Shown here one piece after another: positions 1 to 56,936 of a DNA stretch of 56,936 nt. The stretch is from assembly GCA_035485295.1 (NCBI GenBank), contig DATHOD010000153.1:1-56936 (forward strand), read 5' to 3'. Made by a program: the position numbers and the translations under genes. The stretch's first letter is position 1; every line of letters starts with the position of its first letter. This stretch comes from Bacteroidia bacterium (GTDB lineage: Bacteria > Bacteroidota > Bacteroidia > JABEUT01). The notes beneath the pieces were generated by a model. It was given only the letters and a program-made list of their open reading frames with translations, made no database searches and was not told the DNA's origin.

Positions 1-403
1 AGCCCACCAGTCACTAACCACTAATCACTAGCCCCTAACGGCTGTTTATAAACAGAGAAAGAAAGAAAATAGGTTTCCCTTTCCTCTTCCCCTTCTTTTT
101 CCCCCTTTATTATCCCCAACTCTCTATCCCTTTGCACAAAAGAAAGTAAAGAGAGGCACACAAACTTTACATTTCATTTTGTAAATCAGTTAGTTAAACC
201 ATGAATTCGATTGCATTTTTATGCAGCTTTCTGAAAGCATAAACGGGGTTGTTTATAAATTCTGCTGATTTTTAATTATGTAATATTTTGTTTATTTAAT
301 TTTGTGACACGAAACTGCGTTTCAATAAGTAATTAGTAATTAACAATTAGGAATGATGGATAAAAGACGACGGATACCGCGCTACGCTTGCAATAATGGG
401 AAT

Positions 404-490
404 TCCTCCCCCGCCTTGCGGCCGCCCCCTCCAAAGGGGGATAATCTAATTTCCCTCTCATTGTGCAAGGAGAGGGACCAAGGGTGAGGT
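404..490 (+). repeat. GC-rich double-hairpin repeat element, copy 1, abutting the terminase start codon
   Basis: CCCCC-N6-GGGGG hairpin at 425-440. CCCTCTC-N10-GAGAGGG hairpin at 453-476, followed by GGGTGAGG (482-489). Related copies lie at 1144-1215 and 1727-1760, and an inverted copy lies at 45512-45557. Confidence 0.7.
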
Positions 491-491
491 T

Positions 492-1694
492 ATGGTTTTC
501 AACGACAAAATATACAGCGCCAATATGTCCGGCAAGCGTTACGTAATACATCAGGGCGGCACAGGTGCGGGCAAAACATTTTCTACGCTGCAATATCTTT
601 TAACCTACGCTGCCAAGTACCAGGACAGCGTAATTTCGGTAGTTGCCGAAACCATGCCTCACCTGAAACGCGGTGCCTTGCGCGACATGAGGCACATCAT
701 TGAACAAGAGGACTGGGACAAAACTGTGTTGGAGAACAAAAGCGGATTTTATTTTAAGATTTTAAAAAGCATAATCGAGTTCTTTCCTGCGGATAGCGCA
801 GCCAAGCTGCGTGGTGCAAGGCGCGATGTGTTGTTTATAAACGAATGTAATAACCTCGATTACGAGAGTTTTCAGCAGCTTGACGTACGCACCCGCAAAC
901 GCACCATTTTAGATTTTAACCCCGTTCGCCGCTTTTGGGTGCATGAAAAGCTTATGCCATCCTTGCATGAGCACGAATATTCTTTCGTACAAAGCACCTA
1001 TCTCGATAATCCCAGCCTTACGGCTGAAGAGATTAGAAACATTGAGCGCAGACGCTCAAACACTAATTGGTGGAAAGTTTACGGTGAAGGGGAAATTGGA
1101 ATTTCCGAAGGAATCGTATTCAATAACTGGAACATAATTGCGGCCTCCCCGCCCTCCGAAGGAGGGAGTGAAAATAATGGAATCCCCCTATCGGGAGGAG
1201 TTAGGGGGGCTCTTCCGGGCAATCTCCTTGGGTATGGTATTGACTTCGGTTTCACTCATTCCCCAACTGTAATTGTGCAGGTAAATGAATGCAATGGGGA
1301 GCTTTTTGTTAAGGAACTGCTGTACAAAACAGGTATGCACAACGATGAATTATTTGCTTTTGCTGCAAAACACCTCGATTTGAATGCAAAAGCAATTGCC
1401 GACAGTGCAGAGCCTAAAACAATCTGGTATTTGTATGGCAAGGGCTGGAAAGGAATTAAGGCGGCCATAAAAGGCCCTGATAGTGTTGAACATGGTATTG
1501 ACCTATTGCTTGACAGAAAGATTAACGTAACCGCTGACAGCCTTAACCTGATTAAAGAACTTAGGGAGTATATGTGGGATACGAACCTTGCAGGGCAATT
1601 TGTCCGCCGCCCCGTAAAAGAGTACGACCATGCTATTGATGCCCTGCGCTATTTGTATAGTTACCCTAAAAAACGTCAGTTCCTGTTTGCGTAG
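492..1694 (+). CDS. terL: phage terminase large subunit (PBSX/Terminase_3-6 type), isolated copy
   Basis: 400-aa ORF. Walker A GGTGAGKT at residues 22-29. Walker B with catalytic Glu in DVLFINE. Nuclease-domain acidic motifs GIDFGF, IADSAEPK and DHAIDALRY. Confidence 0.85.
   Translation: MVFNDKIYSANMSGKRYVIHQGGTGAGKTFSTLQYLLTYAAKYQDSVISVVAETMPHLKRGALRDMRHIIEQEDWDKTVLENKSGFYFKILKSIIEFFPADSAAKLRGARRDVLFINECNNLDYESFQQLDVRTRKRTILDFNPVRRFWVHEKLMPSLHEHEYSFVQSTYLDNPSLTAEEIRNIERRRSNTNWWKVYGEGEIGISEGIVFNNWNIIAASPPSEGGSENNGIPLSGGVRGALPGNLLGYGIDFGFTHSPTVIVQVNECNGELFVKELLYKTGMHNDELFAFAAKHLDLNAKAIADSAEPKTIWYLYGKGWKGIKAAIKGPDSVEHGIDLLLDRKINVTADSLNLIKELREYMWDTNLAGQFVRRPVKEYDHAIDALRYLYSYPKKRQFLFA
1144..1215 (+). 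repeat. GC-rich hairpin repeat element, copy 2, inserted in frame inside terL
   Basis: Perfect hairpin CCCTCC-GAA-GGAGGG at 1152-1166, then CCCCCTATCGGGAGG and TTAGGGGGG. The sequence resembles copy 1. It encodes the low-complexity stretch SPPSEGGSENNGIPLSGGVRGALPG. Confidence 0.65.
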
Positions 1695-1726
1695 CAAACA
1701 ATTATGAGCTATGATTTAAAATACAC

Positions 1727-1760
1727 TCCTCCCTCTTAATCTCCCTCCAAAGGGAGACAA
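1727..1760 (+). repeat. GC-rich hairpin repeat element, copy 3 (partial), just downstream of the terL stop
   Basis: CTCCCT-CCAA-AGGGAG hairpin at 1741-1756, preceded by CCTCCCTCTTAATCT. It shares the TAATCT and CCCTCCAAAGGG modules with copy 1. Confidence 0.6.
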
Positions 1761-1901
1761 TTCGTGTAATTCGTGGCGAAAAACAAGAAATTGCAATGCA
1801 CATCGATAAAATCACACAAAACACTATAAATCAATTAGTTAAGTTTTATAATTTCCTAAAAGTTGCAGAAAACTGTAAGAAACTGCAAGTTTTGGAACAG
1901 A

Positions 1902-1928
1902 CCCTTCGACAAGCTCAGGGTAACAAAA
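1902..1928 (+). repeat. short dispersed repeat CCCTTCGAC(A/G)AGCTCAGG(G/A)T(A/G)ACAAAA, copy a
   Basis: A 27-nt match with 3 mismatches to 45625-45651. Confidence 0.6.
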
Positions 1929-2064
1929 AGCGTGAGGGATTGCAGCGGTTACCCCACAGCGAAGCGAGGAATAAAAGCGTAAAGCCCGACCCCGATTTCA
2001 GGGCTGTTTTAGAGGGGGCACGCCCAGGCTTTAAAAAGGACATTAAAATATTTACTAATGACTA

Positions 2065-2094
2065 TTTGTTGGAAGTTAAAAATTACTATCTTTG
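2065..2094 (+). promoter_or_regulatory. putative Bacteroidetes-type promoter of rpsF-rpsR-rplI
   Basis: TTTG at 2065-2068 and TATCTTTG (TAnnTTTG) at 2087-2094, 19 nt upstream of the rpsF ATG. Confidence 0.5.
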
Positions 2095-2113
2095 CCGTCC
2101 ATTTTTAAAAATC

Positions 2114-2503
2114 ATGAATCTAACGAAGACGTACGAGACCGTATTTATCCTTACCCCGGTATTGTCAGAAGAGCAGACCAAAGAAGCTATTGACTTTTAC
2201 CGTAAGACATTGAAAGAGCATAGCGCTAAGATTACCCATGAAGAACACTGGGGACTACGTAAATTAGCGTATCCTATACAAAAGAAAAGCACTGGTTTTT
2301 ACCATGTAATTCAGTTTGAAGCGCCTACCTCCTTTATTAAGGATTTAGACATTACCTACCATAGGGATGAGCGTATCTTACGTTACCTTACTATTGCCCT
2401 TGATAAGCATGCAATGGCTTATATGGACAAAAGAAGGGCTAAGATCAGTAGCCTGAAGAAGGATGCCGATCACAAGAAAAGCAAAGCAGAATCTACACTA
2501 TAA
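2114..2503 (+). CDS. rpsF: 30S ribosomal protein S6
   Basis: The C-terminal 129 aa of ORF 1796-2503 (MNLTKTYETVFILTP...) are S6-like. The internal ATG at 2114 follows the promoter box. The upstream part of the ORF is repeat DNA. Confidence 0.9.
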   Translation: MNLTKTYETVFILTPVLSEEQTKEAIDFYRKTLKEHSAKITHEEHWGLRKLAYPIQKKSTGFYHVIQFEAPTSFIKDLDITYHRDERILRYLTIALDKHAMAYMDKRRAKISSLKKDADHKKSKAESTL

Positions 2504-2521
2504 AATATAATAAACCAGACC

Positions 2522-2806
2522 ATGGCAGAGAATAAACCATCAGCAGCAGGAAATGAAGTAAGATATCTTACTCCTCCTCCAATAGAGGTTAAGAAGAATA
2601 AATATTGCCGCTTTAAAAAGTATGGCATTAGATATGTGGATTACAAGAATCCTGATTTTTTGAAGCACTTTATTAACGAACAAGGTAAATTGTTACCTGT
2701 ACGTATTACCGGTACTTCATCTAAATACCAAAGAAAGGTATCACAAGCTGTAAAAAGGGCACGCCACATTGCGTTACTTCCTTTCGTAGGCGATCTTTTA
2801 AAATAA
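2522..2806 (+). CDS. rpsR: 30S ribosomal protein S18
   Basis: 94 aa with the YCRFKK...IDYKN-like and LLPFV motifs. It sits between S6 and L9. Confidence 0.93.
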
Positions 2807-2828
2807 TATTAAACACACGCTTTAAGCC

Positions 2829-3275
2829 ATGGAAATTATCCTTACCAAAGACGTAGAGAACCTAGGAACCCAGTTCGACCTTGTAAAAGTTCGTCCGGGT
2901 TATGCCAGGAATTTTCTTATACCAAGAGGTCTTGCAATGACAGCTACCGCTTCAAACCGAAAAGCACTTGATGAAATTGTTAAGCAACGCGCTCATAAAC
3001 TTGAGAAGTTGAAGACCGATGCAGAAAATGCAGCGAAGAAACTGAAAGATTTAGTATTGAAAATTGCTGCTAAAACGGGTGAAAACGGTAAAATATTCGG
3101 TTCTGTTAATGCTGTTCAATTAGCTGAAGCTATTCAAAAGGTTGGTTTTACAGTAGAAAGAAAGAATATTGACCTTGCTTCTGACCATATTAAAACAACA
3201 GGAAAGTATTCTGCTAATGTTCGTCTATACAAAGACGTAACTGTAGAAGTGAACTTTGAAGTAGTATCAGAATAA
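2829..3275 (+). CDS. rplI: 50S ribosomal protein L9
   Basis: 148 aa, MEIILTKDVENLG...VRPGYARNFLIP N-terminus typical of L9. Confidence 0.93.
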   Translation: MEIILTKDVENLGTQFDLVKVRPGYARNFLIPRGLAMTATASNRKALDEIVKQRAHKLEKLKTDAENAAKKLKDLVLKIAAKTGENGKIFGSVNAVQLAEAIQKVGFTVERKNIDLASDHIKTTGKYSANVRLYKDVTVEVNFEVVSE

Positions 3276-3299
3276 ATATTCTGTTTATATAAAACTAAA

Positions 3300-3322
3300 C
3301 CCCGCTAAAAGCGGGGTTTTTT
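3300..3322. terminator. bidirectional intrinsic terminator between rplI and parC
   Basis: CCCCGC-TAAAA-GCGGGG hairpin at 3300-3316, flanked by an A-run upstream and a T-run downstream. Confidence 0.8.
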
Positions 3323-3343
3323 ATTTTAAGGAATTATTCTCTT

Positions 3344-6154
3344 CTAGAATAAGGACATTTGCTCATGACCTCCTTTGGCACCACCTCCACCCTTACCCTT
3401 TTTCTTAGCGGGTGTTGACTTCACTTCCTTATGAGCAGGTTTAGGGCTTACCGGATTCTGTTGCGGCACCGGAGCAGTTTTGGCTTCAGCCTTCTTAGCG
3501 GGTTTAACTGATTGCGGAGTATCTTGTTTTGCTCTAATAAATTCTTCTACAGGAGAGAATTCGCTTTCAGTATCATCAGCCGCTTCAAGTTCAAATTGTC
3601 CTCCACCAGGCGCAGGCTCTTTAAGCAATTCAACCGGGGCATTGGGGTCAGGTACAAGTTGTATCTCTCTCACCTTGGCATAATTCAATGGCTTGCCCTG
3701 AGCCTTCAAACCCATTACAGGGAACTCATCTACTTTAAGTTTTTCATCGAGTAACTCCTTGCCCTTTTCCTTACTGAATTTTATTTCTGCAATAAGATGC
3801 TGATTATCGCTTACTGCTTCAAGCAACGACCCTTCAGTCTCTGAAATCAATTTAACCTTCTTATCAGTTACATCAGGAATACACCTCTTTAAATAATATT
3901 TCTTTTTCTCACCTTCCCAATACACAGTGGTGATAGGCTTCTGGTCATTGAATTTTGCCAATAGCACCATGTCTTCTTCAAAATGGGCAGTAAGGTCAAA
4001 ACCACTCATGCGGTATTGGCCATCTTGTGTAACTACCAGTATTTTATCTTCCCCTGCAAACTCTCCAAGGTAAGTTCCTCTTTCTTCTGTATTCAAACGC
4101 AGTACTGTATCGTCAAACCATATCTTCTGTGCGCTAAGGGTTGATACTCCCTTTTCCTTCTGCATTACTTTACGTACAGGATACTTGGTAATAATATTGC
4201 CAATAGAATCCCTGCCCTTAATAGCCATATCTGCAAAGTTCAGGTCAAACTCCTTAATACGTGCACTGGTTGCACCTTTTAAATGTATAGTAACAACTTC
4301 TGCTTCACCATTTGGGTTAGCAGTCATGTATAGCACTTCAGATTCAGGGTTACCACGGGTAAGCACATATTCCTTATCTCGAATAACAGACGTGATTGCA
4401 AAGCGCTTGATCATTGTATTGCCCTTTGCACCATCACGATAAATCATATTATAAATGGTACGGTCATCATTGCGTTTAAATACATTTATGTAAATAATAT
4501 CCTTACCTATGAAAGCCTTTTCAGCCACTTTTGTAATAAGCACAGTACCATCTCTGCGGAAAGCAATAATATCATCCAGGTCAGAGCAGTCGCAAACAAA
4601 TTCATCCTTCTTCATGCTATAACCCGCAAAACCTTCTTCCTTATTTACATAAAGCTTTTGGTTCGAAGCTGCTACACGTGTAGCCACAATGGTATCGAAT
4701 GATTTTATTTCTGTTTTACGCTCCCTGCCGGTACCATATTTCTTCTTAAGCTCTTTATAATATTCAATTGCATATTCCGTAAGGTTATCAATATTATGCT
4801 GCACCGTTTTCATATTGTCCAGTAAGGACTTCATGAACTCATCTGCAATAAACGTATCGTATTTCGAAATCCTCTTGATACGAATTTCAGTAAGCTTAAT
4901 AATATCTTCACGGGTTATCTGGCGCGGGAATTTCTTCTTATAAGGTTTCAGGCCATCTTCAATTGCTACAAGTACTTCTTCCCATGTTTCACAAGATTCA
5001 ATATCTCTGTATATGCGCTTTTCAATAAATATTTTCTCCAGTGATGCGAAGTGCAATTGCTCGGTAAGGTCATGTTTCTTTATTTCTAATTCCTTTTGCA
5101 AGAGACCAAGGGTACGGTCAGTAGCTATCCTCAGCATTTCACTCACACCTAAAAACCTTGGCTTGTTCTGTTCAATTACACAGGCATTTGGCGAAATTGA
5201 AATAGCACAATCAGTAAAGGCATAAAGCGCATCAATGGTCTTATCAGGAGAAACACCTGAAGGCAGATGAATTAGTATCTCAACGTTCTCAGCGGTATTA
5301 TCTTCAATGTTCTTGATCTTAATCTTACCCTTTTCATTAGCAGTTAAAATAGAATCTATAAGCGAACTTGTTGTAGTTCCGAATGGAACTTCGGTAATTG
5401 TTAATGTCTTTTTATCTGTAATATTTATCCTGGCCCTTATTATAACTTTACCACCTCTAATTCCATCATTGTAATTAGAGAAATCAGCCATACCTGCTGT
5501 TGGAAAGTCAGGGTAGATATGAGGCTTCTGACCCTTAAGCACCTTTATAGAAGCATCAATTAACTCGTTAAAGTTATGAGGCAATATTTTGCATGAAAGT
5601 CCCACGGCTATACCTTCAGCACCCTGTGCCAGTAATAATGGAAACTTTACCGGCAGAATAACAGGTTCTTTATTTCTTCCATCATAACTGGCCTGCCATG
5701 TAGTCGTATCTGCATCAAACACTACATCAAGGGCAAATTTTGAGAGCCTGGCTTCAATATACCTCGGTGCGGCTGCAGAATCGCCTGTGAATATATTACC
5801 CCAGTTTCCCTGTGTATCAATTAAAAGTTCACGTTGGCCTAATTGAACCATAGCATCGCCAATAGAAGCATCGCCATGTGGGTGATATTTCATAGTATTA
5901 CCTATAACGTTAGCGGCTTTATTATAGCGGCCGTCATCTAATTCCTTTAGGGAGTGTAAAATACGCCTTTGTACAGGCTTAAGTCCATCTTCCACAGCCG
6001 GAACAGCACGTTCCAATATTACATAGGAAGCATAGTCGAGGAACCAGTTTTGATACAGAGCAGAAAGGTGTGTGACATGAGAGGTTTCATTTCCCTCATT
6101 ATCACCACTTTCATTCTTAATTTCTTCTGCGTCTTTCGGGTCTTTTTCAGCCAT
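3344..6154 (-). CDS. parC: DNA topoisomerase IV subunit A (GyrA/ParC family)
   Basis: 936 aa. N-terminus has the LKPVQRRIL and YHPHGD motifs. Catalytic Tyr context AAAPRYIEARL. No GyrA box was seen. The tail is Lys/Pro/Ala/Gly-rich. Confidence 0.85.
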   Translation of the reverse strand: MAEKDPKDAEEIKNESGDNEGNETSHVTHLSALYQNWFLDYASYVILERAVPAVEDGLKPVQRRILHSLKELDDGRYNKAANVIGNTMKYHPHGDASIGDAMVQLGQRELLIDTQGNWGNIFTGDSAAAPRYIEARLSKFALDVVFDADTTTWQASYDGRNKEPVILPVKFPLLLAQGAEGIAVGLSCKILPHNFNELIDASIKVLKGQKPHIYPDFPTAGMADFSNYNDGIRGGKVIIRARINITDKKTLTITEVPFGTTTSSLIDSILTANEKGKIKIKNIEDNTAENVEILIHLPSGVSPDKTIDALYAFTDCAISISPNACVIEQNKPRFLGVSEMLRIATDRTLGLLQKELEIKKHDLTEQLHFASLEKIFIEKRIYRDIESCETWEEVLVAIEDGLKPYKKKFPRQITREDIIKLTEIRIKRISKYDTFIADEFMKSLLDNMKTVQHNIDNLTEYAIEYYKELKKKYGTGRERKTEIKSFDTIVATRVAASNQKLYVNKEEGFAGYSMKKDEFVCDCSDLDDIIAFRRDGTVLITKVAEKAFIGKDIIYINVFKRNDDRTIYNMIYRDGAKGNTMIKRFAITSVIRDKEYVLTRGNPESEVLYMTANPNGEAEVVTIHLKGATSARIKEFDLNFADMAIKGRDSIGNIITKYPVRKVMQKEKGVSTLSAQKIWFDDTVLRLNTEERGTYLGEFAGEDKILVVTQDGQYRMSGFDLTAHFEEDMVLLAKFNDQKPITTVYWEGEKKKYYLKRCIPDVTDKKVKLISETEGSLLEAVSDNQHLIAEIKFSKEKGKELLDEKLKVDEFPVMGLKAQGKPLNYAKVREIQLVPDPNAPVELLKEPAPGGGQFELEAADDTESEFSPVEEFIRAKQDTPQSVKPAKKAEAKTAPVPQQNPVSPKPAHKEVKSTPAKKKGKGGGGAKGGHEQMSLF

Positions 6155-6182
6155 ATGTTTTTTGGACAGTATTTAACCGCCG

Positions 6183-6190
6183 CAAAAATA
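6183..6190 (-). promoter_or_regulatory. putative -7 box of parC promoter
   Basis: The minus strand reads TATTTTTG (TAnnTTTG), 29 nt upstream of the parC ATG. Confidence 0.4.
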
Positions 6191-6258
6191 ATCTTTTGCC
6201 TATGCCATAAACGGTGCAAGGCTAATAAGATTTAAACAGATTAGGGTAAATTACCAAC

Positions 6259-6288
6259 AAAAAAGCCCCCTGCATTACTACAGAGGGC
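6259..6288 (-). terminator. intrinsic terminator of T9SS-CTD gene 6311-7627
   Basis: GC-rich 8-bp stem with one mismatch (6265-6272 pairs with 6281-6288), followed on the minus strand by T6. Confidence 0.75.
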
Positions 6289-6310
6289 TTTTTATTATGG
6301 CTAAAGTCTA

Positions 6311-7627
6311 TTACTGGGTAATAACCATCCTCTTGGTAACTACATTCCCATTCACTTTTACTGAATAGAAATATATACCGGGGGTAAATTGATTAGCACT
6401 AAGGTTAATTACATGTTGACCTGAAGCTACATTGCTGTAGTTACTTTCAACTAATTTTCTACCTGTCAAATCATATACGTTGAACATTACGTCTGATTCC
6501 TTAGAAAGGGTATAGCTAATCTGGCTATTCTTATTGAATGGGTTTGGTGCATTTTGTGCAACATCAAAGCCATTATTAGCAAGTTCGCTTATACCTGTTA
6601 TAATAGGCTTGCCTATTGAAATGGAAGCAAATATTTCGAGATCCTGCGCAGGAAAATATGCTGTATCGGTACAACCTGAATATATTTGATCATAGAATCC
6701 TACACCGGCTGAATTTACGTCCTTGCCTGCGTATAAACCTGAAATATTGGGAGCCCAAATAGCTTTTCCGTTACCACCATTCTTTGCATCATTGATCCAA
6801 TACTCGCCATTATAAAAACTATTAACGTGAGGAGCACGACCATCAACTACACCAATAGAAGTATATGCACTGGTAACTGCACCACTTGGGGTACAAGTTG
6901 AACCCTGAGAAACATACCAAACTCCAACAGTATCCTTCTTAGAGCCGTAATTCTTCATATTAATACAGAAATTCCAGCCATGAGTTGCTTTACGGGGGAT
7001 TGAGATTGGACTTGCCGGTATAATTTCAACCAATTGAAGTGAATCAAGTACATTATATTGTAATGATGTTGTATCAATCAATACTGTATCTGCACCATAT
7101 TGCGTAGCAGTAGGTAAGCCTTTCGCATTAACACCACAAACTTGGAAAATAAGTGTATCTGTAAGTTTAGATGTATTATGATAAGCCATATATGCCCAAA
7201 TAGTGTCAACATAAACTGAGTCAGTTATACTCTTTAATACAGGAGAAACAAAGCCTTTTGAATAGGCATCCCACAATGTATCGTAAGTAACAGTAACATA
7301 ATTTATTAAATCAGTATTAGCTGTAGCAGAAGATAATGGGCTGGTAACTGTATCAGCTAACTTATAACGCATATTGAAATATGCGGGAGGCGTCCAGTAA
7401 TAGAATGTTGCTAATGAGTTTATAGCACCGTCTCCGGCAACATAATCAATTAGAAAATTAGTAGCAGTACCTTCTGCTTTCTTTGCAGAACCAGAGCCTT
7501 TTAGAACGTTAGCAATTTTAGCAGTCTTGTGAAGCCCTGCTATTGGGGCAAAAGAATTTTGAGCAAAAGCCCCAGTAACCATAAGTAATAAAATGGCTGA
7601 GACCAGTAATTGATAGAACTTTTTCAT
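6311..7627 (-). CDS. secreted protein with T9SS type A C-terminal sorting domain, paralog 1
   Basis: 438 aa. N-terminal signal peptide (MKKFYQLLVSAILLLMVTGAFAQ). C-terminus NAPNPFNKNSQISY...GIYFYSVKVNGNVVTKRMVITQ is typical of Por/T9SS CTDs. Confidence 0.85.
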   Translation of the reverse strand: MKKFYQLLVSAILLLMVTGAFAQNSFAPIAGLHKTAKIANVLKGSGSAKKAEGTATNFLIDYVAGDGAINSLATFYYWTPPAYFNMRYKLADTVTSPLSSATANTDLINYVTVTYDTLWDAYSKGFVSPVLKSITDSVYVDTIWAYMAYHNTSKLTDTLIFQVCGVNAKGLPTATQYGADTVLIDTTSLQYNVLDSLQLVEIIPASPISIPRKATHGWNFCINMKNYGSKKDTVGVWYVSQGSTCTPSGAVTSAYTSIGVVDGRAPHVNSFYNGEYWINDAKNGGNGKAIWAPNISGLYAGKDVNSAGVGFYDQIYSGCTDTAYFPAQDLEIFASISIGKPIITGISELANNGFDVAQNAPNPFNKNSQISYTLSKESDVMFNVYDLTGRKLVESNYSNVASGQHVINLSANQFTPGIYFYSVKVNGNVVTKRMVITQ

Positions 7628-7741
7628 GAGGTAATTGTAATTTTATGATTAAAAACTGGCGCGAAAGTATATAGATTTTAATATACTCACGATAAATTTA
7701 ACAATTCACAAGATAAATTAACGATTTCGTAAAGGACTAAA

Positions 7742-7770
7742 CAAAAAAGCCCCTGCATTTCTGCAGGGGC
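7742..7770 (-). terminator. intrinsic terminator of T9SS-CTD gene 7793-9037
   Basis: GCCCCTGCA-TTTC-TGCAGGGGC hairpin at 7749-7770, followed on the minus strand by T7. Confidence 0.8.
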
Positions 7771-7792
7771 CTTCTCAAAAATTCTAAAACTA

Positions 7793-9037
7793 TTACTCAG
7801 TAATAACCATTCTCTTGGTAACTACATTTCCATTCACTTTAAATGAGTAGAAATAAACACCAGGAGTAAATTCGTTAGCATTAAGGTTAACTACGTGTTG
7901 ACCAGGAGCTACATTGCTCATTGCATTTTCAACAAGTTTTCTTCCGGCTAAATCATATATACTGAATACAACATCTGAAGATTTTGTAAGGTTATAATTG
8001 ATCTGGCTATTCTTATTGAATGGGTTAGGAGCATTTTGAGCAACAGCCAATCCATTAGCAGAAACTTCGTTAATGCCATTTGGATTTGTAGTTACCATTG
8101 CTATAACATTAATATCTTCTTCGTAAGCAAATCCATCGCCAGCATCTGGCTTACCATCTCCATTGCAATCGTAGAATATATTAGCACCAGTTTTATCAGG
8201 CAATGTACCATAGCTAGCATATTCATTATACAAAAGGAAACTATTAGCCCAGAATTCACCACCAGCTGCAGTTGTTTTTACAATTGAATACGCAGATGTA
8301 TCAGCTAAACTGAAACTTCCTGTAGGGCATGGTCCGGTAAATGATGGGAAGCCATATATAAACCAACAGGTATCAAGTTTAGTATAATCGTAGTATTTAA
8401 CTGTAACTGCAAATTTAGCACCGGTAATCACACGGTTTAATCCCCATTCTACATTAGCAATAAAAGCATCACTTCCAGCGCCCAAAGTTGTACCGATCCA
8501 CATAGTATCAGCTAATTTTGTTGCTGTAGCATATCCGTTAGCATCTACAGAATTAAGTTGAACTTCCAGAGTATCCATATGTCCGCTATGGTTAGTCTGA
8601 ACAATTGGAATAACTAAAGTATCTACTTGAAGATTAGTTACAGTTGTTGAAGAAACACCCGCAACTTGGTATGGATCCCAGATAGAGTCAAATGCAACAG
8701 TTACAAAATTGATACAGTTATTATTTTGGAAAAAACTACTTGGCTTAGAACCATTACCTGTAGTATCAGCAGGATAAGCATACTTGGTATTCATTACCTC
8801 GCCTTGGTTGTTTACATAAGTTCCACCGGTACTTTCAAAAATAGAAGCGTCAGCAGAATCGTAGTTAAGAATATAAGTTCCGCTAGCCATTGCTTTTTTT
8901 GAAGTATGAAAACTTCCTTTAAGCACACTGTGTTGAACCTTATTGTTAGGATGAGAAACGCTCAACGTTTGAGCGGTAGCGCCGATGGTCATAAACGAAA
9001 GACCAGCAAGAGCGATAATTTGGTAAACCTTTTTCAT
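7793..9037 (-). CDS. secreted protein with T9SS type A C-terminal sorting domain, paralog 2
   Basis: 414 aa with a signal peptide. The CTD is nearly identical to that of 6311-7627 (NAPNPFNKNSQINY...GVYFYSFKVNGNVVTKRMVITE). Shared N-terminal motifs include NFVTVAFDSIWDPY versus NYVTVTYDTLWDAY. Confidence 0.85.
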   Translation of the reverse strand: MKKVYQIIALAGLSFMTIGATAQTLSVSHPNNKVQHSVLKGSFHTSKKAMASGTYILNYDSADASIFESTGGTYVNNQGEVMNTKYAYPADTTGNGSKPSSFFQNNNCINFVTVAFDSIWDPYQVAGVSSTTVTNLQVDTLVIPIVQTNHSGHMDTLEVQLNSVDANGYATATKLADTMWIGTTLGAGSDAFIANVEWGLNRVITGAKFAVTVKYYDYTKLDTCWFIYGFPSFTGPCPTGSFSLADTSAYSIVKTTAAGGEFWANSFLLYNEYASYGTLPDKTGANIFYDCNGDGKPDAGDGFAYEEDINVIAMVTTNPNGINEVSANGLAVAQNAPNPFNKNSQINYNLTKSSDVVFSIYDLAGRKLVENAMSNVAPGQHVVNLNANEFTPGVYFYSFKVNGNVVTKRMVITE

Positions 9038-9141
9038 AGTTATAGAGTTTAATTTTAGAATTTGAGCGACTAAATTATGCTTATTTTTTTAATCAGACAC
9101 ATTTTTAACATCTTTTTTATTAACAGAAACTTAATGAATCC

Positions 9142-9660
9142 TTAAAATTTGGGAATTGTCCATGTTCCCTGTATTTTCATTACCTGTTCAATAACATCGC
9201 GCACACAACCTTTACCACCCTGCTTATCAGATACATACGCACTTATTCCCTTAATCTCATCTACCGCATCATTAGGGCAAACGGGCACACCTACTCTACT
9301 CATCACTTCATGATCCACCAGATCATCGCCCATATATAGCACTTCTTCCATTTTAAGCTCATAAATAGACACGAATTCCTTCATTGCATCCAGCTTATTC
9401 TCCGTTTTAAGGTAAATATCGGTAATGCCAAGCCTATTTAAGCGTTGTTTTACTGCCATCGATGCTCCCCCGGTAATTATACATACATGAAGCCCGCTTT
9501 TAACAGCAAGCTTCATAGCAATGCTGTCACGCATATTCATTGTACGAACAAGCTCGCCATCGGGCATAAGTATTAACGTACTATCAGTCAGCACACCATC
9601 CACATCAAATGCTAGGGCTTTTACATTATGTAAAAGTTCTTTAAAGTTTTTTTGCTCCAT
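9142..9660 (-). CDS. kdsC: KDO 8-phosphate phosphatase (HAD-IIIA, YrbI family)
   Basis: 172 aa with FDVDGVLTD, ITGG and GDDLVD HAD motifs and the size typical of KdsC. Confidence 0.8.
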   Translation of the reverse strand: MEQKNFKELLHNVKALAFDVDGVLTDSTLILMPDGELVRTMNMRDSIAMKLAVKSGLHVCIITGGASMAVKQRLNRLGITDIYLKTENKLDAMKEFVSIYELKMEEVLYMGDDLVDHEVMSRVGVPVCPNDAVDEIKGISAYVSDKQGGKGCVRDVIEQVMKIQGTWTIPKF

Positions 9661-10435
9661 GTTTTGCCGATGATTGAATGCTTTGGGTAAGCAATTCGTA
9701 TAGTTTCAAGTACTGCTTATTCACTTTTAAAAGCTTCGAATGCTTTTTCAAAGTTCGTCTATCATTTCTTATTGCCGGGCCTGTCTGGCTCAATAATGGC
9801 TTTTGAACTTTTAGCTTATTTACCGTTTCCTCTATAAGTGGAAAAAGTATGTCAAAAGGAATATGTGCTTTTTCAGTTATATCATTAGCAACTGCAAAAA
9901 GATGGTTGGTGAAATTATTAGCGAATACAGCTGCCAGATGCAATTTAGCCCTTTGCGCAGAATTCAAATAATAGGCCTTCCCGCTTAAATCATTTACAAT
10001 CGAAGCAAGTTGTTTCTTGACTTTTTCATTCGATGCCTCTATACAAAATGGTGTATTAGGTTTTAATTTACTGCCACCAGAAAATGTTTGTAGTGGATAT
10101 AAAACTCCATAATTGGTTGATACTTTTTTCAATACTGAGGAATCAATACTGCCTGAAGTATGAATTACGATTTTATCCTTTAAGCACAATTTCTTCGCAA
10201 TTTCTTCTATTGTATCGTCCTTAACTGCAATAATATAAACATCCGCATTAACATCTATTTTTTTGATGTTGTTAGTGCTTGGTGTTTTTAATACTGCCGC
10301 AAGTTTTTTTGCTGAGGATAGTGTTTTACTGTATACCTGTACGATAGTGTATTTTTTTGCCAATGAACCACCCAAAGCAGATGCAACATTACCTGCCCCT
10401 ATAATGACAATCTTTTTTGAAGATGCTTTTTTCAT
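9641..10435 (-). CDS. Rossmann-fold NAD(P)-binding protein, DUF2520/ProC-like
   Basis: 264 aa with an IVIIGAGNVASALG dinucleotide-binding motif. Translationally overlapped with ccmF and kdsC. Confidence 0.6.
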   Translation of the reverse strand: MKKASSKKIVIIGAGNVASALGGSLAKKYTIVQVYSKTLSSAKKLAAVLKTPSTNNIKKIDVNADVYIIAVKDDTIEEIAKKLCLKDKIVIHTSGSIDSSVLKKVSTNYGVLYPLQTFSGGSKLKPNTPFCIEASNEKVKKQLASIVNDLSGKAYYLNSAQRAKLHLAAVFANNFTNHLFAVANDITEKAHIPFDILFPLIEETVNKLKVQKPLLSQTGPAIRNDRRTLKKHSKLLKVNKQYLKLYELLTQSIQSSAKHGAKKL

Positions 10436-12885
10436 TGTGCACTCGAAGCATTTTTTGCTTCTCTACTCTTAATTATGCGTTGCCTTATAGCAAGCGTTGT
10501 ACCTAACACCATAATAAGACAACCCATCCATAATATATTTATATAAGGAAATACAACTGCTTCCATTACTATAAAATCTTTAGCTGTATGCTTTGATTCA
10601 GATACTGCTATTTCTACTTTTTTTGTATCAGGGTTAACCTTTCTGAATGAGAATTTCAGTCCCAACGGTTTTAATCCTACATCAACCGATTGCACCACAT
10701 CGTTCGAAATAACATATACCGGTTCTGCCGTATAGACTTTATCATTTACATCTATCACCTTTAAAATGGCTCCAACGGCAATATCATTTGCCTTAAGGTG
10801 GTACTGGATCTTATCTATCTTAGTGTCTAATGCAGTAAGTACAATAATACTGTTCGACGAGAACATAGTATCACCTACCGAAAGCATTTGTGATTTTGGA
10901 GCGGTGAATTCACTGCCCGGATTTTCATCCTGAAGATTTTGAAGATCGGAGAAAGTTATATGTGTGTAAATATCCTCAGTTAAAAAGTGTTTGGTAGATG
11001 GCTCTGCTACATTCCCCATTTGTTGATTAAGCTGCACAATGGGATGAAGCGTGAATTCATGTGTATACTTATTCGTCTGTTCATTCTTACTCATGTATTC
11101 TACAGAATAGAAAATATTAACACCTATTTGCTCTTTTCCAAGATAGGTTACAAAATAATTACCCATACGCAGTGTATCGCCCTGGGTGAGCAATATATTG
11201 GTAGCATTTGAATAATCCTTTCCCAGCGACTCTACACTTTTGCCAGATGTATTAACCGAAATGACTTGCTTTTGCGAAGTGGAAATAAGCGCTCCCATAA
11301 TTATAAACCCAAAACCAACGTGAGCGAATGAGGCACCAGCCTTTAGAAAGTTCGATTTTTTATTCTTTACCCAATAATAGAAGTTTGCACAAACCGCTAA
11401 CCATGCCACAGAAAGAAGTCCAATATAAAACCCATTCCTTTCCCTTAATACCCATCCAGAAATTGCACCAAGCAAAACAGAAACAACAACCGGAATCCTT
11501 ATCTGCTGCCAGAATTGCTTCATGTCTGTCTTCTTGAATTTAAAATACAAACCAATTGCAACAAGCAATAATATTATAATGGCAAATGGTATCTGCCATT
11601 TATTGTAATAACCCTTCATATCGAGCGGTGGAGCTTGATTAAGGTTGAATAGTTTATTGGTAACAGGAATAGATGTAGTAATAATAATTTGCAGGCAAGA
11701 CATGAGCAAAACCAATGAACCGAGGAACATCCAGAATTCACGGGACCATAGGTCTTCTTCTTCTTTAACCTTTGGCATTTTTCTCCAATTTACAAGAAGC
11801 AACACTACTGATAGTGCAATAAAGAAAAGCAAGTAAATAAGTAATTGACCCGACATACCTAAGTCGGTAAATGCATGCACCGATGTATTGCCTAATATAC
11901 CACTGCGGGTTAAGAAGGTAGAATACAACACAAGGATAAATGTGATAATTGGGAATGCAAACGTTGAGAAGAGCGAATTCTTTCGTGCCTTATAAATGAT
12001 CATTACGTGACCTGCACCAACATAGGTAAGCCAAGGTATTAGTGAGGCATTTTCAACCGGATCCCAACCCCAGAAACCACCAAAGCTAAGTGCTTCGTAT
12101 GCCCAGGCACCACCCATCAAGATACCTGTACCCAATATCATTATCCCGAAAAAGGTCCATGGTAAAGCATCAAGCTGCCAACCCCCATATTCCTTTTTCC
12201 ACAAGCCGGCAATGGCATACGCAAATGGAACAACCGTAGAAGCAAAACCTAAGAAAAGAGTTGGAGGATGTATTGTCATCCAATAATTCTGCAGGAGTGG
12301 GTTCAGTCCACGTCCATCCAATTTAGATACGTAGTCAGGTATGCTGAACACAGGAATGTTAGCATATTCAGGTGTTTGGCGCAAGAGTATAAAAGGGTTG
12401 CTTCCAAGCCTCCATCCAAAAACATAAAACCCAAGCAACATAGAAGCGAGGAATACTTGTACCAATGAAATAGTTGCCATAACAGGCGATTCCCATTTTT
12501 GGGCAGTGCGAATAAGTATATTACCAATTACTACTTGCCAGAATGTCCACAATAAAAAGCTTCCCTCCTGCCCTTCCCAAAAACAAGCAAGGGTGTAACG
12601 CTTTGGCATAACGCTATTAGAATGTTCCCATACATAATAGTATTCATAGTAATGCAGAAATATCATGCAGAACAATGTCGCCATGATACTGATGACAGAA
12701 AGGGAATGAATACGGAAGCATATCCTTCCTAACTTCTTCCAGGAGCCATTCTCTAATTCATTTTCAGAAGCTGCACGGAAGTATGCAAAAGCTGCAAGTA
12801 AAGCTGAAGCAAATGAAAGAAAAATGAAAAAATTACCGGCTTTACCCCACCAAATATGTTCGCCTATATATGTTATATTGTCCAC
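10432..12885 (-). CDS. ccmF: cytochrome c-type biogenesis heme lyase CcmF/NrfE family
   Basis: 817 aa, polytopic. W-rich motif FGGFWGWDPVENASL. Located in the ccm gene cluster. Confidence 0.88.
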   Translation of the reverse strand: MDNITYIGEHIWWGKAGNFFIFLSFASALLAAFAYFRAASENELENGSWKKLGRICFRIHSLSVISIMATLFCMIFLHYYEYYYVWEHSNSVMPKRYTLACFWEGQEGSFLLWTFWQVVIGNILIRTAQKWESPVMATISLVQVFLASMLLGFYVFGWRLGSNPFILLRQTPEYANIPVFSIPDYVSKLDGRGLNPLLQNYWMTIHPPTLFLGFASTVVPFAYAIAGLWKKEYGGWQLDALPWTFFGIMILGTGILMGGAWAYEALSFGGFWGWDPVENASLIPWLTYVGAGHVMIIYKARKNSLFSTFAFPIITFILVLYSTFLTRSGILGNTSVHAFTDLGMSGQLLIYLLFFIALSVVLLLVNWRKMPKVKEEEDLWSREFWMFLGSLVLLMSCLQIIITTSIPVTNKLFNLNQAPPLDMKGYYNKWQIPFAIIILLLVAIGLYFKFKKTDMKQFWQQIRIPVVVSVLLGAISGWVLRERNGFYIGLLSVAWLAVCANFYYWVKNKKSNFLKAGASFAHVGFGFIIMGALISTSQKQVISVNTSGKSVESLGKDYSNATNILLTQGDTLRMGNYFVTYLGKEQIGVNIFYSVEYMSKNEQTNKYTHEFTLHPIVQLNQQMGNVAEPSTKHFLTEDIYTHITFSDLQNLQDENPGSEFTAPKSQMLSVGDTMFSSNSIIVLTALDTKIDKIQYHLKANDIAVGAILKVIDVNDKVYTAEPVYVISNDVVQSVDVGLKPLGLKFSFRKVNPDTKKVEIAVSESKHTAKDFIVMEAVVFPYINILWMGCLIMVLGTTLAIRQRIIKSREAKNASSAQ

Positions 12886-12894
12886 AGGCTTGGC

Positions 12895-13299
12895 TTACAA
12901 TGAACTGGATTTCTTTTCGGTAGGAGTGCCATCATTATATTTCGACGGGCATTTCATTAGCACATCGTTGGCTGCAAATTCATCGGTGCCTTGTGCTTTT
13001 CCTATTACTACTATCTGGTCAGAATGTTCAAAATCATCTGGCTTAGGCCTGCCAAGGGTAACTTTACGTTCTGTACCATCCTTGTCAATCAGGTAAAATG
13101 TAAATAAGTTAGGATTGATATGCGGGTCGTACAAAAATGGCTTTGCCCTGTCAAGCTTACCAACCACATGGAAAGTACTATTCTCATGTGCACTTGCTTC
13201 TTTAAACGAAGCGTAAGTACTGTTATTCGATAACGATGCCAGTATCACCCCAAATGCAATGGCAATAACAATTATAGCTATTATATATGTCTTTTTCAT
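12895..13299 (-). CDS. ccmE: cytochrome c maturation heme chaperone CcmE, CxxxY variant
   Basis: 134 aa with a single N-terminal TM helix and an OB-fold-like body. The C-terminal LMKCPSKYNDG has Cys where E. coli has the heme-binding His (HxxxY). Confidence 0.8.
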   Translation of the reverse strand: MKKTYIIAIIVIAIAFGVILASLSNNSTYASFKEASAHENSTFHVVGKLDRAKPFLYDPHINPNLFTFYLIDKDGTERKVTLGRPKPDDFEHSDQIVVIGKAQGTDEFAANDVLMKCPSKYNDGTPTEKKSSSL

Positions 13300-13541
13300 T
13301 ATTCCTTTAATTGATTCTCAGCTTCTATATTCTTCTCCATTTTATTCACTTTCCTATCTATACTTATCAGGTACATTAATAGGCCCGCAAGTATAATAAG
13401 CACTACCGAAACTACTACATATATTTTACCCGAACTTCTTAAACCATCTGCCATTTCAACATTACCAACTGTTTCCTGCGCAAATAGAGAGCCACTGCAA
13501 AGTACCATAAGAAGGAGCAAAATGAACCTGATATTTCTCAT
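13299..13541 (-). CDS. ccmD: CcmD-like small membrane protein
   Basis: 80 aa with a signal-like N-terminus plus one TM helix, positioned between ccmC and ccmE with overlapping stops and starts. Confidence 0.6.
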   Translation of the reverse strand: MRNIRFILLLLMVLCSGSLFAQETVGNVEMADGLRSSGKIYVVVSVVLIILAGLLMYLISIDRKVNKMEKNIEAENQLKE

Positions 13542-14227
13542 ACGTTTTTATTTAAGTAGTAACGTTTAATTCTTTCCGTGCGGATGTTAATTGAAGCAAC
13601 CCATACACATAATAATAACCAACCAATAACAGCAGGATAAAACACCATACGCATATGGCTGTCGAGGTCATATGAGTTAAACCCCGGATTGCCCCCATTG
13701 CCAGGGTGCAACGAATCGACATTATTAAGGCGGGGATATATCATAATGAACACTATCATCATTACATAGGCGAATATGTTGTAAACGGCAGATACACGAG
13801 CCTTTCTTTGTTCATCATCTATCGAACCACGTAACACTATATATGCAAAATAGCTGAGTATGCTTATGGCAGCGCCATTAAGCTTAGGGTCATTTATCCA
13901 CCATGCACCCCAGGTATATCTTGCCCAGAGTGAGCCTGTGATCAAACCAAGCACGCCAAAAACCATTCCGGCATTAACACATTGTGAGGCGATTATATCC
14001 CTATCCTCAGTAGCATTCATAAGGTACCTTATACTGTTTACAAGCGATACAGTTAGAATAAAAATCATGGCAAACCACATACACACGTGGAAATAGAGGT
14101 TTCTTATACTTTCATGTAAAATAGGCAATGCAGGAACCGGAAGCAGGAAACCTGCCACACAGGTATATATAAGAAAGATGGCGCATAATGCCTTCCACCA
14201 CGTAGCCGAAAATATGTCTTTCTTCAT
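13538..14227 (-). CDS. ccmC: heme exporter protein CcmC
   Basis: 229 aa, polytopic. W-rich motif WARYTWGAWWINDPK. Confidence 0.85.
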   Translation of the reverse strand: MKKDIFSATWWKALCAIFLIYTCVAGFLLPVPALPILHESIRNLYFHVCMWFAMIFILTVSLVNSIRYLMNATEDRDIIASQCVNAGMVFGVLGLITGSLWARYTWGAWWINDPKLNGAAISILSYFAYIVLRGSIDDEQRKARVSAVYNIFAYVMMIVFIMIYPRLNNVDSLHPGNGGNPGFNSYDLDSHMRMVFYPAVIGWLLLCVWVASINIRTERIKRYYLNKNV

Positions 14228-14266
14228 AATATGGCCTTAGATAAAATTACCACGGGAGGCCCTTTT

Positions 14267-14947
14267 TTAATCGCGCCAAAGATAGGCAAATAATAAATAA
14301 CAAAGAGCCACAATTATGCCATCTAATGCAAGTATTGAGGCAAGGTATCCCCCAGCATTATCAAGCTCAGAACCCTGCAGACACATGCCCGAAAGATGCT
14401 GTGCCGTAATAAGTAAAGGAACCATTAGCGGAAAGCTGATTACCGCCATAAGTGTAAAGCCGCCTCCGCCTTTTGAAGAAATAGCAAATGCCATAGTAAG
14501 TAATGATGAAATACCCCAAACAGTAAGTATCATATTGGCAAGAAAAACCATGGCATTGCTTAAGGGATAGCCCACAAAAAAGATAAACCCGATAAGGGCC
14601 ATTATGCTTACAAAGAACATAAAGAGTCCATTATAAACCAGGCGAGCAAGAATAAATTTGCGTGGGGAAACAAGGGTATATATGTATAGCATTTCCCCTT
14701 CCCTGCCTGCAAAACTGCCCGAGGCAGCAAACATAGAAATAAAAATTATGAGTATCCAGAAAAGGGCGTTCCAGGTGATGGGCTCAAGGTCGTGCTGAAA
14801 AGCAAGGTAGCTTATATACACCGTACTTCCTATATAAAGCAATATTGCCAACCAGGACTTTCTGCTCCTAAGTTCATGGCGCAATTCACGTTGTATTATA
14901 GCTATAGTTTGATTCATACGATACAAAAGTGAGGAAAAATCGAACAC
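14267..14947 (-). CDS. ccmB: heme exporter permease CcmB
   Basis: 226 aa with 6 predicted TM helices. CcmB-like N-terminus (IIQRELRHELRSR). Located in the ccm cluster. Confidence 0.75.
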   Translation of the reverse strand: MFDFSSLLYRMNQTIAIIQRELRHELRSRKSWLAILLYIGSTVYISYLAFQHDLEPITWNALFWILIIFISMFAASGSFAGREGEMLYIYTLVSPRKFILARLVYNGLFMFFVSIMALIGFIFFVGYPLSNAMVFLANMILTVWGISSLLTMAFAISSKGGGGFTLMAVISFPLMVPLLITAQHLSGMCLQGSELDNAGGYLASILALDGIIVALCYLLFAYLWRD

Positions 14948-14975
14948 CAGTAATTAGCATCCTATTTAAATCTAA

Positions 14976-16229
14976 TTACATTGTCAGAAACAATGCAACT
15001 GCCGCTACTGTCATTATTATTAAGGTAATCCAACCCAGAATATTTGATATTGGCTTATTGGTGAATTCCCCCATGATTTTTTTATTGTTGCAAATATGTA
15101 AAATGAGTGCAATAAGCACCGGAGCGGTTACACCGTATACTATTGCAGTAAATATCAATGCTTTTATAGGGTTAATTCCAATCAGGTTTATGGCAAAACC
15201 TATAAGTATTGAAATTGCCAATATCATGTAAAAGCCTTTTGCTTCGTGCCATTTCTTATTAAGCCCTTGTTTCCATCCGAAAGTTTCTGCCAACATATAC
15301 GATACAGACCCTGCAAGCACAGGAATAGCCAATAATCCGGTACTTATTACCCCAATTGCAAAAAGAAGATATGCAGAATTCCCTGCTAAAGGTTTTAGTG
15401 CCGAGGCTGCATCCTGAACAGTATTAATAGTTGTTATTCCACCTCGAAACAAAACGGAACCGGTAGCCAGAATAATAAAATACATTACCAGGTTTGAGAA
15501 GAACATACCGAAATTAACATCAAAGCGCATGCCGGTCAGGCGGGCCTTATCAACCATTATAGTTTGTACTTTACCTTCTTGCTCTTCCCTCTCCATTGAT
15601 GCTTGCCAGAAAAAAAGATAGGGAGAAATTGTTGTTCCGAGAATTGCCACAAATATGGCGATGTATCCTTTATCCCATTTGAATTGAGGCAGAAATGTAG
15701 CTTTCAATATTGCCCAGTTATCTTGCTTTACCAGAAAGGGAATAATAATATAAAGCATAAGGGTTACACAAAGCCATTTTAAGATATCTGCAATCTTTCG
15801 GTATGGAAAAAAAATAAGGCAGACTATAAGAAGGCCAACAAAAAGAAATGAGAAAATAATACTATTAACTGAAGGGCATAGCATGTTTGCTACAGCACCC
15901 ATTCCTGCAATATCTGCCCCAATATTCAACACTATTGCAGGAAACGAGACGAAAAGCACAAGATATAGAAAAGGCTTTGAATAATATTTTTTAAGTGTTG
16001 CAGCCAACCCAGTCGAGGTAACTATTCCTATACGAGCGCACATACCCTGTATTGCAGCCATTAATGGGAAGGTGATTATTGCAGTCCATAATGTAGTTAA
16101 CCCAAATGCTGCACCCGCCTGCGAATAAGTAGCAATTCCTGAAGGGTCATCATCACTTGCCCCGGTAACAAACCCCGGGCCAAGTAGTTTCCAAAAGTTT
16201 TTAGTCTTTTTTACAGGATCTACTTTCAT
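14976..16229 (-). CDS. mntH: Nramp-family divalent metal cation transporter
   Basis: 417 aa. N-terminal GPGFVTGASDDDPSGIATYSQAGA signature of the Nramp family. Confidence 0.8.
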   Translation of the reverse strand: MKVDPVKKTKNFWKLLGPGFVTGASDDDPSGIATYSQAGAAFGLTTLWTAIITFPLMAAIQGMCARIGIVTSTGLAATLKKYYSKPFLYLVLFVSFPAIVLNIGADIAGMGAVANMLCPSVNSIIFSFLFVGLLIVCLIFFPYRKIADILKWLCVTLMLYIIIPFLVKQDNWAILKATFLPQFKWDKGYIAIFVAILGTTISPYLFFWQASMEREEQEGKVQTIMVDKARLTGMRFDVNFGMFFSNLVMYFIILATGSVLFRGGITTINTVQDAASALKPLAGNSAYLLFAIGVISTGLLAIPVLAGSVSYMLAETFGWKQGLNKKWHEAKGFYMILAISILIGFAINLIGINPIKALIFTAIVYGVTAPVLIALILHICNNKKIMGEFTNKPISNILGWITLIIMTVAAVALFLTM

Positions 16230-16249
16230 ATAAAGACAAAGGTATACGG

Positions 16250-17707
16250 TTATACGCTACTATTCCCAACAGGGATATTTACAACAAAGGTAGTCCCCTT
16301 ATTTACTTCGCTGCTAAAACTGATAGTCCCACCTATAAATTCAGCATAACGTTTTACTATATATAATCCAAGTCCTGTTCCTGAAATGTTTACTGCATTG
16401 CCCGCCCTAAAGAACCTATCGAAAAGGTGTGGCTTATCCGCCTCAGGTATACCTATTCCATTATCTTTTACTGAAATGCTTATTTCATTATCGGCACTGG
16501 CAATAGTAATGTTTATATGGCTCTTTTCAGGTGAGTACTTAATTGCATTATTAAGCAGGTTCGTAAGTATTATGCGCACAATGTTCTTATCAGTAAATAC
16601 TTCTCTTTTATCCGCTGTGTACAAATAATTTATCTGCTGACCGGGTTTAACCACCGTCTGTAATTCTTCCACCACTTCACCACAAAACCTATCTAGGTTG
16701 AACATAGCCGGATTAGCTTCTATAAAGCCCGCCTCAACCTTATCCAATGAAAGAAAATCATTTAAGATGTTCGTGAGATTCCTTACTGTAGTTTTTATTC
16801 TGCCAATATGCTTGGAACGATTTTCTATTTGTGCCGAATCATTGTATTTTTCTACCAGAGAAGCTGATGAGAGTATAGTGCTTAAAGGAGTTCTGAATTC
16901 ATGTGACGCCATAGCAACGAAACGAGTTTTCAATTCATTTAATTGCTTTTCCTTCTCCAATGCCGTTGTTATCTCTTCCAATTCAATCTTATCTGTAATA
17001 TCTTCTCCGGCAGTTAAGAGAGATTCCATATTACCGTTAACGTCTTTAATAACAATAGCCTTCCATTTGATAAGGCGCCTTCTGCCATCTTTAGTTAGTA
17101 CAAAGTTCTGATATCCTTCGTTAAATGGTATGCCATTAGCCACCGCATTCTGAAAGACCTCATATGACCTGTCGCGCATTTCAGGCGGAACAAAGTTGTC
17201 TATCCAGTTCTTGCCAACCACCTCTTTCTCCTCATAACCAAGTATTTCGCAACCAGTTTTATTGATCAGCCTTATCTTACCATCGGGGCCCCCAACCAGG
17301 AAAAAAAGTGGGGCTATGTCTAAATATCTCTGGGCCGTTTCCTGGCTCTTTTTCATATCCTCCTGAGTCTTTTTAAATTTTATGACAAGAAATGCGGTAA
17401 CCCAAATACTCAACAATGAGGATGACCGGGTATAAATAAAACTCATGAATTTAGCAGGGTCAATAGTAGGTATAGAAAAATAAAAGCCGGTTATAATGAA
17501 TAACGATGCCGTAACGGCAAATATGTATGTATATCGCCTTGATGGAATAAGCATGGTTAGCAATATCACAGCCATATAAGCAAATGATATGGCTGTATCC
17601 AGGCGGGTAACAATTTGAAGAATAAGCAGGAGTATAATTAACCCGATACAGGCTATTATATAATTAAGTCCTTCTCTCTTTTTTACTTCCTTAATCATAG
17701 ATGACAA
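16250..17707 (-). CDS. membrane PAS-domain sensor histidine kinase (no adjacent response regulator)
   Basis: 485 aa with N-terminal TM helices and a PAS-like segment. H-box MASHEFRTPL. N/G boxes (LLNNAIKYSP, DNGIGIP, GTGLGL). Confidence 0.85.
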   Translation of the reverse strand: MSSMIKEVKKREGLNYIIACIGLIILLLILQIVTRLDTAISFAYMAVILLTMLIPSRRYTYIFAVTASLFIITGFYFSIPTIDPAKFMSFIYTRSSSLLSIWVTAFLVIKFKKTQEDMKKSQETAQRYLDIAPLFFLVGGPDGKIRLINKTGCEILGYEEKEVVGKNWIDNFVPPEMRDRSYEVFQNAVANGIPFNEGYQNFVLTKDGRRRLIKWKAIVIKDVNGNMESLLTAGEDITDKIELEEITTALEKEKQLNELKTRFVAMASHEFRTPLSTILSSASLVEKYNDSAQIENRSKHIGRIKTTVRNLTNILNDFLSLDKVEAGFIEANPAMFNLDRFCGEVVEELQTVVKPGQQINYLYTADKREVFTDKNIVRIILTNLLNNAIKYSPEKSHINITIASADNEISISVKDNGIGIPEADKPHLFDRFFRAGNAVNISGTGLGLYIVKRYAEFIGGTISFSSEVNKGTTFVVNIPVGNSSV

Positions 17708-17831
17708 ATATAGTCTGAATTAAAAAAGGGCAGCTTTTTAGAGTAAAATCATAGATTTATTGATAAATTCGCCCCTGAAACCGATAAATGATGCACGTTT
17801 CATTAATAATTGAAGATTTTGCCCTGAAAGG

Positions 17832-17861
17832 TTGTATCAAATAATTAATTTTCTATCTTTG
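17832..17861 (+). promoter_or_regulatory. putative Bacteroidetes-type promoter of rpmB-rpmG
   Basis: TTG at 17832-17834 and TATCTTTG at 17854-17861 with a 19-nt spacer, 23 nt upstream of the rpmB ATG. Confidence 0.5.
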
Positions 17862-17884
17862 CATCCCCAAAAAAACAGGAACTC

Positions 17885-18121
17885 ATGTCAAGAATATGTC
17901 AAATTACAGGGAAAAAGGCGATGGTAGGAAACAATGTTTCCCACTCTAACCGTAAGAGCAAGCGCAAGTTTAACCCAAACCTGCAAGAGAAACGCTTTTA
18001 TGTGCCGGAAGAGAAGAAATGGGTAACCGTTAAGGTATCTACTTCTGCTATTAAGATAATTAACAGAAGGGGCATTTACGCCTGCCTGAAAGAAGCCAGG
18101 GAAAAAGGCTTCATGAAATAA
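17885..18121 (+). CDS. rpmB: 50S ribosomal protein L28
   Basis: 78 aa, [22 protein letters not shown]... typical of L28. Confidence 0.93.
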
Positions 18122-18149
18122 ATCAACCAAGAACTAAAACCTACGCATC

Positions 18150-18335
18150 ATGGCAAGGAGAAAAGGTAATCGCATACAGGTAATACTAGAATGCACCGAA
18201 CATAAAGCAAGTGGCCAACCAGGCACATCAAGGTATATTACTACCAAGAACAAGAAGAATACCCCTGAACGTATTGAGTTGAAGAAATACAACTACGTTC
18301 TTAGGAAAATGACTGTTCACAAAGAAATTAAGTAA
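18150..18335 (+). CDS. rpmG: 50S ribosomal protein L33
   Basis: 61 aa, the size of L33, immediately downstream of L28. Confidence 0.9.
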
Positions 18336-18355
18336 CCTACTAATACGTAAACGTC

Positions 18356-18514
18356 ATGGCAAAAAAGACAGTTGCAACATTTAAAACAGGTAAGGGTAAA
18401 GATTTCGTAAAGGTTATTAAAATGGTAAAGTCCTCTAAATCGGGCTACCTCACCTTTAAAGAAGAAATCGTACACAAGGACCACGTAAAGGACTTCCTTA
18501 AAGAAGCGAAGTAA
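18356..18514 (+). CDS. small conserved protein, DUF4295-like (below the ORF-track cutoff)
   Basis: Hand translation gives MAKKTVATFKTGKGKDFVKVIKMVKSSKSGYLTFKEEIVHKDHVKDFLKEAK (52 aa). It lies 20 nt after rpmG and is followed by a terminator. A lysine-rich small ORF in this position is common in Bacteroidetes. Confidence 0.65.
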   Translation: MAKKTVATFKTGKGKDFVKVIKMVKSSKSGYLTFKEEIVHKDHVKDFLKEAK

Positions 18515-18535
18515 TTATATAAAATTCCTTAGTAG

Positions 18536-18566
18536 AGCTTTCTTCGTAACCCGGAGGAAGCTTTTT
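18536..18566 (+). terminator. intrinsic terminator after the rpmB-rpmG-small ORF unit
   Basis: GCTTTCTTC...GGAGGAAGC stem (18536-18544 pairs with 18552-18560, two G-U pairs), followed by T6. Confidence 0.7.
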
Positions 18567-18575
18567 TATTTACAT

Positions 18576-19106
18576 ATGGACGCACAACACTACCTGGAAA
18601 CCACTAAGAAAGTATTTCTGCAATATAAAAAGCAGGCCGAAGATGCCATAGCCCAGCTTAACGACGAACAAATTTCTTGGGCACCTTCACCTGAATCAAA
18701 CAGTATTGCAGCTATTGTAAAGCATTTATGGGGCAATATGCTTTCGCGCTGGACCGACTTCCTTACTACAGACGGTGAAAAAGATTTCCGTGACCGTGAT
18801 GCTGAGTTTGTTCCTTCGGATATCATGACTAAGGCTGCCCTTATGAAAAGGTGGGAAGAAGGCTGGAAATGCTTTACCGATACTCTTAACTCATTAAAAG
18901 TTGAAGATCTTGACAAGATTGTGAAAATCCGCAGCGAAGACCATACTGTTATACAAGCACTTCAAAGGCAATTGGCTCATTATTCGTCTCATATAGGACA
19001 GATAGTGTACCTTGCTAAAATTCAAAAAGACAAAGACTGGAAAACGCTTTCAATACCAAAAGGACAATCGAAGGAGTTTAATAATATGATGATGGGCAAA
19101 AAATAA
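18576..19106 (+). CDS. DinB-family/DUF1572-like protein
   Basis: 176 aa. It has the helical-bundle pattern with conserved His positions (VKHLWGN, AHYSSHIGQIVYL) typical of the DinB superfamily. Confidence 0.6.
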   Translation: MDAQHYLETTKKVFLQYKKQAEDAIAQLNDEQISWAPSPESNSIAAIVKHLWGNMLSRWTDFLTTDGEKDFRDRDAEFVPSDIMTKAALMKRWEEGWKCFTDTLNSLKVEDLDKIVKIRSEDHTVIQALQRQLAHYSSHIGQIVYLAKIQKDKDWKTLSIPKGQSKEFNNMMMGKK

Positions 19107-19108
19107 CT

Positions 19109-20053
19109 ATGAAGCTAAAGGAGATATTTTTCGGCAAAAAGGAATCGAGTGGACTGGATATTGGGCTGACAAAAACCAAGGAAGGTTTTTTTGCAAGGCT
19201 GGCAAAAGCCATATCGGGCAAAGCAACAATAGATACTGAGGTATTAGATAATATTGAAGAAACACTTATTGCATCGGATGTGGGTACAACCACATCAGCC
19301 AAGATAATTGCAAACCTGCAAGCCCGAGTTGCCAAAAACAAAAACATTCAAAGCGGCGAGATATACAGCATGCTGAAAGAGGAAATGTCTGCACTTTTAA
19401 CAGCAAGCAATAATACAACCCCGGAACTACCGGAAGGCGTACCTTATGTCATTATGGTGGTAGGTGTGAATGGTGTGGGTAAAACAACTACCATTGGCAA
19501 ACTGGCAAACAATTTCAAAAAAGCAGGATTAAAGGTTGTACTTGGTGCAGCAGATACTTTCCGTGCGGCAGCAGTCGACCAGTTAACTATTTGGGCAAAA
19601 CGAGTTGATGTTCCTATTGTATCTCGTGGTATGGGTGCCGATCCATCAGCTGTGGCATACGATGCTGTGCAATCTGCTGTAGCTCAAAAAGCAGATATTG
19701 TGATAATAGATACTGCAGGACGTTTGCATAATAAAGCGGGTTTGATGAATGAACTTACGAAAATAAAACGTGTTATGCAGAAGGTTGTCCCTAGTGCACC
19801 TCACGAAGTATTGTTAGTATTAGATGCATCTACCGGGCAAAATGCAGTAGAACAGTGTAAAGAGTTTACTAAAGCAACGGATGTAACTGCATTAGCGCTT
19901 ACTAAACTAGATGGTACAGCTAAAGGCGGTGTGGTAATTGGAATATCGGACCAGTTTAAAATACCGGTGCGTTACATTGGCGTGGGAGAAAAAATGGAAG
20001 ACCTGCGCATGTTCGATAGACAGGAATTCGTAGAGAGCCTGTTTAAGAGATAA
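19109..20053 (+). CDS. ftsY: signal recognition particle receptor FtsY
   Basis: 314 aa, NG domain only. Motifs GVNGVGKTTTIGKLA, DTAGR and TKLDGTAKGG. Confidence 0.92.
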   Translation: MKLKEIFFGKKESSGLDIGLTKTKEGFFARLAKAISGKATIDTEVLDNIEETLIASDVGTTTSAKIIANLQARVAKNKNIQSGEIYSMLKEEMSALLTASNNTTPELPEGVPYVIMVVGVNGVGKTTTIGKLANNFKKAGLKVVLGAADTFRAAAVDQLTIWAKRVDVPIVSRGMGADPSAVAYDAVQSAVAQKADIVIIDTAGRLHNKAGLMNELTKIKRVMQKVVPSAPHEVLLVLDASTGQNAVEQCKEFTKATDVTALALTKLDGTAKGGVVIGISDQFKIPVRYIGVGEKMEDLRMFDRQEFVESLFKR

Positions 20054-20831
20054 GCTCTTCTATATACACCCCAATCTTCTTAGTAGCTTGTTTTGGGTTT
20101 GCCAGATTAGCTTCCAGTATTTTTATAATTGCACTGCCCACTATCACTCCATCAATCCCTGCTTTAGCGGCATTGGTAATATGTTCCTTTTTAGAGATTC
20201 CAAAACCCAATGCTAGCGGAAGCTTGGTATGCTTTCGTATTCTCCTAATAAAATCATAGGTATCATTTCCCATAGAGGTACGGCTACCCGTTACACCTAA
20301 TACAGAAACTAAGTACAAATATCCTTCTGCATGTTGAAGTATATTCTTTAGTCTTGCTTCGTTGGTGGTTTGGGTAACCATAAAAACTGGAGCTACTTTA
20401 TGCTTCTTAGCAGCTTTTACAAATTGCTCCGATTCCTCATAGGGCACATCGGGAATAAGTACTCCGTCAATTCCGCACTTAAGCGCTTGCTTATAAAACG
20501 TATCTATGCCATATTGGTAAACCAAATTGGCATAAACCAATACAGAGATCGGACCTTTATAAAACGAACGGATCTCACTTATCAGAGAGAATACATTCTC
20601 TGTATCAATTCCAGAATGCAATGCCCTCTCATCAGCAGCCTGAATAGTTGGGCCATCAGCCAACGGGTCAGAATAGGGGAAGCCGATTTCGAGCATATCT
20701 GCGTACGGAGCAATAGCGCGGAAAATAGAAAGACTTGTTTCAAAATCAGGATCACCAGCCACTAAAAATGGCATGAAGGCTGGCTTACCTTCTTTCTTTG
20801 CTTTGCTGAATGTATCGATAAATTTGCTCAT
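20043..20831 (-). CDS. trpA: tryptophan synthase alpha chain
   Basis: 262 aa with [25 protein letters not shown] and GFGIS motifs. Confidence 0.92.
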
Positions 20832-22024
20832 AGTTTCATCTTTTGAATGTGGTGTATAGCCTGCGCCAAATCCTTATCTCCCCTACCCGACAGGTTTACA
20901 ATTATGATCTTATCCTTAGGTAGCTTTTTTGCCAGTTTCACTGCATAAGCCACAGCATGCGATGATTCCAATGCAGGGATAATGCCTTCGGTTTGTGCCA
21001 ACAGCATAAATGCTTTTAATGCTTCTTCATCTGTTACGTAATCGTATTCTACTCTTTTAGTTTTGTATAAATCTGCATGCTCCGGACCAATGCTAGGGTA
21101 ATCAAGCCCTGCCGATATGCTATGTGTTTCGGTTATCTGTCCGAACTTATCTTGCAATACGTAAGAGAAAGTGCCATGCAATATACCTGGCCTTCCACCT
21201 GCAAAACGAGCCGCATGCTTCTTGCTTTTTATACTAATACCACCTGCCTCTACTCCAATAATCTTAATATTTTTCTCTTTCAAAAAATCATAGAATAATC
21301 CGATTGAATTACTTCCACCGCCCACACAAGCAACCAAATAATCAGGCAAGCGATTTGCTTGTTCCTTTATTTGTTTTCTTGATTCTTCTCCGATTATCTT
21401 TTGAAAGTCACGCACAATGGTCGGGTAAGGATGCGGGCCAAGCACAGAGCCTATTAGATAATGGGATGTATTAATATTCGTCACCCAATCGCGTATGGCT
21501 TCGTTAATGGCATCTTTTAAAGTTTTGCTCCCCGCAGATACAGGCACAACTTGAGCACCCAATAATTTCATGCGCTGCACATTGGGTTGCTGTCTTTCAA
21601 TATCTACTGTACCCATATACACCACACATTCCATACCTAAAGCCACTGCTACGGTAGCTGTAGCTACTCCATGTTGGCCTGCACCTGTCTCTGCAATCAA
21701 TCGCTTTTTGCCCATGTGCTTGGCTAACAAAGCTTGCCCGAGTGCATTATTAATTTTATGCGCACCGGTATGGGTAAGGTCTTCACGCTTTAAATAAATC
21801 TTTGCACCGCCTGTCTTTTGTGTGAGTTGTTTTGCAAAATACAATGGCGTTGGCCTTCCTACAAAATTGGTGAGCCAATCAGATAACTCCTTTTTAAAGT
21901 TCTTATCATTCGATAATTTCAAATACGCTCTTTCAAGCTCCTCCAAAGGTGCCATAAGGGTCTCAGGGACATACTGCCCGCCGAAATCCCCAAAATAGCC
22001 TTTGCGTTCTTTATTTTTTTTCAT
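20828..22024 (-). CDS. trpB: tryptophan synthase beta chain
   Basis: 398 aa. PLP-lysine motif [11 protein letters not shown], plus GGGSN. Confidence 0.95.
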
Positions 22025-22668
22025 GAATAGTAGTCATTCACTGCATTTATAATTTTTTTCATTTTTATTTTGCTCTTCTTACCCGGTGATATTTCTATCC
22101 CTCTTGATATATCTATAATTTCTGGCTTTAGTTTATCAAGATAACCAGTAACATTCTTTACATCAATCCCGCCGGAAAGCACAAGCTTTATTTTTTTCGC
22201 CGATAGCTTTTTATACAAGGTAAATCCATCAAACTCACCGGACTTATTATTAGCCTTTTCTACTGCACTACCTGAGTCGAGCAATATTCTATCCACATGC
22301 TTACTCATTTCCAACACATCGCCTTTGCCCTTATTGTTCCATGCTTTCCATACCTCAATCCCTTTTATCTTTTTAACAAGTTCCAATTGTTCATCTCCGT
22401 GCAACTGAATAACATCCACAAATCCACTTTTCGTAATCTTGAAAATATCGGTTAAAGGCATATTAACAGTCACAGCTACTACTCTGCATTTGCTCCTTTT
22501 AGTCTTCTTCACCCATTCCGCCGTTTGCAGGAATTGTTTTAAAGTTATGCTTCTTGGGCTTTTAGGAAAGTCAACAACAAAACCAAGGTAATCCACTCCA
22601 AGCTCTATTGCATATGCAATATCGTTCTTAGCCTTCATCCCACAGAATTTTATCTGAATCCTTTTCAT
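22021..22668 (-). CDS. trpF: phosphoribosylanthranilate isomerase
   Basis: 215 aa, IKFCGM start motif, positioned between trpC and trpB. Confidence 0.85.
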
Positions 22669-23480
22669 TGTATGCCTGCAATAAGTTCAACTAAAGCTTT
22701 ACCCGGATCAGGTGCACGCATAAAGTGGGTGCCGATAAGCACAGCATCTGCATTAGCATTCTTCATATAAAGCAGGTCCTCACGGGAATGGATGCCTGAT
22801 TCTGCTACAACTATTTTATCGTTTGGAATATGTTCCGCAATGGAGGAGAAAGTAGAATTATCAACCCCAAAGCTTTTCAGGTTGCGGTTGTTTATCCCAA
22901 TAATTTCTGCACCTATCCTCATTGCCTTCTCAAGCTCCTGCAAGGTATGGACCTCTACTAATGATTCTATTCCTAACTCATAACATAAAGCATATAAGTC
23001 CTTTAGTTTCGCTTCATCAAGTATTGCAGCAATCAGCAACACAGCATCTGCTCCTGCTGCCTTTGATTCATATACCTGCTTTTCATCAATCACAAAATCT
23101 TTGCGAATGACAGGCAATGAAACCGCCTTCTTAATTTCCTTTATCCATTCGATATCTCCTTGAAAGAATTGTTTATCGGTCACCACAGAAATAGCGGAAG
23201 CCCCATTCTGCATATATGCCTGGGCAATACCGCTTACATCTATATCTTTTCTGATAACACCTTCCGAAGGAGAAGCCTTTTTAATCTCTGCAATAATGCC
23301 TGGCCTCTTTTGCGTAATTGCAATAGAAAATTTTATTCCATTACTTGTTGGGGCGATTCTTGCAGCCTCTTTCCACAATTGGAAATCAGTAGCTGAGATA
23401 GCAGATACTTCTTCTACCTTCTTGTCGCAAATAGCATCTAATATAGTTCCCGTTTTGCTATACATAGTTTGATGCTGCAA
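22665..23480 (-). CDS. trpC: indole-3-glycerol phosphate synthase
   Basis: 271 aa with EIKKASPSEG and RKDFVIDE motifs. The start may be Met6 at 23465. Confidence 0.9.
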   Translation of the reverse strand: MQHQTMYSKTGTILDAICDKKVEEVSAISATDFQLWKEAARIAPTSNGIKFSIAITQKRPGIIAEIKKASPSEGVIRKDIDVSGIAQAYMQNGASAISVVTDKQFFQGDIEWIKEIKKAVSLPVIRKDFVIDEKQVYESKAAGADAVLLIAAILDEAKLKDLYALCYELGIESLVEVHTLQELEKAMRIGAEIIGINNRNLKSFGVDNSTFSSIAEHIPNDKIVVAESGIHSREDLLYMKNANADAVLIGTHFMRAPDPGKALVELIAGIQ

Positions 23481-24480
23481 TAAGTCTGTTCAGTTTCTTT
23501 AATGCCTTACCAGACTTAATAGCCTCGGCTGCCATTTCTTTAGCCACTTCTAAATCATCAGTCTTACCAAAGGTCATGAGCCCAACTGCAGCATTAATAA
23601 TAACAGTCTGCGTTTGCACTTCGGTTGCCTTGTTGTTCAATATATCCAAAATGATCTTAGCGCTCTGGGTTACATTCGTTATCTGTATTTCGGCCAAGCT
23701 AGCTCTACGTAATTTGTATTTTATTTTCTTTTCACTGCCTTCAGGCGATTGCTTTGAAAACTCAACAATCTTAGGCAAAGAGAAAAGACTTATTTCATCC
23801 ATTCCATCATTACTCCTAACAGCCCATAGGCGCTTAACACCTGCTTTTACAGCAGCTTCACCCATTAATGAGGTTATCTTCTTATCAAATACTCCCAAGG
23901 TTTGGTGGCTCACCCCGGCAGGGTTTACCAGTGGACCAAGTATATTGAAGTATGTTCTCTTACCATATTGTTTACGTGCTTCGGCTACATTTTTCATAGC
24001 CGGATGAAAACGCTGGGCAAATAAAAACACAAAACCTAATTCGTTGAAACATTCTACTGCATGGTCCGAGCTGAGCACAATATTCACACCTAATGCCTCA
24101 AGCACATCAGCACTACCGCAGCGGCTGCTGGCAGATCGGCTGCCATGCTTAATTACCGGGACATCGCAGGCAGCACATACAACGGATGCAACGGTAGAAA
24201 TATTAAATGTCCTTAGGCCATCTCCTCCTGTACCCACAATGTCCAATGCATCAGCTTTTATTGGCACTTCAATCATTGATTCACGTGTTGCCTTAATGAT
24301 CCCCTCCATTTCTTCCTGGGTAGGATAACGGCGGCCCATGGCAGAAAAGATCTTAACCAGTTCTTTATTATCCAGTGAACCCCTAAGGATTGCATTCTGC
24401 ATTTGATAAGCTTCCTGGGCCGATAGTCGCTTTTTCTCTTTTATCAGCTTGCTATATGATATTGGATTAGCTACTGCCAT
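23458..24480 (-). CDS. trpD: anthranilate phosphoribosyltransferase
   Basis: 340 aa with GTGGDG and KHGSRSASS motifs. Confidence 0.92.
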   Translation of the reverse strand: MAVANPISYSKLIKEKKRLSAQEAYQMQNAILRGSLDNKELVKIFSAMGRRYPTQEEMEGIIKATRESMIEVPIKADALDIVGTGGDGLRTFNISTVASVVCAACDVPVIKHGSRSASSRCGSADVLEALGVNIVLSSDHAVECFNELGFVFLFAQRFHPAMKNVAEARKQYGKRTYFNILGPLVNPAGVSHQTLGVFDKKITSLMGEAAVKAGVKRLWAVRSNDGMDEISLFSLPKIVEFSKQSPEGSEKKIKYKLRRASLAEIQITNVTQSAKIILDILNNKATEVQTQTVIINAAVGLMTFGKTDDLEVAKEMAAEAIKSGKALKKLNRLIAASNYV

Positions 24481-24481
24481 T

Positions 24482-25078
24482 TTAATTAAAAAGAAAGTTT
24501 TTAAGCATTGTACTACCTTCCTGCGTCGCGAACGACTCAGGATGAAACTGTATACCTTCTATAGGGTATTGTTTATGGCGAAGGCCCATAATTTCTTTTG
24601 TAGTATCGTTAGTATAAGCAGTTATCTCTAATGTGGCTGGCAATGATTCCCTTTCTACCATAAGCGAGTGGTAGCGCATTATCTGCACAGATTGGGGTAT
24701 ATTCTTAAACACACCTTTCTCATCATGCTTTATCGGACTTGTTTTGCCATGCATGGGTTGGTTAGATGGAACTACCTTGCCACCAAAATAATGAGCCATA
24801 CCCTGCATACCCAGGCATACTCCAAGTACAGGTAAATCCTTTTGAGGATTTAGTAATACCTCAGCACACACGCCAAAATAGGCCTTATCAGCTGGGTTAC
24901 CCGGGCCAGGTGAAAGAATTATTTTATTGTAATTCTTCTTTATCTCGCTCAGTGAAATCTTATCATTACGGCAAACATTAAGCACATTGGCCTTATTTTG
25001 CTGCATGAGCAAATCACCCACCATCTGGTAAAGATTGTAGGTGAATGAATCGTAATTATCTATGATCAGAACTTTCAT
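24482..25078 (-). CDS. trpG: anthranilate synthase component II (glutamine amidotransferase)
   Basis: 198 aa. Class I GATase with GVCLGMQ catalytic Cys and a HPES motif. Confidence 0.92.
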   Translation of the reverse strand: MKVLIIDNYDSFTYNLYQMVGDLLMQQNKANVLNVCRNDKISLSEIKKNYNKIILSPGPGNPADKAYFGVCAEVLLNPQKDLPVLGVCLGMQGMAHYFGGKVVPSNQPMHGKTSPIKHDEKGVFKNIPQSVQIMRYHSLMVERESLPATLEITAYTNDTTKEIMGLRHKQYPIEGIQFHPESFATQEGSTMLKNFLFN

Positions 25079-25162
25079 ATTTCATTCCGTTTTCTTTTCT
25101 CAATCTTTTCAATTTCCTCAATATAATCTCTAAGCTTCCACATCTCTTTAATCGTTTCCTCA

Positions 25163-25390
25163 TTATCGCAGCTTTTTTTTTAGATTTTCATTTAACCTAT
25201 CAATCCATTCCGTAGAAGCCAAGTCCTTCTTTACATAAAACATATCGGATATTAATCTCAAAAAATAAGATAAATCTTCATTAGAAAGAATACCTTCTAT
25301 ACCTTTCAACTGGTTCGGATAACCATTCATTGTATCTTGGTAGTTCCAATAATGCTCCTTATAGAATTTTATTTTTTCAAGGGTTATCAT
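25163..25390 (-). CDS. small hypothetical protein embedded between trpE and trpG (frame ends just after an A9 tract)
   Basis: 75-aa ORF starting 3 nt after the trpE stop. I recognise no family. See the finding on the frame break at 25173-25181. Confidence 0.5.
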   Translation of the reverse strand: MITLEKIKFYKEHYWNYQDTMNGYPNQLKGIEGILSNEDLSYFLRLISDMFYVKKDLASTEWIDRLNENLKKKLR

Positions 25391-25393
25391 TTT

Positions 25394-26764
25394 TTATTTG
25401 TTTAAAAACGGGTCTATTGCTTTCTGCATTCCGGCAAGCTTACTTAATATCTCGTTGTATTCTCCCAGCGGAGTAGAATCCCATACAATTCCGCCCGATG
25501 CCTGTGTATAACCTTCGCCATCGCTAATAAACATAGAACGGATAGGAATTGCCATTTTGCAATCGCCATTAAAACCAAAATAACCTATTGCACCACCATA
25601 AGGGCCGCGAGGGTTTTGTTCCAGCCTCTCAATTATTTTCATTGATTCTATCTTTGGCGTGCCCGATAATGTTCCTGCAGGGAAAGTGGCTGCCAATGCC
25701 GAGAACATATCCTCATCGGGAGAAATGATACCCATAACTTCGCTAGATATATGTTGCACATGGCTATAACGCTTCACTTCCATCAATCTCGATATCCTAA
25801 CTGTGCCAATACGAGCAACCTTTCCCAAATCATTTCTGTGCAGGTCAACCAACATTCTGTGCTCTGCTAATTCTTTGGGGTCAGTGAGCATAGTTTGTGC
25901 AAGTTCCATATCCTTCTCTACAGTTTTACCACGTTTAATAGTTCCTGCCAGCGGATATGTTTCCATTACCCCATCGTGAATATTCAACAATAATTCAGGG
26001 CTTGCACCAATTATAATTTTCTCCTTAAACTTCAAATAATACATATGTGGTGAAGGATTTATATCCCTAAGTCCCTCATATAATTGTATGGTATCTCCTT
26101 CCACATTAAACTGGCGCTTAAAACCAACCTGGCATTGGAAGGTATTACCCTTCTTAATTTCTTCAATTACTTCCTTCACAGCCTCATGATGACGTTCTTT
26201 CGTCATGCTATAGCCTTTCTCTTTAATCTTAAGAGAAGCTTTTGCTGGCTGCGTTCCTTCAATCAATTTCCTAATTAACTCAGAGCGATTCTCGGTATGA
26301 AAGAAGTAAGAGGTAATTCCTGTAGTCTTATCGTATACCAATCCATCGTCATATAATCCAAAAAGGAAAAGAGGAAAGCTCTTGTGTGGTTTTATAGACA
26401 ATGCTGATTCAAACAGAGTCATTGCATCGTAGCTGATATACCCCACCAATCCACCAGAGAAAACAGGAGGAGCCACATAATGCTTGGGGATAAAATTCCT
26501 TAATTCAAAATATGGGTTCTCCGAAAATTGCTTTTCACCGTTTATATACAAGGTTTTGTCTTCAGCGCTGATAATAGTAGATGGAGCAAAACCAATAACC
26601 GAATAACGTGCGTCCTTTGCATTCTCTCCTAAAGACTCAAGCAAAAAGCATGTATCAAATTCTTTCTCAACCTTTTTAAATAGAGCAAAAAAATCTAATC
26701 TGCCCAACTCAATATAGCTCGGGTTTTTAATTTCTGATACGTTGGCTTTGGTCTTTAACATCAC
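25394..26764 (-). CDS. trpE: anthranilate synthase component I
   Basis: 456 aa chorismate-binding enzyme with the [21 protein letters not shown] motif. Confidence 0.92.
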
Positions 26765-27871
26765 TTACAAATTCTGTGCTTTATGACGTAGGTAATGATC
26801 CATAATAACAAGTGCTGACATTGCATCTACAATAGGAACTGCTCTAGGTAATACGCAAGGGTCATGTCTACCTTCGGCAGCTAATGTCGCATGCTTAGAA
26901 GTCCTAGTTACGGTCTTTTGTGATTTTGAAATAGTAGCAACCGGCTTAAATGCAACCCGGAAATAAATATCTTCTCCTGTAGAAATACCGCCTAATGTAC
27001 CACCGGCATTATTTGATGATTTGGCAATTTTATTCTTGTTAAGGGTAAACAAATCGTTATGCTCACTTCCTCTCATACTCACTCCATCAAAACCCGAGCC
27101 AAACTCAAAACCTTTTACTGCATTAATGCTTAGCATGGCCTTGCCTAGATCAGCAGGGAGCTTATCAAATACAGGCTCACCAATACCCGGAGGCGGGTTC
27201 TTGATCAATCCTTTCACTACTCCACCTATTGAGTCACCATCACTCTTCACTTTCTCAATCAATTTGATCATTTTATCCGCAATAGCCTTATCAGGGCAAC
27301 GGACAATACTTTTCTCGATTGCCTGCGGAGTTACTTTGCTTAGCTCTATGCCAGTCTTGATATCTCCAACCTGTTCCACAAAACTTATGCACTCCGTTCC
27401 GAATTTCTCAAACAAATACTTTTTAGCAATTGCACCTGCTGCTACTCTTGCCAATGTTTCTCTGGCTGATGCACGCCCACTACCTCTCCAGTCACGCAGG
27501 CCATATTTTAGATCATATGTATAATCAGCATGAGATGGGCGATAGATATCCTTCATTGCTTCGTAATCAGATGACTTTGCATCTTTATTGAACGCAATCA
27601 GCAAGATAGGTGTACCCGTGGTTTTACCTTGAAATACTCCTGATAGAATGTGAATAGTATCCGCTTCTTTACGCGGAGTAGTGATTTTACTTTGTCCGGG
27701 TTTACGACGATCTAAGTCTGGCTGAATGTCCTTTTCAGATAACTTAAGTCCAGGAGGGCAGCCATCAACCACCACACCTACTGCAGCTCCGTGCGATTCT
27801 CCGAAAGTAGTTATACTAAATAATTGTCCGAAAGAATTTCCAGGCATAGTACTATGATTTAGTAATGGCAT
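26765..27871 (-). CDS. aroC: chorismate synthase
   Basis: 368 aa with TTFGESHG and RHDPCV motifs. Confidence 0.95.
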
Positions 27872-28532
27872 TATAAATTTCCCGCATCTCCTTGTAGGTC
27901 ATAAGCCCAGGAGCGATCTTATCTTTTCCAATAGCAACATAAGTGAGATAACTACCCATCAATGGGAATAATATCCTTGTCATCATGCCCTCCTTACCCA
28001 TTCCGATTAAAATAATATCCTCTGCTGCCTTTCGTTCACTTAATAAGTCAGCGAGGATTAGAATGTCCTTTTCCTTCTTGACCATAGTAGCCATCTTAAT
28101 AACTGCAGGCTTTGCTTTACGCATTTTTTTTAGAGTCGCCTTTAGTGATTTGAATGAAGGAGTATTTTGGAACGAATGATAAGACAATACCAATTTCTTC
28201 TTTTCCTTTGAGGACAAACTCTTTATCATACTATTACCGTAAGCAATATCAACAAACTTAAATCCTGCTTGGAAAGCTTTTTTTAGAATAGCGTGTTGTA
28301 CTTTTTTATCTCCGGCAAACTCACCACCTTCGCTAACATGGCGGCAGGTAAATATGGCAGCAGCCTTCGTACTTTTCTTCAAGAGCTTAACATCGTCCTC
28401 CTTGAACCCTTTAATCGTATCTACTCGAAGTTCTATCAGAGGCGAAATACGTTCAGCCTCTTTAAGGTTCTTAAGAAACAACTGGATAGTGCTCCCTCTA
28501 ACAACAGGGCAAATTTTAAATGGTAGTGACAT
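27852..28532 (-). CDS. aroD: type I 3-dehydroquinate dehydratase
   Basis: 226 aa. ELRVD motif and the Schiff-base Lys context VIKMATM. Confidence 0.8.
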
Positions 28533-29370
28533 GGTTTAATTCATTTTTTAGAGCGTTACGCATTGCTTGTTCAGGGGCTTTCAAGCCCGTATATAATTCA
28601 AATTGCATCATTCCTTGTCTTAACAGCATTTCCAATCCATCAACATTTACTGCACCTTTTCTTTCCGCAGCATGTGCCAGGGAAGTTCCGTTAACACTAT
28701 AATTTACATCAAACACAATTTGCTCTTTCTGAATAATACTTTCATCAATTGGCAGAGCCTCTCCTTCTTTACCAATAGGAGTCGTATTAATAATAATATC
28801 TGCCTGTAGATTATTGCGTTGCTCCCAACTTTTCACTTTGCAGCCAAAAGATTCAGCCAACTCATCTGCTTTTTCAGTATTGCGGCTATAGATTATTACA
28901 CTGCATTTCCCTTTTGTGAGTCCGTATACAATTGCTCTTGCTGAGCCGCCTGAGCCCAATACAGCTACTTTTTTGTTAGAAAGCGAAACGTGTTGCTTCA
29001 AGCTTTCCATGGCGCCATAGTAGTCCGTATTATATCCTATCAGCTTGCCATTTACATTCAATACTGTATTTACCGCACCAATGTGCCTTGCTTCATCATT
29101 AATTTCATTAAGGTATTGCATAATAGCTTCCTTATGCGGGATAGTAACCGCAAATGCATGAATACCATTTGCTCTTATCTCTTTTATCCCCTGCTTAAGT
29201 TCAGTAGCAGCAATTCGCATTAGTTTAAATTCATATTGAGAATCAATCCCCAAAGCTTTATATGCAGCATTATGCATGGCAGGAGAAAGCGAACGCCCCA
29301 CATGGTCACCTATCACCAGGCATATTTTCTTGTGTGCATCAGTGGCCATAGGTAGAACCGAATTTATCAA
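28516..29370 (-). CDS. aroE: shikimate 5-dehydrogenase
   Basis: 284 aa with the SLSPAMHNAAY motif, an NTD motif and GSGGSARA Rossmann motif. The start may be Met8 at 29349. Confidence 0.9.
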   Translation of the reverse strand: MINSVLPMATDAHKKICLVIGDHVGRSLSPAMHNAAYKALGIDSQYEFKLMRIAATELKQGIKEIRANGIHAFAVTIPHKEAIMQYLNEINDEARHIGAVNTVLNVNGKLIGYNTDYYGAMESLKQHVSLSNKKVAVLGSGGSARAIVYGLTKGKCSVIIYSRNTEKADELAESFGCKVKSWEQRNNLQADIIINTTPIGKEGEALPIDESIIQKEQIVFDVNYSVNGTSLAHAAERKGAVNVDGLEMLLRQGMMQFELYTGLKAPEQAMRNALKNELNHVTTI

Positions 29371-29851
29371 TAATTATTTGCACGACCTCTTCCGGAGTTT
29401 TATCATCTGTATCAATCATATCATGAGCATATTCCCTATATGCAGAAAGTCTTTGGGCATATAACAACATTGCTTTTTCCTCCTGCCTGAATAAAGGGCG
29501 TGTAGTTGTGTTCTTTAGCCTGTCTTTAATCTTTTCAAAACTTGCATGCAAGAAAACCACATCAGCATTTCCTTTTAAAACCTCCATGCTCTGCTTCTTA
29601 TTTATCACACCACCGCCACATGAAATAATAGTATTCCCGTCTTTTACAGCTGCTTCAATAGCTTTCTCTTCCAATTCCCTAAAATACTCTTCACCTTTCT
29701 CATCAAATATTTCATTAATGTTGGAAAAACCTGATAGACGCAATACTTCCGTATCCGTTTCAACCAAATTGGCATTCAGCTTTTTGGCCAATAGCTCAGC
29801 CACAGTGCTCTTGCCTGCTCCCATAAAACCTATCAGTGCAATGTTTTTCAT
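29339..29851 (-). CDS. aroK: shikimate kinase
   Basis: 170 aa. P-loop GFMGAGKST, plus a GGG motif. Confidence 0.9.
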   Translation of the reverse strand: MKNIALIGFMGAGKSTVAELLAKKLNANLVETDTEVLRLSGFSNINEIFDEKGEEYFRELEEKAIEAAVKDGNTIISCGGGVINKKQSMEVLKGNADVVFLHASFEKIKDRLKNTTTRPLFRQEEKAMLLYAQRLSAYREYAHDMIDTDDKTPEEVVQIIIDKFGSTYGH

Positions 29852-31143
29852 TTCATCTCAACATTTACACCAATCGACTTAAGAGCTTCCCAAAAACCGG
29901 GATATGACTTCTTAACCACTTCAGGAGATTCAATACCAATACCTTCCACCTTCATCCCGGCTATTGCAAATGCCATAGCCATACGATGATCGCTATACGT
30001 GCTTATAGTGGCAGCCTTAGGTGCGCCACCTTTTATTTTTATAAAGTCATTGCCTGCCTCGCACTCAATACCCATTTTTTCGAGTTCCATTTGCAAGGCA
30101 GTAATGCGTTTACTTTCTTTCAATTGTAATGTCTTCAATCCGGTAATAATCGTTTCGCCTTTTGCAAATGCAGCCAAAACAGCCAGTGTTTGAGCCGTAT
30201 CGGGCATAGTTTGCATATTCACTTCAATCGCCTTAAGTGTATTGGTTCCTGTAACTTCTAAGTATTCTTTATCACCTACTGTACAACCCATCTGCTTAAG
30301 TATCTTCACAAAACGCGCATCGCTTTGCAAACTGTTAGCAGAAACATTTGTTACTGCTATTTTACTCTGGGTAAGCGCCGCTATTGCCAGCATATACGAT
30401 GCAGCAGAAGCATCCCCCTCAACTTTATACTTAGTTCCTTTATATGCCTTATTACCACCTACAAAATAATGCTTGCCTGATTTTTCCACATCCATTCCAA
30501 ACTCTTTCATTACTGAAGTAGTCATGTCGATATATGGTTCTGAAACCTGCTCGCCATCTATTACTATTTCAGTATCTGTACTTAGTGCAGGAGCAATCAT
30601 AAGCAAAGCAGAAACAAACTGGCTGCTTACATTTCCGTTCACATGAACATTACCACCGTTAATAGTTCCGCCATTTATTTTAATTGGAGGGTAGCCATCA
30701 TTATCGGAATACGTAATCTCAGCACCAAGCTTTTTAAGCGCATCAACCAATTCTTTTATCGGGCGATGGTTCATTCGGTCTGAGCCCTCAATGGTTATTT
30801 CTCCGGGTACTATAGAACAGAGTGCTGTAAGAAATCGCATAACAGTTCCGGCGTCTTCCACATTCAATACCCCGTTAAACTCATCGAACTTTCCGCCATT
30901 ACCTCTCACTTGAACAACTCCATCTTGCTCTATTATTTCAACACCAAGCCTATCAAGAAGAGTAATCAATATCCTGCTATCATTTGAATCTGATGCACCC
31001 TGCAATGTGGTAATACCATCTGCAAGGGCAGCAACTATCAATGCCCTATTGGTAAAACTTTTAGAGCCGGGTACCTGTACTTTAGCCTCAATAGGCTTTA
31101 CAAGCGGATGAACTGTTGCTATGGTCTTTGTCGCTTGTGTCAT
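29848..31143 (-). CDS. aroA: 3-phosphoshikimate 1-carboxyvinyltransferase (EPSP synthase)
   Basis: 431 aa with PGSKSFTNRALI and DHRMAMAFA motifs. Confidence 0.95.
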   Translation of the reverse strand: MTQATKTIATVHPLVKPIEAKVQVPGSKSFTNRALIVAALADGITTLQGASDSNDSRILITLLDRLGVEIIEQDGVVQVRGNGGKFDEFNGVLNVEDAGTVMRFLTALCSIVPGEITIEGSDRMNHRPIKELVDALKKLGAEITYSDNDGYPPIKINGGTINGGNVHVNGNVSSQFVSALLMIAPALSTDTEIVIDGEQVSEPYIDMTTSVMKEFGMDVEKSGKHYFVGGNKAYKGTKYKVEGDASAASYMLAIAALTQSKIAVTNVSANSLQSDARFVKILKQMGCTVGDKEYLEVTGTNTLKAIEVNMQTMPDTAQTLAVLAAFAKGETIITGLKTLQLKESKRITALQMELEKMGIECEAGNDFIKIKGGAPKAATISTYSDHRMAMAFAIAGMKVEGIGIESPEVVKKSYPGFWEALKSIGVNVEMK

Positions 31144-32238
31144 TTAGGTTAGTATATAGTCTATTGCTTTATTTATCAGTTTCTCAGGTTGTTCTTCATC
31201 AATTACTGCTTTTCCAATGCCATTCAGTAACACCCATTTTATCTTTTTGCTTTCGTTCTTCTTATCTCCCAGCATTTTTTCGTACATCTTCTTTTTGAAA
31301 GAACGGCTCACCTTTGCAGGCAAATTCGCTCTTGCAATTATCTTCTCTACGTTCTTAAAATCTCCGTTGGTAATAAGCCCAGCCAATAACGATAATCTTG
31401 CTTCTGCAATCATACCAATAGAAATAGCTTCGCCATGTAGTAGCGGGTTTGCAGTATCATGGCTTATCATCTCTATAGCGTGTCCCACTGTATGCCCGAA
31501 GTTCAATACCTTTCTCAAGCCCTGTTCTTCCGCATCTTTCGAAACCACATTGCATTTTATATCACATGAACGTGCCAATATCTTAGCAAGCTTCTGCTCA
31601 TCCATATCACCGAAATCTGATGCATACAGATCGGTGTAAAGCTTTTTATCAGCAATAAGAGCATGTTTAATTACCTCAGCAAAACCGGAACGAAACTCTC
31701 GTTCAGGTAAAGTAGATAAGAACAACGTATCGCAGATAATTGCAAGCGGGTGAGTAAAAGTACCTACCATATTCTTAAAACCTCCAAAATCTATTCCTGT
31801 CTTTCCGCCAATAGCCGCATCGGTTTGTGCGAGCAGCGTTGTTGGCATATTCACAAATGAAATGCCACGCATATATGTACTGGCTACAAATCCGCCAATA
31901 TCACATACCATGCCTCCACCAATATTAACCAGTAACGATTTCCTATCGAATCCTTGCTTTACCAATGAAGTTAGAATCTTGGCAACAGTAGTAATATCTT
32001 TATGTTCTTCTCCGGCAGGTATAATTATATACACCGCATCCTTTCCAAATACTTTATGTATCGATTCTCCCCAGTGGTACGCCACATTCTTATCCATCAG
32101 CACACTCACACGTGAAAAAGACTTTAGCGGAATAAGCTTCGTTACCTCAGAATAAATATCATTGCCTACATAAATAGGTACCGACACTTTGTTCTGGGAA
32201 ACTGTAAGCCTTGTATGTTCCCTCAACTTCGTTTTCAT
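31144..32238 (-). CDS. aroB: 3-dehydroquinate synthase
   Basis: 364 aa with GGGMVCDIGGFVAS and HTVGHAIE motifs. Confidence 0.92.
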   Translation of the reverse strand: MKTKLREHTRLTVSQNKVSVPIYVGNDIYSEVTKLIPLKSFSRVSVLMDKNVAYHWGESIHKVFGKDAVYIIIPAGEEHKDITTVAKILTSLVKQGFDRKSLLVNIGGGMVCDIGGFVASTYMRGISFVNMPTTLLAQTDAAIGGKTGIDFGGFKNMVGTFTHPLAIICDTLFLSTLPEREFRSGFAEVIKHALIADKKLYTDLYASDFGDMDEQKLAKILARSCDIKCNVVSKDAEEQGLRKVLNFGHTVGHAIEMISHDTANPLLHGEAISIGMIAEARLSLLAGLITNGDFKNVEKIIARANLPAKVSRSFKKKMYEKMLGDKKNESKKIKWVLLNGIGKAVIDEEQPEKLINKAIDYILT

Positions 32239-32243
32239 GATTA

Positions 32244-33206
32244 TCAGCCCGCTTTTTTACCAGTTGAAACAGAGGCCTTTTGTTCATTGGGTGGAACAAT
32301 ATCGCGGAACTTAGATAATGCATCTATCAGTATCTTTAGCTCAGCATGGGTAATATGCTGCTCCGTATCCGTCTGTGATGTACCGGCTTCTATAAGTATC
32401 CCGTCATATAAATATTCATCTTCAGCAACCATCATCTGCATAGCTTCCAATGTGCCTTCCACAATCTTATCTTTCATCTTAGGCCCGAAAGTATGCGATG
32501 GGTCGAAATACATCTTCTTGCCGCTATCCCTTTTAACTTTTCTTGCGGAATCATGCAAAGGCAGATTTCTGTATAATCCACGTTCAGCAACATCCACTCC
32601 GCGATGTATATATATAATATCACTAATCTGTGGCACATAGGTACCGATACCTAACCAGGTTTTCTCCATGCTATTATAACCATCACTTCCATCCTTACCA
32701 ACCCATTTCGGATTCTTGATTCCGAGCTTCCATGCATTGTGCTTACTACACTCATACATTTCCATCAGGTTCCAGCCAATTTGAAGTACTGCAGGTGTCC
32801 ATAATAACAGTTCATGATCTCTTAATACTTTATCGCAAAGCGGAACCTGTATCAAGGGTGCCACAATCTCGGTTGCAACCATCATACCTGTCTTCTTAAT
32901 AAACTCATCGGTCACTTGAATACTGGGTAGCATCTTCATGTCCTTTATTCCCCCGCCACTGGCATACGTCCTCATGTTATTCACAAACACCTCACGGTCT
33001 ATACCCATTGAGCCTTCTTTCTCGGTATATGAAGTACGTGACTTAACACCAACTATACGCACACCCGTTATGGCCTTTTGCACTTCCCCAAAACGGTTCT
33101 TTACTTCCATTTCGGAGAGAGTGTAAACTTCAGGCAGGTTTTTTTCGCCTATTGAGCAGGGACCTGCTATAACCGCCACTTGTGTATTCCTTATTTTCTG
33201 TTCCAT
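32244..33206 (-). CDS. divergent DAHP synthase-like enzyme (class I-beta DAHPS/KDO8PS fold)
   Basis: 320 aa. AGPCSI, KSRTSY (compare KPRTSP), IHRG and DPSH motifs lie in DAHPS-I-beta order. It is the first gene of the aro block. Several canonical residues are substituted. Confidence 0.6.
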   Translation of the reverse strand: MEQKIRNTQVAVIAGPCSIGEKNLPEVYTLSEMEVKNRFGEVQKAITGVRIVGVKSRTSYTEKEGSMGIDREVFVNNMRTYASGGGIKDMKMLPSIQVTDEFIKKTGMMVATEIVAPLIQVPLCDKVLRDHELLLWTPAVLQIGWNLMEMYECSKHNAWKLGIKNPKWVGKDGSDGYNSMEKTWLGIGTYVPQISDIIYIHRGVDVAERGLYRNLPLHDSARKVKRDSGKKMYFDPSHTFGPKMKDKIVEGTLEAMQMMVAEDEYLYDGILIEAGTSQTDTEQHITHAELKILIDALSKFRDIVPPNEQKASVSTGKKAG

Positions 33207-33306
33207 AATTCGATATAAAAATAATAATAAATAGCCTCACTTTGCGTGATACTCTTTCTGCAGAAAAACTAATAATTTTAAAGAATAGCAGTAAGAGCCT
33301 GTTTAC
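33207..33306 (-). promoter_or_regulatory. candidate transcription attenuator (alternative helices plus U-rich tract) between leader ORF and first aro gene
   Basis: Helices were found by hand. 33312-33303 pairs with 33294-33287. 33297-33291 can instead pair with 33240-33235. A hairpin at 33253-33233 is followed by the U-rich tract 33232-33213. Confidence 0.45.
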
Positions 33307-33402
33307 TTAGCTCCACCACCAATAAGAAACGGAAATAGTGCCAGAAGCCTTATAATTAAAGCCTTCAGCACAATAATGAAATATATCCGTTTTGATTTGC
33401 AT
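33307..33402 (-). CDS. putative Trp/aromatic leader peptide (31 aa, MQIKTDIFHYCAEGFNYKASGTISVSYWWWS)
   Basis: Hand translation of the minus strand. Three consecutive TGG codons lie at 33321-33313, one codon before the stop. It sits in the only real gap of the operon block. Confidence 0.6.
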   Translation of the reverse strand: MQIKTDIFHYCAEGFNYKASGTISVSYWWWS

Positions 33403-33422
33403 GGCGCAAAGGTAAGAAATAT

Positions 33423-33797
33423 TTAAACAACCGCAGCAGGTGGTTGCTGTTTATTGATCCTTGCAAAGAAGTAAATAGGGAAAGCAATTAAGCCAATAAA
33501 TACAAAAAGTAGCACCCATATAACCCGCTCAGAACTATCAATGTTCTTATTATTAATCGCGTGTACAATATAAAACACAAGCAAACCCAATGTAACCAAA
33601 GACATAAGTATAATATAAAGAGCTAAAGGCGCAATAATATTCAAGATCTCCTCTGTTGTAGGCTTCTGCATATGCCCGCTATCTATTTGAGGAGCAAAAT
33701 GCATAATGGCCTGAAAGAAATTATAGAAAAACAATATCAATAATAGAACGGGGAGAAATGTAAAAATCCCCAATATTACTTTTGCGGCTGTATTCAT
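33423..33797 (-). CDS. small membrane protein, PLD-nuclease N-terminal (PLDc_N)-like
   Basis: 124 aa with 3 TM helices. The C-terminal helix WVLLFVFIGLIAFPIYFF resembles the PLDc_N/cardiolipin-synthase N-terminal domain. Confidence 0.5.
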   Translation of the reverse strand: MNTAAKVILGIFTFLPVLLLILFFYNFFQAIMHFAPQIDSGHMQKPTTEEILNIIAPLALYIILMSLVTLGLLVFYIVHAINNKNIDSSERVIWVLLFVFIGLIAFPIYFFARINKQQPPAAVV

Positions 33798-33801
33798 AAT
33801 G

Positions 33802-34890
33802 CTAAAGATAATTTTTTATCAGTTTCAAAGTCTCCTGTCTTTTGACTTTTCCATTGGGTGTTTCTATAAACTCTTTCAGAACCAAATAATCTTTAGGCCT
33901 TTCATACTTACTTAAAGTTTTCTCAACCTTATTCCTTACCTCATTTACTTTGTTCACAGCCATTCCCTCTATTACAAGTACTACTTTTTCACCTAGCTTA
34001 TTATCAGGTAAAGAGGCAATAAAAAACCGGTTATTGGGGATTAGTTTTGATATTTTCCCTTCTATCCTCTCAGGAAATATCTTTATCCCTCCGCTATTGA
34101 TAACATTATCGTAACGCCCTAACCAACGGAAATGATTCTTGTCAACTATCTCTATAACATCATTAGTACTTATAGAGTTGTCGTTTAATTTGAGAGCATT
34201 TACTACCATGCACCCTCTTTTATCTCTCTTGATCTTGATACCAGGGAGCAATTCAAAAACATCTGTTTTTTGCTTTCTACTCAATTTTCTTAGCGCAATA
34301 TGGCTTAATGTCTCAGTCATTGCAAAAGTTGCGTAAACTTTGTTTCTGCTTTTACTAACTGCCTTTTCAAGTGAATGAGATATTGCTGCACCGCCAACAA
34401 TAACACTAGTTATATTCTCAAATACCTTTCTGGTAGCAGTGCCTGAAAGTGAATTCTCAACCTGCAAAGGGACCATAGCTAAGAAATCTATTTTCTGTTT
34501 TAATCCTTTCAACAGATTGCCATTCGGTTCAACGACAATAAGGTTTGCCCCACTCACTAATGCACGTATAACCATCATTTTACCAGCTATGAAATCAGCA
34601 GAAAGGCAAAGCAACAGATTTGATTTTGGGGTAAGATGAAAATACTTACAAGTCATTTTTGCACTTGCAATCATCTGCTCCTTACGGACAGTGACCCGCT
34701 TAGGAACACCTGTAGATCCTGATGTTTTAAGCTTAATGGTGATTCCCAGCGCTAACCATTCCTTTATAAATGAAAATAGCGAACGCTCATATTCGCTAAG
34801 TTTATTTTGCTCCAGTTTGCTCTTAACTAAAAGTACCAACTCATCTTTCGAGTAATTCTTACCATTTAATTTTAGGCTTTGATACTGCAT
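33802..34890 (-). CDS. menE: o-succinylbenzoate-CoA ligase (short AMP-binding enzyme)
   Basis: 362 aa. AMP-binding P-loop TSGSTGVPK. Located in the men cluster. Confidence 0.8.
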   Translation of the reverse strand: MQYQSLKLNGKNYSKDELVLLVKSKLEQNKLSEYERSLFSFIKEWLALGITIKLKTSGSTGVPKRVTVRKEQMIASAKMTCKYFHLTPKSNLLLCLSADFIAGKMMVIRALVSGANLIVVEPNGNLLKGLKQKIDFLAMVPLQVENSLSGTATRKVFENITSVIVGGAAISHSLEKAVSKSRNKVYATFAMTETLSHIALRKLSRKQKTDVFELLPGIKIKRDKRGCMVVNALKLNDNSISTNDVIEIVDKNHFRWLGRYDNVINSGGIKIFPERIEGKISKLIPNNRFFIASLPDNKLGEKVVLVIEGMAVNKVNEVRNKVEKTLSKYERPKDYLVLKEFIETPNGKVKRQETLKLIKNYL

Positions 34891-34892
34891 TA

Positions 34893-35954
34893 TTATTTGC
34901 CCTTTAAAATCTCATCCACATTCCAGGAACCTTTGTACCACAGCTTTGAATCTTCAATCACCAAGGGGGAAGCAATATTGTTGGTATATAATTGTCCAGT
35001 ACCTAAGCCCTGTGGCATATCATTATTGAGCATTTGTGTCCATTGCGCAATAGCATTCAACCCAATATTCGATTCTAAGGCAGAGGTGATCCACCATTTT
35101 ATTCCAAATTCATTTGCTAAGTCTATCCATTCCTGAGTGCCGGAAAAACCACCTAACAACGATGGCTTTAGAATTAGATATTGCGGTTCAATTTCCGAAA
35201 TCAACATCTCTTTTCCAAACATTAAAAACTCATTAACTAGTTCTTCATCTAATGCAATGGGTATAGGAGATTCTCTAGATATCTCAGCCATCTTTCTTGG
35301 TGAGCCGGCCATAATAGGCTGCTCTATAGAATGTATATTGAACCTAGACAACTGTTCCAGCTTCCTCAATGCATCTTCATGTGCAAACGCACCGTTCGCA
35401 TCAAGTCGTAGTTCTATATCAGGGTAATGCTCTCTTAATTGAGTAAGCAATTCCAACTCCTCTTCAAATGCAATACCGCCTATTTTGATCTTTATGCATT
35501 TAAATCCTTCTTTAGTTTTTGCATTTAATTGCTCTTGCATAAAATCAAAGCTACCCATCCAAATTAAGCCGTTGATATAAATACCTTGCTTGCCTTCTGT
35601 AAATTCAGATGGAAACAAAATGCGGTTGCCCCCACCCTTCAAATCCTGCAGAGCAGTCTCCACACCAAAACAGATAGACGGCCATTCAACAAGACTTTCA
35701 TGAGGATTCAATATGTATTCATTGATGTTATCACAAGCATGCTTTAGCATCTTTTCATAGCCTTCATTATCATCCAGGCTTAAACCCTTTAGTGTGCTGC
35801 ATTCTCCAATTCCAATTGAAGAATTAGAATCCTGTTCCAGGATAATATAGTAGGTATCTTTTTCTGTAAGCACTCCCCTTGAAGTCCCAGATGGGCGCTT
35901 AAAGCTTAGGATATGTTTTTTATAACGAGCCTTATACATAGGAGTAAAAAACAA
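34893..35954 (-). CDS. menC: o-succinylbenzoate synthase (enolase superfamily)
   Basis: 353 aa with KIKIG, LDANGAF and DEEL metal-ligand pattern. Located in the men cluster. Confidence 0.8.
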   Translation of the reverse strand: MFFTPMYKARYKKHILSFKRPSGTSRGVLTEKDTYYIILEQDSNSSIGIGECSTLKGLSLDDNEGYEKMLKHACDNINEYILNPHESLVEWPSICFGVETALQDLKGGGNRILFPSEFTEGKQGIYINGLIWMGSFDFMQEQLNAKTKEGFKCIKIKIGGIAFEEELELLTQLREHYPDIELRLDANGAFAHEDALRKLEQLSRFNIHSIEQPIMAGSPRKMAEISRESPIPIALDEELVNEFLMFGKEMLISEIEPQYLILKPSLLGGFSGTQEWIDLANEFGIKWWITSALESNIGLNAIAQWTQMLNNDMPQGLGTGQLYTNNIASPLVIEDSKLWYKGSWNVDEILKGK

Positions 35955-36843
35955 TGCTCACAGCCACACAAATAACCATTAAGAGAGTGGTGAGCGATAG
36001 CTGTTTCAAATACTTATCCATCCCTGATGATTCTTCTTTTATAATGTTCTTAACCTGAATAAAAAGCAATGGCACCGCTATTAAAAAAGACCAATGCCAT
36101 ATTGAACTATAATGCATTAATGTAAATGTTACCATGCAAAGAACTGCAGAAACAATTAGAAGAAGGTGGTGCCTTTTAGCCTGGTCGATTCCTATACGGA
36201 CTACTAATGTTCTTTTACCTGATGCTGCATCATTTACAACATCGCGCATATTATTTATGTTGAGTACACCTGCACTTAAAAACCCTAAGGCAGCAGCAGG
36301 GAGCAATACACTGGCAGGTAATGAATGAACATGGAGATAGAATGTTCCTGCTACTCCAACTATGCCAAAAAAGAAGAAAACTGAAACATCACCCAACCCT
36401 GCGTAACCATAAGGGTTTTTACCTACCGTGTAACGTATAGCAGCTGCAATAGAAAGCAAGCCGAGAGCTAAAAATGAAATGAATACATATATGCCCAATC
36501 CTTTTGTTGCTTCATGTAATAACCAGCAGCCACAAAAAAGTGCAAGTGTTGCACAAATGATTATTGCATTGCGCATAGCAGGCATAGTAATCCGACCACT
36601 TTGCAAAGCGCGTTGTGGACCTACCCTCTCTTCATTATCGGCACCATGGATAGTATCGCCGTAATCGTTAGCCAGGTTAGAAAGTATTTGCAAGAGAATA
36701 GCTGTAGCTGAAGTAAGAATAAAAACTTTCAGATTAAATAACCGGAAGCCGGCTGCAAGAATACTTCCCATTCCCGTGCATGCCAAAGCCAAAGGAAGTG
36801 TGCGCAGGCGGAAAGATTCTATCCAGGCTTTAATACTGCTCAT
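35932..36843 (-). CDS. menA: 1,4-dihydroxy-2-naphthoate polyprenyltransferase
   Basis: 303 aa UbiA-family membrane protein with the NLANDYGD motif. Confidence 0.88.
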   Translation of the reverse strand: MSSIKAWIESFRLRTLPLALACTGMGSILAAGFRLFNLKVFILTSATAILLQILSNLANDYGDTIHGADNEERVGPQRALQSGRITMPAMRNAIIICATLALFCGCWLLHEATKGLGIYVFISFLALGLLSIAAAIRYTVGKNPYGYAGLGDVSVFFFFGIVGVAGTFYLHVHSLPASVLLPAAALGFLSAGVLNINNMRDVVNDAASGKRTLVVRIGIDQAKRHHLLLIVSAVLCMVTFTLMHYSSIWHWSFLIAVPLLFIQVKNIIKEESSGMDKYLKQLSLTTLLMVICVAVSIVFYSYV

Positions 36844-37664
36844 TACGGAAATTTAGGATACTTACTAAAGTCTGGTTTTCTCTTTTCCATAAATGCATTC
36901 TTGCCCTCCTTAGCTTCATCCGATAGATAATATAGTAGTGTTGCATTTCCTGCAAGTTCTTGTATTCCTGCTTGTCCGTCCAATTCTGCATTGAATGAAG
37001 TCTTGAGCATACGCAATGCCAATGGACTCTTTTCCAATATTTTATTGCACCATTCTATAGTAGTGTCTTCTAATTTCTTGAGAGGGACGACTTTATTCAC
37101 AAGTCCCATTTCAAGAGCTTCTTTTGCGTTATACTGGTCGCACAAGTACCAAATTTCGCGTGCCTTCTTTTGCCCAACAATACGTGCAAGGTATGATGCT
37201 CCGAAACCACCATCAAAACTTCCAACCTTAGGGCCTGTTTGTCCGAAGCGGGCATTATCAGCGGCAATGGTAAGGTCACATACTACATGCAATACATGTC
37301 CACCACCAATAGCCCAACCCGCTACCATAGCAATAACAGGCTTAGGAATGGAACGGATAAGTTTTTGCAAATCGAGTACGTTTAGGCGAGGGATAGTATC
37401 TTTTCCAACATATCCACCATGCCCCCTTACACTCTGGTCACCACCGGAACAAAATGCTTTGCCACCTTCACCGGTAAGAATAATAACACCAATGTCCGTT
37501 CTTTCGCGGCATATTTCCATTGCATTTATCATCTCCTGCACTGTAAGCGGAGTGAATGCATTATGCACATTTGGGCGGTTAATGCTTATTTTGGCAATAC
37601 CTTTATGAAATGTAAAAAGTATCTCTTTGTACTTTTTAATTTCCTCCCATTTCCTGTTTTTCAT
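36843..37664 (-). CDS. menB: 1,4-dihydroxy-2-naphthoyl-CoA synthase
   Basis: 273 aa crotonase fold with [11 protein letters not shown] and GGGHVLH motifs. Confidence 0.93.
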
Positions 37665-39355
37665 GCTTTCGTTTTAAGGGATTTAAAATATCCTAATAAT
37701 ACTTCTGAGTTAGTTTTGTGCGGGGTAAATATCTCTAAAATAGCCGGCCGGCCCCTTTGTGACTTATAGAATTGAGAAAGAGTTTTCTCTAATTCCTTTT
37801 CGTTACTTGCTGAATCATATGGAACATTATATGCTTTAGCAAAAGGCTCTACCTTCATATCATGCACTGCTTCAAAATACTCTTCCAATAATGGAGTGTC
37901 CTTAGAATCAATAATTCTGAATATGCCACCACCTGCATTATTAATTACAATTATTCTAAGGTTTTCAGGCAAGTGTTTATTCCATAATCCATTTGAATCG
38001 TAGAAGAAAGCAAGATCGCCGGTAATAAGCGTTGTCATCCTTTTTGAGCCGTGCGCTGCACCTGCTGCTGTACTTACTGAACCATCTATACCACTCACTC
38101 CGCGATTACTGTAGTAGCTGTTATCGTTTACGCTTATGTCGAACAGGTTTGCGTAGCGTATAGGAGTACTGTTTCCTAGTTGTACATCTGATTTTTTTGG
38201 AAGATGTTTTAGAATAGATTGAAATACTTTTAAGTCAGAGAAAGGAATTTGCTTGCAATAAGCATCCATCTGTTTTAATGCCTTAGCATGAAGCTTTCTT
38301 GTGTTATCTGCGTAAACTGATTTCTTACCACTCTTACTATTTACCAATGAAGCAAAGAATTCCTTTTCATCAACCGGAAGCAATTTGGTAAGTGACTTAT
38401 AGGTATCTATATGTGATGAAGATGCAGATATGTGCCAATGCTGTTCAGGTTTGAATTTTCGTAAATAGGCTTTGAATCTTTTAGTCGTTACCGGGCCACC
38501 GAGAGTAATGAGTATTTCAGGCTTAAATTCTTGTTTCTCTTTTTCAGTCAGTGTTTCAAAATAACCGTCAATCGAACAAATGAATTTTTCATCGAACATA
38601 TTAGAAGTGGTTTCTGTCATTACCACAACAGAGCCATCATTTGCTAATTTGCTTAACAGTGTATTAAGTTTTGCATCGGGCTTATGCAGTCCGCAAATGA
38701 CCATCTTCTTTCCTGCTTTCTGCCAATCAGTTAAAATCGCTTTTTCACTTTCATCACTTAGTTTCTTTGAAACTGAAGCGATATCTATACTCTTAAGGTT
38801 CTTATTTACGTTATCAGATTCTCCATATAAGGGCTCACGCAATGGAATATTAATATGTACCGGACCCTCATTCCCTTTTTCCTTTGCAATATTAAATGCT
38901 TCTGATACAGCCCGTTCTGTGTACCACATTTCATCCTCATGCGTTGCATCCGCAGGCAAAGTGAACGATGCCTTTATATAAGGAGAGAAAATTCCATGTT
39001 GTTTTATAGTCTGCCCGTCATCCTGGTCAATCCACTCTGTTGGGCGGTCAGCAGTAAGGATTACAAGCGGTATCTTTTGGTAATACGCTTCTACTATGGC
39101 GGGTGCATAATTCAACACTGCTGAACCCGATGTACAAACCAATCCGACCGGCGAGCCCGTTTGCTGAGCAATACCCAATGCAAAGAAACCTGCACTGCGT
39201 TCATCTATTATAGAAAGACATTCTATCTTCTTTTGTGCATGCAGCGATATTACAATCGGTGCATTACGCGAACCTGATGAAATAATAGCATGGCGCATTC
39301 CTTTCTTAGAGGCCAGTTCCACAATTGCATTTACTATCGGCTTATTGCTACTCAT
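37661..39355 (-). CDS. menD: SEPHCHC synthase (2-succinyl-5-enolpyruvyl-6-hydroxy-3-cyclohexene-1-carboxylate synthase)
   Basis: 564 aa ThDP enzyme with the [13 protein letters not shown] motif. Confidence 0.9.
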
Positions 39356-40431
39356 ACTATTTTTATAGTTGGTGCAATTACATTAAGCAAGGTCTGTGCT
39401 TTCATTATGGTTTCGTTCCATTCCTTTTCAGGGTCTGAATCGGCTGTTATGCCACCACCCACAAAAAGGTTTGCTCTATCAGAGAAAAGTTCAGCACACC
39501 TAAGGTTAACATACCATTCCGTTTTACCATTCATATTACATGGGCCAAGGTAACCGGTATAGTACTTCCTTTGGTGCTTTTCTGTCTCCATTATAAAATC
39601 CAATGCCTTATCCCTTGGTAATCCACATACTGCAGGGGTCGGATGAAGATCACTCAATATCTGGTACATGCCTGTGTTAAGTGTGCCGCTGAACTCTGTT
39701 TTAAGGTGGGCAATATTTCCGGCAATAACTTCATCGGGGCCTGAGGTCTGAACATCTATACAATTATTAATCAAGACTGTATACACGTAATCAGTTACCA
39801 TTTGCTGTTCATCTTTTTCCTTTTCTCCCCAAGGTATATTCTTGTTTGCAGGTTTTGTTCCTGCCAAGGCAACCGATTTAACTCTATCTCCTTCTAATGA
39901 AACCAGCAGTTCAGGTGAAGCCGTAAGCCACACTGTTTTACCCGGAATAACTACCAAAGAAACAAAGGCAGTGCTATACTTTATGCATAACTCAGTAAAT
40001 ATTGCAGCCGGATTCTTTTCCTTTACTGTTGCCTTTTCTACTCTTGATAAAATCACCTTCTCCAAAACTCCTTTATGAATTGTCTTAACCGCTTTCTTAA
40101 CCTGATCGCAAAACTCTTCTCGGGTAGCTTTCACATTAACCAAATCTTCTCCGCAAATGTCGTCTATGTTAATCTTTACACTGGTAAGGTCTTCCAGGTG
40201 GAGCTCAAAATGAGTATCCTTTCTTATGAAGACAGCGGGTGTTTTTTCATTTCTTAAAAACGGATTGAACATAAAGCCGGGAGCCTCTGAAGCCTTTATG
40301 GTACCTCCAGGAACTTCAGCCATAAAATGCACTTCTGTTTTACCGGGTAACCTATAAAACACAAAGGGAAGTTTCTGCGCAATGCAGGTTTCAATAATTC
40401 CGTTTAATGTTTTACTTTCTGTTTTAGCCAT
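39352..40431 (-). CDS. menF: isochorismate synthase
   Basis: Chorismate-binding C-terminal domain (HPTPAVCG, GGGIT), first gene of the men block. I prefer the Met21 start (MAKTESK...) at 40431 over the track start at 40491. Confidence 0.85.
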   Translation of the reverse strand: MAKTESKTLNGIIETCIAQKLPFVFYRLPGKTEVHFMAEVPGGTIKASEAPGFMFNPFLRNEKTPAVFIRKDTHFELHLEDLTSVKINIDDICGEDLVNVKATREEFCDQVKKAVKTIHKGVLEKVILSRVEKATVKEKNPAAIFTELCIKYSTAFVSLVVIPGKTVWLTASPELLVSLEGDRVKSVALAGTKPANKNIPWGEKEKDEQQMVTDYVYTVLINNCIDVQTSGPDEVIAGNIAHLKTEFSGTLNTGMYQILSDLHPTPAVCGLPRDKALDFIMETEKHQRKYYTGYLGPCNMNGKTEWYVNLRCAELFSDRANLFVGGGITADSDPEKEWNETIMKAQTLLNVIAPTIKIV

Positions 40432-40558
40432 AAGCGAGTGCAAATATATAATAGCTTTAGAAGCAACAGCCCATAGGTATACTATATGCAAGTAAGCCTA
40501 CTTTAATTTTATGCCTTTTTTATCGTATATTCGTAATAACCATTCCAATATAATAGGC

Positions 40559-40954
40559 ATGAAATGCACATTGGGGGCATTTTTTATTTTTCTCTTGTCA
40601 TTCGGTTGCAGTGCGCAAAATCAGCTCACAATCCCCGGGATTAGAATACTGCTGCAAGGCCATTGGGCATCCATACAGGACTCTAATTATACATGGACGG
40701 TTACAGGAGACAATCTTATAGAGTCCAAAGGAAAATACACCCGCCCTCAGAGTTATGACTATACTATAGTAAACGAGACTTGCGACCCACAGGTAGATAA
40801 AAGAGCCAATGGAAAAAGCTCAAGTGGCTTTTATATTGATGAAAGTAGCACAATAAATGGCATGGAATTCTGTAACATGGTGGTTACCATGACAAAGGAC
40901 ACCCTTTCCTTGTTGTCGGTAGATGGGCATGTTACCTTCAAAAAGAAGCAATAA
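40559..40954 (+). CDS. hypothetical secreted protein or lipoprotein
   Basis: The internal start MKCTLGAFFIFLLSFGCSAQ gives a signal peptide with a Cys near the cleavage site. I recognise no family. Confidence 0.5.
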   Translation: MKCTLGAFFIFLLSFGCSAQNQLTIPGIRILLQGHWASIQDSNYTWTVTGDNLIESKGKYTRPQSYDYTIVNETCDPQVDKRANGKSSSGFYIDESSTINGMEFCNMVVTMTKDTLSLLSVDGHVTFKKKQ

Positions 40955-40998
40955 ACAAGGTTATTTGCCTAAAGGGTTTATTGATTCATATTTTTTCT

Positions 40999-41006
40999 TA
41001 AATTTG
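40999..41006 (+). promoter_or_regulatory. putative -7 box of rpmE promoter
   Basis: TAAATTTG (TAnnTTTG), 22 nt upstream of the ATG. Confidence 0.35.
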
Positions 41007-41028
41007 CACCCCTAATTAAATAAAAGTC

Positions 41029-41301
41029 ATGAAAAAAGGCATTCATCCAGAGAGCTATCGCTTAGTTGTTTTTAAGGACGTTTCTAATGATTACGCGTTC
41101 CTTTCACGCTCAACCGCCGATACAAAAGATACTATTACCTGGGAAGACGGTAACGAATACCCATTGGTAAAACTTGAAATTTCAAATATGTCTCACCCGT
41201 TCTATACCGGTAAAATGAAAATGGTAGATACAGCAGGACGTATTGATAAGTTCCGTACACGTTACAACAAGAAAGACGTAAAGAAAGAAGAAGCGAAATA
41301 A
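41029..41301 (+). CDS. rpmE: 50S ribosomal protein L31, type B (no CxxC)
   Basis: 90 aa, [10 protein letters not shown]...HPFYTGK. Confidence 0.92.
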
Positions 41302-41324
41302 TTTTCGTTTATATAAAATAAGAA

Positions 41325-41357
41325 CCCTGCCAAATGGCGGGGTTTTGTTTTTTTACT
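41325..41357 (+). terminator. intrinsic terminator after rpmE
   Basis: CCCTGCC-AAAT-GGCGGGG hairpin at 41325-41342, followed by TTTTGTTTTTTT. Confidence 0.8.
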
Positions 41358-41391
41358 ACTTTCACACCATTAAAAGCTAATACCAGATTTT

Positions 41392-42585
41392 ATGAATTTA
41401 CACGAATACCAGGGCAAAACAATATTGAAACAATTTGGCGTTCCTATACAGGAAGGCATTGTTGCCAATACAGTCAATGAAGCTGTAAACGCAGCTAAAG
41501 AATTACAAAAGCAAACAGGCACACAAGTATGGGTAGTAAAAGCCCAGGTGCATGCAGGCGGAAGAGGAAAAGCCGGTGGCGTGAAAGTTGCCACATCAAT
41601 GGATGCGGTGAAAGAAAAAGCTACCGCCATACTTGGCATGAACCTTATCTCTCGCCAAACAGGTCCACAAGGAAAAATTGTACATAAGATACTTATAGCA
41701 CAAGACGTTTATTACCCAGGCCCAACAAAAACATCAGAGTTTTATTTGAGCGTGATGTTGAACCGTCAGAAAGGTAGAGACATGATAGTATATTCTCCTG
41801 CCGGTGGTATGGAAATAGAAGAAGTAGCAGAAAAGACTCCTGAACTTATTTTTAAAGAAGAAATTGACCCTAAGGTTGGGTTCCAGTCTTTCCAGGCTCG
41901 TAAAATTGCATTCAACTTTGGCCTTTCGGGCGATGCATTTAAGGCTATGGTGAAGTTTGTAACCGGTGTATACAAGGCATACAGCGCTGCAGATGCTTCT
42001 TTAATAGAAATTAACCCTGTGCTTAAAACCACAGATGAAAAAATAATAGCTGTTGACTGCAAAATGGTGTTGGATGGCAATGCACTTTTCCGTCACCCCG
42101 ATTATGCTGCAATGCGCGATATACAGGAAGAAGACCCTATTGAAGTAGAAGCAGCGGACAACAAGCTGAACTTTGTAAAATTGGATGGTAACGTAGGTTG
42201 CATGGTAAATGGCGCAGGCCTTGCTATGGCAACTATGGATATTATTAAACTTGCCGGCGGTAACCCTGCTAACTTCTTAGACGTAGGCGGAACTGCCAAT
42301 GCAGAACGCGTTGAAAAAGCATTCCGTATTATATTGAAAGAACCGGGAGTAAAAGCAATATTGGTTAATATATTTGGCGGTATTGTGCGTTGCGACAGGG
42401 TTGCACAGGGAATTGTAGATGCATATAAGAACATAGGTGAAATAAAAGTGCCTATCATTGTGCGTTTACAAGGAACCAACGCTGTTGAGGCTAAAAAAAT
42501 TATTGAAGATTCAGGCTTGAAGGTTTCTTCTGCAATATTGTTGCAAGAAGCATCTGACCTTGTTACCAAGGCACTGAAGAACTAA
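41392..42585 (+). CDS. sucC: succinate-CoA ligase (ADP-forming) beta subunit
   Basis: 397 aa with the MNLHEYQGK N-terminus and an ATP-grasp domain plus CoA-ligase domain. Confidence 0.95.
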   Translation: MNLHEYQGKTILKQFGVPIQEGIVANTVNEAVNAAKELQKQTGTQVWVVKAQVHAGGRGKAGGVKVATSMDAVKEKATAILGMNLISRQTGPQGKIVHKILIAQDVYYPGPTKTSEFYLSVMLNRQKGRDMIVYSPAGGMEIEEVAEKTPELIFKEEIDPKVGFQSFQARKIAFNFGLSGDAFKAMVKFVTGVYKAYSAADASLIEINPVLKTTDEKIIAVDCKMVLDGNALFRHPDYAAMRDIQEEDPIEVEAADNKLNFVKLDGNVGCMVNGAGLAMATMDIIKLAGGNPANFLDVGGTANAERVEKAFRIILKEPGVKAILVNIFGGIVRCDRVAQGIVDAYKNIGEIKVPIIVRLQGTNAVEAKKIIEDSGLKVSSAILLQEASDLVTKALKN

Positions 42586-42596
42586 TTATATTTTAG

Positions 42597-42616
42597 CCCA
42601 CGATTTTAATCGTGGG
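42597..42616 (+). repeat. REP-like hairpin, left
   Basis: CCCACGATT-TT-AATCGTGGG, a 9-bp perfect stem. A second AT-rich hairpin AACCAT-TTTA-ATGGTT lies at 42643-42658. Confidence 0.8.
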
Positions 42617-42674
42617 TATATGGATAACCGCCTAACATCCTTAACCATTTTAATGGTTTAATAAAAGTAGGAAC

Positions 42675-43121
42675 ATGTCACATTCATTCAATAAGATTTG
42701 GCTGCATGTAATATTCTCTACAAAAGATTGGCACCCTATGATTAAAGCCAATATAGAAGATAAAATATATGGGCATATACAAGAACAACTGATAGGATGT
42801 GGATGCTTTGTCAAAATAATTAATGGAATGCCAGACCATGTACATCTGCTTTACCTACAAAATCCGAAAATGTCTATAATAGATACACTAAAGCAAGTAA
42901 AAGGGAATACAGGACACTGGATCAACGAACAGAATATAATTCCGGATAAGTTTGCCTGGCAAGTGGGATATGCTGCATATTCAGTTAGCGAATCTCAAGT
43001 TGAGAAAGTGTATCAGTATATAGCCAATCAAAAGCAACATCATATTCGGAAGGCCTTTCAGCAGGAATATGAGGAATTTATCTCATCTCACGGATTATTA
43101 ATTGAGAATAAAAATGGTTAA
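42675..43121 (+). CDS. IS200/IS605-family Y1 transposase, REP-associated tyrosine transposase (RAYT)-like
   Basis: 148 aa. HUH motif in MPDHVHLLY. C-terminal YQYIANQKQHH contains the catalytic Tyr context typical of RAYTs. Confidence 0.85.
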   Translation: MSHSFNKIWLHVIFSTKDWHPMIKANIEDKIYGHIQEQLIGCGCFVKIINGMPDHVHLLYLQNPKMSIIDTLKQVKGNTGHWINEQNIIPDKFAWQVGYAAYSVSESQVEKVYQYIANQKQHHIRKAFQQEYEEFISSHGLLIENKNG

Positions 43122-43154
43122 AACCATTCAACTATATGATGTTGCGTGCTGTAA

Positions 43155-43174
43155 CCCACGATTAAAATCGTGGG
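43155..43174 (-). repeat. REP-like hairpin, right (inverted relative to left)
   Basis: CCCACGATT-AA-AATCGTGGG. A second hairpin AATGGTT-AA-AACCATT at 43113-43128 overlaps the transposase stop codon. Confidence 0.8.
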
Positions 43175-43223
43175 CTATAACACAATGTATTTTAATAATA
43201 ACAGCCATTATTATACCAAACCA

Positions 43224-44720
43224 ATGAAGAAGATTCTTATTGCTAACCGGGGCGAGATAGCGCTTAGGGTTATGCGTTCATGCCGCGAAATGGGCATTAG
43301 CACTGTGGCTGTATTTTCTGAAGCTGACCGTAAAGCTCCTTTTGTGCGCTATGCCGATGAAGCAGTTTGTATAGGTCCGCCTGAATCAAGCAAATCGTAT
43401 TTATTAGCTGATAAGATAATAGAAGTAGCCAAACAACTCAAAGTTGATGGTATTCACCCCGGCTACGGATTCCTTTCTGAAAATGCTGCATTTGCTAAAA
43501 AAGTAAAAGAAGCTGGAATCATATTTATTGGCCCTTCCGCTGAAGCTATGAAAATGATGGGCGATAAGCTCTCTGCAAAGTCGGCTGCAAAAAGATATAA
43601 TGTACCTATGGTACCGGGCAGCGCCGGTGCAATAACCGATATTAAAGAAGCACAGGAAGTTGCCAAGAAAGTAGGATTGCCAGTGCTTATTAAAGCCAGT
43701 GCAGGCGGTGGTGGTAAAGGTATGCGTGTAGTAGAAAAAGCAGAAGATTTAGAAGAGCAAATAAAACTTGCTACCAGCGAAGCTAAGTCAGCTTTTGGTG
43801 ATGGATCGGTATTTATTGAAAGATACGTTAAGGGCCCAAGACACATTGAGATACAGGTAATGGCCGATAACCATGGCAATGCGGTTTATCTTTTTGAGCG
43901 TGAATGTTCTATACAACGCCGCCACCAGAAGGTTGTGGAAGAAGCTCCTTCTTCTGTACTTACTCCTGAGATAAGGAAGAGCATGGGGGAATGTGCTGTA
44001 AACCTGGCTAAGGCATGTAATTATTCCGGAGCAGGAACAGTTGAGTTTTTGCTGGATGAAAATATGAATTTCTACTTTTTAGAAATGAATACCCGCTTAC
44101 AGGTGGAGCATCCGGTAACAGAATTGATAACCGGTATTGACCTTGTTAAAGAACAGATAAATGTTGCACGTGGCAACAAACTCAGCTTTAAGCAAGAAGA
44201 TTTAAAGATACACGGACACTCTATAGAAATACGCGTTTGTGCTGAGGACCCGATGAATAACTTTTTACCTGATATAGGTAAACTAACCACCTATATAATA
44301 CCAAAGGGACCGGGTGTAAGAGTTGATGATGGTATGGAAGAAGGAATGGATATTCCTATCTATTATGACCCGATGATTGCCAAGCTTATTGTACATGGTG
44401 CAGACCGCCATGAAGCAATTGAGCGTATGAAGCGTGCGATTGACGAATACAAAATATCTGGGGTACAAACCACATTAGAATTTTGCAAATTTGTAATGGA
44501 GCATCCTGCATTTATTTCAGGTAAGTTCGATACACATTTTGTAAATATTCATTTTAAACCAGAAATGCTGAAACAAAATCCTGATAGCGAAGAGCAAGAT
44601 ATTATTGCTGCTATTGCAGCCATTAGCTTTGCATCCAAGAAAGAAAAGAAACAGGTTGCAGCTATTTCCCAATCAAACGAAAAAGGTATTTCTGCCTGGA
44701 GGAGGAGAAGGGATAATTAA
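43224..44720 (+). CDS. accC: biotin carboxylase subunit of an acyl-CoA carboxylase
   Basis: MKKILIANRGEIALRVMR start and the EMNTRLQVEHPVTE motif, with no BCCP domain. The track start at 43170 lies inside the REP hairpin, so I prefer the ATG at 43224. Confidence 0.88.
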   Translation: MKKILIANRGEIALRVMRSCREMGISTVAVFSEADRKAPFVRYADEAVCIGPPESSKSYLLADKIIEVAKQLKVDGIHPGYGFLSENAAFAKKVKEAGIIFIGPSAEAMKMMGDKLSAKSAAKRYNVPMVPGSAGAITDIKEAQEVAKKVGLPVLIKASAGGGGKGMRVVEKAEDLEEQIKLATSEAKSAFGDGSVFIERYVKGPRHIEIQVMADNHGNAVYLFERECSIQRRHQKVVEEAPSSVLTPEIRKSMGECAVNLAKACNYSGAGTVEFLLDENMNFYFLEMNTRLQVEHPVTELITGIDLVKEQINVARGNKLSFKQEDLKIHGHSIEIRVCAEDPMNNFLPDIGKLTTYIIPKGPGVRVDDGMEEGMDIPIYYDPMIAKLIVHGADRHEAIERMKRAIDEYKISGVQTTLEFCKFVMEHPAFISGKFDTHFVNIHFKPEMLKQNPDSEEQDIIAAIAAISFASKKEKKQVAAISQSNEKGISAWRRRRDN

Positions 44721-44763
44721 TGTTTCGTACTTTCTTCTGAAATTCGTATCTTTATTTAACCAC

Positions 44764-45390
44764 ATGCTATTTTCAAAGCAAATAATCTTGATTTTTCTTT
44801 GTTGTTCATCATTATGCATGAATGCACAGGAAGAAATCACCGGGAAAACTGGTGAGGGTTTTGTAAGTAGTTTTGTTTGTAATACTACTAAGGCTTTAAA
44901 CAAGGAGCTGTGGGGGATTGGTTTGAACTTCGTTTATTACCCGGTGAAAAAAATTGGAGTTGGATTGAATTTAAATTTCACTGGTTTTCGTACTATTAAC
45001 GAAACATACTCCTATACTATTTCAGAACCTGCAATATCCAACTCACAATATGGAATAGTATGTCAATACAATTTAATTCAAAGTCACAAAATATTAACTA
45101 CACTGGGTGTGAGTAGTGGATTATCACAAATAAATTTAGGAGACAAGGCTATTTTAGTAAAAGCCGGAGGTTTTTCACAACCCAAAACCATTACATCCGA
45201 TTACTATTTTGCTGTGGAACCGGGTCTAAGCTTTTCATACAAAACTTGGAGTGCTGAAGGGGGTTTCTTATGGTTTACAGCTGGGGTGAAATATTGCTTT
45301 CTAATTTCGGGTAAAACCGAATTTGGCTCTTCAAATGAATTTTCCAATTATTTATTTTTTCTTGGAGTTAGTTCAGCTATTTTAAAGTAG
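44764..45390 (+). CDS. hypothetical secreted protein, possibly a small outer-membrane beta-barrel
   Basis: The internal start MLFSKQIILIFLCCSSLCMNAQ gives a signal peptide. The rest shows alternating hydrophobic beta-strand-like periodicity. The track start at 44605 overlaps accC. Confidence 0.45.
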   Translation: MLFSKQIILIFLCCSSLCMNAQEEITGKTGEGFVSSFVCNTTKALNKELWGIGLNFVYYPVKKIGVGLNLNFTGFRTINETYSYTISEPAISNSQYGIVCQYNLIQSHKILTTLGVSSGLSQINLGDKAILVKAGGFSQPKTITSDYYFAVEPGLSFSYKTWSAEGGFLWFTAGVKYCFLISGKTEFGSSNEFSNYLFFLGVSSAILK

Positions 45391-45460
45391 TGATAAATAT
45401 TACTAATAATTCACATTTAGGGTCCTCCCTTTTGGCTTGTTAATAATTATTTACTATTTT

Positions 45461-45488
45461 ATTACATATAATTAATATTATATGTAAT
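45461..45488. repeat. AT-rich perfect 12-bp inverted repeat with 4-nt spacer
   Basis: ATTACATATAAT-TAAT-ATTATATGTAAT, about 70 nt downstream of the stop at 45390. Confidence 0.8.
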
Positions 45489-45511
45489 TTTGCATTTGGT
45501 TCTTTGAAATA

Positions 45512-45557
45512 CTGCCCTCACCCAACCCTCTCCCCATGAGGAGAGGGCAAGGGGTTG
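45512..45557 (-). repeat. GC-rich hairpin repeat element, copy 4 (inverted orientation)
   Basis: CCCTCTCC-CCATGA-GGAGAGGG hairpin at 45526-45547, preceded by CCTCACCC (the reverse complement of GGGTGAGG). It matches the second module of copy 1 on the opposite strand. Confidence 0.7.
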
Positions 45558-45624
45558 TTCACTGATTAGCTATTTTGATAATTAAGGAGTTCACTAGCTT
45601 AAATTTATGACAATTTAAGGGGAG

Positions 45625-45651
45625 CCCTTCGACGAGCTCAGGATGACAAAA
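45625..45651 (+). repeat. short dispersed repeat CCCTTCGAC(A/G)AGCTCAGG..., copy b
   Basis: Matches 1902-1928 with 3 mismatches. Confidence 0.6.
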
Positions 45652-45666
45652 TATAGGAGTTGACAA

Positions 45667-45752
45667 AGGTTGACAGATTTTGGGTGTTTTTAAAAACCTG
45701 AATATTGATTATCAGCCTGTTATCTTTTTAAAAGGTCAAAAAGTGTCAACCT
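45667..45752 (+). repeat. hairpin-bounded unit A of a tandem pair (MITE-like or structured RNA)
   Basis: The termini AGGTTGACA and TGTCAACCT form a perfect 9-bp inverted repeat. Internal block CTGAATATTGATTATCAG. Confidence 0.6.
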
Positions 45753-45770
45753 ATTAAAAAAGTATACAAA

Positions 45771-45854
45771 AGGTAACACTTTTCAGAGGTTTCTCAAAAG
45801 CTGATTATTGAATATCAGAGTATTATGATTTTAGAAGGCGGAAATGTGTTACCC
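45771..45854 (+). repeat. hairpin-bounded unit B of the tandem pair
   Basis: The termini GGTAACAC and GTGTTACC form a perfect 8-bp inverted repeat. Internal block CTGATTATTGAATATCAG. It aligns block by block with unit A. Confidence 0.6.
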
Positions 45855-45869
45855 CACCCTAAAATATAC

Positions 45870-46475
45870 TTACTTGTAATGCTTCCTGGCTATAATAACA
45901 CAGGTATAGGTTCGGTACTTAGTCTCTTTAGTCCCATGTACAAACCCCACTCCTATTTCGGTCAGTCCAGCATTAAATGTCCCAACTCCTAGAAGCAATT
46001 CTCTCCCATCTTTACTATCATTGCCCTTGCCTACTATGATTGCTTTTATGGCCTCTTCACCAGAAGGAGAACCACCATCATACGCCAGAAAATTATCTGC
46101 TTTATCATGTTTCAATAATTCAGGGTCCAGTTTATAACCGGCCTTATTGATGAGGTAATTAATACCGTAGCCATCTTTATCAACCGAGCCGAAATAATCT
46201 TTCATAGCCATATCAAGAGCTTTGTTCTGGGCAACAATAGCAAGAGTATCGTTCCATATCAGCGCTGGTGCCGAAGGAATACTCTTCAGGCTAACACCGT
46301 ATCTTTCACTGTAATAATTGGGGTCTTTACGTACCTTATTCACTTGTTCGTATGCCCTTATAGCCTGCTGCTGATCAGTGTAAATGGAGTCACCTGCAGT
46401 TCTGAATGAAGCAAATAACATTATGGATAAACCAAAGCAAATAAGAAAAGATAACTTCAGGAAATTACGTAACAT
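45870..46475 (-). CDS. CAP/SCP/PR1-like domain secreted protein
   Basis: The internal start MLRNFLKLSFLICFGLSIMLFA gives a signal peptide. The body has the CAP-domain pattern (LIWNDTLAIVAQNKALDMAMKDYFGSVD). The longer track ORF would overlap the RND gene. Confidence 0.6.
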   Translation of the reverse strand: MLRNFLKLSFLICFGLSIMLFASFRTAGDSIYTDQQQAIRAYEQVNKVRKDPNYYSERYGVSLKSIPSAPALIWNDTLAIVAQNKALDMAMKDYFGSVDKDGYGINYLINKAGYKLDPELLKHDKADNFLAYDGGSPSGEEAIKAIIVGKGNDSKDGRELLLGVGTFNAGLTEIGVGFVHGTKETKYRTYTCVIIARKHYK

Positions 46476-46527
46476 AGGTGCAATATTTATAAAGGTAAAA
46501 ATAGAAAATAGTAAGCTAAAAGCAATA

Positions 46528-49500
46528 TTACTTATGCTTGTTCGAATGCTCAGGATGAGGATGCCTAGGAGCATACACCATATAATAAATTATAGGCAAA
46601 ATCAACAATACCAATACGGTAGCAGAAACCAATCCACCTATCATTACAATAGCTAATGGCTTCTGCGCTTCTGAACCGATACCCGTACTTATAGCAGCAG
46701 GGAATAATCCTACCATATCAATCAATGCAGTCATTACAACTGGCCTAACCCGCTCTTTTACTCCATTATGAATTGATTCAAGAAGATTCTGCTTTTGCTG
46801 TAGGTTGCGTTTAAACTGCACAATAAGTATCACCCCATTTTGTATGCAAACACCGAACAGCGCAATAAATCCAATACCTGCCGATATACTAAAATTAGTG
46901 CTGGTAAGCAGCAATGCAAATATTCCGCCTATCAGTGCAAAAGGTACATTAAGCAGTATTATGGTTGAGTCTCTGAAATTACCAAATGTGGCAAACAGAA
47001 TTATAAAAATCAACAGCAAACTGATAGGCACCACTTGTTTCAACCTATTCACCGCACGTACCTGGCTTTGGAATTCTCCAATCCAATCAATCTTATATCC
47101 CTTAGGTACCTTTACATCTGCAGTTCTGCGTTGAGCTTCTGCAATTGCACTTCCCATATCCCTGTCGCGAACAGAAAACTTCACAGCAATTACACGTTGG
47201 TTACTCGCCCTGTAAATAGAACTAATACCTGTTTTCTGAGTTATAGATGATATAAGTTTTAAAGGAACTTCTCCTCCATTCAGAGTAGGAACCATAAGGT
47301 TACCCAGTTCTTCAGATGTCCTCCTGAATTCAGGCATATAACGAATTCTGAGGTCAAATAATCTTTCCCCTTCAAACACCTGCGTAGCCGCCTGCCCACC
47401 AATAGCCATTTGCACCACCGCATTAGCATTGGCGGTATTTACACCATACAGGCCCATTTTATCCTGTTCCAAATCAATATCTAACTCAGGTTGCCCAAGA
47501 TTTTTTAATACGCCCAGATCTTCTATACCTTTTATTTTTGTCAGGGTATCGTATATCTGTCCTGCTTTCTCATTCAATACAGCAAAATCAGAGCCTGATA
47601 TCTGGCAACCTAATGCAGCATTCATACCTGATACAGCCTGCTCCACATTATCACGAATAGGTTGTGAGAAATTGAACACAACTCCTTCATGATTCTTAAC
47701 CAGGACAGAATTCATTTCATCTATCAGGGAGTCTTTGCTAATGTTCCGTTTCCATTCTTCTTTAGGATATAGTATCACATCGCACTGTATATCAGAGAAT
47801 GCTTCCGGGTCAGTACCATCGTCAGGCCTGCCTGTTTGTGACACAACTGTCTTAACTTCTTTAAAGCTGCCCAATTCTTTTCTCATACTATCTGCAAGTG
47901 CTGATGAATTTGCAAGAGCTACACCAAGTGGTGTTTGTGCTTTTACCCAAAGCGCACCTTCGTCTAAATGTGGTAAGAATTCAGAACCCAGAAATGTTGC
48001 TATGTATAAACTACCACCCAGTAATGCAATTGCAAAAGCAAGGCTTGCACGCCTATGTTTAAATGTGAATGTGAAGAGTTTCATATAACCCTTTTCAAGT
48101 CCTATAACTATAGGATTGTGCTTTTCATACACATTCTTATTAAGTAACATGTGAATAAGCACTGGAACAAGAGTAAGTGTAAATATTAACGCGCCCAGAA
48201 GAGCAAATCCTAATGTCCATGCCAGTGGAGAAAATATTTTCCCTTCTACATTTTCAAAAGAAAAGATTGGGATCAATGCGGTTATAATAATGAGCTTAGC
48301 AAATAATATTGCCTTACCCATATCCATGGTGGTGAGCTTGATCCAGCCCATCTTCGAACGCTGGTTGAACTTCTCGGCTCCCAGTTCTTTATACTTCCGG
48401 TCAAATACTACAAAGCATCCTTCCACTAAGACGACGGCTCCGTCTATTATAATACCAAAGTCAACAGCACCCAATGAAAGAAGGTTGACAGGCATTCCCT
48501 TAATCAACATACATATAAATGCAAACAACAACGAAAGCGGAACTATGATCGCAACTATCAAGGTCGCCCTCCAGTCAGCCATAAATAAGAACACCAATCC
48601 AATAACAAGGACTATACCTTCTACAAGATTATGTAATACAGTACTGGTACAATAAGCTATAAGAGTATTACGATCATAGAACGGAACAATCTTAACATCA
48701 GCCGGAAGAATGGAATTGTTGAGTTCATCAATCTTGGCACGAAGTGCTGTCAATACCTCTTGCGGGTTCTTACCTTTACGCATTACAACAACCCCTTCAA
48801 CCACATCATTAGCTGTGTCCATACCAACTCTACCCAGGCGTGGCAAATTATTAACCCTCACATCAGCTACATTCTTAACAAGCAATGGAACGCCATTCAT
48901 GTTTTTAATAATGACATTCTTGATCTCATCAATATTGTTTAGCAAGCCTATACCCCTGACAACAAAGGAAACTTCCCCTTGGGTAATCACATCGCCACCT
49001 GCATTTATATTGCTATTAGAAACTGCATTATATACATCCAATGCTGTAATGCCATACTTACGCAACAAATTAGGATCAACATCTATTTCATAATCCTTTG
49101 TTGGGCCACCATACGTATTAACATCTGCAACACCTTCAATAGACTTCAGATTTCTTTCAATTACCCAATTTTCAATAGTTTTTAACTCAAGTGGCGATTT
49201 AGTTTTACTTTGAACCGTAAACCTGAATATTTCATCGGTAGGCCCATAGGGAGGCTCAACACTTGGCTGCACACCACTAGGTAATTGAACATTTCCCAGC
49301 AAATTCATTACTTGTGCCCGTGCATGGTAATCATCAACACCATCATTAAACATGATTGTGATTTGCGATAAGCCGAACATGGTAGTGGAGTGAATAGAAG
49401 TCTTTTCCTGAACAGAGTTCATAGCAAGCTCAATTGGGATTGTAACCTGCCTTTCAACTTCTTGTGCACCCCTACCCTGCCATTGGGTTATAATAATTAT

Positions 49501-49647
49501 CTGAGTGTTCGTAATATCCGGATAGGCCTCAATGGGTGTTTTATTGTATGCAATAGCCCCAAGTATGCCAATAACAACCGTGGCAAAAAGAATAAACATT
49601 TTATTCTTTAGCGAGAAGGCAACTATGCTTTTTACAAACTTATTCAT
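46528..49647 (-). CDS. CusA/CzcA-family heavy-metal efflux RND transporter
   Basis: 1039 aa with 12-TM RND architecture and HME-type sequence throughout. Confidence 0.92.
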   Translation of the reverse strand: MNKFVKSIVAFSLKNKMFILFATVVIGILGAIAYNKTPIEAYPDITNTQIIIITQWQGRGAQEVERQVTIPIELAMNSVQEKTSIHSTTMFGLSQITIMFNDGVDDYHARAQVMNLLGNVQLPSGVQPSVEPPYGPTDEIFRFTVQSKTKSPLELKTIENWVIERNLKSIEGVADVNTYGGPTKDYEIDVDPNLLRKYGITALDVYNAVSNSNINAGGDVITQGEVSFVVRGIGLLNNIDEIKNVIIKNMNGVPLLVKNVADVRVNNLPRLGRVGMDTANDVVEGVVVMRKGKNPQEVLTALRAKIDELNNSILPADVKIVPFYDRNTLIAYCTSTVLHNLVEGIVLVIGLVFLFMADWRATLIVAIIVPLSLLFAFICMLIKGMPVNLLSLGAVDFGIIIDGAVVLVEGCFVVFDRKYKELGAEKFNQRSKMGWIKLTTMDMGKAILFAKLIIITALIPIFSFENVEGKIFSPLAWTLGFALLGALIFTLTLVPVLIHMLLNKNVYEKHNPIVIGLEKGYMKLFTFTFKHRRASLAFAIALLGGSLYIATFLGSEFLPHLDEGALWVKAQTPLGVALANSSALADSMRKELGSFKEVKTVVSQTGRPDDGTDPEAFSDIQCDVILYPKEEWKRNISKDSLIDEMNSVLVKNHEGVVFNFSQPIRDNVEQAVSGMNAALGCQISGSDFAVLNEKAGQIYDTLTKIKGIEDLGVLKNLGQPELDIDLEQDKMGLYGVNTANANAVVQMAIGGQAATQVFEGERLFDLRIRYMPEFRRTSEELGNLMVPTLNGGEVPLKLISSITQKTGISSIYRASNQRVIAVKFSVRDRDMGSAIAEAQRRTADVKVPKGYKIDWIGEFQSQVRAVNRLKQVVPISLLLIFIILFATFGNFRDSTIILLNVPFALIGGIFALLLTSTNFSISAGIGFIALFGVCIQNGVILIVQFKRNLQQKQNLLESIHNGVKERVRPVVMTALIDMVGLFPAAISTGIGSEAQKPLAIVMIGGLVSATVLVLLILPIIYYMVYAPRHPHPEHSNKHK

Positions 49648-49662
49648 CTAATATCTTACCGT

Positions 49663-50760
49663 TTATTGGCCGTATACATAAAGACTGTTCTTACACACTA
49701 CAACCTCATTTGGCTGCAACCCTTTTATAACATATGCATCCGTTTCATTAGTACCTTCAATGCTTATAAGGCGTTTTTCGAATTTACTCTTGCCTTTTGA
49801 AACCATCACGTAATAATCGTTATCATAAAAAACTAATGCTTCTTTTGGTACTGCCAAGGTCTTCTTATGTTTGTCAATGTGCACATTTATGGTAGCAAAC
49901 ATTCCCGGTTTTAATAATCCACTTGTATTGTCGAGCACAACCCTGGCTTGCATGGTACTTGCAGAAGAATCGAGCATACTGGCCACCTTTGAAATGGTTC
50001 CCTTCAACTTTTTATCAGGGTAGGCTACAGTAGTTATATCAGCTGAATCGCCAACATTAACCTGTGGAATATCATTTTCATAAACATTAGCTTCAACCCA
50101 AACGGTTTTAAGAAATGAAATCGTAAACAATGGGTTTGTATTATCAGCTCTCACATTCATCCCTTCTGTAACTGACTTAGATACAACGTAACCGTCAATA
50201 GGTGAAATGATAGTATAAGTAGCATTTGTATCGTTACCTGAAACCCTGTACGTTTTAAGATAAATTTCTACCGTATGCAGTGTAGCAGCAGCAGAGTTGT
50301 AATCATTCTGCGCCTGCATCACATCTTTTTCAGAATATACTTTAGTCTTATATAATTCATTTGCAATATCAAGGTTTCGTTTAGCTGTTTTAAGCTGGGC
50401 CTGAGCAACTGCATACTGGCCTTCGTAACTGCTTACATCCGCACTCTTTAACACAGCAAGGACTTGCCCTTTGGTAACGTAGTCGCCTTGTGATACATCT
50501 GACTTTATTACATTTCCGCTAACAAAACTGAAAACCGGAGATAAATAATCCTTATCGAAAGTGACCTTACCGCTTAAGACTAAATCGGTTCTTTCTTCTT
50601 CCACCTTTACTGTGTCCACAGTAATTTGTTTCATTTGAATAGAGTTAAGCTCCACTAAATTCGAATCAGTAGCCTGATCCTCGGATTGTTGTTCCGCCCT
50701 TTTGCATCCAGCCATAAAGAGAACAGCTATTATCAGAAATGAAACTATTTTATTTAACAT
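49663..50760 (-). CDS. efflux RND periplasmic adaptor (membrane fusion protein)
   Basis: 365 aa with a lipoprotein-like signal (LFMAGC) and coiled-coil hairpin and beta-barrel domains typical of the HlyD/CzcB family. Confidence 0.88.
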   Translation of the reverse strand: MLNKIVSFLIIAVLFMAGCKRAEQQSEDQATDSNLVELNSIQMKQITVDTVKVEEERTDLVLSGKVTFDKDYLSPVFSFVSGNVIKSDVSQGDYVTKGQVLAVLKSADVSSYEGQYAVAQAQLKTAKRNLDIANELYKTKVYSEKDVMQAQNDYNSAAATLHTVEIYLKTYRVSGNDTNATYTIISPIDGYVVSKSVTEGMNVRADNTNPLFTISFLKTVWVEANVYENDIPQVNVGDSADITTVAYPDKKLKGTISKVASMLDSSASTMQARVVLDNTSGLLKPGMFATINVHIDKHKKTLAVPKEALVFYDNDYYVMVSKGKSKFEKRLISIEGTNETDAYVIKGLQPNEVVVCKNSLYVYGQ

Positions 50761-50763
50761 GGC

Positions 50764-52074
50764 TTATTTAATTATATCAATACCGGTTGCGTAATTAATA
50801 GAATGTATGGCATTAAAATATTGAACCCTCAAGTTGATAAGATTAGTCTTACCATCTATATATGTTGTTATCTGGCTTAATAAATCGAGAAGATTTATAT
50901 AACGCTTATCATAATTCTTAACTGCATTATCCATCATCTCGTTCAAATCCGTCTCATAGTGTGAATCAACCTGCGAGTATTGCTTATTAATGCGATATAG
51001 GTTAGTATAATCGGAAGTAACCTCATTTTGCACAGTATACAAAGCTAGGCTATCGTTCAATTCCGCTTGTTTCTCCTCATCCTTTGCCACTTTTATATTC
51101 CCCTGATTCCGATTAAAGATTGGCAGGTCCATACTACCGTATATACCCCAAAAGTTTAATTCGTATGAACCTGCTTTATCATACTCAACACCTACAGTTA
51201 AGTCAGGAATGCCAGTAGAATGTTGCAACTTCACATTCTGACTATGGTATGCAATACCTTCCGAAGCTAATAATAAGTCAGGACGATTTTTAATAGCACT
51301 GTCAAGTATAGATTGATAAGTTGGCACCTGGCCCATAGGGATTCCTATCTCTTTTATAACCAAATAGGTTTTCGCAGGAAACACAAGTAATATCTTCAAT
51401 TCCTTTTCATCGTTATACACTGCTTGCTGGCTGGTTACTTCTTGCCCGACAGCATCTTGATATTGTGCCTGAAGCCTTATAAGATCATTCCCGGAAGCAT
51501 TACCCATTTTATACAATTCTCTGGTTTCATCTACCATATGGCCTATTTTCTCCTCTTCAGACTTGTACATGGAAACCAGTTGTTGATTATTATATAAATC
51601 AGAAATATCCGTATACAATTGATATTTTAAACTTCTGAGCACATCTGCTAACTGATATTCCGCTTGTTGAACGCCAATCTTATTTAATTTGGCATATGCA
51701 CTGTGTCTTCCACCAATGGTAAGCAACTGCTGCAACTGAAAAGCATTTTCGTCACCCGTATTAAAGTATTGCTTTGTATACGGGTTATATAGTTCTTGAG
51801 TATAGGTTAAGTTAGGGTTATACCAAAGCTTTGCCTGTAAATAATTATCCTTTGCAATACTCACATCGTAATTAGACATAAGTAGTGAAAGATTCTTACT
51901 TACAAACCGCTGTTCAGCATCAGGAATATTGAGGTAAACAGTATCCTGACTAATAGGTGCAATAGATTGGGCATTTATAAAACCACAAGAAAACAAGGCG
52001 CATAATGTCAGGCAAACTCTACCTATGATATACCTATTGATTATTCGCTTACCTATTTGCCTCTTTATTAACAC
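50764..52074 (-). CDS. TolC-family outer membrane efflux protein
   Basis: 436 aa with a two-repeat OEP-like helical pattern, located upstream of the MFP and RND genes. Confidence 0.85.
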   Translation of the reverse strand: MLIKRQIGKRIINRYIIGRVCLTLCALFSCGFINAQSIAPISQDTVYLNIPDAEQRFVSKNLSLLMSNYDVSIAKDNYLQAKLWYNPNLTYTQELYNPYTKQYFNTGDENAFQLQQLLTIGGRHSAYAKLNKIGVQQAEYQLADVLRSLKYQLYTDISDLYNNQQLVSMYKSEEEKIGHMVDETRELYKMGNASGNDLIRLQAQYQDAVGQEVTSQQAVYNDEKELKILLVFPAKTYLVIKEIGIPMGQVPTYQSILDSAIKNRPDLLLASEGIAYHSQNVKLQHSTGIPDLTVGVEYDKAGSYELNFWGIYGSMDLPIFNRNQGNIKVAKDEEKQAELNDSLALYTVQNEVTSDYTNLYRINKQYSQVDSHYETDLNEMMDNAVKNYDKRYINLLDLLSQITTYIDGKTNLINLRVQYFNAIHSINYATGIDIIK

Positions 52075-52125
52075 AAATGCCTGATTTTTGAATACACAAA
52101 ATTAAATGGGTTTTGAGTACAAATA

Positions 52126-52164
52126 ATTAGAATAAGATTAGAATTTGTTAATTCCTTCTAATTA
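52126..52164 (-). promoter_or_regulatory. candidate response-regulator operator upstream of the efflux operon
   Basis: ATTAGAAT direct repeat at 52126-52133 and 52137-52144 (11-bp period), plus an inverted AATTAGAA half-site at 52157-52164. These lie 50-90 nt upstream of the TolC-family start. Confidence 0.4.
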
Positions 52165-52200
52165 GTCGCCTTTTGATGGCAAAACATGCGAAATGCCCTT

Positions 52201-53547
52201 TTATAAAGGGAATATAACCCTAAATGATGTACCCTCATTAAGTACAGAGGCAACCTCTATTTTACAATTATGTAACCTCATAATCTTTTCAGCTAGTGAA
52301 AGGCCGATACCCGAGCCTGGATGTTTAAATGCATTAGGTGCACGGTAAAATGGTTGGAATATTTGCTGCAATTCCTTTGGATCAATACCTATGCCACTAT
52401 CTTTTATTGTTATAAACACATTGCTTTCGTCACAAGACACTTCACAGGAAACCTCCTTATTACCAGAAAATTTAATAGCATTCTTAAGAATGTTACTTAT
52501 CGCAATAAATAGCAAACGCCTGTTTCCCTGTATAGTGTATTTCTCAATATCTTTAGGTACATTATAATTAACCTTAACCAAGCCAGATTTATTACCCCAT
52601 TCATCCACTACCTCCCATAATAATTCATCAAGACGTATCTTCTGCAATTCAGCTGTATCGACACCTGCCTGTGCCAATTCAAGAAGGCTATTTATCAGGG
52701 AATCTAGTTTCTCAGATTCATTGACTATACTTTGTAATGCGCTTTTATATTCATCCCTTTCTCGGTCATTTTTAAGTGTAACCTCAGCCTTGCCAAATAT
52801 CTTAGTCAGTGGCGTTCTTAATTCATGTGAAGCGTGGCTAATGAATGATTGCTGGTCGTGAAAAGATTGCTCAAGATGCTCAAGAAGATTATTGATTGTA
52901 GTAGATAAAAGATTAATCTCATCATTCTTATAGCGAGTTATTGTAAGGCGTTTATCAAGGCTTGTAGATCTAATAATTTTAAGGTCGTTAGTTATTTTCA
53001 AAATAGGCTGAATGGCTAATGTTGCGAATATTCTCCCCAACAAAAACGTAATTACAAGAGAAGCCAGGAATGAAAAGAGCATTATCAATGCCAATTTTCT
53101 CATATTCTGAAAGCCCACATCATCAATTGCAGAAGCAATAACAACAAAATTGCCCGAATTATCGATATAATAGAGGCCTACTACCTGTTGGTTGCCAATG
53201 GCAAAATGCACTTTTTTCTCCTGTATTACTCTTTGTATTACATCCTTTCCCCAACTAACCGTATCTTCTTTAATAAAAACAGGTTCAAACTTATCATTGT
53301 AGATACGAGTAACCTCATGCGTTAATGTCTGTGGGTATTTTTCAATTACTTTCCTGAAACTCTCGGGTGACATATTATCCTGCGCCAAGTATAGCTCACC
53401 AACAATTAAAGCCCTGTCATCAAGTTTAGTATAAAAACTCTCGCTCCTATTTTGTTCTACCAGGAAAAATATGCCCACTAATACTATAAATAGTAGCACT
53501 GCAAACATGAAAGTAAACTGTAATGACAACCTGTTCCTGACTTTCAT
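52201..53547 (-). CDS. sensor histidine kinase (2 TM, HAMP, HisKA, HATPase), CusS/CzcS-like
   Basis: 448 aa. H-box ASHELRTPL, plus N/G boxes. Confidence 0.9.
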   Translation of the reverse strand: MKVRNRLSLQFTFMFAVLLFIVLVGIFFLVEQNRSESFYTKLDDRALIVGELYLAQDNMSPESFRKVIEKYPQTLTHEVTRIYNDKFEPVFIKEDTVSWGKDVIQRVIQEKKVHFAIGNQQVVGLYYIDNSGNFVVIASAIDDVGFQNMRKLALIMLFSFLASLVITFLLGRIFATLAIQPILKITNDLKIIRSTSLDKRLTITRYKNDEINLLSTTINNLLEHLEQSFHDQQSFISHASHELRTPLTKIFGKAEVTLKNDRERDEYKSALQSIVNESEKLDSLINSLLELAQAGVDTAELQKIRLDELLWEVVDEWGNKSGLVKVNYNVPKDIEKYTIQGNRRLLFIAISNILKNAIKFSGNKEVSCEVSCDESNVFITIKDSGIGIDPKELQQIFQPFYRAPNAFKHPGSGIGLSLAEKIMRLHNCKIEVASVLNEGTSFRVIFPL

Positions 53548-53550
53548 AGT

Positions 53551-54219
53551 CTAATCTTTAAGTGAATACCCACGGCCAATTACTGTATGGATAAGCTTTT
53601 CAGAAAAATTCTTATCTATTTTAACCCTCAGGTAATTAATATACACATCAATTAGGTTTGTCCCCCGGTCAAAATTAATCCCCCACACCTCTTCAGCAAT
53701 TTCACTTCTTGAAAGTACTTTATTCTTATTTGAGATGAGTATCTTAAGAAGAGTAAATTCTTTAGTGGTTAGGGTAATTTCTTTCCCTGCTCTGAACACA
53801 GTTCCTTTATCAGAGTCCACTTCAAGGTCAGCGGCCTTATATATTTTACCTGAGTCTATTGCCCTCCTCCTAGTTAGCGCATTAATACGCGCCAATAATT
53901 CTTCAAAATGAAATGGTTTAGTTAAATAATCATCCGCTCCATTTTCAAAACCTTGCACTTTGTCTCCAATTGTACCAAGGGCTGTAAGCATCAAAATTGG
54001 CATATCCTTTTTATGCAATCTCACTTGCTTACATACACTCAACCCATTCTGACTTGGAAGTAAAAGATCGAGGATCAACACATCAAAATTCCTATCTATT
54101 GCGACTTTTGCACCTTCCAACCCATCATGCACAACCGTCACATTATATTGTTGTTCAACTAGCCCGGTCTTAATAAATGCCGCTACTTCAGGCTCATCCT
54201 CTATTAGGAGTATATTCAT
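53551..54219 (-). CDS. OmpR/PhoB-family response regulator
   Basis: 222 aa with a receiver domain (DLLLP phospho-Asp context) plus a winged-helix C-terminus (TVIGRGY). Confidence 0.92.
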   Translation of the reverse strand: MNILLIEDEPEVAAFIKTGLVEQQYNVTVVHDGLEGAKVAIDRNFDVLILDLLLPSQNGLSVCKQVRLHKKDMPILMLTALGTIGDKVQGFENGADDYLTKPFHFEELLARINALTRRRAIDSGKIYKAADLEVDSDKGTVFRAGKEITLTTKEFTLLKILISNKNKVLSRSEIAEEVWGINFDRGTNLIDVYINYLRVKIDKNFSEKLIHTVIGRGYSLKD

Positions 54220-54410
54220 AATCAGGTGTCTCTTTTAAACAATAACGATAAGTAAATTTATAGTTTATGTTCACAGGTATAGCTCTTTGGCATTAATTTA
54301 TGTTAAATTTCAGCTATCTAAGCTCTTTCCTACCATGACCTAATAAGGAAAAAACACTTATCGCATACCTAAAAAAGCTATTTTCGATATTCTAAAAACA
54401 AATAACAATA

Positions 54411-56936
54411 ATGCAACATTTCTACCGTAAAGCAATTGGCTTATTTACAGTGCTACTTATATCATTTTCAATAAATGCACAACCTCAGAAAGAAGCAACA
54501 CCACAAGCTACACCAGTAAGTAAAAGGCTGGCAAGTGCCGACCAGCGGAAGAAACTGTCCGACAATTCACTGGTTTCAAATGTAAAATTCAGAAATATTG
54601 GCCCAACTATTATGAGTGGCCGTGTGGTAGATGTAGACGTATCGCCGGACGATCCAACCCATTTTTACGTTGCATATGCATCGGGAGGGCTTTGGGTGAC
54701 TTATAACAATGGACAGTCTTTTACACCACTATTCGACGACCAGGTTGTAATGACCATTGGAGATATTGCAGTTGACTGGAAGCATGGCGAAACAATTTGG
54801 GTTGGAAGCGGAGAAAACAATTCTAGTCGTTCATCATACGCGGGCGTTGGGATGCTTAAAAGCACTGATAAAGGCAAAACATGGAACTATATGGGCCTTG
54901 GTGAATCGCAGCACATTGGTAGAATTGTTATTGACCCGAACGACCCGAATACAGTTGATGTGGCCGTTATAGGGCATTTATATACACCCAACGAAGAACG
55001 TGGAGTTTTTAAAACTACCGATGGCGGTAAAACATGGAAGAAGACATTATTTATAGATAATAATACAGGGGCCATTGACCTTGCTATGGACCCGACAAAT
55101 CCCAAAGTTTTATATTCGGCAATGTGGCACCGTGAGCGTAGAGCATGGAATTTTTCAGGCAGTGGCGCTACCAGTGGAATATATAAAAGCGTTGATGGCG
55201 GTGATACATGGAACCTTGTTACTACTAAAGAAAGTGGATTTCCGACCGGTGATGCTGTTGGACGGATTGGGTTAACTATTTATCCTAAAAATCCAAACAT
55301 TGTTTATGCCATAGTAGATAACCAGGCGGCAAGAGAAGAACATAAAAGCAAGGAGCCCGGATTAACAAAAGATTCGTTACGCAGAATTACAAAAGCTGCA
55401 TTCCTAACACTTAGCGATTCTGTAATTGATAAGTATTTAAAAGACCATAATTTCGATGAAGAATATACAGCCGAAAGAGTAAAGAGAATGGTAAAGGCTG
55501 ATAGTATTAAGCCTGTGAGCCTTGTTGAATACCTTGAAGATGCTGAAACTGCAATAAGCGAAACCAATGTAAAGGGCGCAGAAGTATACCGATCAGACGA
55601 CGCAGGAAAAACATGGAGGCGTACCCAAAATAGTTATTTAGATGGTGTATTCAATACCTACGGCTATTACTTCGGGCAAATAAGAGTATCACCATTAAAC
55701 CCCGATAAAATATTCATTGTCGGTGTTCCTATTTTAAAATCGGAAGATGGCGGAAAAACATTCCGTGGCATTGATGCACCCAATACTCACGGTGATTTTC
55801 ATGCATTGTGGTTGAATCCAAATAAAGATGGGCACATGATAATTGGTTGTGATGGCGGTATTAATATTACATACGATGATGGCAAGAATTATGTTAAAGC
55901 TAATACTCCTGCCGTTGGACAGTTCTATTCAGTGAACGTAGATATGGAAAAGCCATATAATGTATATGGTGGATTACAAGATAATGGTGTGTGGTATGGT
56001 TCCTCAACAAACCAGGAAAATACTGAATGGTACCAGGAAGGTCAATATCCGTTCAAACGTATTATGGGTGGCGATGGTATGCAGGTTATGGTCGATACCC
56101 GCGATAATACTACCTGCTACCCAGGTTTCCAGTTTGGTTATTACTTCAGGGTAAATAAATTAACAGGCGATTCAAAACTCATTCAGCCTAAGCATAAATT
56201 AGGTGAACGTCCATTACGTTTCAATTGGGAAACACCTATATGGTTATCTAAGCATAATCAGGATATATTATACATGGGTTCCGACAGGTTCCACCGTGCA
56301 ATGAATAAGGGAGATGATTTTAAAACCCTAACCGGTGACCTTACTAAAGGTGGAAAGAAAGGAAACATTCCTTATGGCACCATTACAACTATAAATGAAT
56401 CAGGTGCAAAGTTTGGTTTGCTTTATATTGGTACTGATGATGGCCTGATATATGTATCTCAAGACGATGGATACAACTGGAAGAAGATATCTAATACTCT
56501 TCCTCAGGACTTAAAAGTAACAAGGGTATTCGCATCTAATTTCGATACAGGAACTGTATATACCTCACTAAGCGGCTACTTCTACGATGACTTTACACCA
56601 TACTTATATATGTCGAGAAACTATGGCCAGACATGGGAAAGGATTGGTACCGACTTACCAAGTGGAGATATAATCAATGTTGTAAAAGAGGATCCAAAGA
56701 ACAAGAATATAGTTTATGTTGGTACGGATAATGGTCTTTATGTTTCATTGAACAGAGGCAAGTCGTTTATGAGTATGAATGATGGATTTCCGGCTGTTTC
56801 GGTACATGACCTGATTATACATCCAAGAGATAATGATCTGATTGTAGGCACTCACGGTCGTTCGATCTATATAGCCCACGTAGCAGAACTGCAACAATTG
56901 AATGATACTACTCTTGCTAAAGATTTGTTTGTTTTT
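54411..56936 (+). CDS. BNR/Asp-box repeat, sortilin/VPS10-like secreted protein (3' end beyond the window)
   Basis: Absent from the ORF track because there is no stop. Hand translation from the ATG at 54411 is open for 842 codons to the window edge. It has a signal peptide (MQHFYRKAIGLFTVLLISFSINAQ) and repeated SxDxGxTW boxes (STDKGKTW, TTDGGKTW, SVDGGDTW, SDDAGKTW). Confidence 0.85.
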   Translation, partial: MQHFYRKAIGLFTVLLISFSINAQPQKEATPQATPVSKRLASADQRKKLSDNSLVSNVKFRNIGPTIMSGRVVDVDVSPDDPTHFYVAYASGGLWVTYNNGQSFTPLFDDQVVMTIGDIAVDWKHGETIWVGSGENNSSRSSYAGVGMLKSTDKGKTWNYMGLGESQHIGRIVIDPNDPNTVDVAVIGHLYTPNEERGVFKTTDGGKTWKKTLFIDNNTGAIDLAMDPTNPKVLYSAMWHRERRAWNFSGSGATSGIYKSVDGGDTWNLVTTKESGFPTGDAVGRIGLTIYPKNPNIVYAIVDNQAAREEHKSKEPGLTKDSLRRITKAAFLTLSDSVIDKYLKDHNFDEEYTAERVKRMVKADSIKPVSLVEYLEDAETAISETNVKGAEVYRSDDAGKTWRRTQNSYLDGVFNTYGYYFGQIRVSPLNPDKIFIVGVPILKSEDGGKTFRGIDAPNTHGDFHALWLNPNKDGHMIIGCDGGINITYDDGKNYVKANTPAVGQFYSVNVDMEKPYNVYGGLQDNGVWYGSSTNQENTEWYQEGQYPFKRIMGGDGMQVMVDTRDNTTCYPGFQFGYYFRVNKLTGDSKLIQPKHKLGERPLRFNWETPIWLSKHNQDILYMGSDRFHRAMNKGDDFKTLTGDLTKGGKKGNIPYGTITTINESGAKFGLLYIGTDDGLIYVSQDDGYNWKKISNTLPQDLKVTRVFASNFDTGTVYTSLSGYFYDDFTPYLYMSRNYGQTWERIGTDLPSGDIINVVKEDPKNKNIVYVGTDNGLYVSLNRGKSFMSMNDGFPAVSVHDLIIHPRDNDLIVGTHGRSIYIAHVAELQQLNDTTLAKDLFVF

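Follow-up and report, generated by a model that had tools for sequence, protein, structure and literature searches.

A candidate leader-peptide attenuator with a tryptophan-codon run upstream of an aro-trp operon in uncultured Bacteroidia

A 56,936-nt stretch of Bacteroidia DNA (the whole stretch analysed, hereafter the window) contains an aro-trp operon, and the 216 nt ahead of it probably form a ribosome-mediated, leader-peptide transcription attenuator sensing charged tRNA-Trp. The presumed regulated unit comprises 14 genes for chorismate synthesis (all seven common-pathway steps) and tryptophan synthesis, with trpE lying 6.4 kb downstream of the leader element. The core of the initial annotation, a Trp-codon leader ORF with mutually exclusive helices ahead of this operon, is supported by 19 distinct sequences, including the window, whose hosts are uncultured Bacteroidia. 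Switches of this kind are known, but the layout and setting of the element are unusual. In Proteobacteria, attenuation by leader peptides is a textbook mechanism; Bacteroidota differ from these in their promoters and in initiating translation without a leading Shine-Dalgarno sequence. The evidence for attenuation found in Bacteroidota consists of computational predictions only, namely the Bacteroid-trp leader and 5' UTRs of Flavobacterium psychrophilum. The features of the element and of the operon are collected in Table 1.

Table 1. Features of the leader region and the downstream operon in the window.
Feature	Position	Strand	Description and basis
Promoter P1, -7 box TACCTTTG	33407..33414	-	Bacteroidetes sigma-A consensus TAnnTTTG; 4 nt 5' of leader ATG
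Leader ORF	33307..33402	-	31 codons + TAA; translation MQIKTDIFHYCAEGFNYKASGTISVSYWWWS
Hairpin domain P0, inside leader ORF	33327..33392	-	Folding: -21.1 kcal/mol, z = -3.93 (window)
Three consecutive Trp codons (UGG UGG UGG), proposed sensing site	33313..33321	-	TGGTGGTGG
Segment 1, 5' strand of helix 1:2	33309..33321	-	Trp codons, Ser codon and first stop base
Segment 2 (GGCUCUUACUGCUA), partner of segment 1 or segment 3	33286..33299	-	Folding, alignment
Segment 3 (GCAGAAAGAGU), 3' strand of putative antiterminator helix 2:3	33251..33261	-	Folding, alignment
Terminator-like hairpin 3:4, AGU.UCAC-GCAAA-GUGA.GCU	33233..33253	-	Folding: -5.5 kcal/mol, one internal mismatch
U-rich tract (AUUUAUUAUUAUUUUUAUAU), would-be terminator tail	33213..33232	-	Sequence
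TAnnTTT(A/G) box TATTTTTA, possible -7 box of a second promoter P2	33216..33223	-	Within U-rich tract
First structural gene, DAHP synthase-like	32244..33206	-	320 aa, very divergent type I-beta
aroB, aroA, aroK, aroE, aroD, aroC, trpE, 75-codon ORF, trpG, trpD, trpC, trpF, trpB, trpA	20043..32238	-	Presumed regulated

The leader ORF was found as first described, with its Y-W-W-W-S-stop end and its aromatic content of 2 F, 3 Y and 3 W, and orthologous ORFs of 26–31 codons are present 5' of the orthologous DAHP synthase gene in 18 further distinct sequences. All 19 leaders start with ATG or GTG and end in a Trp run followed by exactly one codon and a stop. The run is WWW in 18 of them and WW in L064, the codon after it encodes S, C, Q or R, and the stop is TAA, TAG or TGA. 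The leader frame holds no stop in 437 codons (the other two frames have 40 and 27 stops in 419 codons), and the lengths of the ORF bodies, like their length differences, are all multiples of 3. Since stops are absent from this frame, indels come in multiples of 3 and the stop type varies at a fixed place, the frame appears to be maintained, and we infer that the ORF is translated. The distance from the leader stop to the DAHP synthase ATG is 99–104 nt throughout the set, and coupling by reinitiation was rejected for this reason. The TGGTGGTGG 9-mer occurs twice in the window compared with 0.25 copies expected from shuffles; the second copy (37300–37308) lies within a gene of the enoyl-CoA hydratase/isomerase family (PF00378, MenB-like), where it encodes Gly-Gly and not Trp according to frame arithmetic from the ORF start at 37664.

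The richness of the window peptide in aromatic residues had suggested multi-aromatic (F/Y/W) sensing, which is not conserved. Phe and Tyr vary in number before the Trp run, from 0 (L031) to 7 of 22–28 residues across the 19 leaders, and they are dispersed without forming runs; in 9 of the 19 sequences a single Y or F stands just ahead of the Trp run. The peptide bodies diverge widely as a whole (mean pairwise score 0.22), and this, together with a last residue that varies among S, C, Q and R, speaks against a functional small protein whose Trp residues matter for the peptide itself. Such a protein is very improbable, even though all 19 sequences keep a single codon between the Trp run and the stop. 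That layout is reminiscent of arrest peptides acting at termination, of which TnaC is an example, and a more remote variant of the proposal is that the C-terminal WWW-X-stop peptide might sense free Trp at termination by analogy with TnaC. Arrest of this type is not needed to explain the data.

Upstream of the leader, the P1-type box was found with a 4-nt gap to ATG or GTG in 15 of the 19 distinct leaders, and with a gap of 5 nt in L030. For the L005 group, a TATTTTTG box could be seen by eye about 13 nt upstream, while the scripted box search reported none there. The box in the window stood as described at its position, but the TAnnTTTG pattern by itself is not rarer than chance (1 in the window compared with 1.33 expected). 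In Flavobacterium psychrophilum, the -7 box spans -12 to -5 (PMC9723704), and by this spacing transcription of the leader would begin with the first base of its start codon. From this spacing the leader mRNA is probably leaderless; the earlier suggestion of a nearly leaderless transcript agrees with the fixed 4-nt distance between box and start in the relatives, and also with L032, in which such a box directly precedes the DAHP synthase ATG at a distance of 5 nt.

The stretch 33200–33420 folds better than its shuffles (z = -2.84), and alternative pairings are predicted in it. The conserved helix 1:2 pairs 33321–33309 with 33299–33286 (-13.3 kcal/mol in the window), and the conserved helix 2:3 pairs 33298–33288 with 33261–33251 (-11.6 kcal/mol). 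In an alignment of 15 sequences, 96% of the cells are paired for helix 1:2 and 96% for helix 2:3. Folding sequence by sequence gave both helices in 19 of 19, with -7 to -15.5 kcal/mol for helix 1:2 and -7 to -17 kcal/mol for helix 2:3. When the Trp codons were masked, 4–11 of the segment 2 bases otherwise paired with segment 1 re-paired downstream, again in all 19 sequences.

The pairings first drawn by hand differ from these conserved ones. The register proposed for the first helix (33312–33303 with 33294–33287) is possible in the window, but the relatives conserve the register given above. Similarly, the antiterminator CUCUUAC:GUGAGG can form in the window but is unconserved: its 3' partner varies (UUGAGG, ACAAGG, GUUAAG, GAGAGG) and complementarity is lost. 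It was rejected, while the pairing of CUCUUACUGC with GCAGnAAGrG is kept and represents the conserved antiterminator.

Column-wise covariation for helices 1:2 and 2:3 was not significant in the close set of 15 sequences, because both helices are almost invariant there; one compensatory change in helix 2:3 was found, in L037. RNAalifold predicted no pairs when run on MAFFT-aligned 1:2 hairpins with divergent members included, since the loop lengths differ and MAFFT set the 3' strands out of register. The covariation evidence therefore comes from a few divergent sequences read through their individual folds, in which all three segments differ in concert. In the window they read GGAGCU/GGCUC/AGAGU, in L062 GGCAAU/AUUGCC/GGCAAG and in L064 GGCGC/CGCC/GGCGAG; L037 also shows such a joint change. 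The comparison of orthologous upstream regions returned both a short ORF with a retained W-run and three segments that change in concert in divergent members.

The Trp codons and the codon after them lie within a conserved helix, and the final sense codon (S, C, Q or R) changes together with its pairing partner, so it is the RNA pairing and not the amino acid that is kept at that position. Both points would also suit an element acting through RNA alone or by binding a protein (T-box, riboswitch or TRAP-like); in such an element the UGG run would be an RNA motif and the ORF a by-product. This reading is hardly probable at all, given a frame that is open everywhere next to other frames full of stops, the use of all three stop codons at one fixed position and the fixed distance from start to box. 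In addition, no Rfam family was matched up to E = 10, which led to the rejection of a T-box, and a TRAP site was discarded on a regular-expression scan for at least five (G/U)AG triplets spaced by 2–3 nt, which found none in the 19 leader regions.

The leader ORF also contains a hairpin domain of its own, P0, whose stem is formed by AAAACGGA (33392–33386) and UCCGUUU (33333–33327), with a further hairpin inside it. The corresponding domain has z = -1.6 to -3.9 in 11 of 14 distinct relatives, and the inner hairpin sequences are unrelated. P0 may be a pause hairpin for RNA polymerase.

The weakest link of the attenuator reading is the terminator. The hairpin at 33253–33233 reported earlier was reproduced when a ribosome was placed on the stop codon, but it is weak and a consensus promoter/terminator scan called no minus-strand terminator there; the scan found nothing but a hairpin at 33434–33449, within the end of the upstream gene. 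The last three bases of segment 3 (33253–33251) form the base of the terminator-like hairpin, and the probability of its three outer pairs was 0.43 in the free RNA; it rose to 0.64 for a ribosome at the stop and fell to 0.00–0.01 for one on the Trp codons. Its tail, AUUUAUUAUUAU, has 8 U in 12 nt. Across the leader set, the U-tract hairpins range from -2.5 to -9.4 kcal/mol and are interrupted, and their tails contain 6–9 U in 12 nt, broken by A. Masking the Trp codons cut the probability of the hairpin next to the U-tract from 0.35–0.9 to at most 0.17 in about 12 of the 19 sequences, whereas no loss was predicted in L005, L023, L030, L062 and L064. Terminators were detected automatically and, for seven sequences where none was detected, by unconstrained local folds, and the two definitions disagree for some of the sequences.

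The sensor parts are strongly conserved, while the hairpin and U-tract are weak and heterogeneous, so the same ribosome sensor and 1:2 versus 2:3 switch could control an output that is not an intrinsic terminator. Candidate outputs would be RNA cleavage, interference with the downstream promoter-like box, and Rho loading, once the ribosome has been released, on a spacer of roughly 100 nt that is untranslated and C-over-G. The five sequences without a predicted terminator switch point in this direction, and the invariant order of Trp run, one codon and stop would suit a mechanism that hinges on whether the ribosome stays on the RNA or leaves it. We regard such an output as rather improbable. 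Segment 3 overlaps the 5' arm of the U-tract hairpin in most sequences, the L005 group being an exception. Stalling is predicted to abolish the hairpin in the majority noted above, and the G/C-rich block of 4–5 nt directly before the U-run is conserved.

The U-rich tract raises a second question. The tract is present as first noted, but it coincides with a conserved promoter-like box. In 17 of 18 tabulated leader-bearing loci, a TAnnTTT(A/G) box lies 8–11 nt before the DAHP synthase ATG, and in L030 it lies at 5 nt. The box is also found in 18 of 21 leader-less relatives, 17 of them with a gap of 10–11 nt, the other being L032, where a P1-like box stands 5 nt before the DAHP synthase ATG itself. 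A flanking G/C-TTTTTT block is common to leader-bearing and leader-less loci, and L038, L040 and L068 keep the T-rich block although the Trp ORF is absent. In leader-less relatives the homologous block is the likely promoter. Its origin may therefore not be that of a terminator tail, and the box in it may be a second promoter.

On this evidence the locus could be a two-promoter unit in which the T-rich block (33216–33223 and flanks) mainly serves the operon as its sigma-A promoter, as in leader-less relatives, and the leader transcript is either only the Trp-starvation-inducible fraction or a separate short transcript. Leader-less loci with a divergent upstream gene must have a promoter of their own, which would fit. 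This arrangement, which is compatible with an attenuator, is unlikely on our estimate, if by no means negligible: the box ends in A and not in the consensus G in every leader-bearing sequence, and the three-segment switch with its fixed spacing of 99–104 nt would serve no purpose if no P1 transcript ever reached the operon. Speculatively, a second promoter may express the operon at a basal level whatever the Trp supply, to meet the demand for Phe, Tyr and menaquinone. Menaquinone genes adjoin the aro-trp operon.

Under the preferred attenuator reading, transcription would begin at P1, with the A of the leader ATG as its probable first base as judged from the spacing, and P0 might hold RNA polymerase until a ribosome arrives to translate the 31-codon ORF. 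With Trp plentiful, the ribosome would pass the three UGG codons and halt one codon on, covering the first bases of segment 2; after its release, segment 1 could pair with segment 2. With the ribosome at the stop or released, segment 3 would be free and could close the hairpin by the U-rich tract, and transcription would presumably terminate before the DAHP synthase gene. With Trp in short supply, a ribosome stalled on the UGG codons would mask segment 1, so that segment 2 pairs with segment 3, removes the base of the hairpin and lets the polymerase read into the 14-gene operon.

A further combined reading would join a truly leaderless sensor ORF transcribed from the A or G of its start codon at a fixed 4 nt past the -7 box, a ribosome shift of 4–12 nt, a U-tract doubling as the -7 box of a Trp-blind promoter, and Trp modulating rather than gating the chorismate pathway. 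This combination is tentative, and we would sooner expect it to fail than to hold in full. With an invariant "Trp run, one codon, stop", the decision would rest on the 4–12 nt ribosome shift, which would free or cover the few bases of segment 2 that hold the base of a weak terminator. If true, one amino acid would modulate a chorismate pathway on which Phe, Tyr and the adjacent menaquinone genes draw as well.

The distribution of leader types among relatives was compared with operon content. The Trp leader accompanies operons with aro and trp genes. Aro-only operons of a clade at 52–56% DAHP synthase identity have no leader, with the operon end checked in three such loci (L007, L010 and L011). 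Candidate-phyla-radiation-like homologues have F/Y-rich leaders and strong terminators, and two of these loci, L013 and L058, carry Phe/Tyr genes within the operon. As judged from these sequences, the regulatory codons appear to track the product of the operon. L006/L066, where aro-trpE is present and the Trp leader is absent, count against the attenuator reading.

As for the operon itself, the order DAHPS-aroBAKEDC-trpE is conserved in L001, L002, L005 and L008. The leader interval had been called the only substantial gap in the minus-strand block, which is roughly right; the 315-nt trpE-trpG interval (25079–25393) holds the 75-codon ORF. The first structural gene of the window probably encodes a very divergent type I-beta DAHP synthase-like enzyme. 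No Pfam match was obtained for the protein of the window, its relatives carry PF00793, and a profile search of the family against PDB sequences gave no match. In the AlphaFold model (pLDDT 81.6), the best Foldseek matches were the DAHP synthases of T. maritima, Listeria and P. furiosus as well as KDO8P synthases, with TM of about 0.6. This very divergent family heads aro operons in Bacteroidia and in candidate-phyla-radiation-like bacteria.

The leader set offers a clean test case, with promoter, start, sensor codons, stop and helices at fixed distances, and natural controls are provided by a leader-deleted lineage and by sister operons with F/Y leaders or none. The supply of one amino acid apparently tunes the entire shikimate pathway as well as its own branch, and one may ask what then protects the synthesis of Phe, Tyr and quinones. 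From the 19 sequences a covariance model could be made to annotate a leader currently missed by Rfam.

The classical Yanofsky attenuator model is that of E. coli trpL (Rfam Trp_leader, RF00513). The window element resembles it in a short ORF with tandem Trp codons in segment 1, in the predicted 1:2, 2:3 and 3:4 alternatives, in a stop between segments 1 and 2, in a U-rich tract before the first biosynthetic gene and in a proposed logic leading from stalling to readthrough. Similarity in sequence or to the covariance model is absent. While trpL has two Trp codons, the window leader has three with only one codon left before the stop, and its ORF has twice the length and a strong hairpin within it. 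Unlike trpL, the mRNA is probably leaderless and lacks a Shine-Dalgarno sequence, the putative terminator is weak and rich in A and U, and the unit holds all seven common-pathway steps besides trp.

Closer in phylogeny is the Bacteroid-trp leader (RF01692, Weinberg et al. 2010), a Trp leader predicted in Bacteroidetes with leader peptides containing WW or WWW (PMC2864571). Several of its seeds share a TAnnTTTG box a few nt before the AUGAAAAC start and a downstream AAGGCUU block. The Rfam scan, run without a positive control, left RF01692 unmatched at the gathering score in the window and up to E = 10 in 33150–33470. With all Rfam 15 models, the window and 33150–33470 (E up to 10) gave only chance-level matches to unrelated eukaryotic families. 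The best window match to an nhmmer profile of 22 RF01692 seeds was only the UGG run (33325–33303, E = 0.11, 8 bits), to which the reciprocal seed-profile matches were also confined. The decoded seed peptides have 15–20 aa and 3–8 codons after the Trp run in 21 of 22 cases, the outlier having 29 aa and 16 codons past the run, whereas the leaders described here have 26–31 aa and exactly one codon. The seeds precede trpB or trpE and the window element a DAHP synthase-like gene. The element is not detected by Rfam and differs from Bacteroid-trp in sequence, leader layout and position.

In Corynebacterium glutamicum, according to PMC11802643, which summarises Neshat et al. 2014, an aroR leader controls an operon headed by a DAHP synthase gene (aroR-aroF) and a Trp leader controls trpEGDCFBA. 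There, aroR senses Phe through F-Y-F and covers early aro genes only. The regulated unit had been called unusual; the layout and setting of the switch are, but it is not unprecedented in view of Bacteroid-trp and of aroR. Unlike in C. glutamicum, a Trp-only leader heads a single unit made up of the DAHP synthase, the rest of the common pathway and trp, in another phylum with other promoter and translation signals. In the aromatic supraoperon of B. subtilis, trpEDCFBA is controlled by TRAP, a protein that binds (G/U)AG repeats. The two systems share aro and trp genes in one long unit, more than one promoter (the second one putative in the window) and a Trp-responsive termination upstream of trp, which is predicted for the window. 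The control point in B. subtilis lies between the aro and trp genes, whereas that of the window would lie upstream of the whole pathway.

The short ORF that the initial annotation had proposed as a Trp attenuator of the aro-trp block is present as described, inside the 216-nt interval upstream of the first aro gene, and encodes MQIKTDIFHYCAEGFNYKASGTISVSYWWWS. Its triple-TGG run, TGGTGGTGG, has two copies in the window where 0.25 would be expected, the second lying within a MenB-like (PF00378) gene, where it encodes Gly-Gly by frame arithmetic. Conservation was studied in 68 loci around homologues of the first gene (L-numbered below), collected by a one-genome-per-species scan, a JGI metagenome scan and nine contig look-ups. 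The leader ORF was found in 19 distinct upstream regions (64–100% DAHP synthase identity), starting with ATG in 13 and GTG in 6. All 19 leaders are 26–31 codons long and carry a Trp run (WWW in 18, WW in L064) followed by exactly one codon (Ser, Cys, Gln or Arg) and then TAA, TAG or TGA, and the distance from this stop to the DAHP synthase ATG is 99–104 nt throughout. The element is real and conserved.

Despite poor conservation of the peptide bodies across relatives, frame 0 contains no stop in 437 codons (40 and 27 in 419 codons of the other frames), and the ORF bodies measure 66, 69, 75, 81 and 84 nt, always divisible by three. Such a pattern marks, at the sequence level, an ORF that is translated although its product is irrelevant. 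Sensing of several aromatic amino acids, suggested earlier from the composition of the window's leader, was not borne out as a conserved feature. Phe and Tyr before the Trp run range from 0 (L031) to 7 residues and never occur in runs, so the richness of the window's leader in these residues is not a conserved trait. A lone Y or F immediately precedes the Trp run in 9 of the 19 leaders, and a minor contribution of Phe and Tyr to sensing is conceivable in the 31-codon subgroup. In the stretch from start codon to Trp run, most leaders form a closing helix (AAAACGG/CCGUUU in the window) that encloses an inner hairpin whose sequence is wholly different among lineages. This structure scores z = −3.93 in the window and between −1.6 and −3.9 in 11 of 14 distinct sequences, and it stops 5–6 nt short of the Trp codons; it might pause the polymerase and so keep transcription in step with translation.

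Each of the 19 sequences was folded from the start codon, mimicking stalling by blocking the ribosome-covered bases. Segment 1 pairs with a conserved segment 2 (helix 1:2, −7 to −15.5 kcal/mol in per-sequence folds), and once the bases of a Trp-codon stall are blocked, segment 2 pairs instead with segment 3 (helix 2:3, consensus CUCUUACUGC with GCAGnAAGrG, −7 to −17 kcal/mol in per-sequence folds). Among the cells of a 15-sequence alignment, 96% pair for helix 1:2 and likewise 96% for helix 2:3; sliding the partner strand lowers this to 24–62%. Covariation measures were not significant in this alignment since the close sequences are nearly invariant, the sole compensatory change being U-A/U-G to C-G in L037. 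The cores of segments 1, 2 and 3 are GGAGCU/GGCUC/AGAGU in the window, GGCAAU/AUUGCC/GGCAAG in the divergent L062 and GGCGC/CGCC/GGCGAG in the divergent L064, and in all 19 sequences stalling makes 4–11 segment-2 bases swap their segment-1 partner for a downstream one. From both observations, it is pairing and not the amino acid that constrains the last sense codon of the leader. Segment 3 of the window reads GCAGAAAGAG and not GCAGCAAGrG, giving a window-specific palindrome (UUUCUG/CAGAAA) that lets it pair with the U-run immediately 5′, a third competitor absent from relatives.

Judging from the usual downstream footprint of 12–13 nt, a ribosome at the stop codon would cover about the first 3–5 bases of segment 2. 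These would be the bases that hold the base of the terminator in helix 2:3, and a ribosome at the Trp codons would leave them uncovered. Such geometry would account for the constant position of the stop, one codon past the Trp run.

The putative terminator is the weak point of the proposed attenuator. In most sequences, an interrupted hairpin that ends in AGGCU (or GCCU) immediately 5′ of a U-rich tract takes its 5′ arm or its base from segment 3. The hairpin noticed initially in the window is reproduced by folding, with segment 3 at its base; it is weak (−5.5 kcal/mol) and was not called by a consensus terminator scan. Its three outer pairs form with a predicted probability of 0.43 in free RNA, which rises to 0.64 when a ribosome sits at the stop and falls to 0.00–0.01 when it sits at the Trp codons. 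Across two hairpin definitions, loss of the hairpin upon stalling was found in about 12 of the 19 sequences and was not seen by folding in L005, L023, L030, L062 and L064; in the L005 group, the hairpin only adjoins segment 3. Hairpin energies range from −2.5 to −9.4 kcal/mol, with tails of 6–9 U per 12 nt. The sole terminator-like site found near the leader by the consensus scan is a short stem-loop whose T-tail is weak, within the last codons of the upstream 124-aa gene, which could limit read-through from upstream genes into the leader.

The P1 promoter box TACCTTTG ends 4 nt 5′ of the leader ATG, as initially annotated, and a TAnnTTTG box ends at exactly this distance from the start in 15 of the 19 leaders. 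Since the sigma-A box TAnnTTTG of Flavobacterium psychrophilum lies at −12 to −5 (PMC9723704), the 4-nt gap would make the first nucleotide of the start codon +1, and the transcript is probably leaderless. Such transcripts are a small minority in Bacteroidetes: leaderless mRNAs account for only about 5.5% in F. psychrophilum (PMC9723704), and UTRs <10 nt for only about 3.7% of mRNAs in B. thetaiotaomicron (PMC7366714). L032 (79% DAHP synthase identity) lacks both leader and switch, and here a TACCTTTG box lies 5 nt upstream of the ATG of the DAHP synthase gene, which looks like a natural attenuator deletion fusing P1 to the gene.

A second box, TAnnTTT(A/G) (TATTTTTA in the window), precedes the DAHP synthase ATG by 8–11 nt in 17 of 18 tabulated leader-bearing loci (5 nt in L030) and by 10–11 nt in 17 of 21 leader-less relatives, including loci with a divergent upstream gene, which thus need their own promoter. 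Because the box occupies the same site with and without the leader, the presumed terminator tail probably overlaps an ancestral promoter. If such a P2-like promoter were active, it would provide Trp-independent expression and so ease the difficulty that chorismate is required for Phe, Tyr and menaquinone synthesis as well. Equivalent box sites lie in L007, L009–L011, L014, L038, L040, L042–L053 and L068, and a G/C-TTTTTT block 5′ of the box is conserved with or without the leader. The GGCTTTTTTGTA..TACTTTT block is retained in L038, L040 and L068, all missing the Trp ORF, and L038 also retains a segment-2-like CTTAACTGC.

Coordinates of the features in the window and in related loci
Feature	Coordinates	Strand	Remark
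men-consistent genes	33423-40491	minus	same strand as leader
Small hairpin, weak T-tail	33434-33449	both	
124-aa membrane protein	33797-33423	minus	5′ neighbour of 216-nt interval
Leader ORF	ATG at 33402; TAA 33309-33307	minus	
ORF-body closing helix	33392-33386 with 33333-33327	minus	
Segment 1	33321-33309	minus	Trp codons, next codon, start of stop
Segment 2	33299-33286	minus	
Helix 2:3	33298-33288 with 33261-33251	minus	
Palindrome	33255-33266	minus	
Terminator-like hairpin	33253-33233	minus	
TAnnTTT(A/G) box	33223-33216	minus	
320-aa DAHP synthase-like gene	33206-32244	minus	first of 15 ORFs
aroB, aroA, aroK, aroE, aroD, aroC		minus	next after DAHP synthase-like gene
trpE, 75-codon ORF, trpG, trpD, trpC, trpF, trpB, trpA		minus	after aroC
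75-codon ORF	25163-25390	minus	
F/Y-leader sites	L013:5740-6000; L055:2830-3000; L056:30-210; L058:2800-3000; L054:1200-1413		
Trp leader absent	L006:1500-1734; L066:1270-1500		
Leader and switch absent	L032:2960-3003		

On the minus strand, a menaquinone gene block is followed by the 124-aa membrane protein, the 216-nt interval and 15 ORFs. The protein of the first gene has no Pfam match, its NCBIfam match to DAHP synthase spans 20 residues only, and a profile of its family found no match among PDB sequences. The 342 relatives found come from 'Bacteroidia bacterium' and Patescibacteria MAGs, many with PF00793. The AlphaFold model (pLDDT 81.6) matches the type I-beta DAHP synthases 1VR6, 1RZM, 3TFC and 4C1L as well as KDO8P synthases (TM about 0.6, 15–17% identity). 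This predicted-fold match and the leading position in an aro operon make a role as DAHP synthase a reasonable proposal, so the regulated unit probably contains the entire common pathway. The 75-codon ORF, beginning MITLEKIKFYKEHYWNYQDT, occupies the trpE-trpG gap and has no Pfam match. Upstream, the men-consistent genes run directly up to the leader promoter, the stop of the 124-aa gene being 8 nt 5′ of the P1 box, and chorismate-using and chorismate-making genes form a single block of about 20 kb. Scanned members are MenE-like (NCBIfam), the PLDc_N-like 124-aa protein and the MenB-like enoyl-CoA hydratase; adjoining ORFs match MR_MLE (menC-like) and UbiA (menA-like) genes of related contigs. 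A menE-like gene is immediately 5′ of the leader in L001 and L008.

The Trp leader goes with operons having trpE after aroC. No leader ORF is present in any locus of the clade with 52–56% DAHP synthase identity, where the operon ends past aroC at a convergent gene in L007, L010 and L011. One exception is L006/L066 (62% identity), with trpE after aroC in an aro-trpE operon and no Trp leader in the upstream region, where a TAATTTTG box accompanies another short ORF, MGFMKPCR. In candidate-phyla-radiation-like homologues (40–46% identity), the gene is preceded by leaders such as MNTSNQYFYFFFFYPPN, MNISNQNFYFFYFYPP, MVRITNCYFYFFYPV and MTATNSHRWFYFYFIF. These leaders, of which MNTSNQYFYFFFFYPPN and MTATNSHRWFYFYFIF exemplify the F/Y-rich type, are followed by strong canonical terminators (G+C hairpin plus U-run). 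Operons of L013 and L058 contain chorismate mutase, prephenate dehydrogenase, prephenate dehydratase and an aminotransferase, and L055 contains aroA, aroK and aroE only, within the fetched stretch. From their sequences, these leaders resemble Phe/Tyr attenuators, here within Patescibacteria-like genomes.

Altogether, a Trp-sensing leader-peptide attenuator is the most likely identity of the element. Its layout is distinctive (leaderless start, long structured ORF, Trp run plus one codon plus stop), it precedes a whole-pathway aro-trp operon, and its sensor and switch are well supported. The proposed mechanism is of the E. coli trpL type. In B. subtilis, aro and trp genes are co-transcribed, under control by TRAP; the leader regions studied here contain no TRAP-type repeats. 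The Bacteroid-trp leader (Rfam RF01692) was predicted in 2010 in Bacteroidetes 5′ of trpB and trpE (PMC2864571 supplement). Some of its seeds share with the window family the box-then-AUGAAAAC start and an AAGGCUU block. However, no Rfam match to the window leader was obtained even at E up to 10, the seed HMM matches the UGG run alone (E = 0.11), and 21 of the 22 decoded seed peptides have 15–20 aa with 3–8 codons past the run, the outlier having 29 aa and 16 codons. In C. glutamicum, a DAHP synthase operon is known to be under leader control, with aroR carrying F-Y-F (PMC11802643). Leader-peptide Trp attenuation itself is already known, and it is the layout and the whole-pathway setting that differ here from the known examples.
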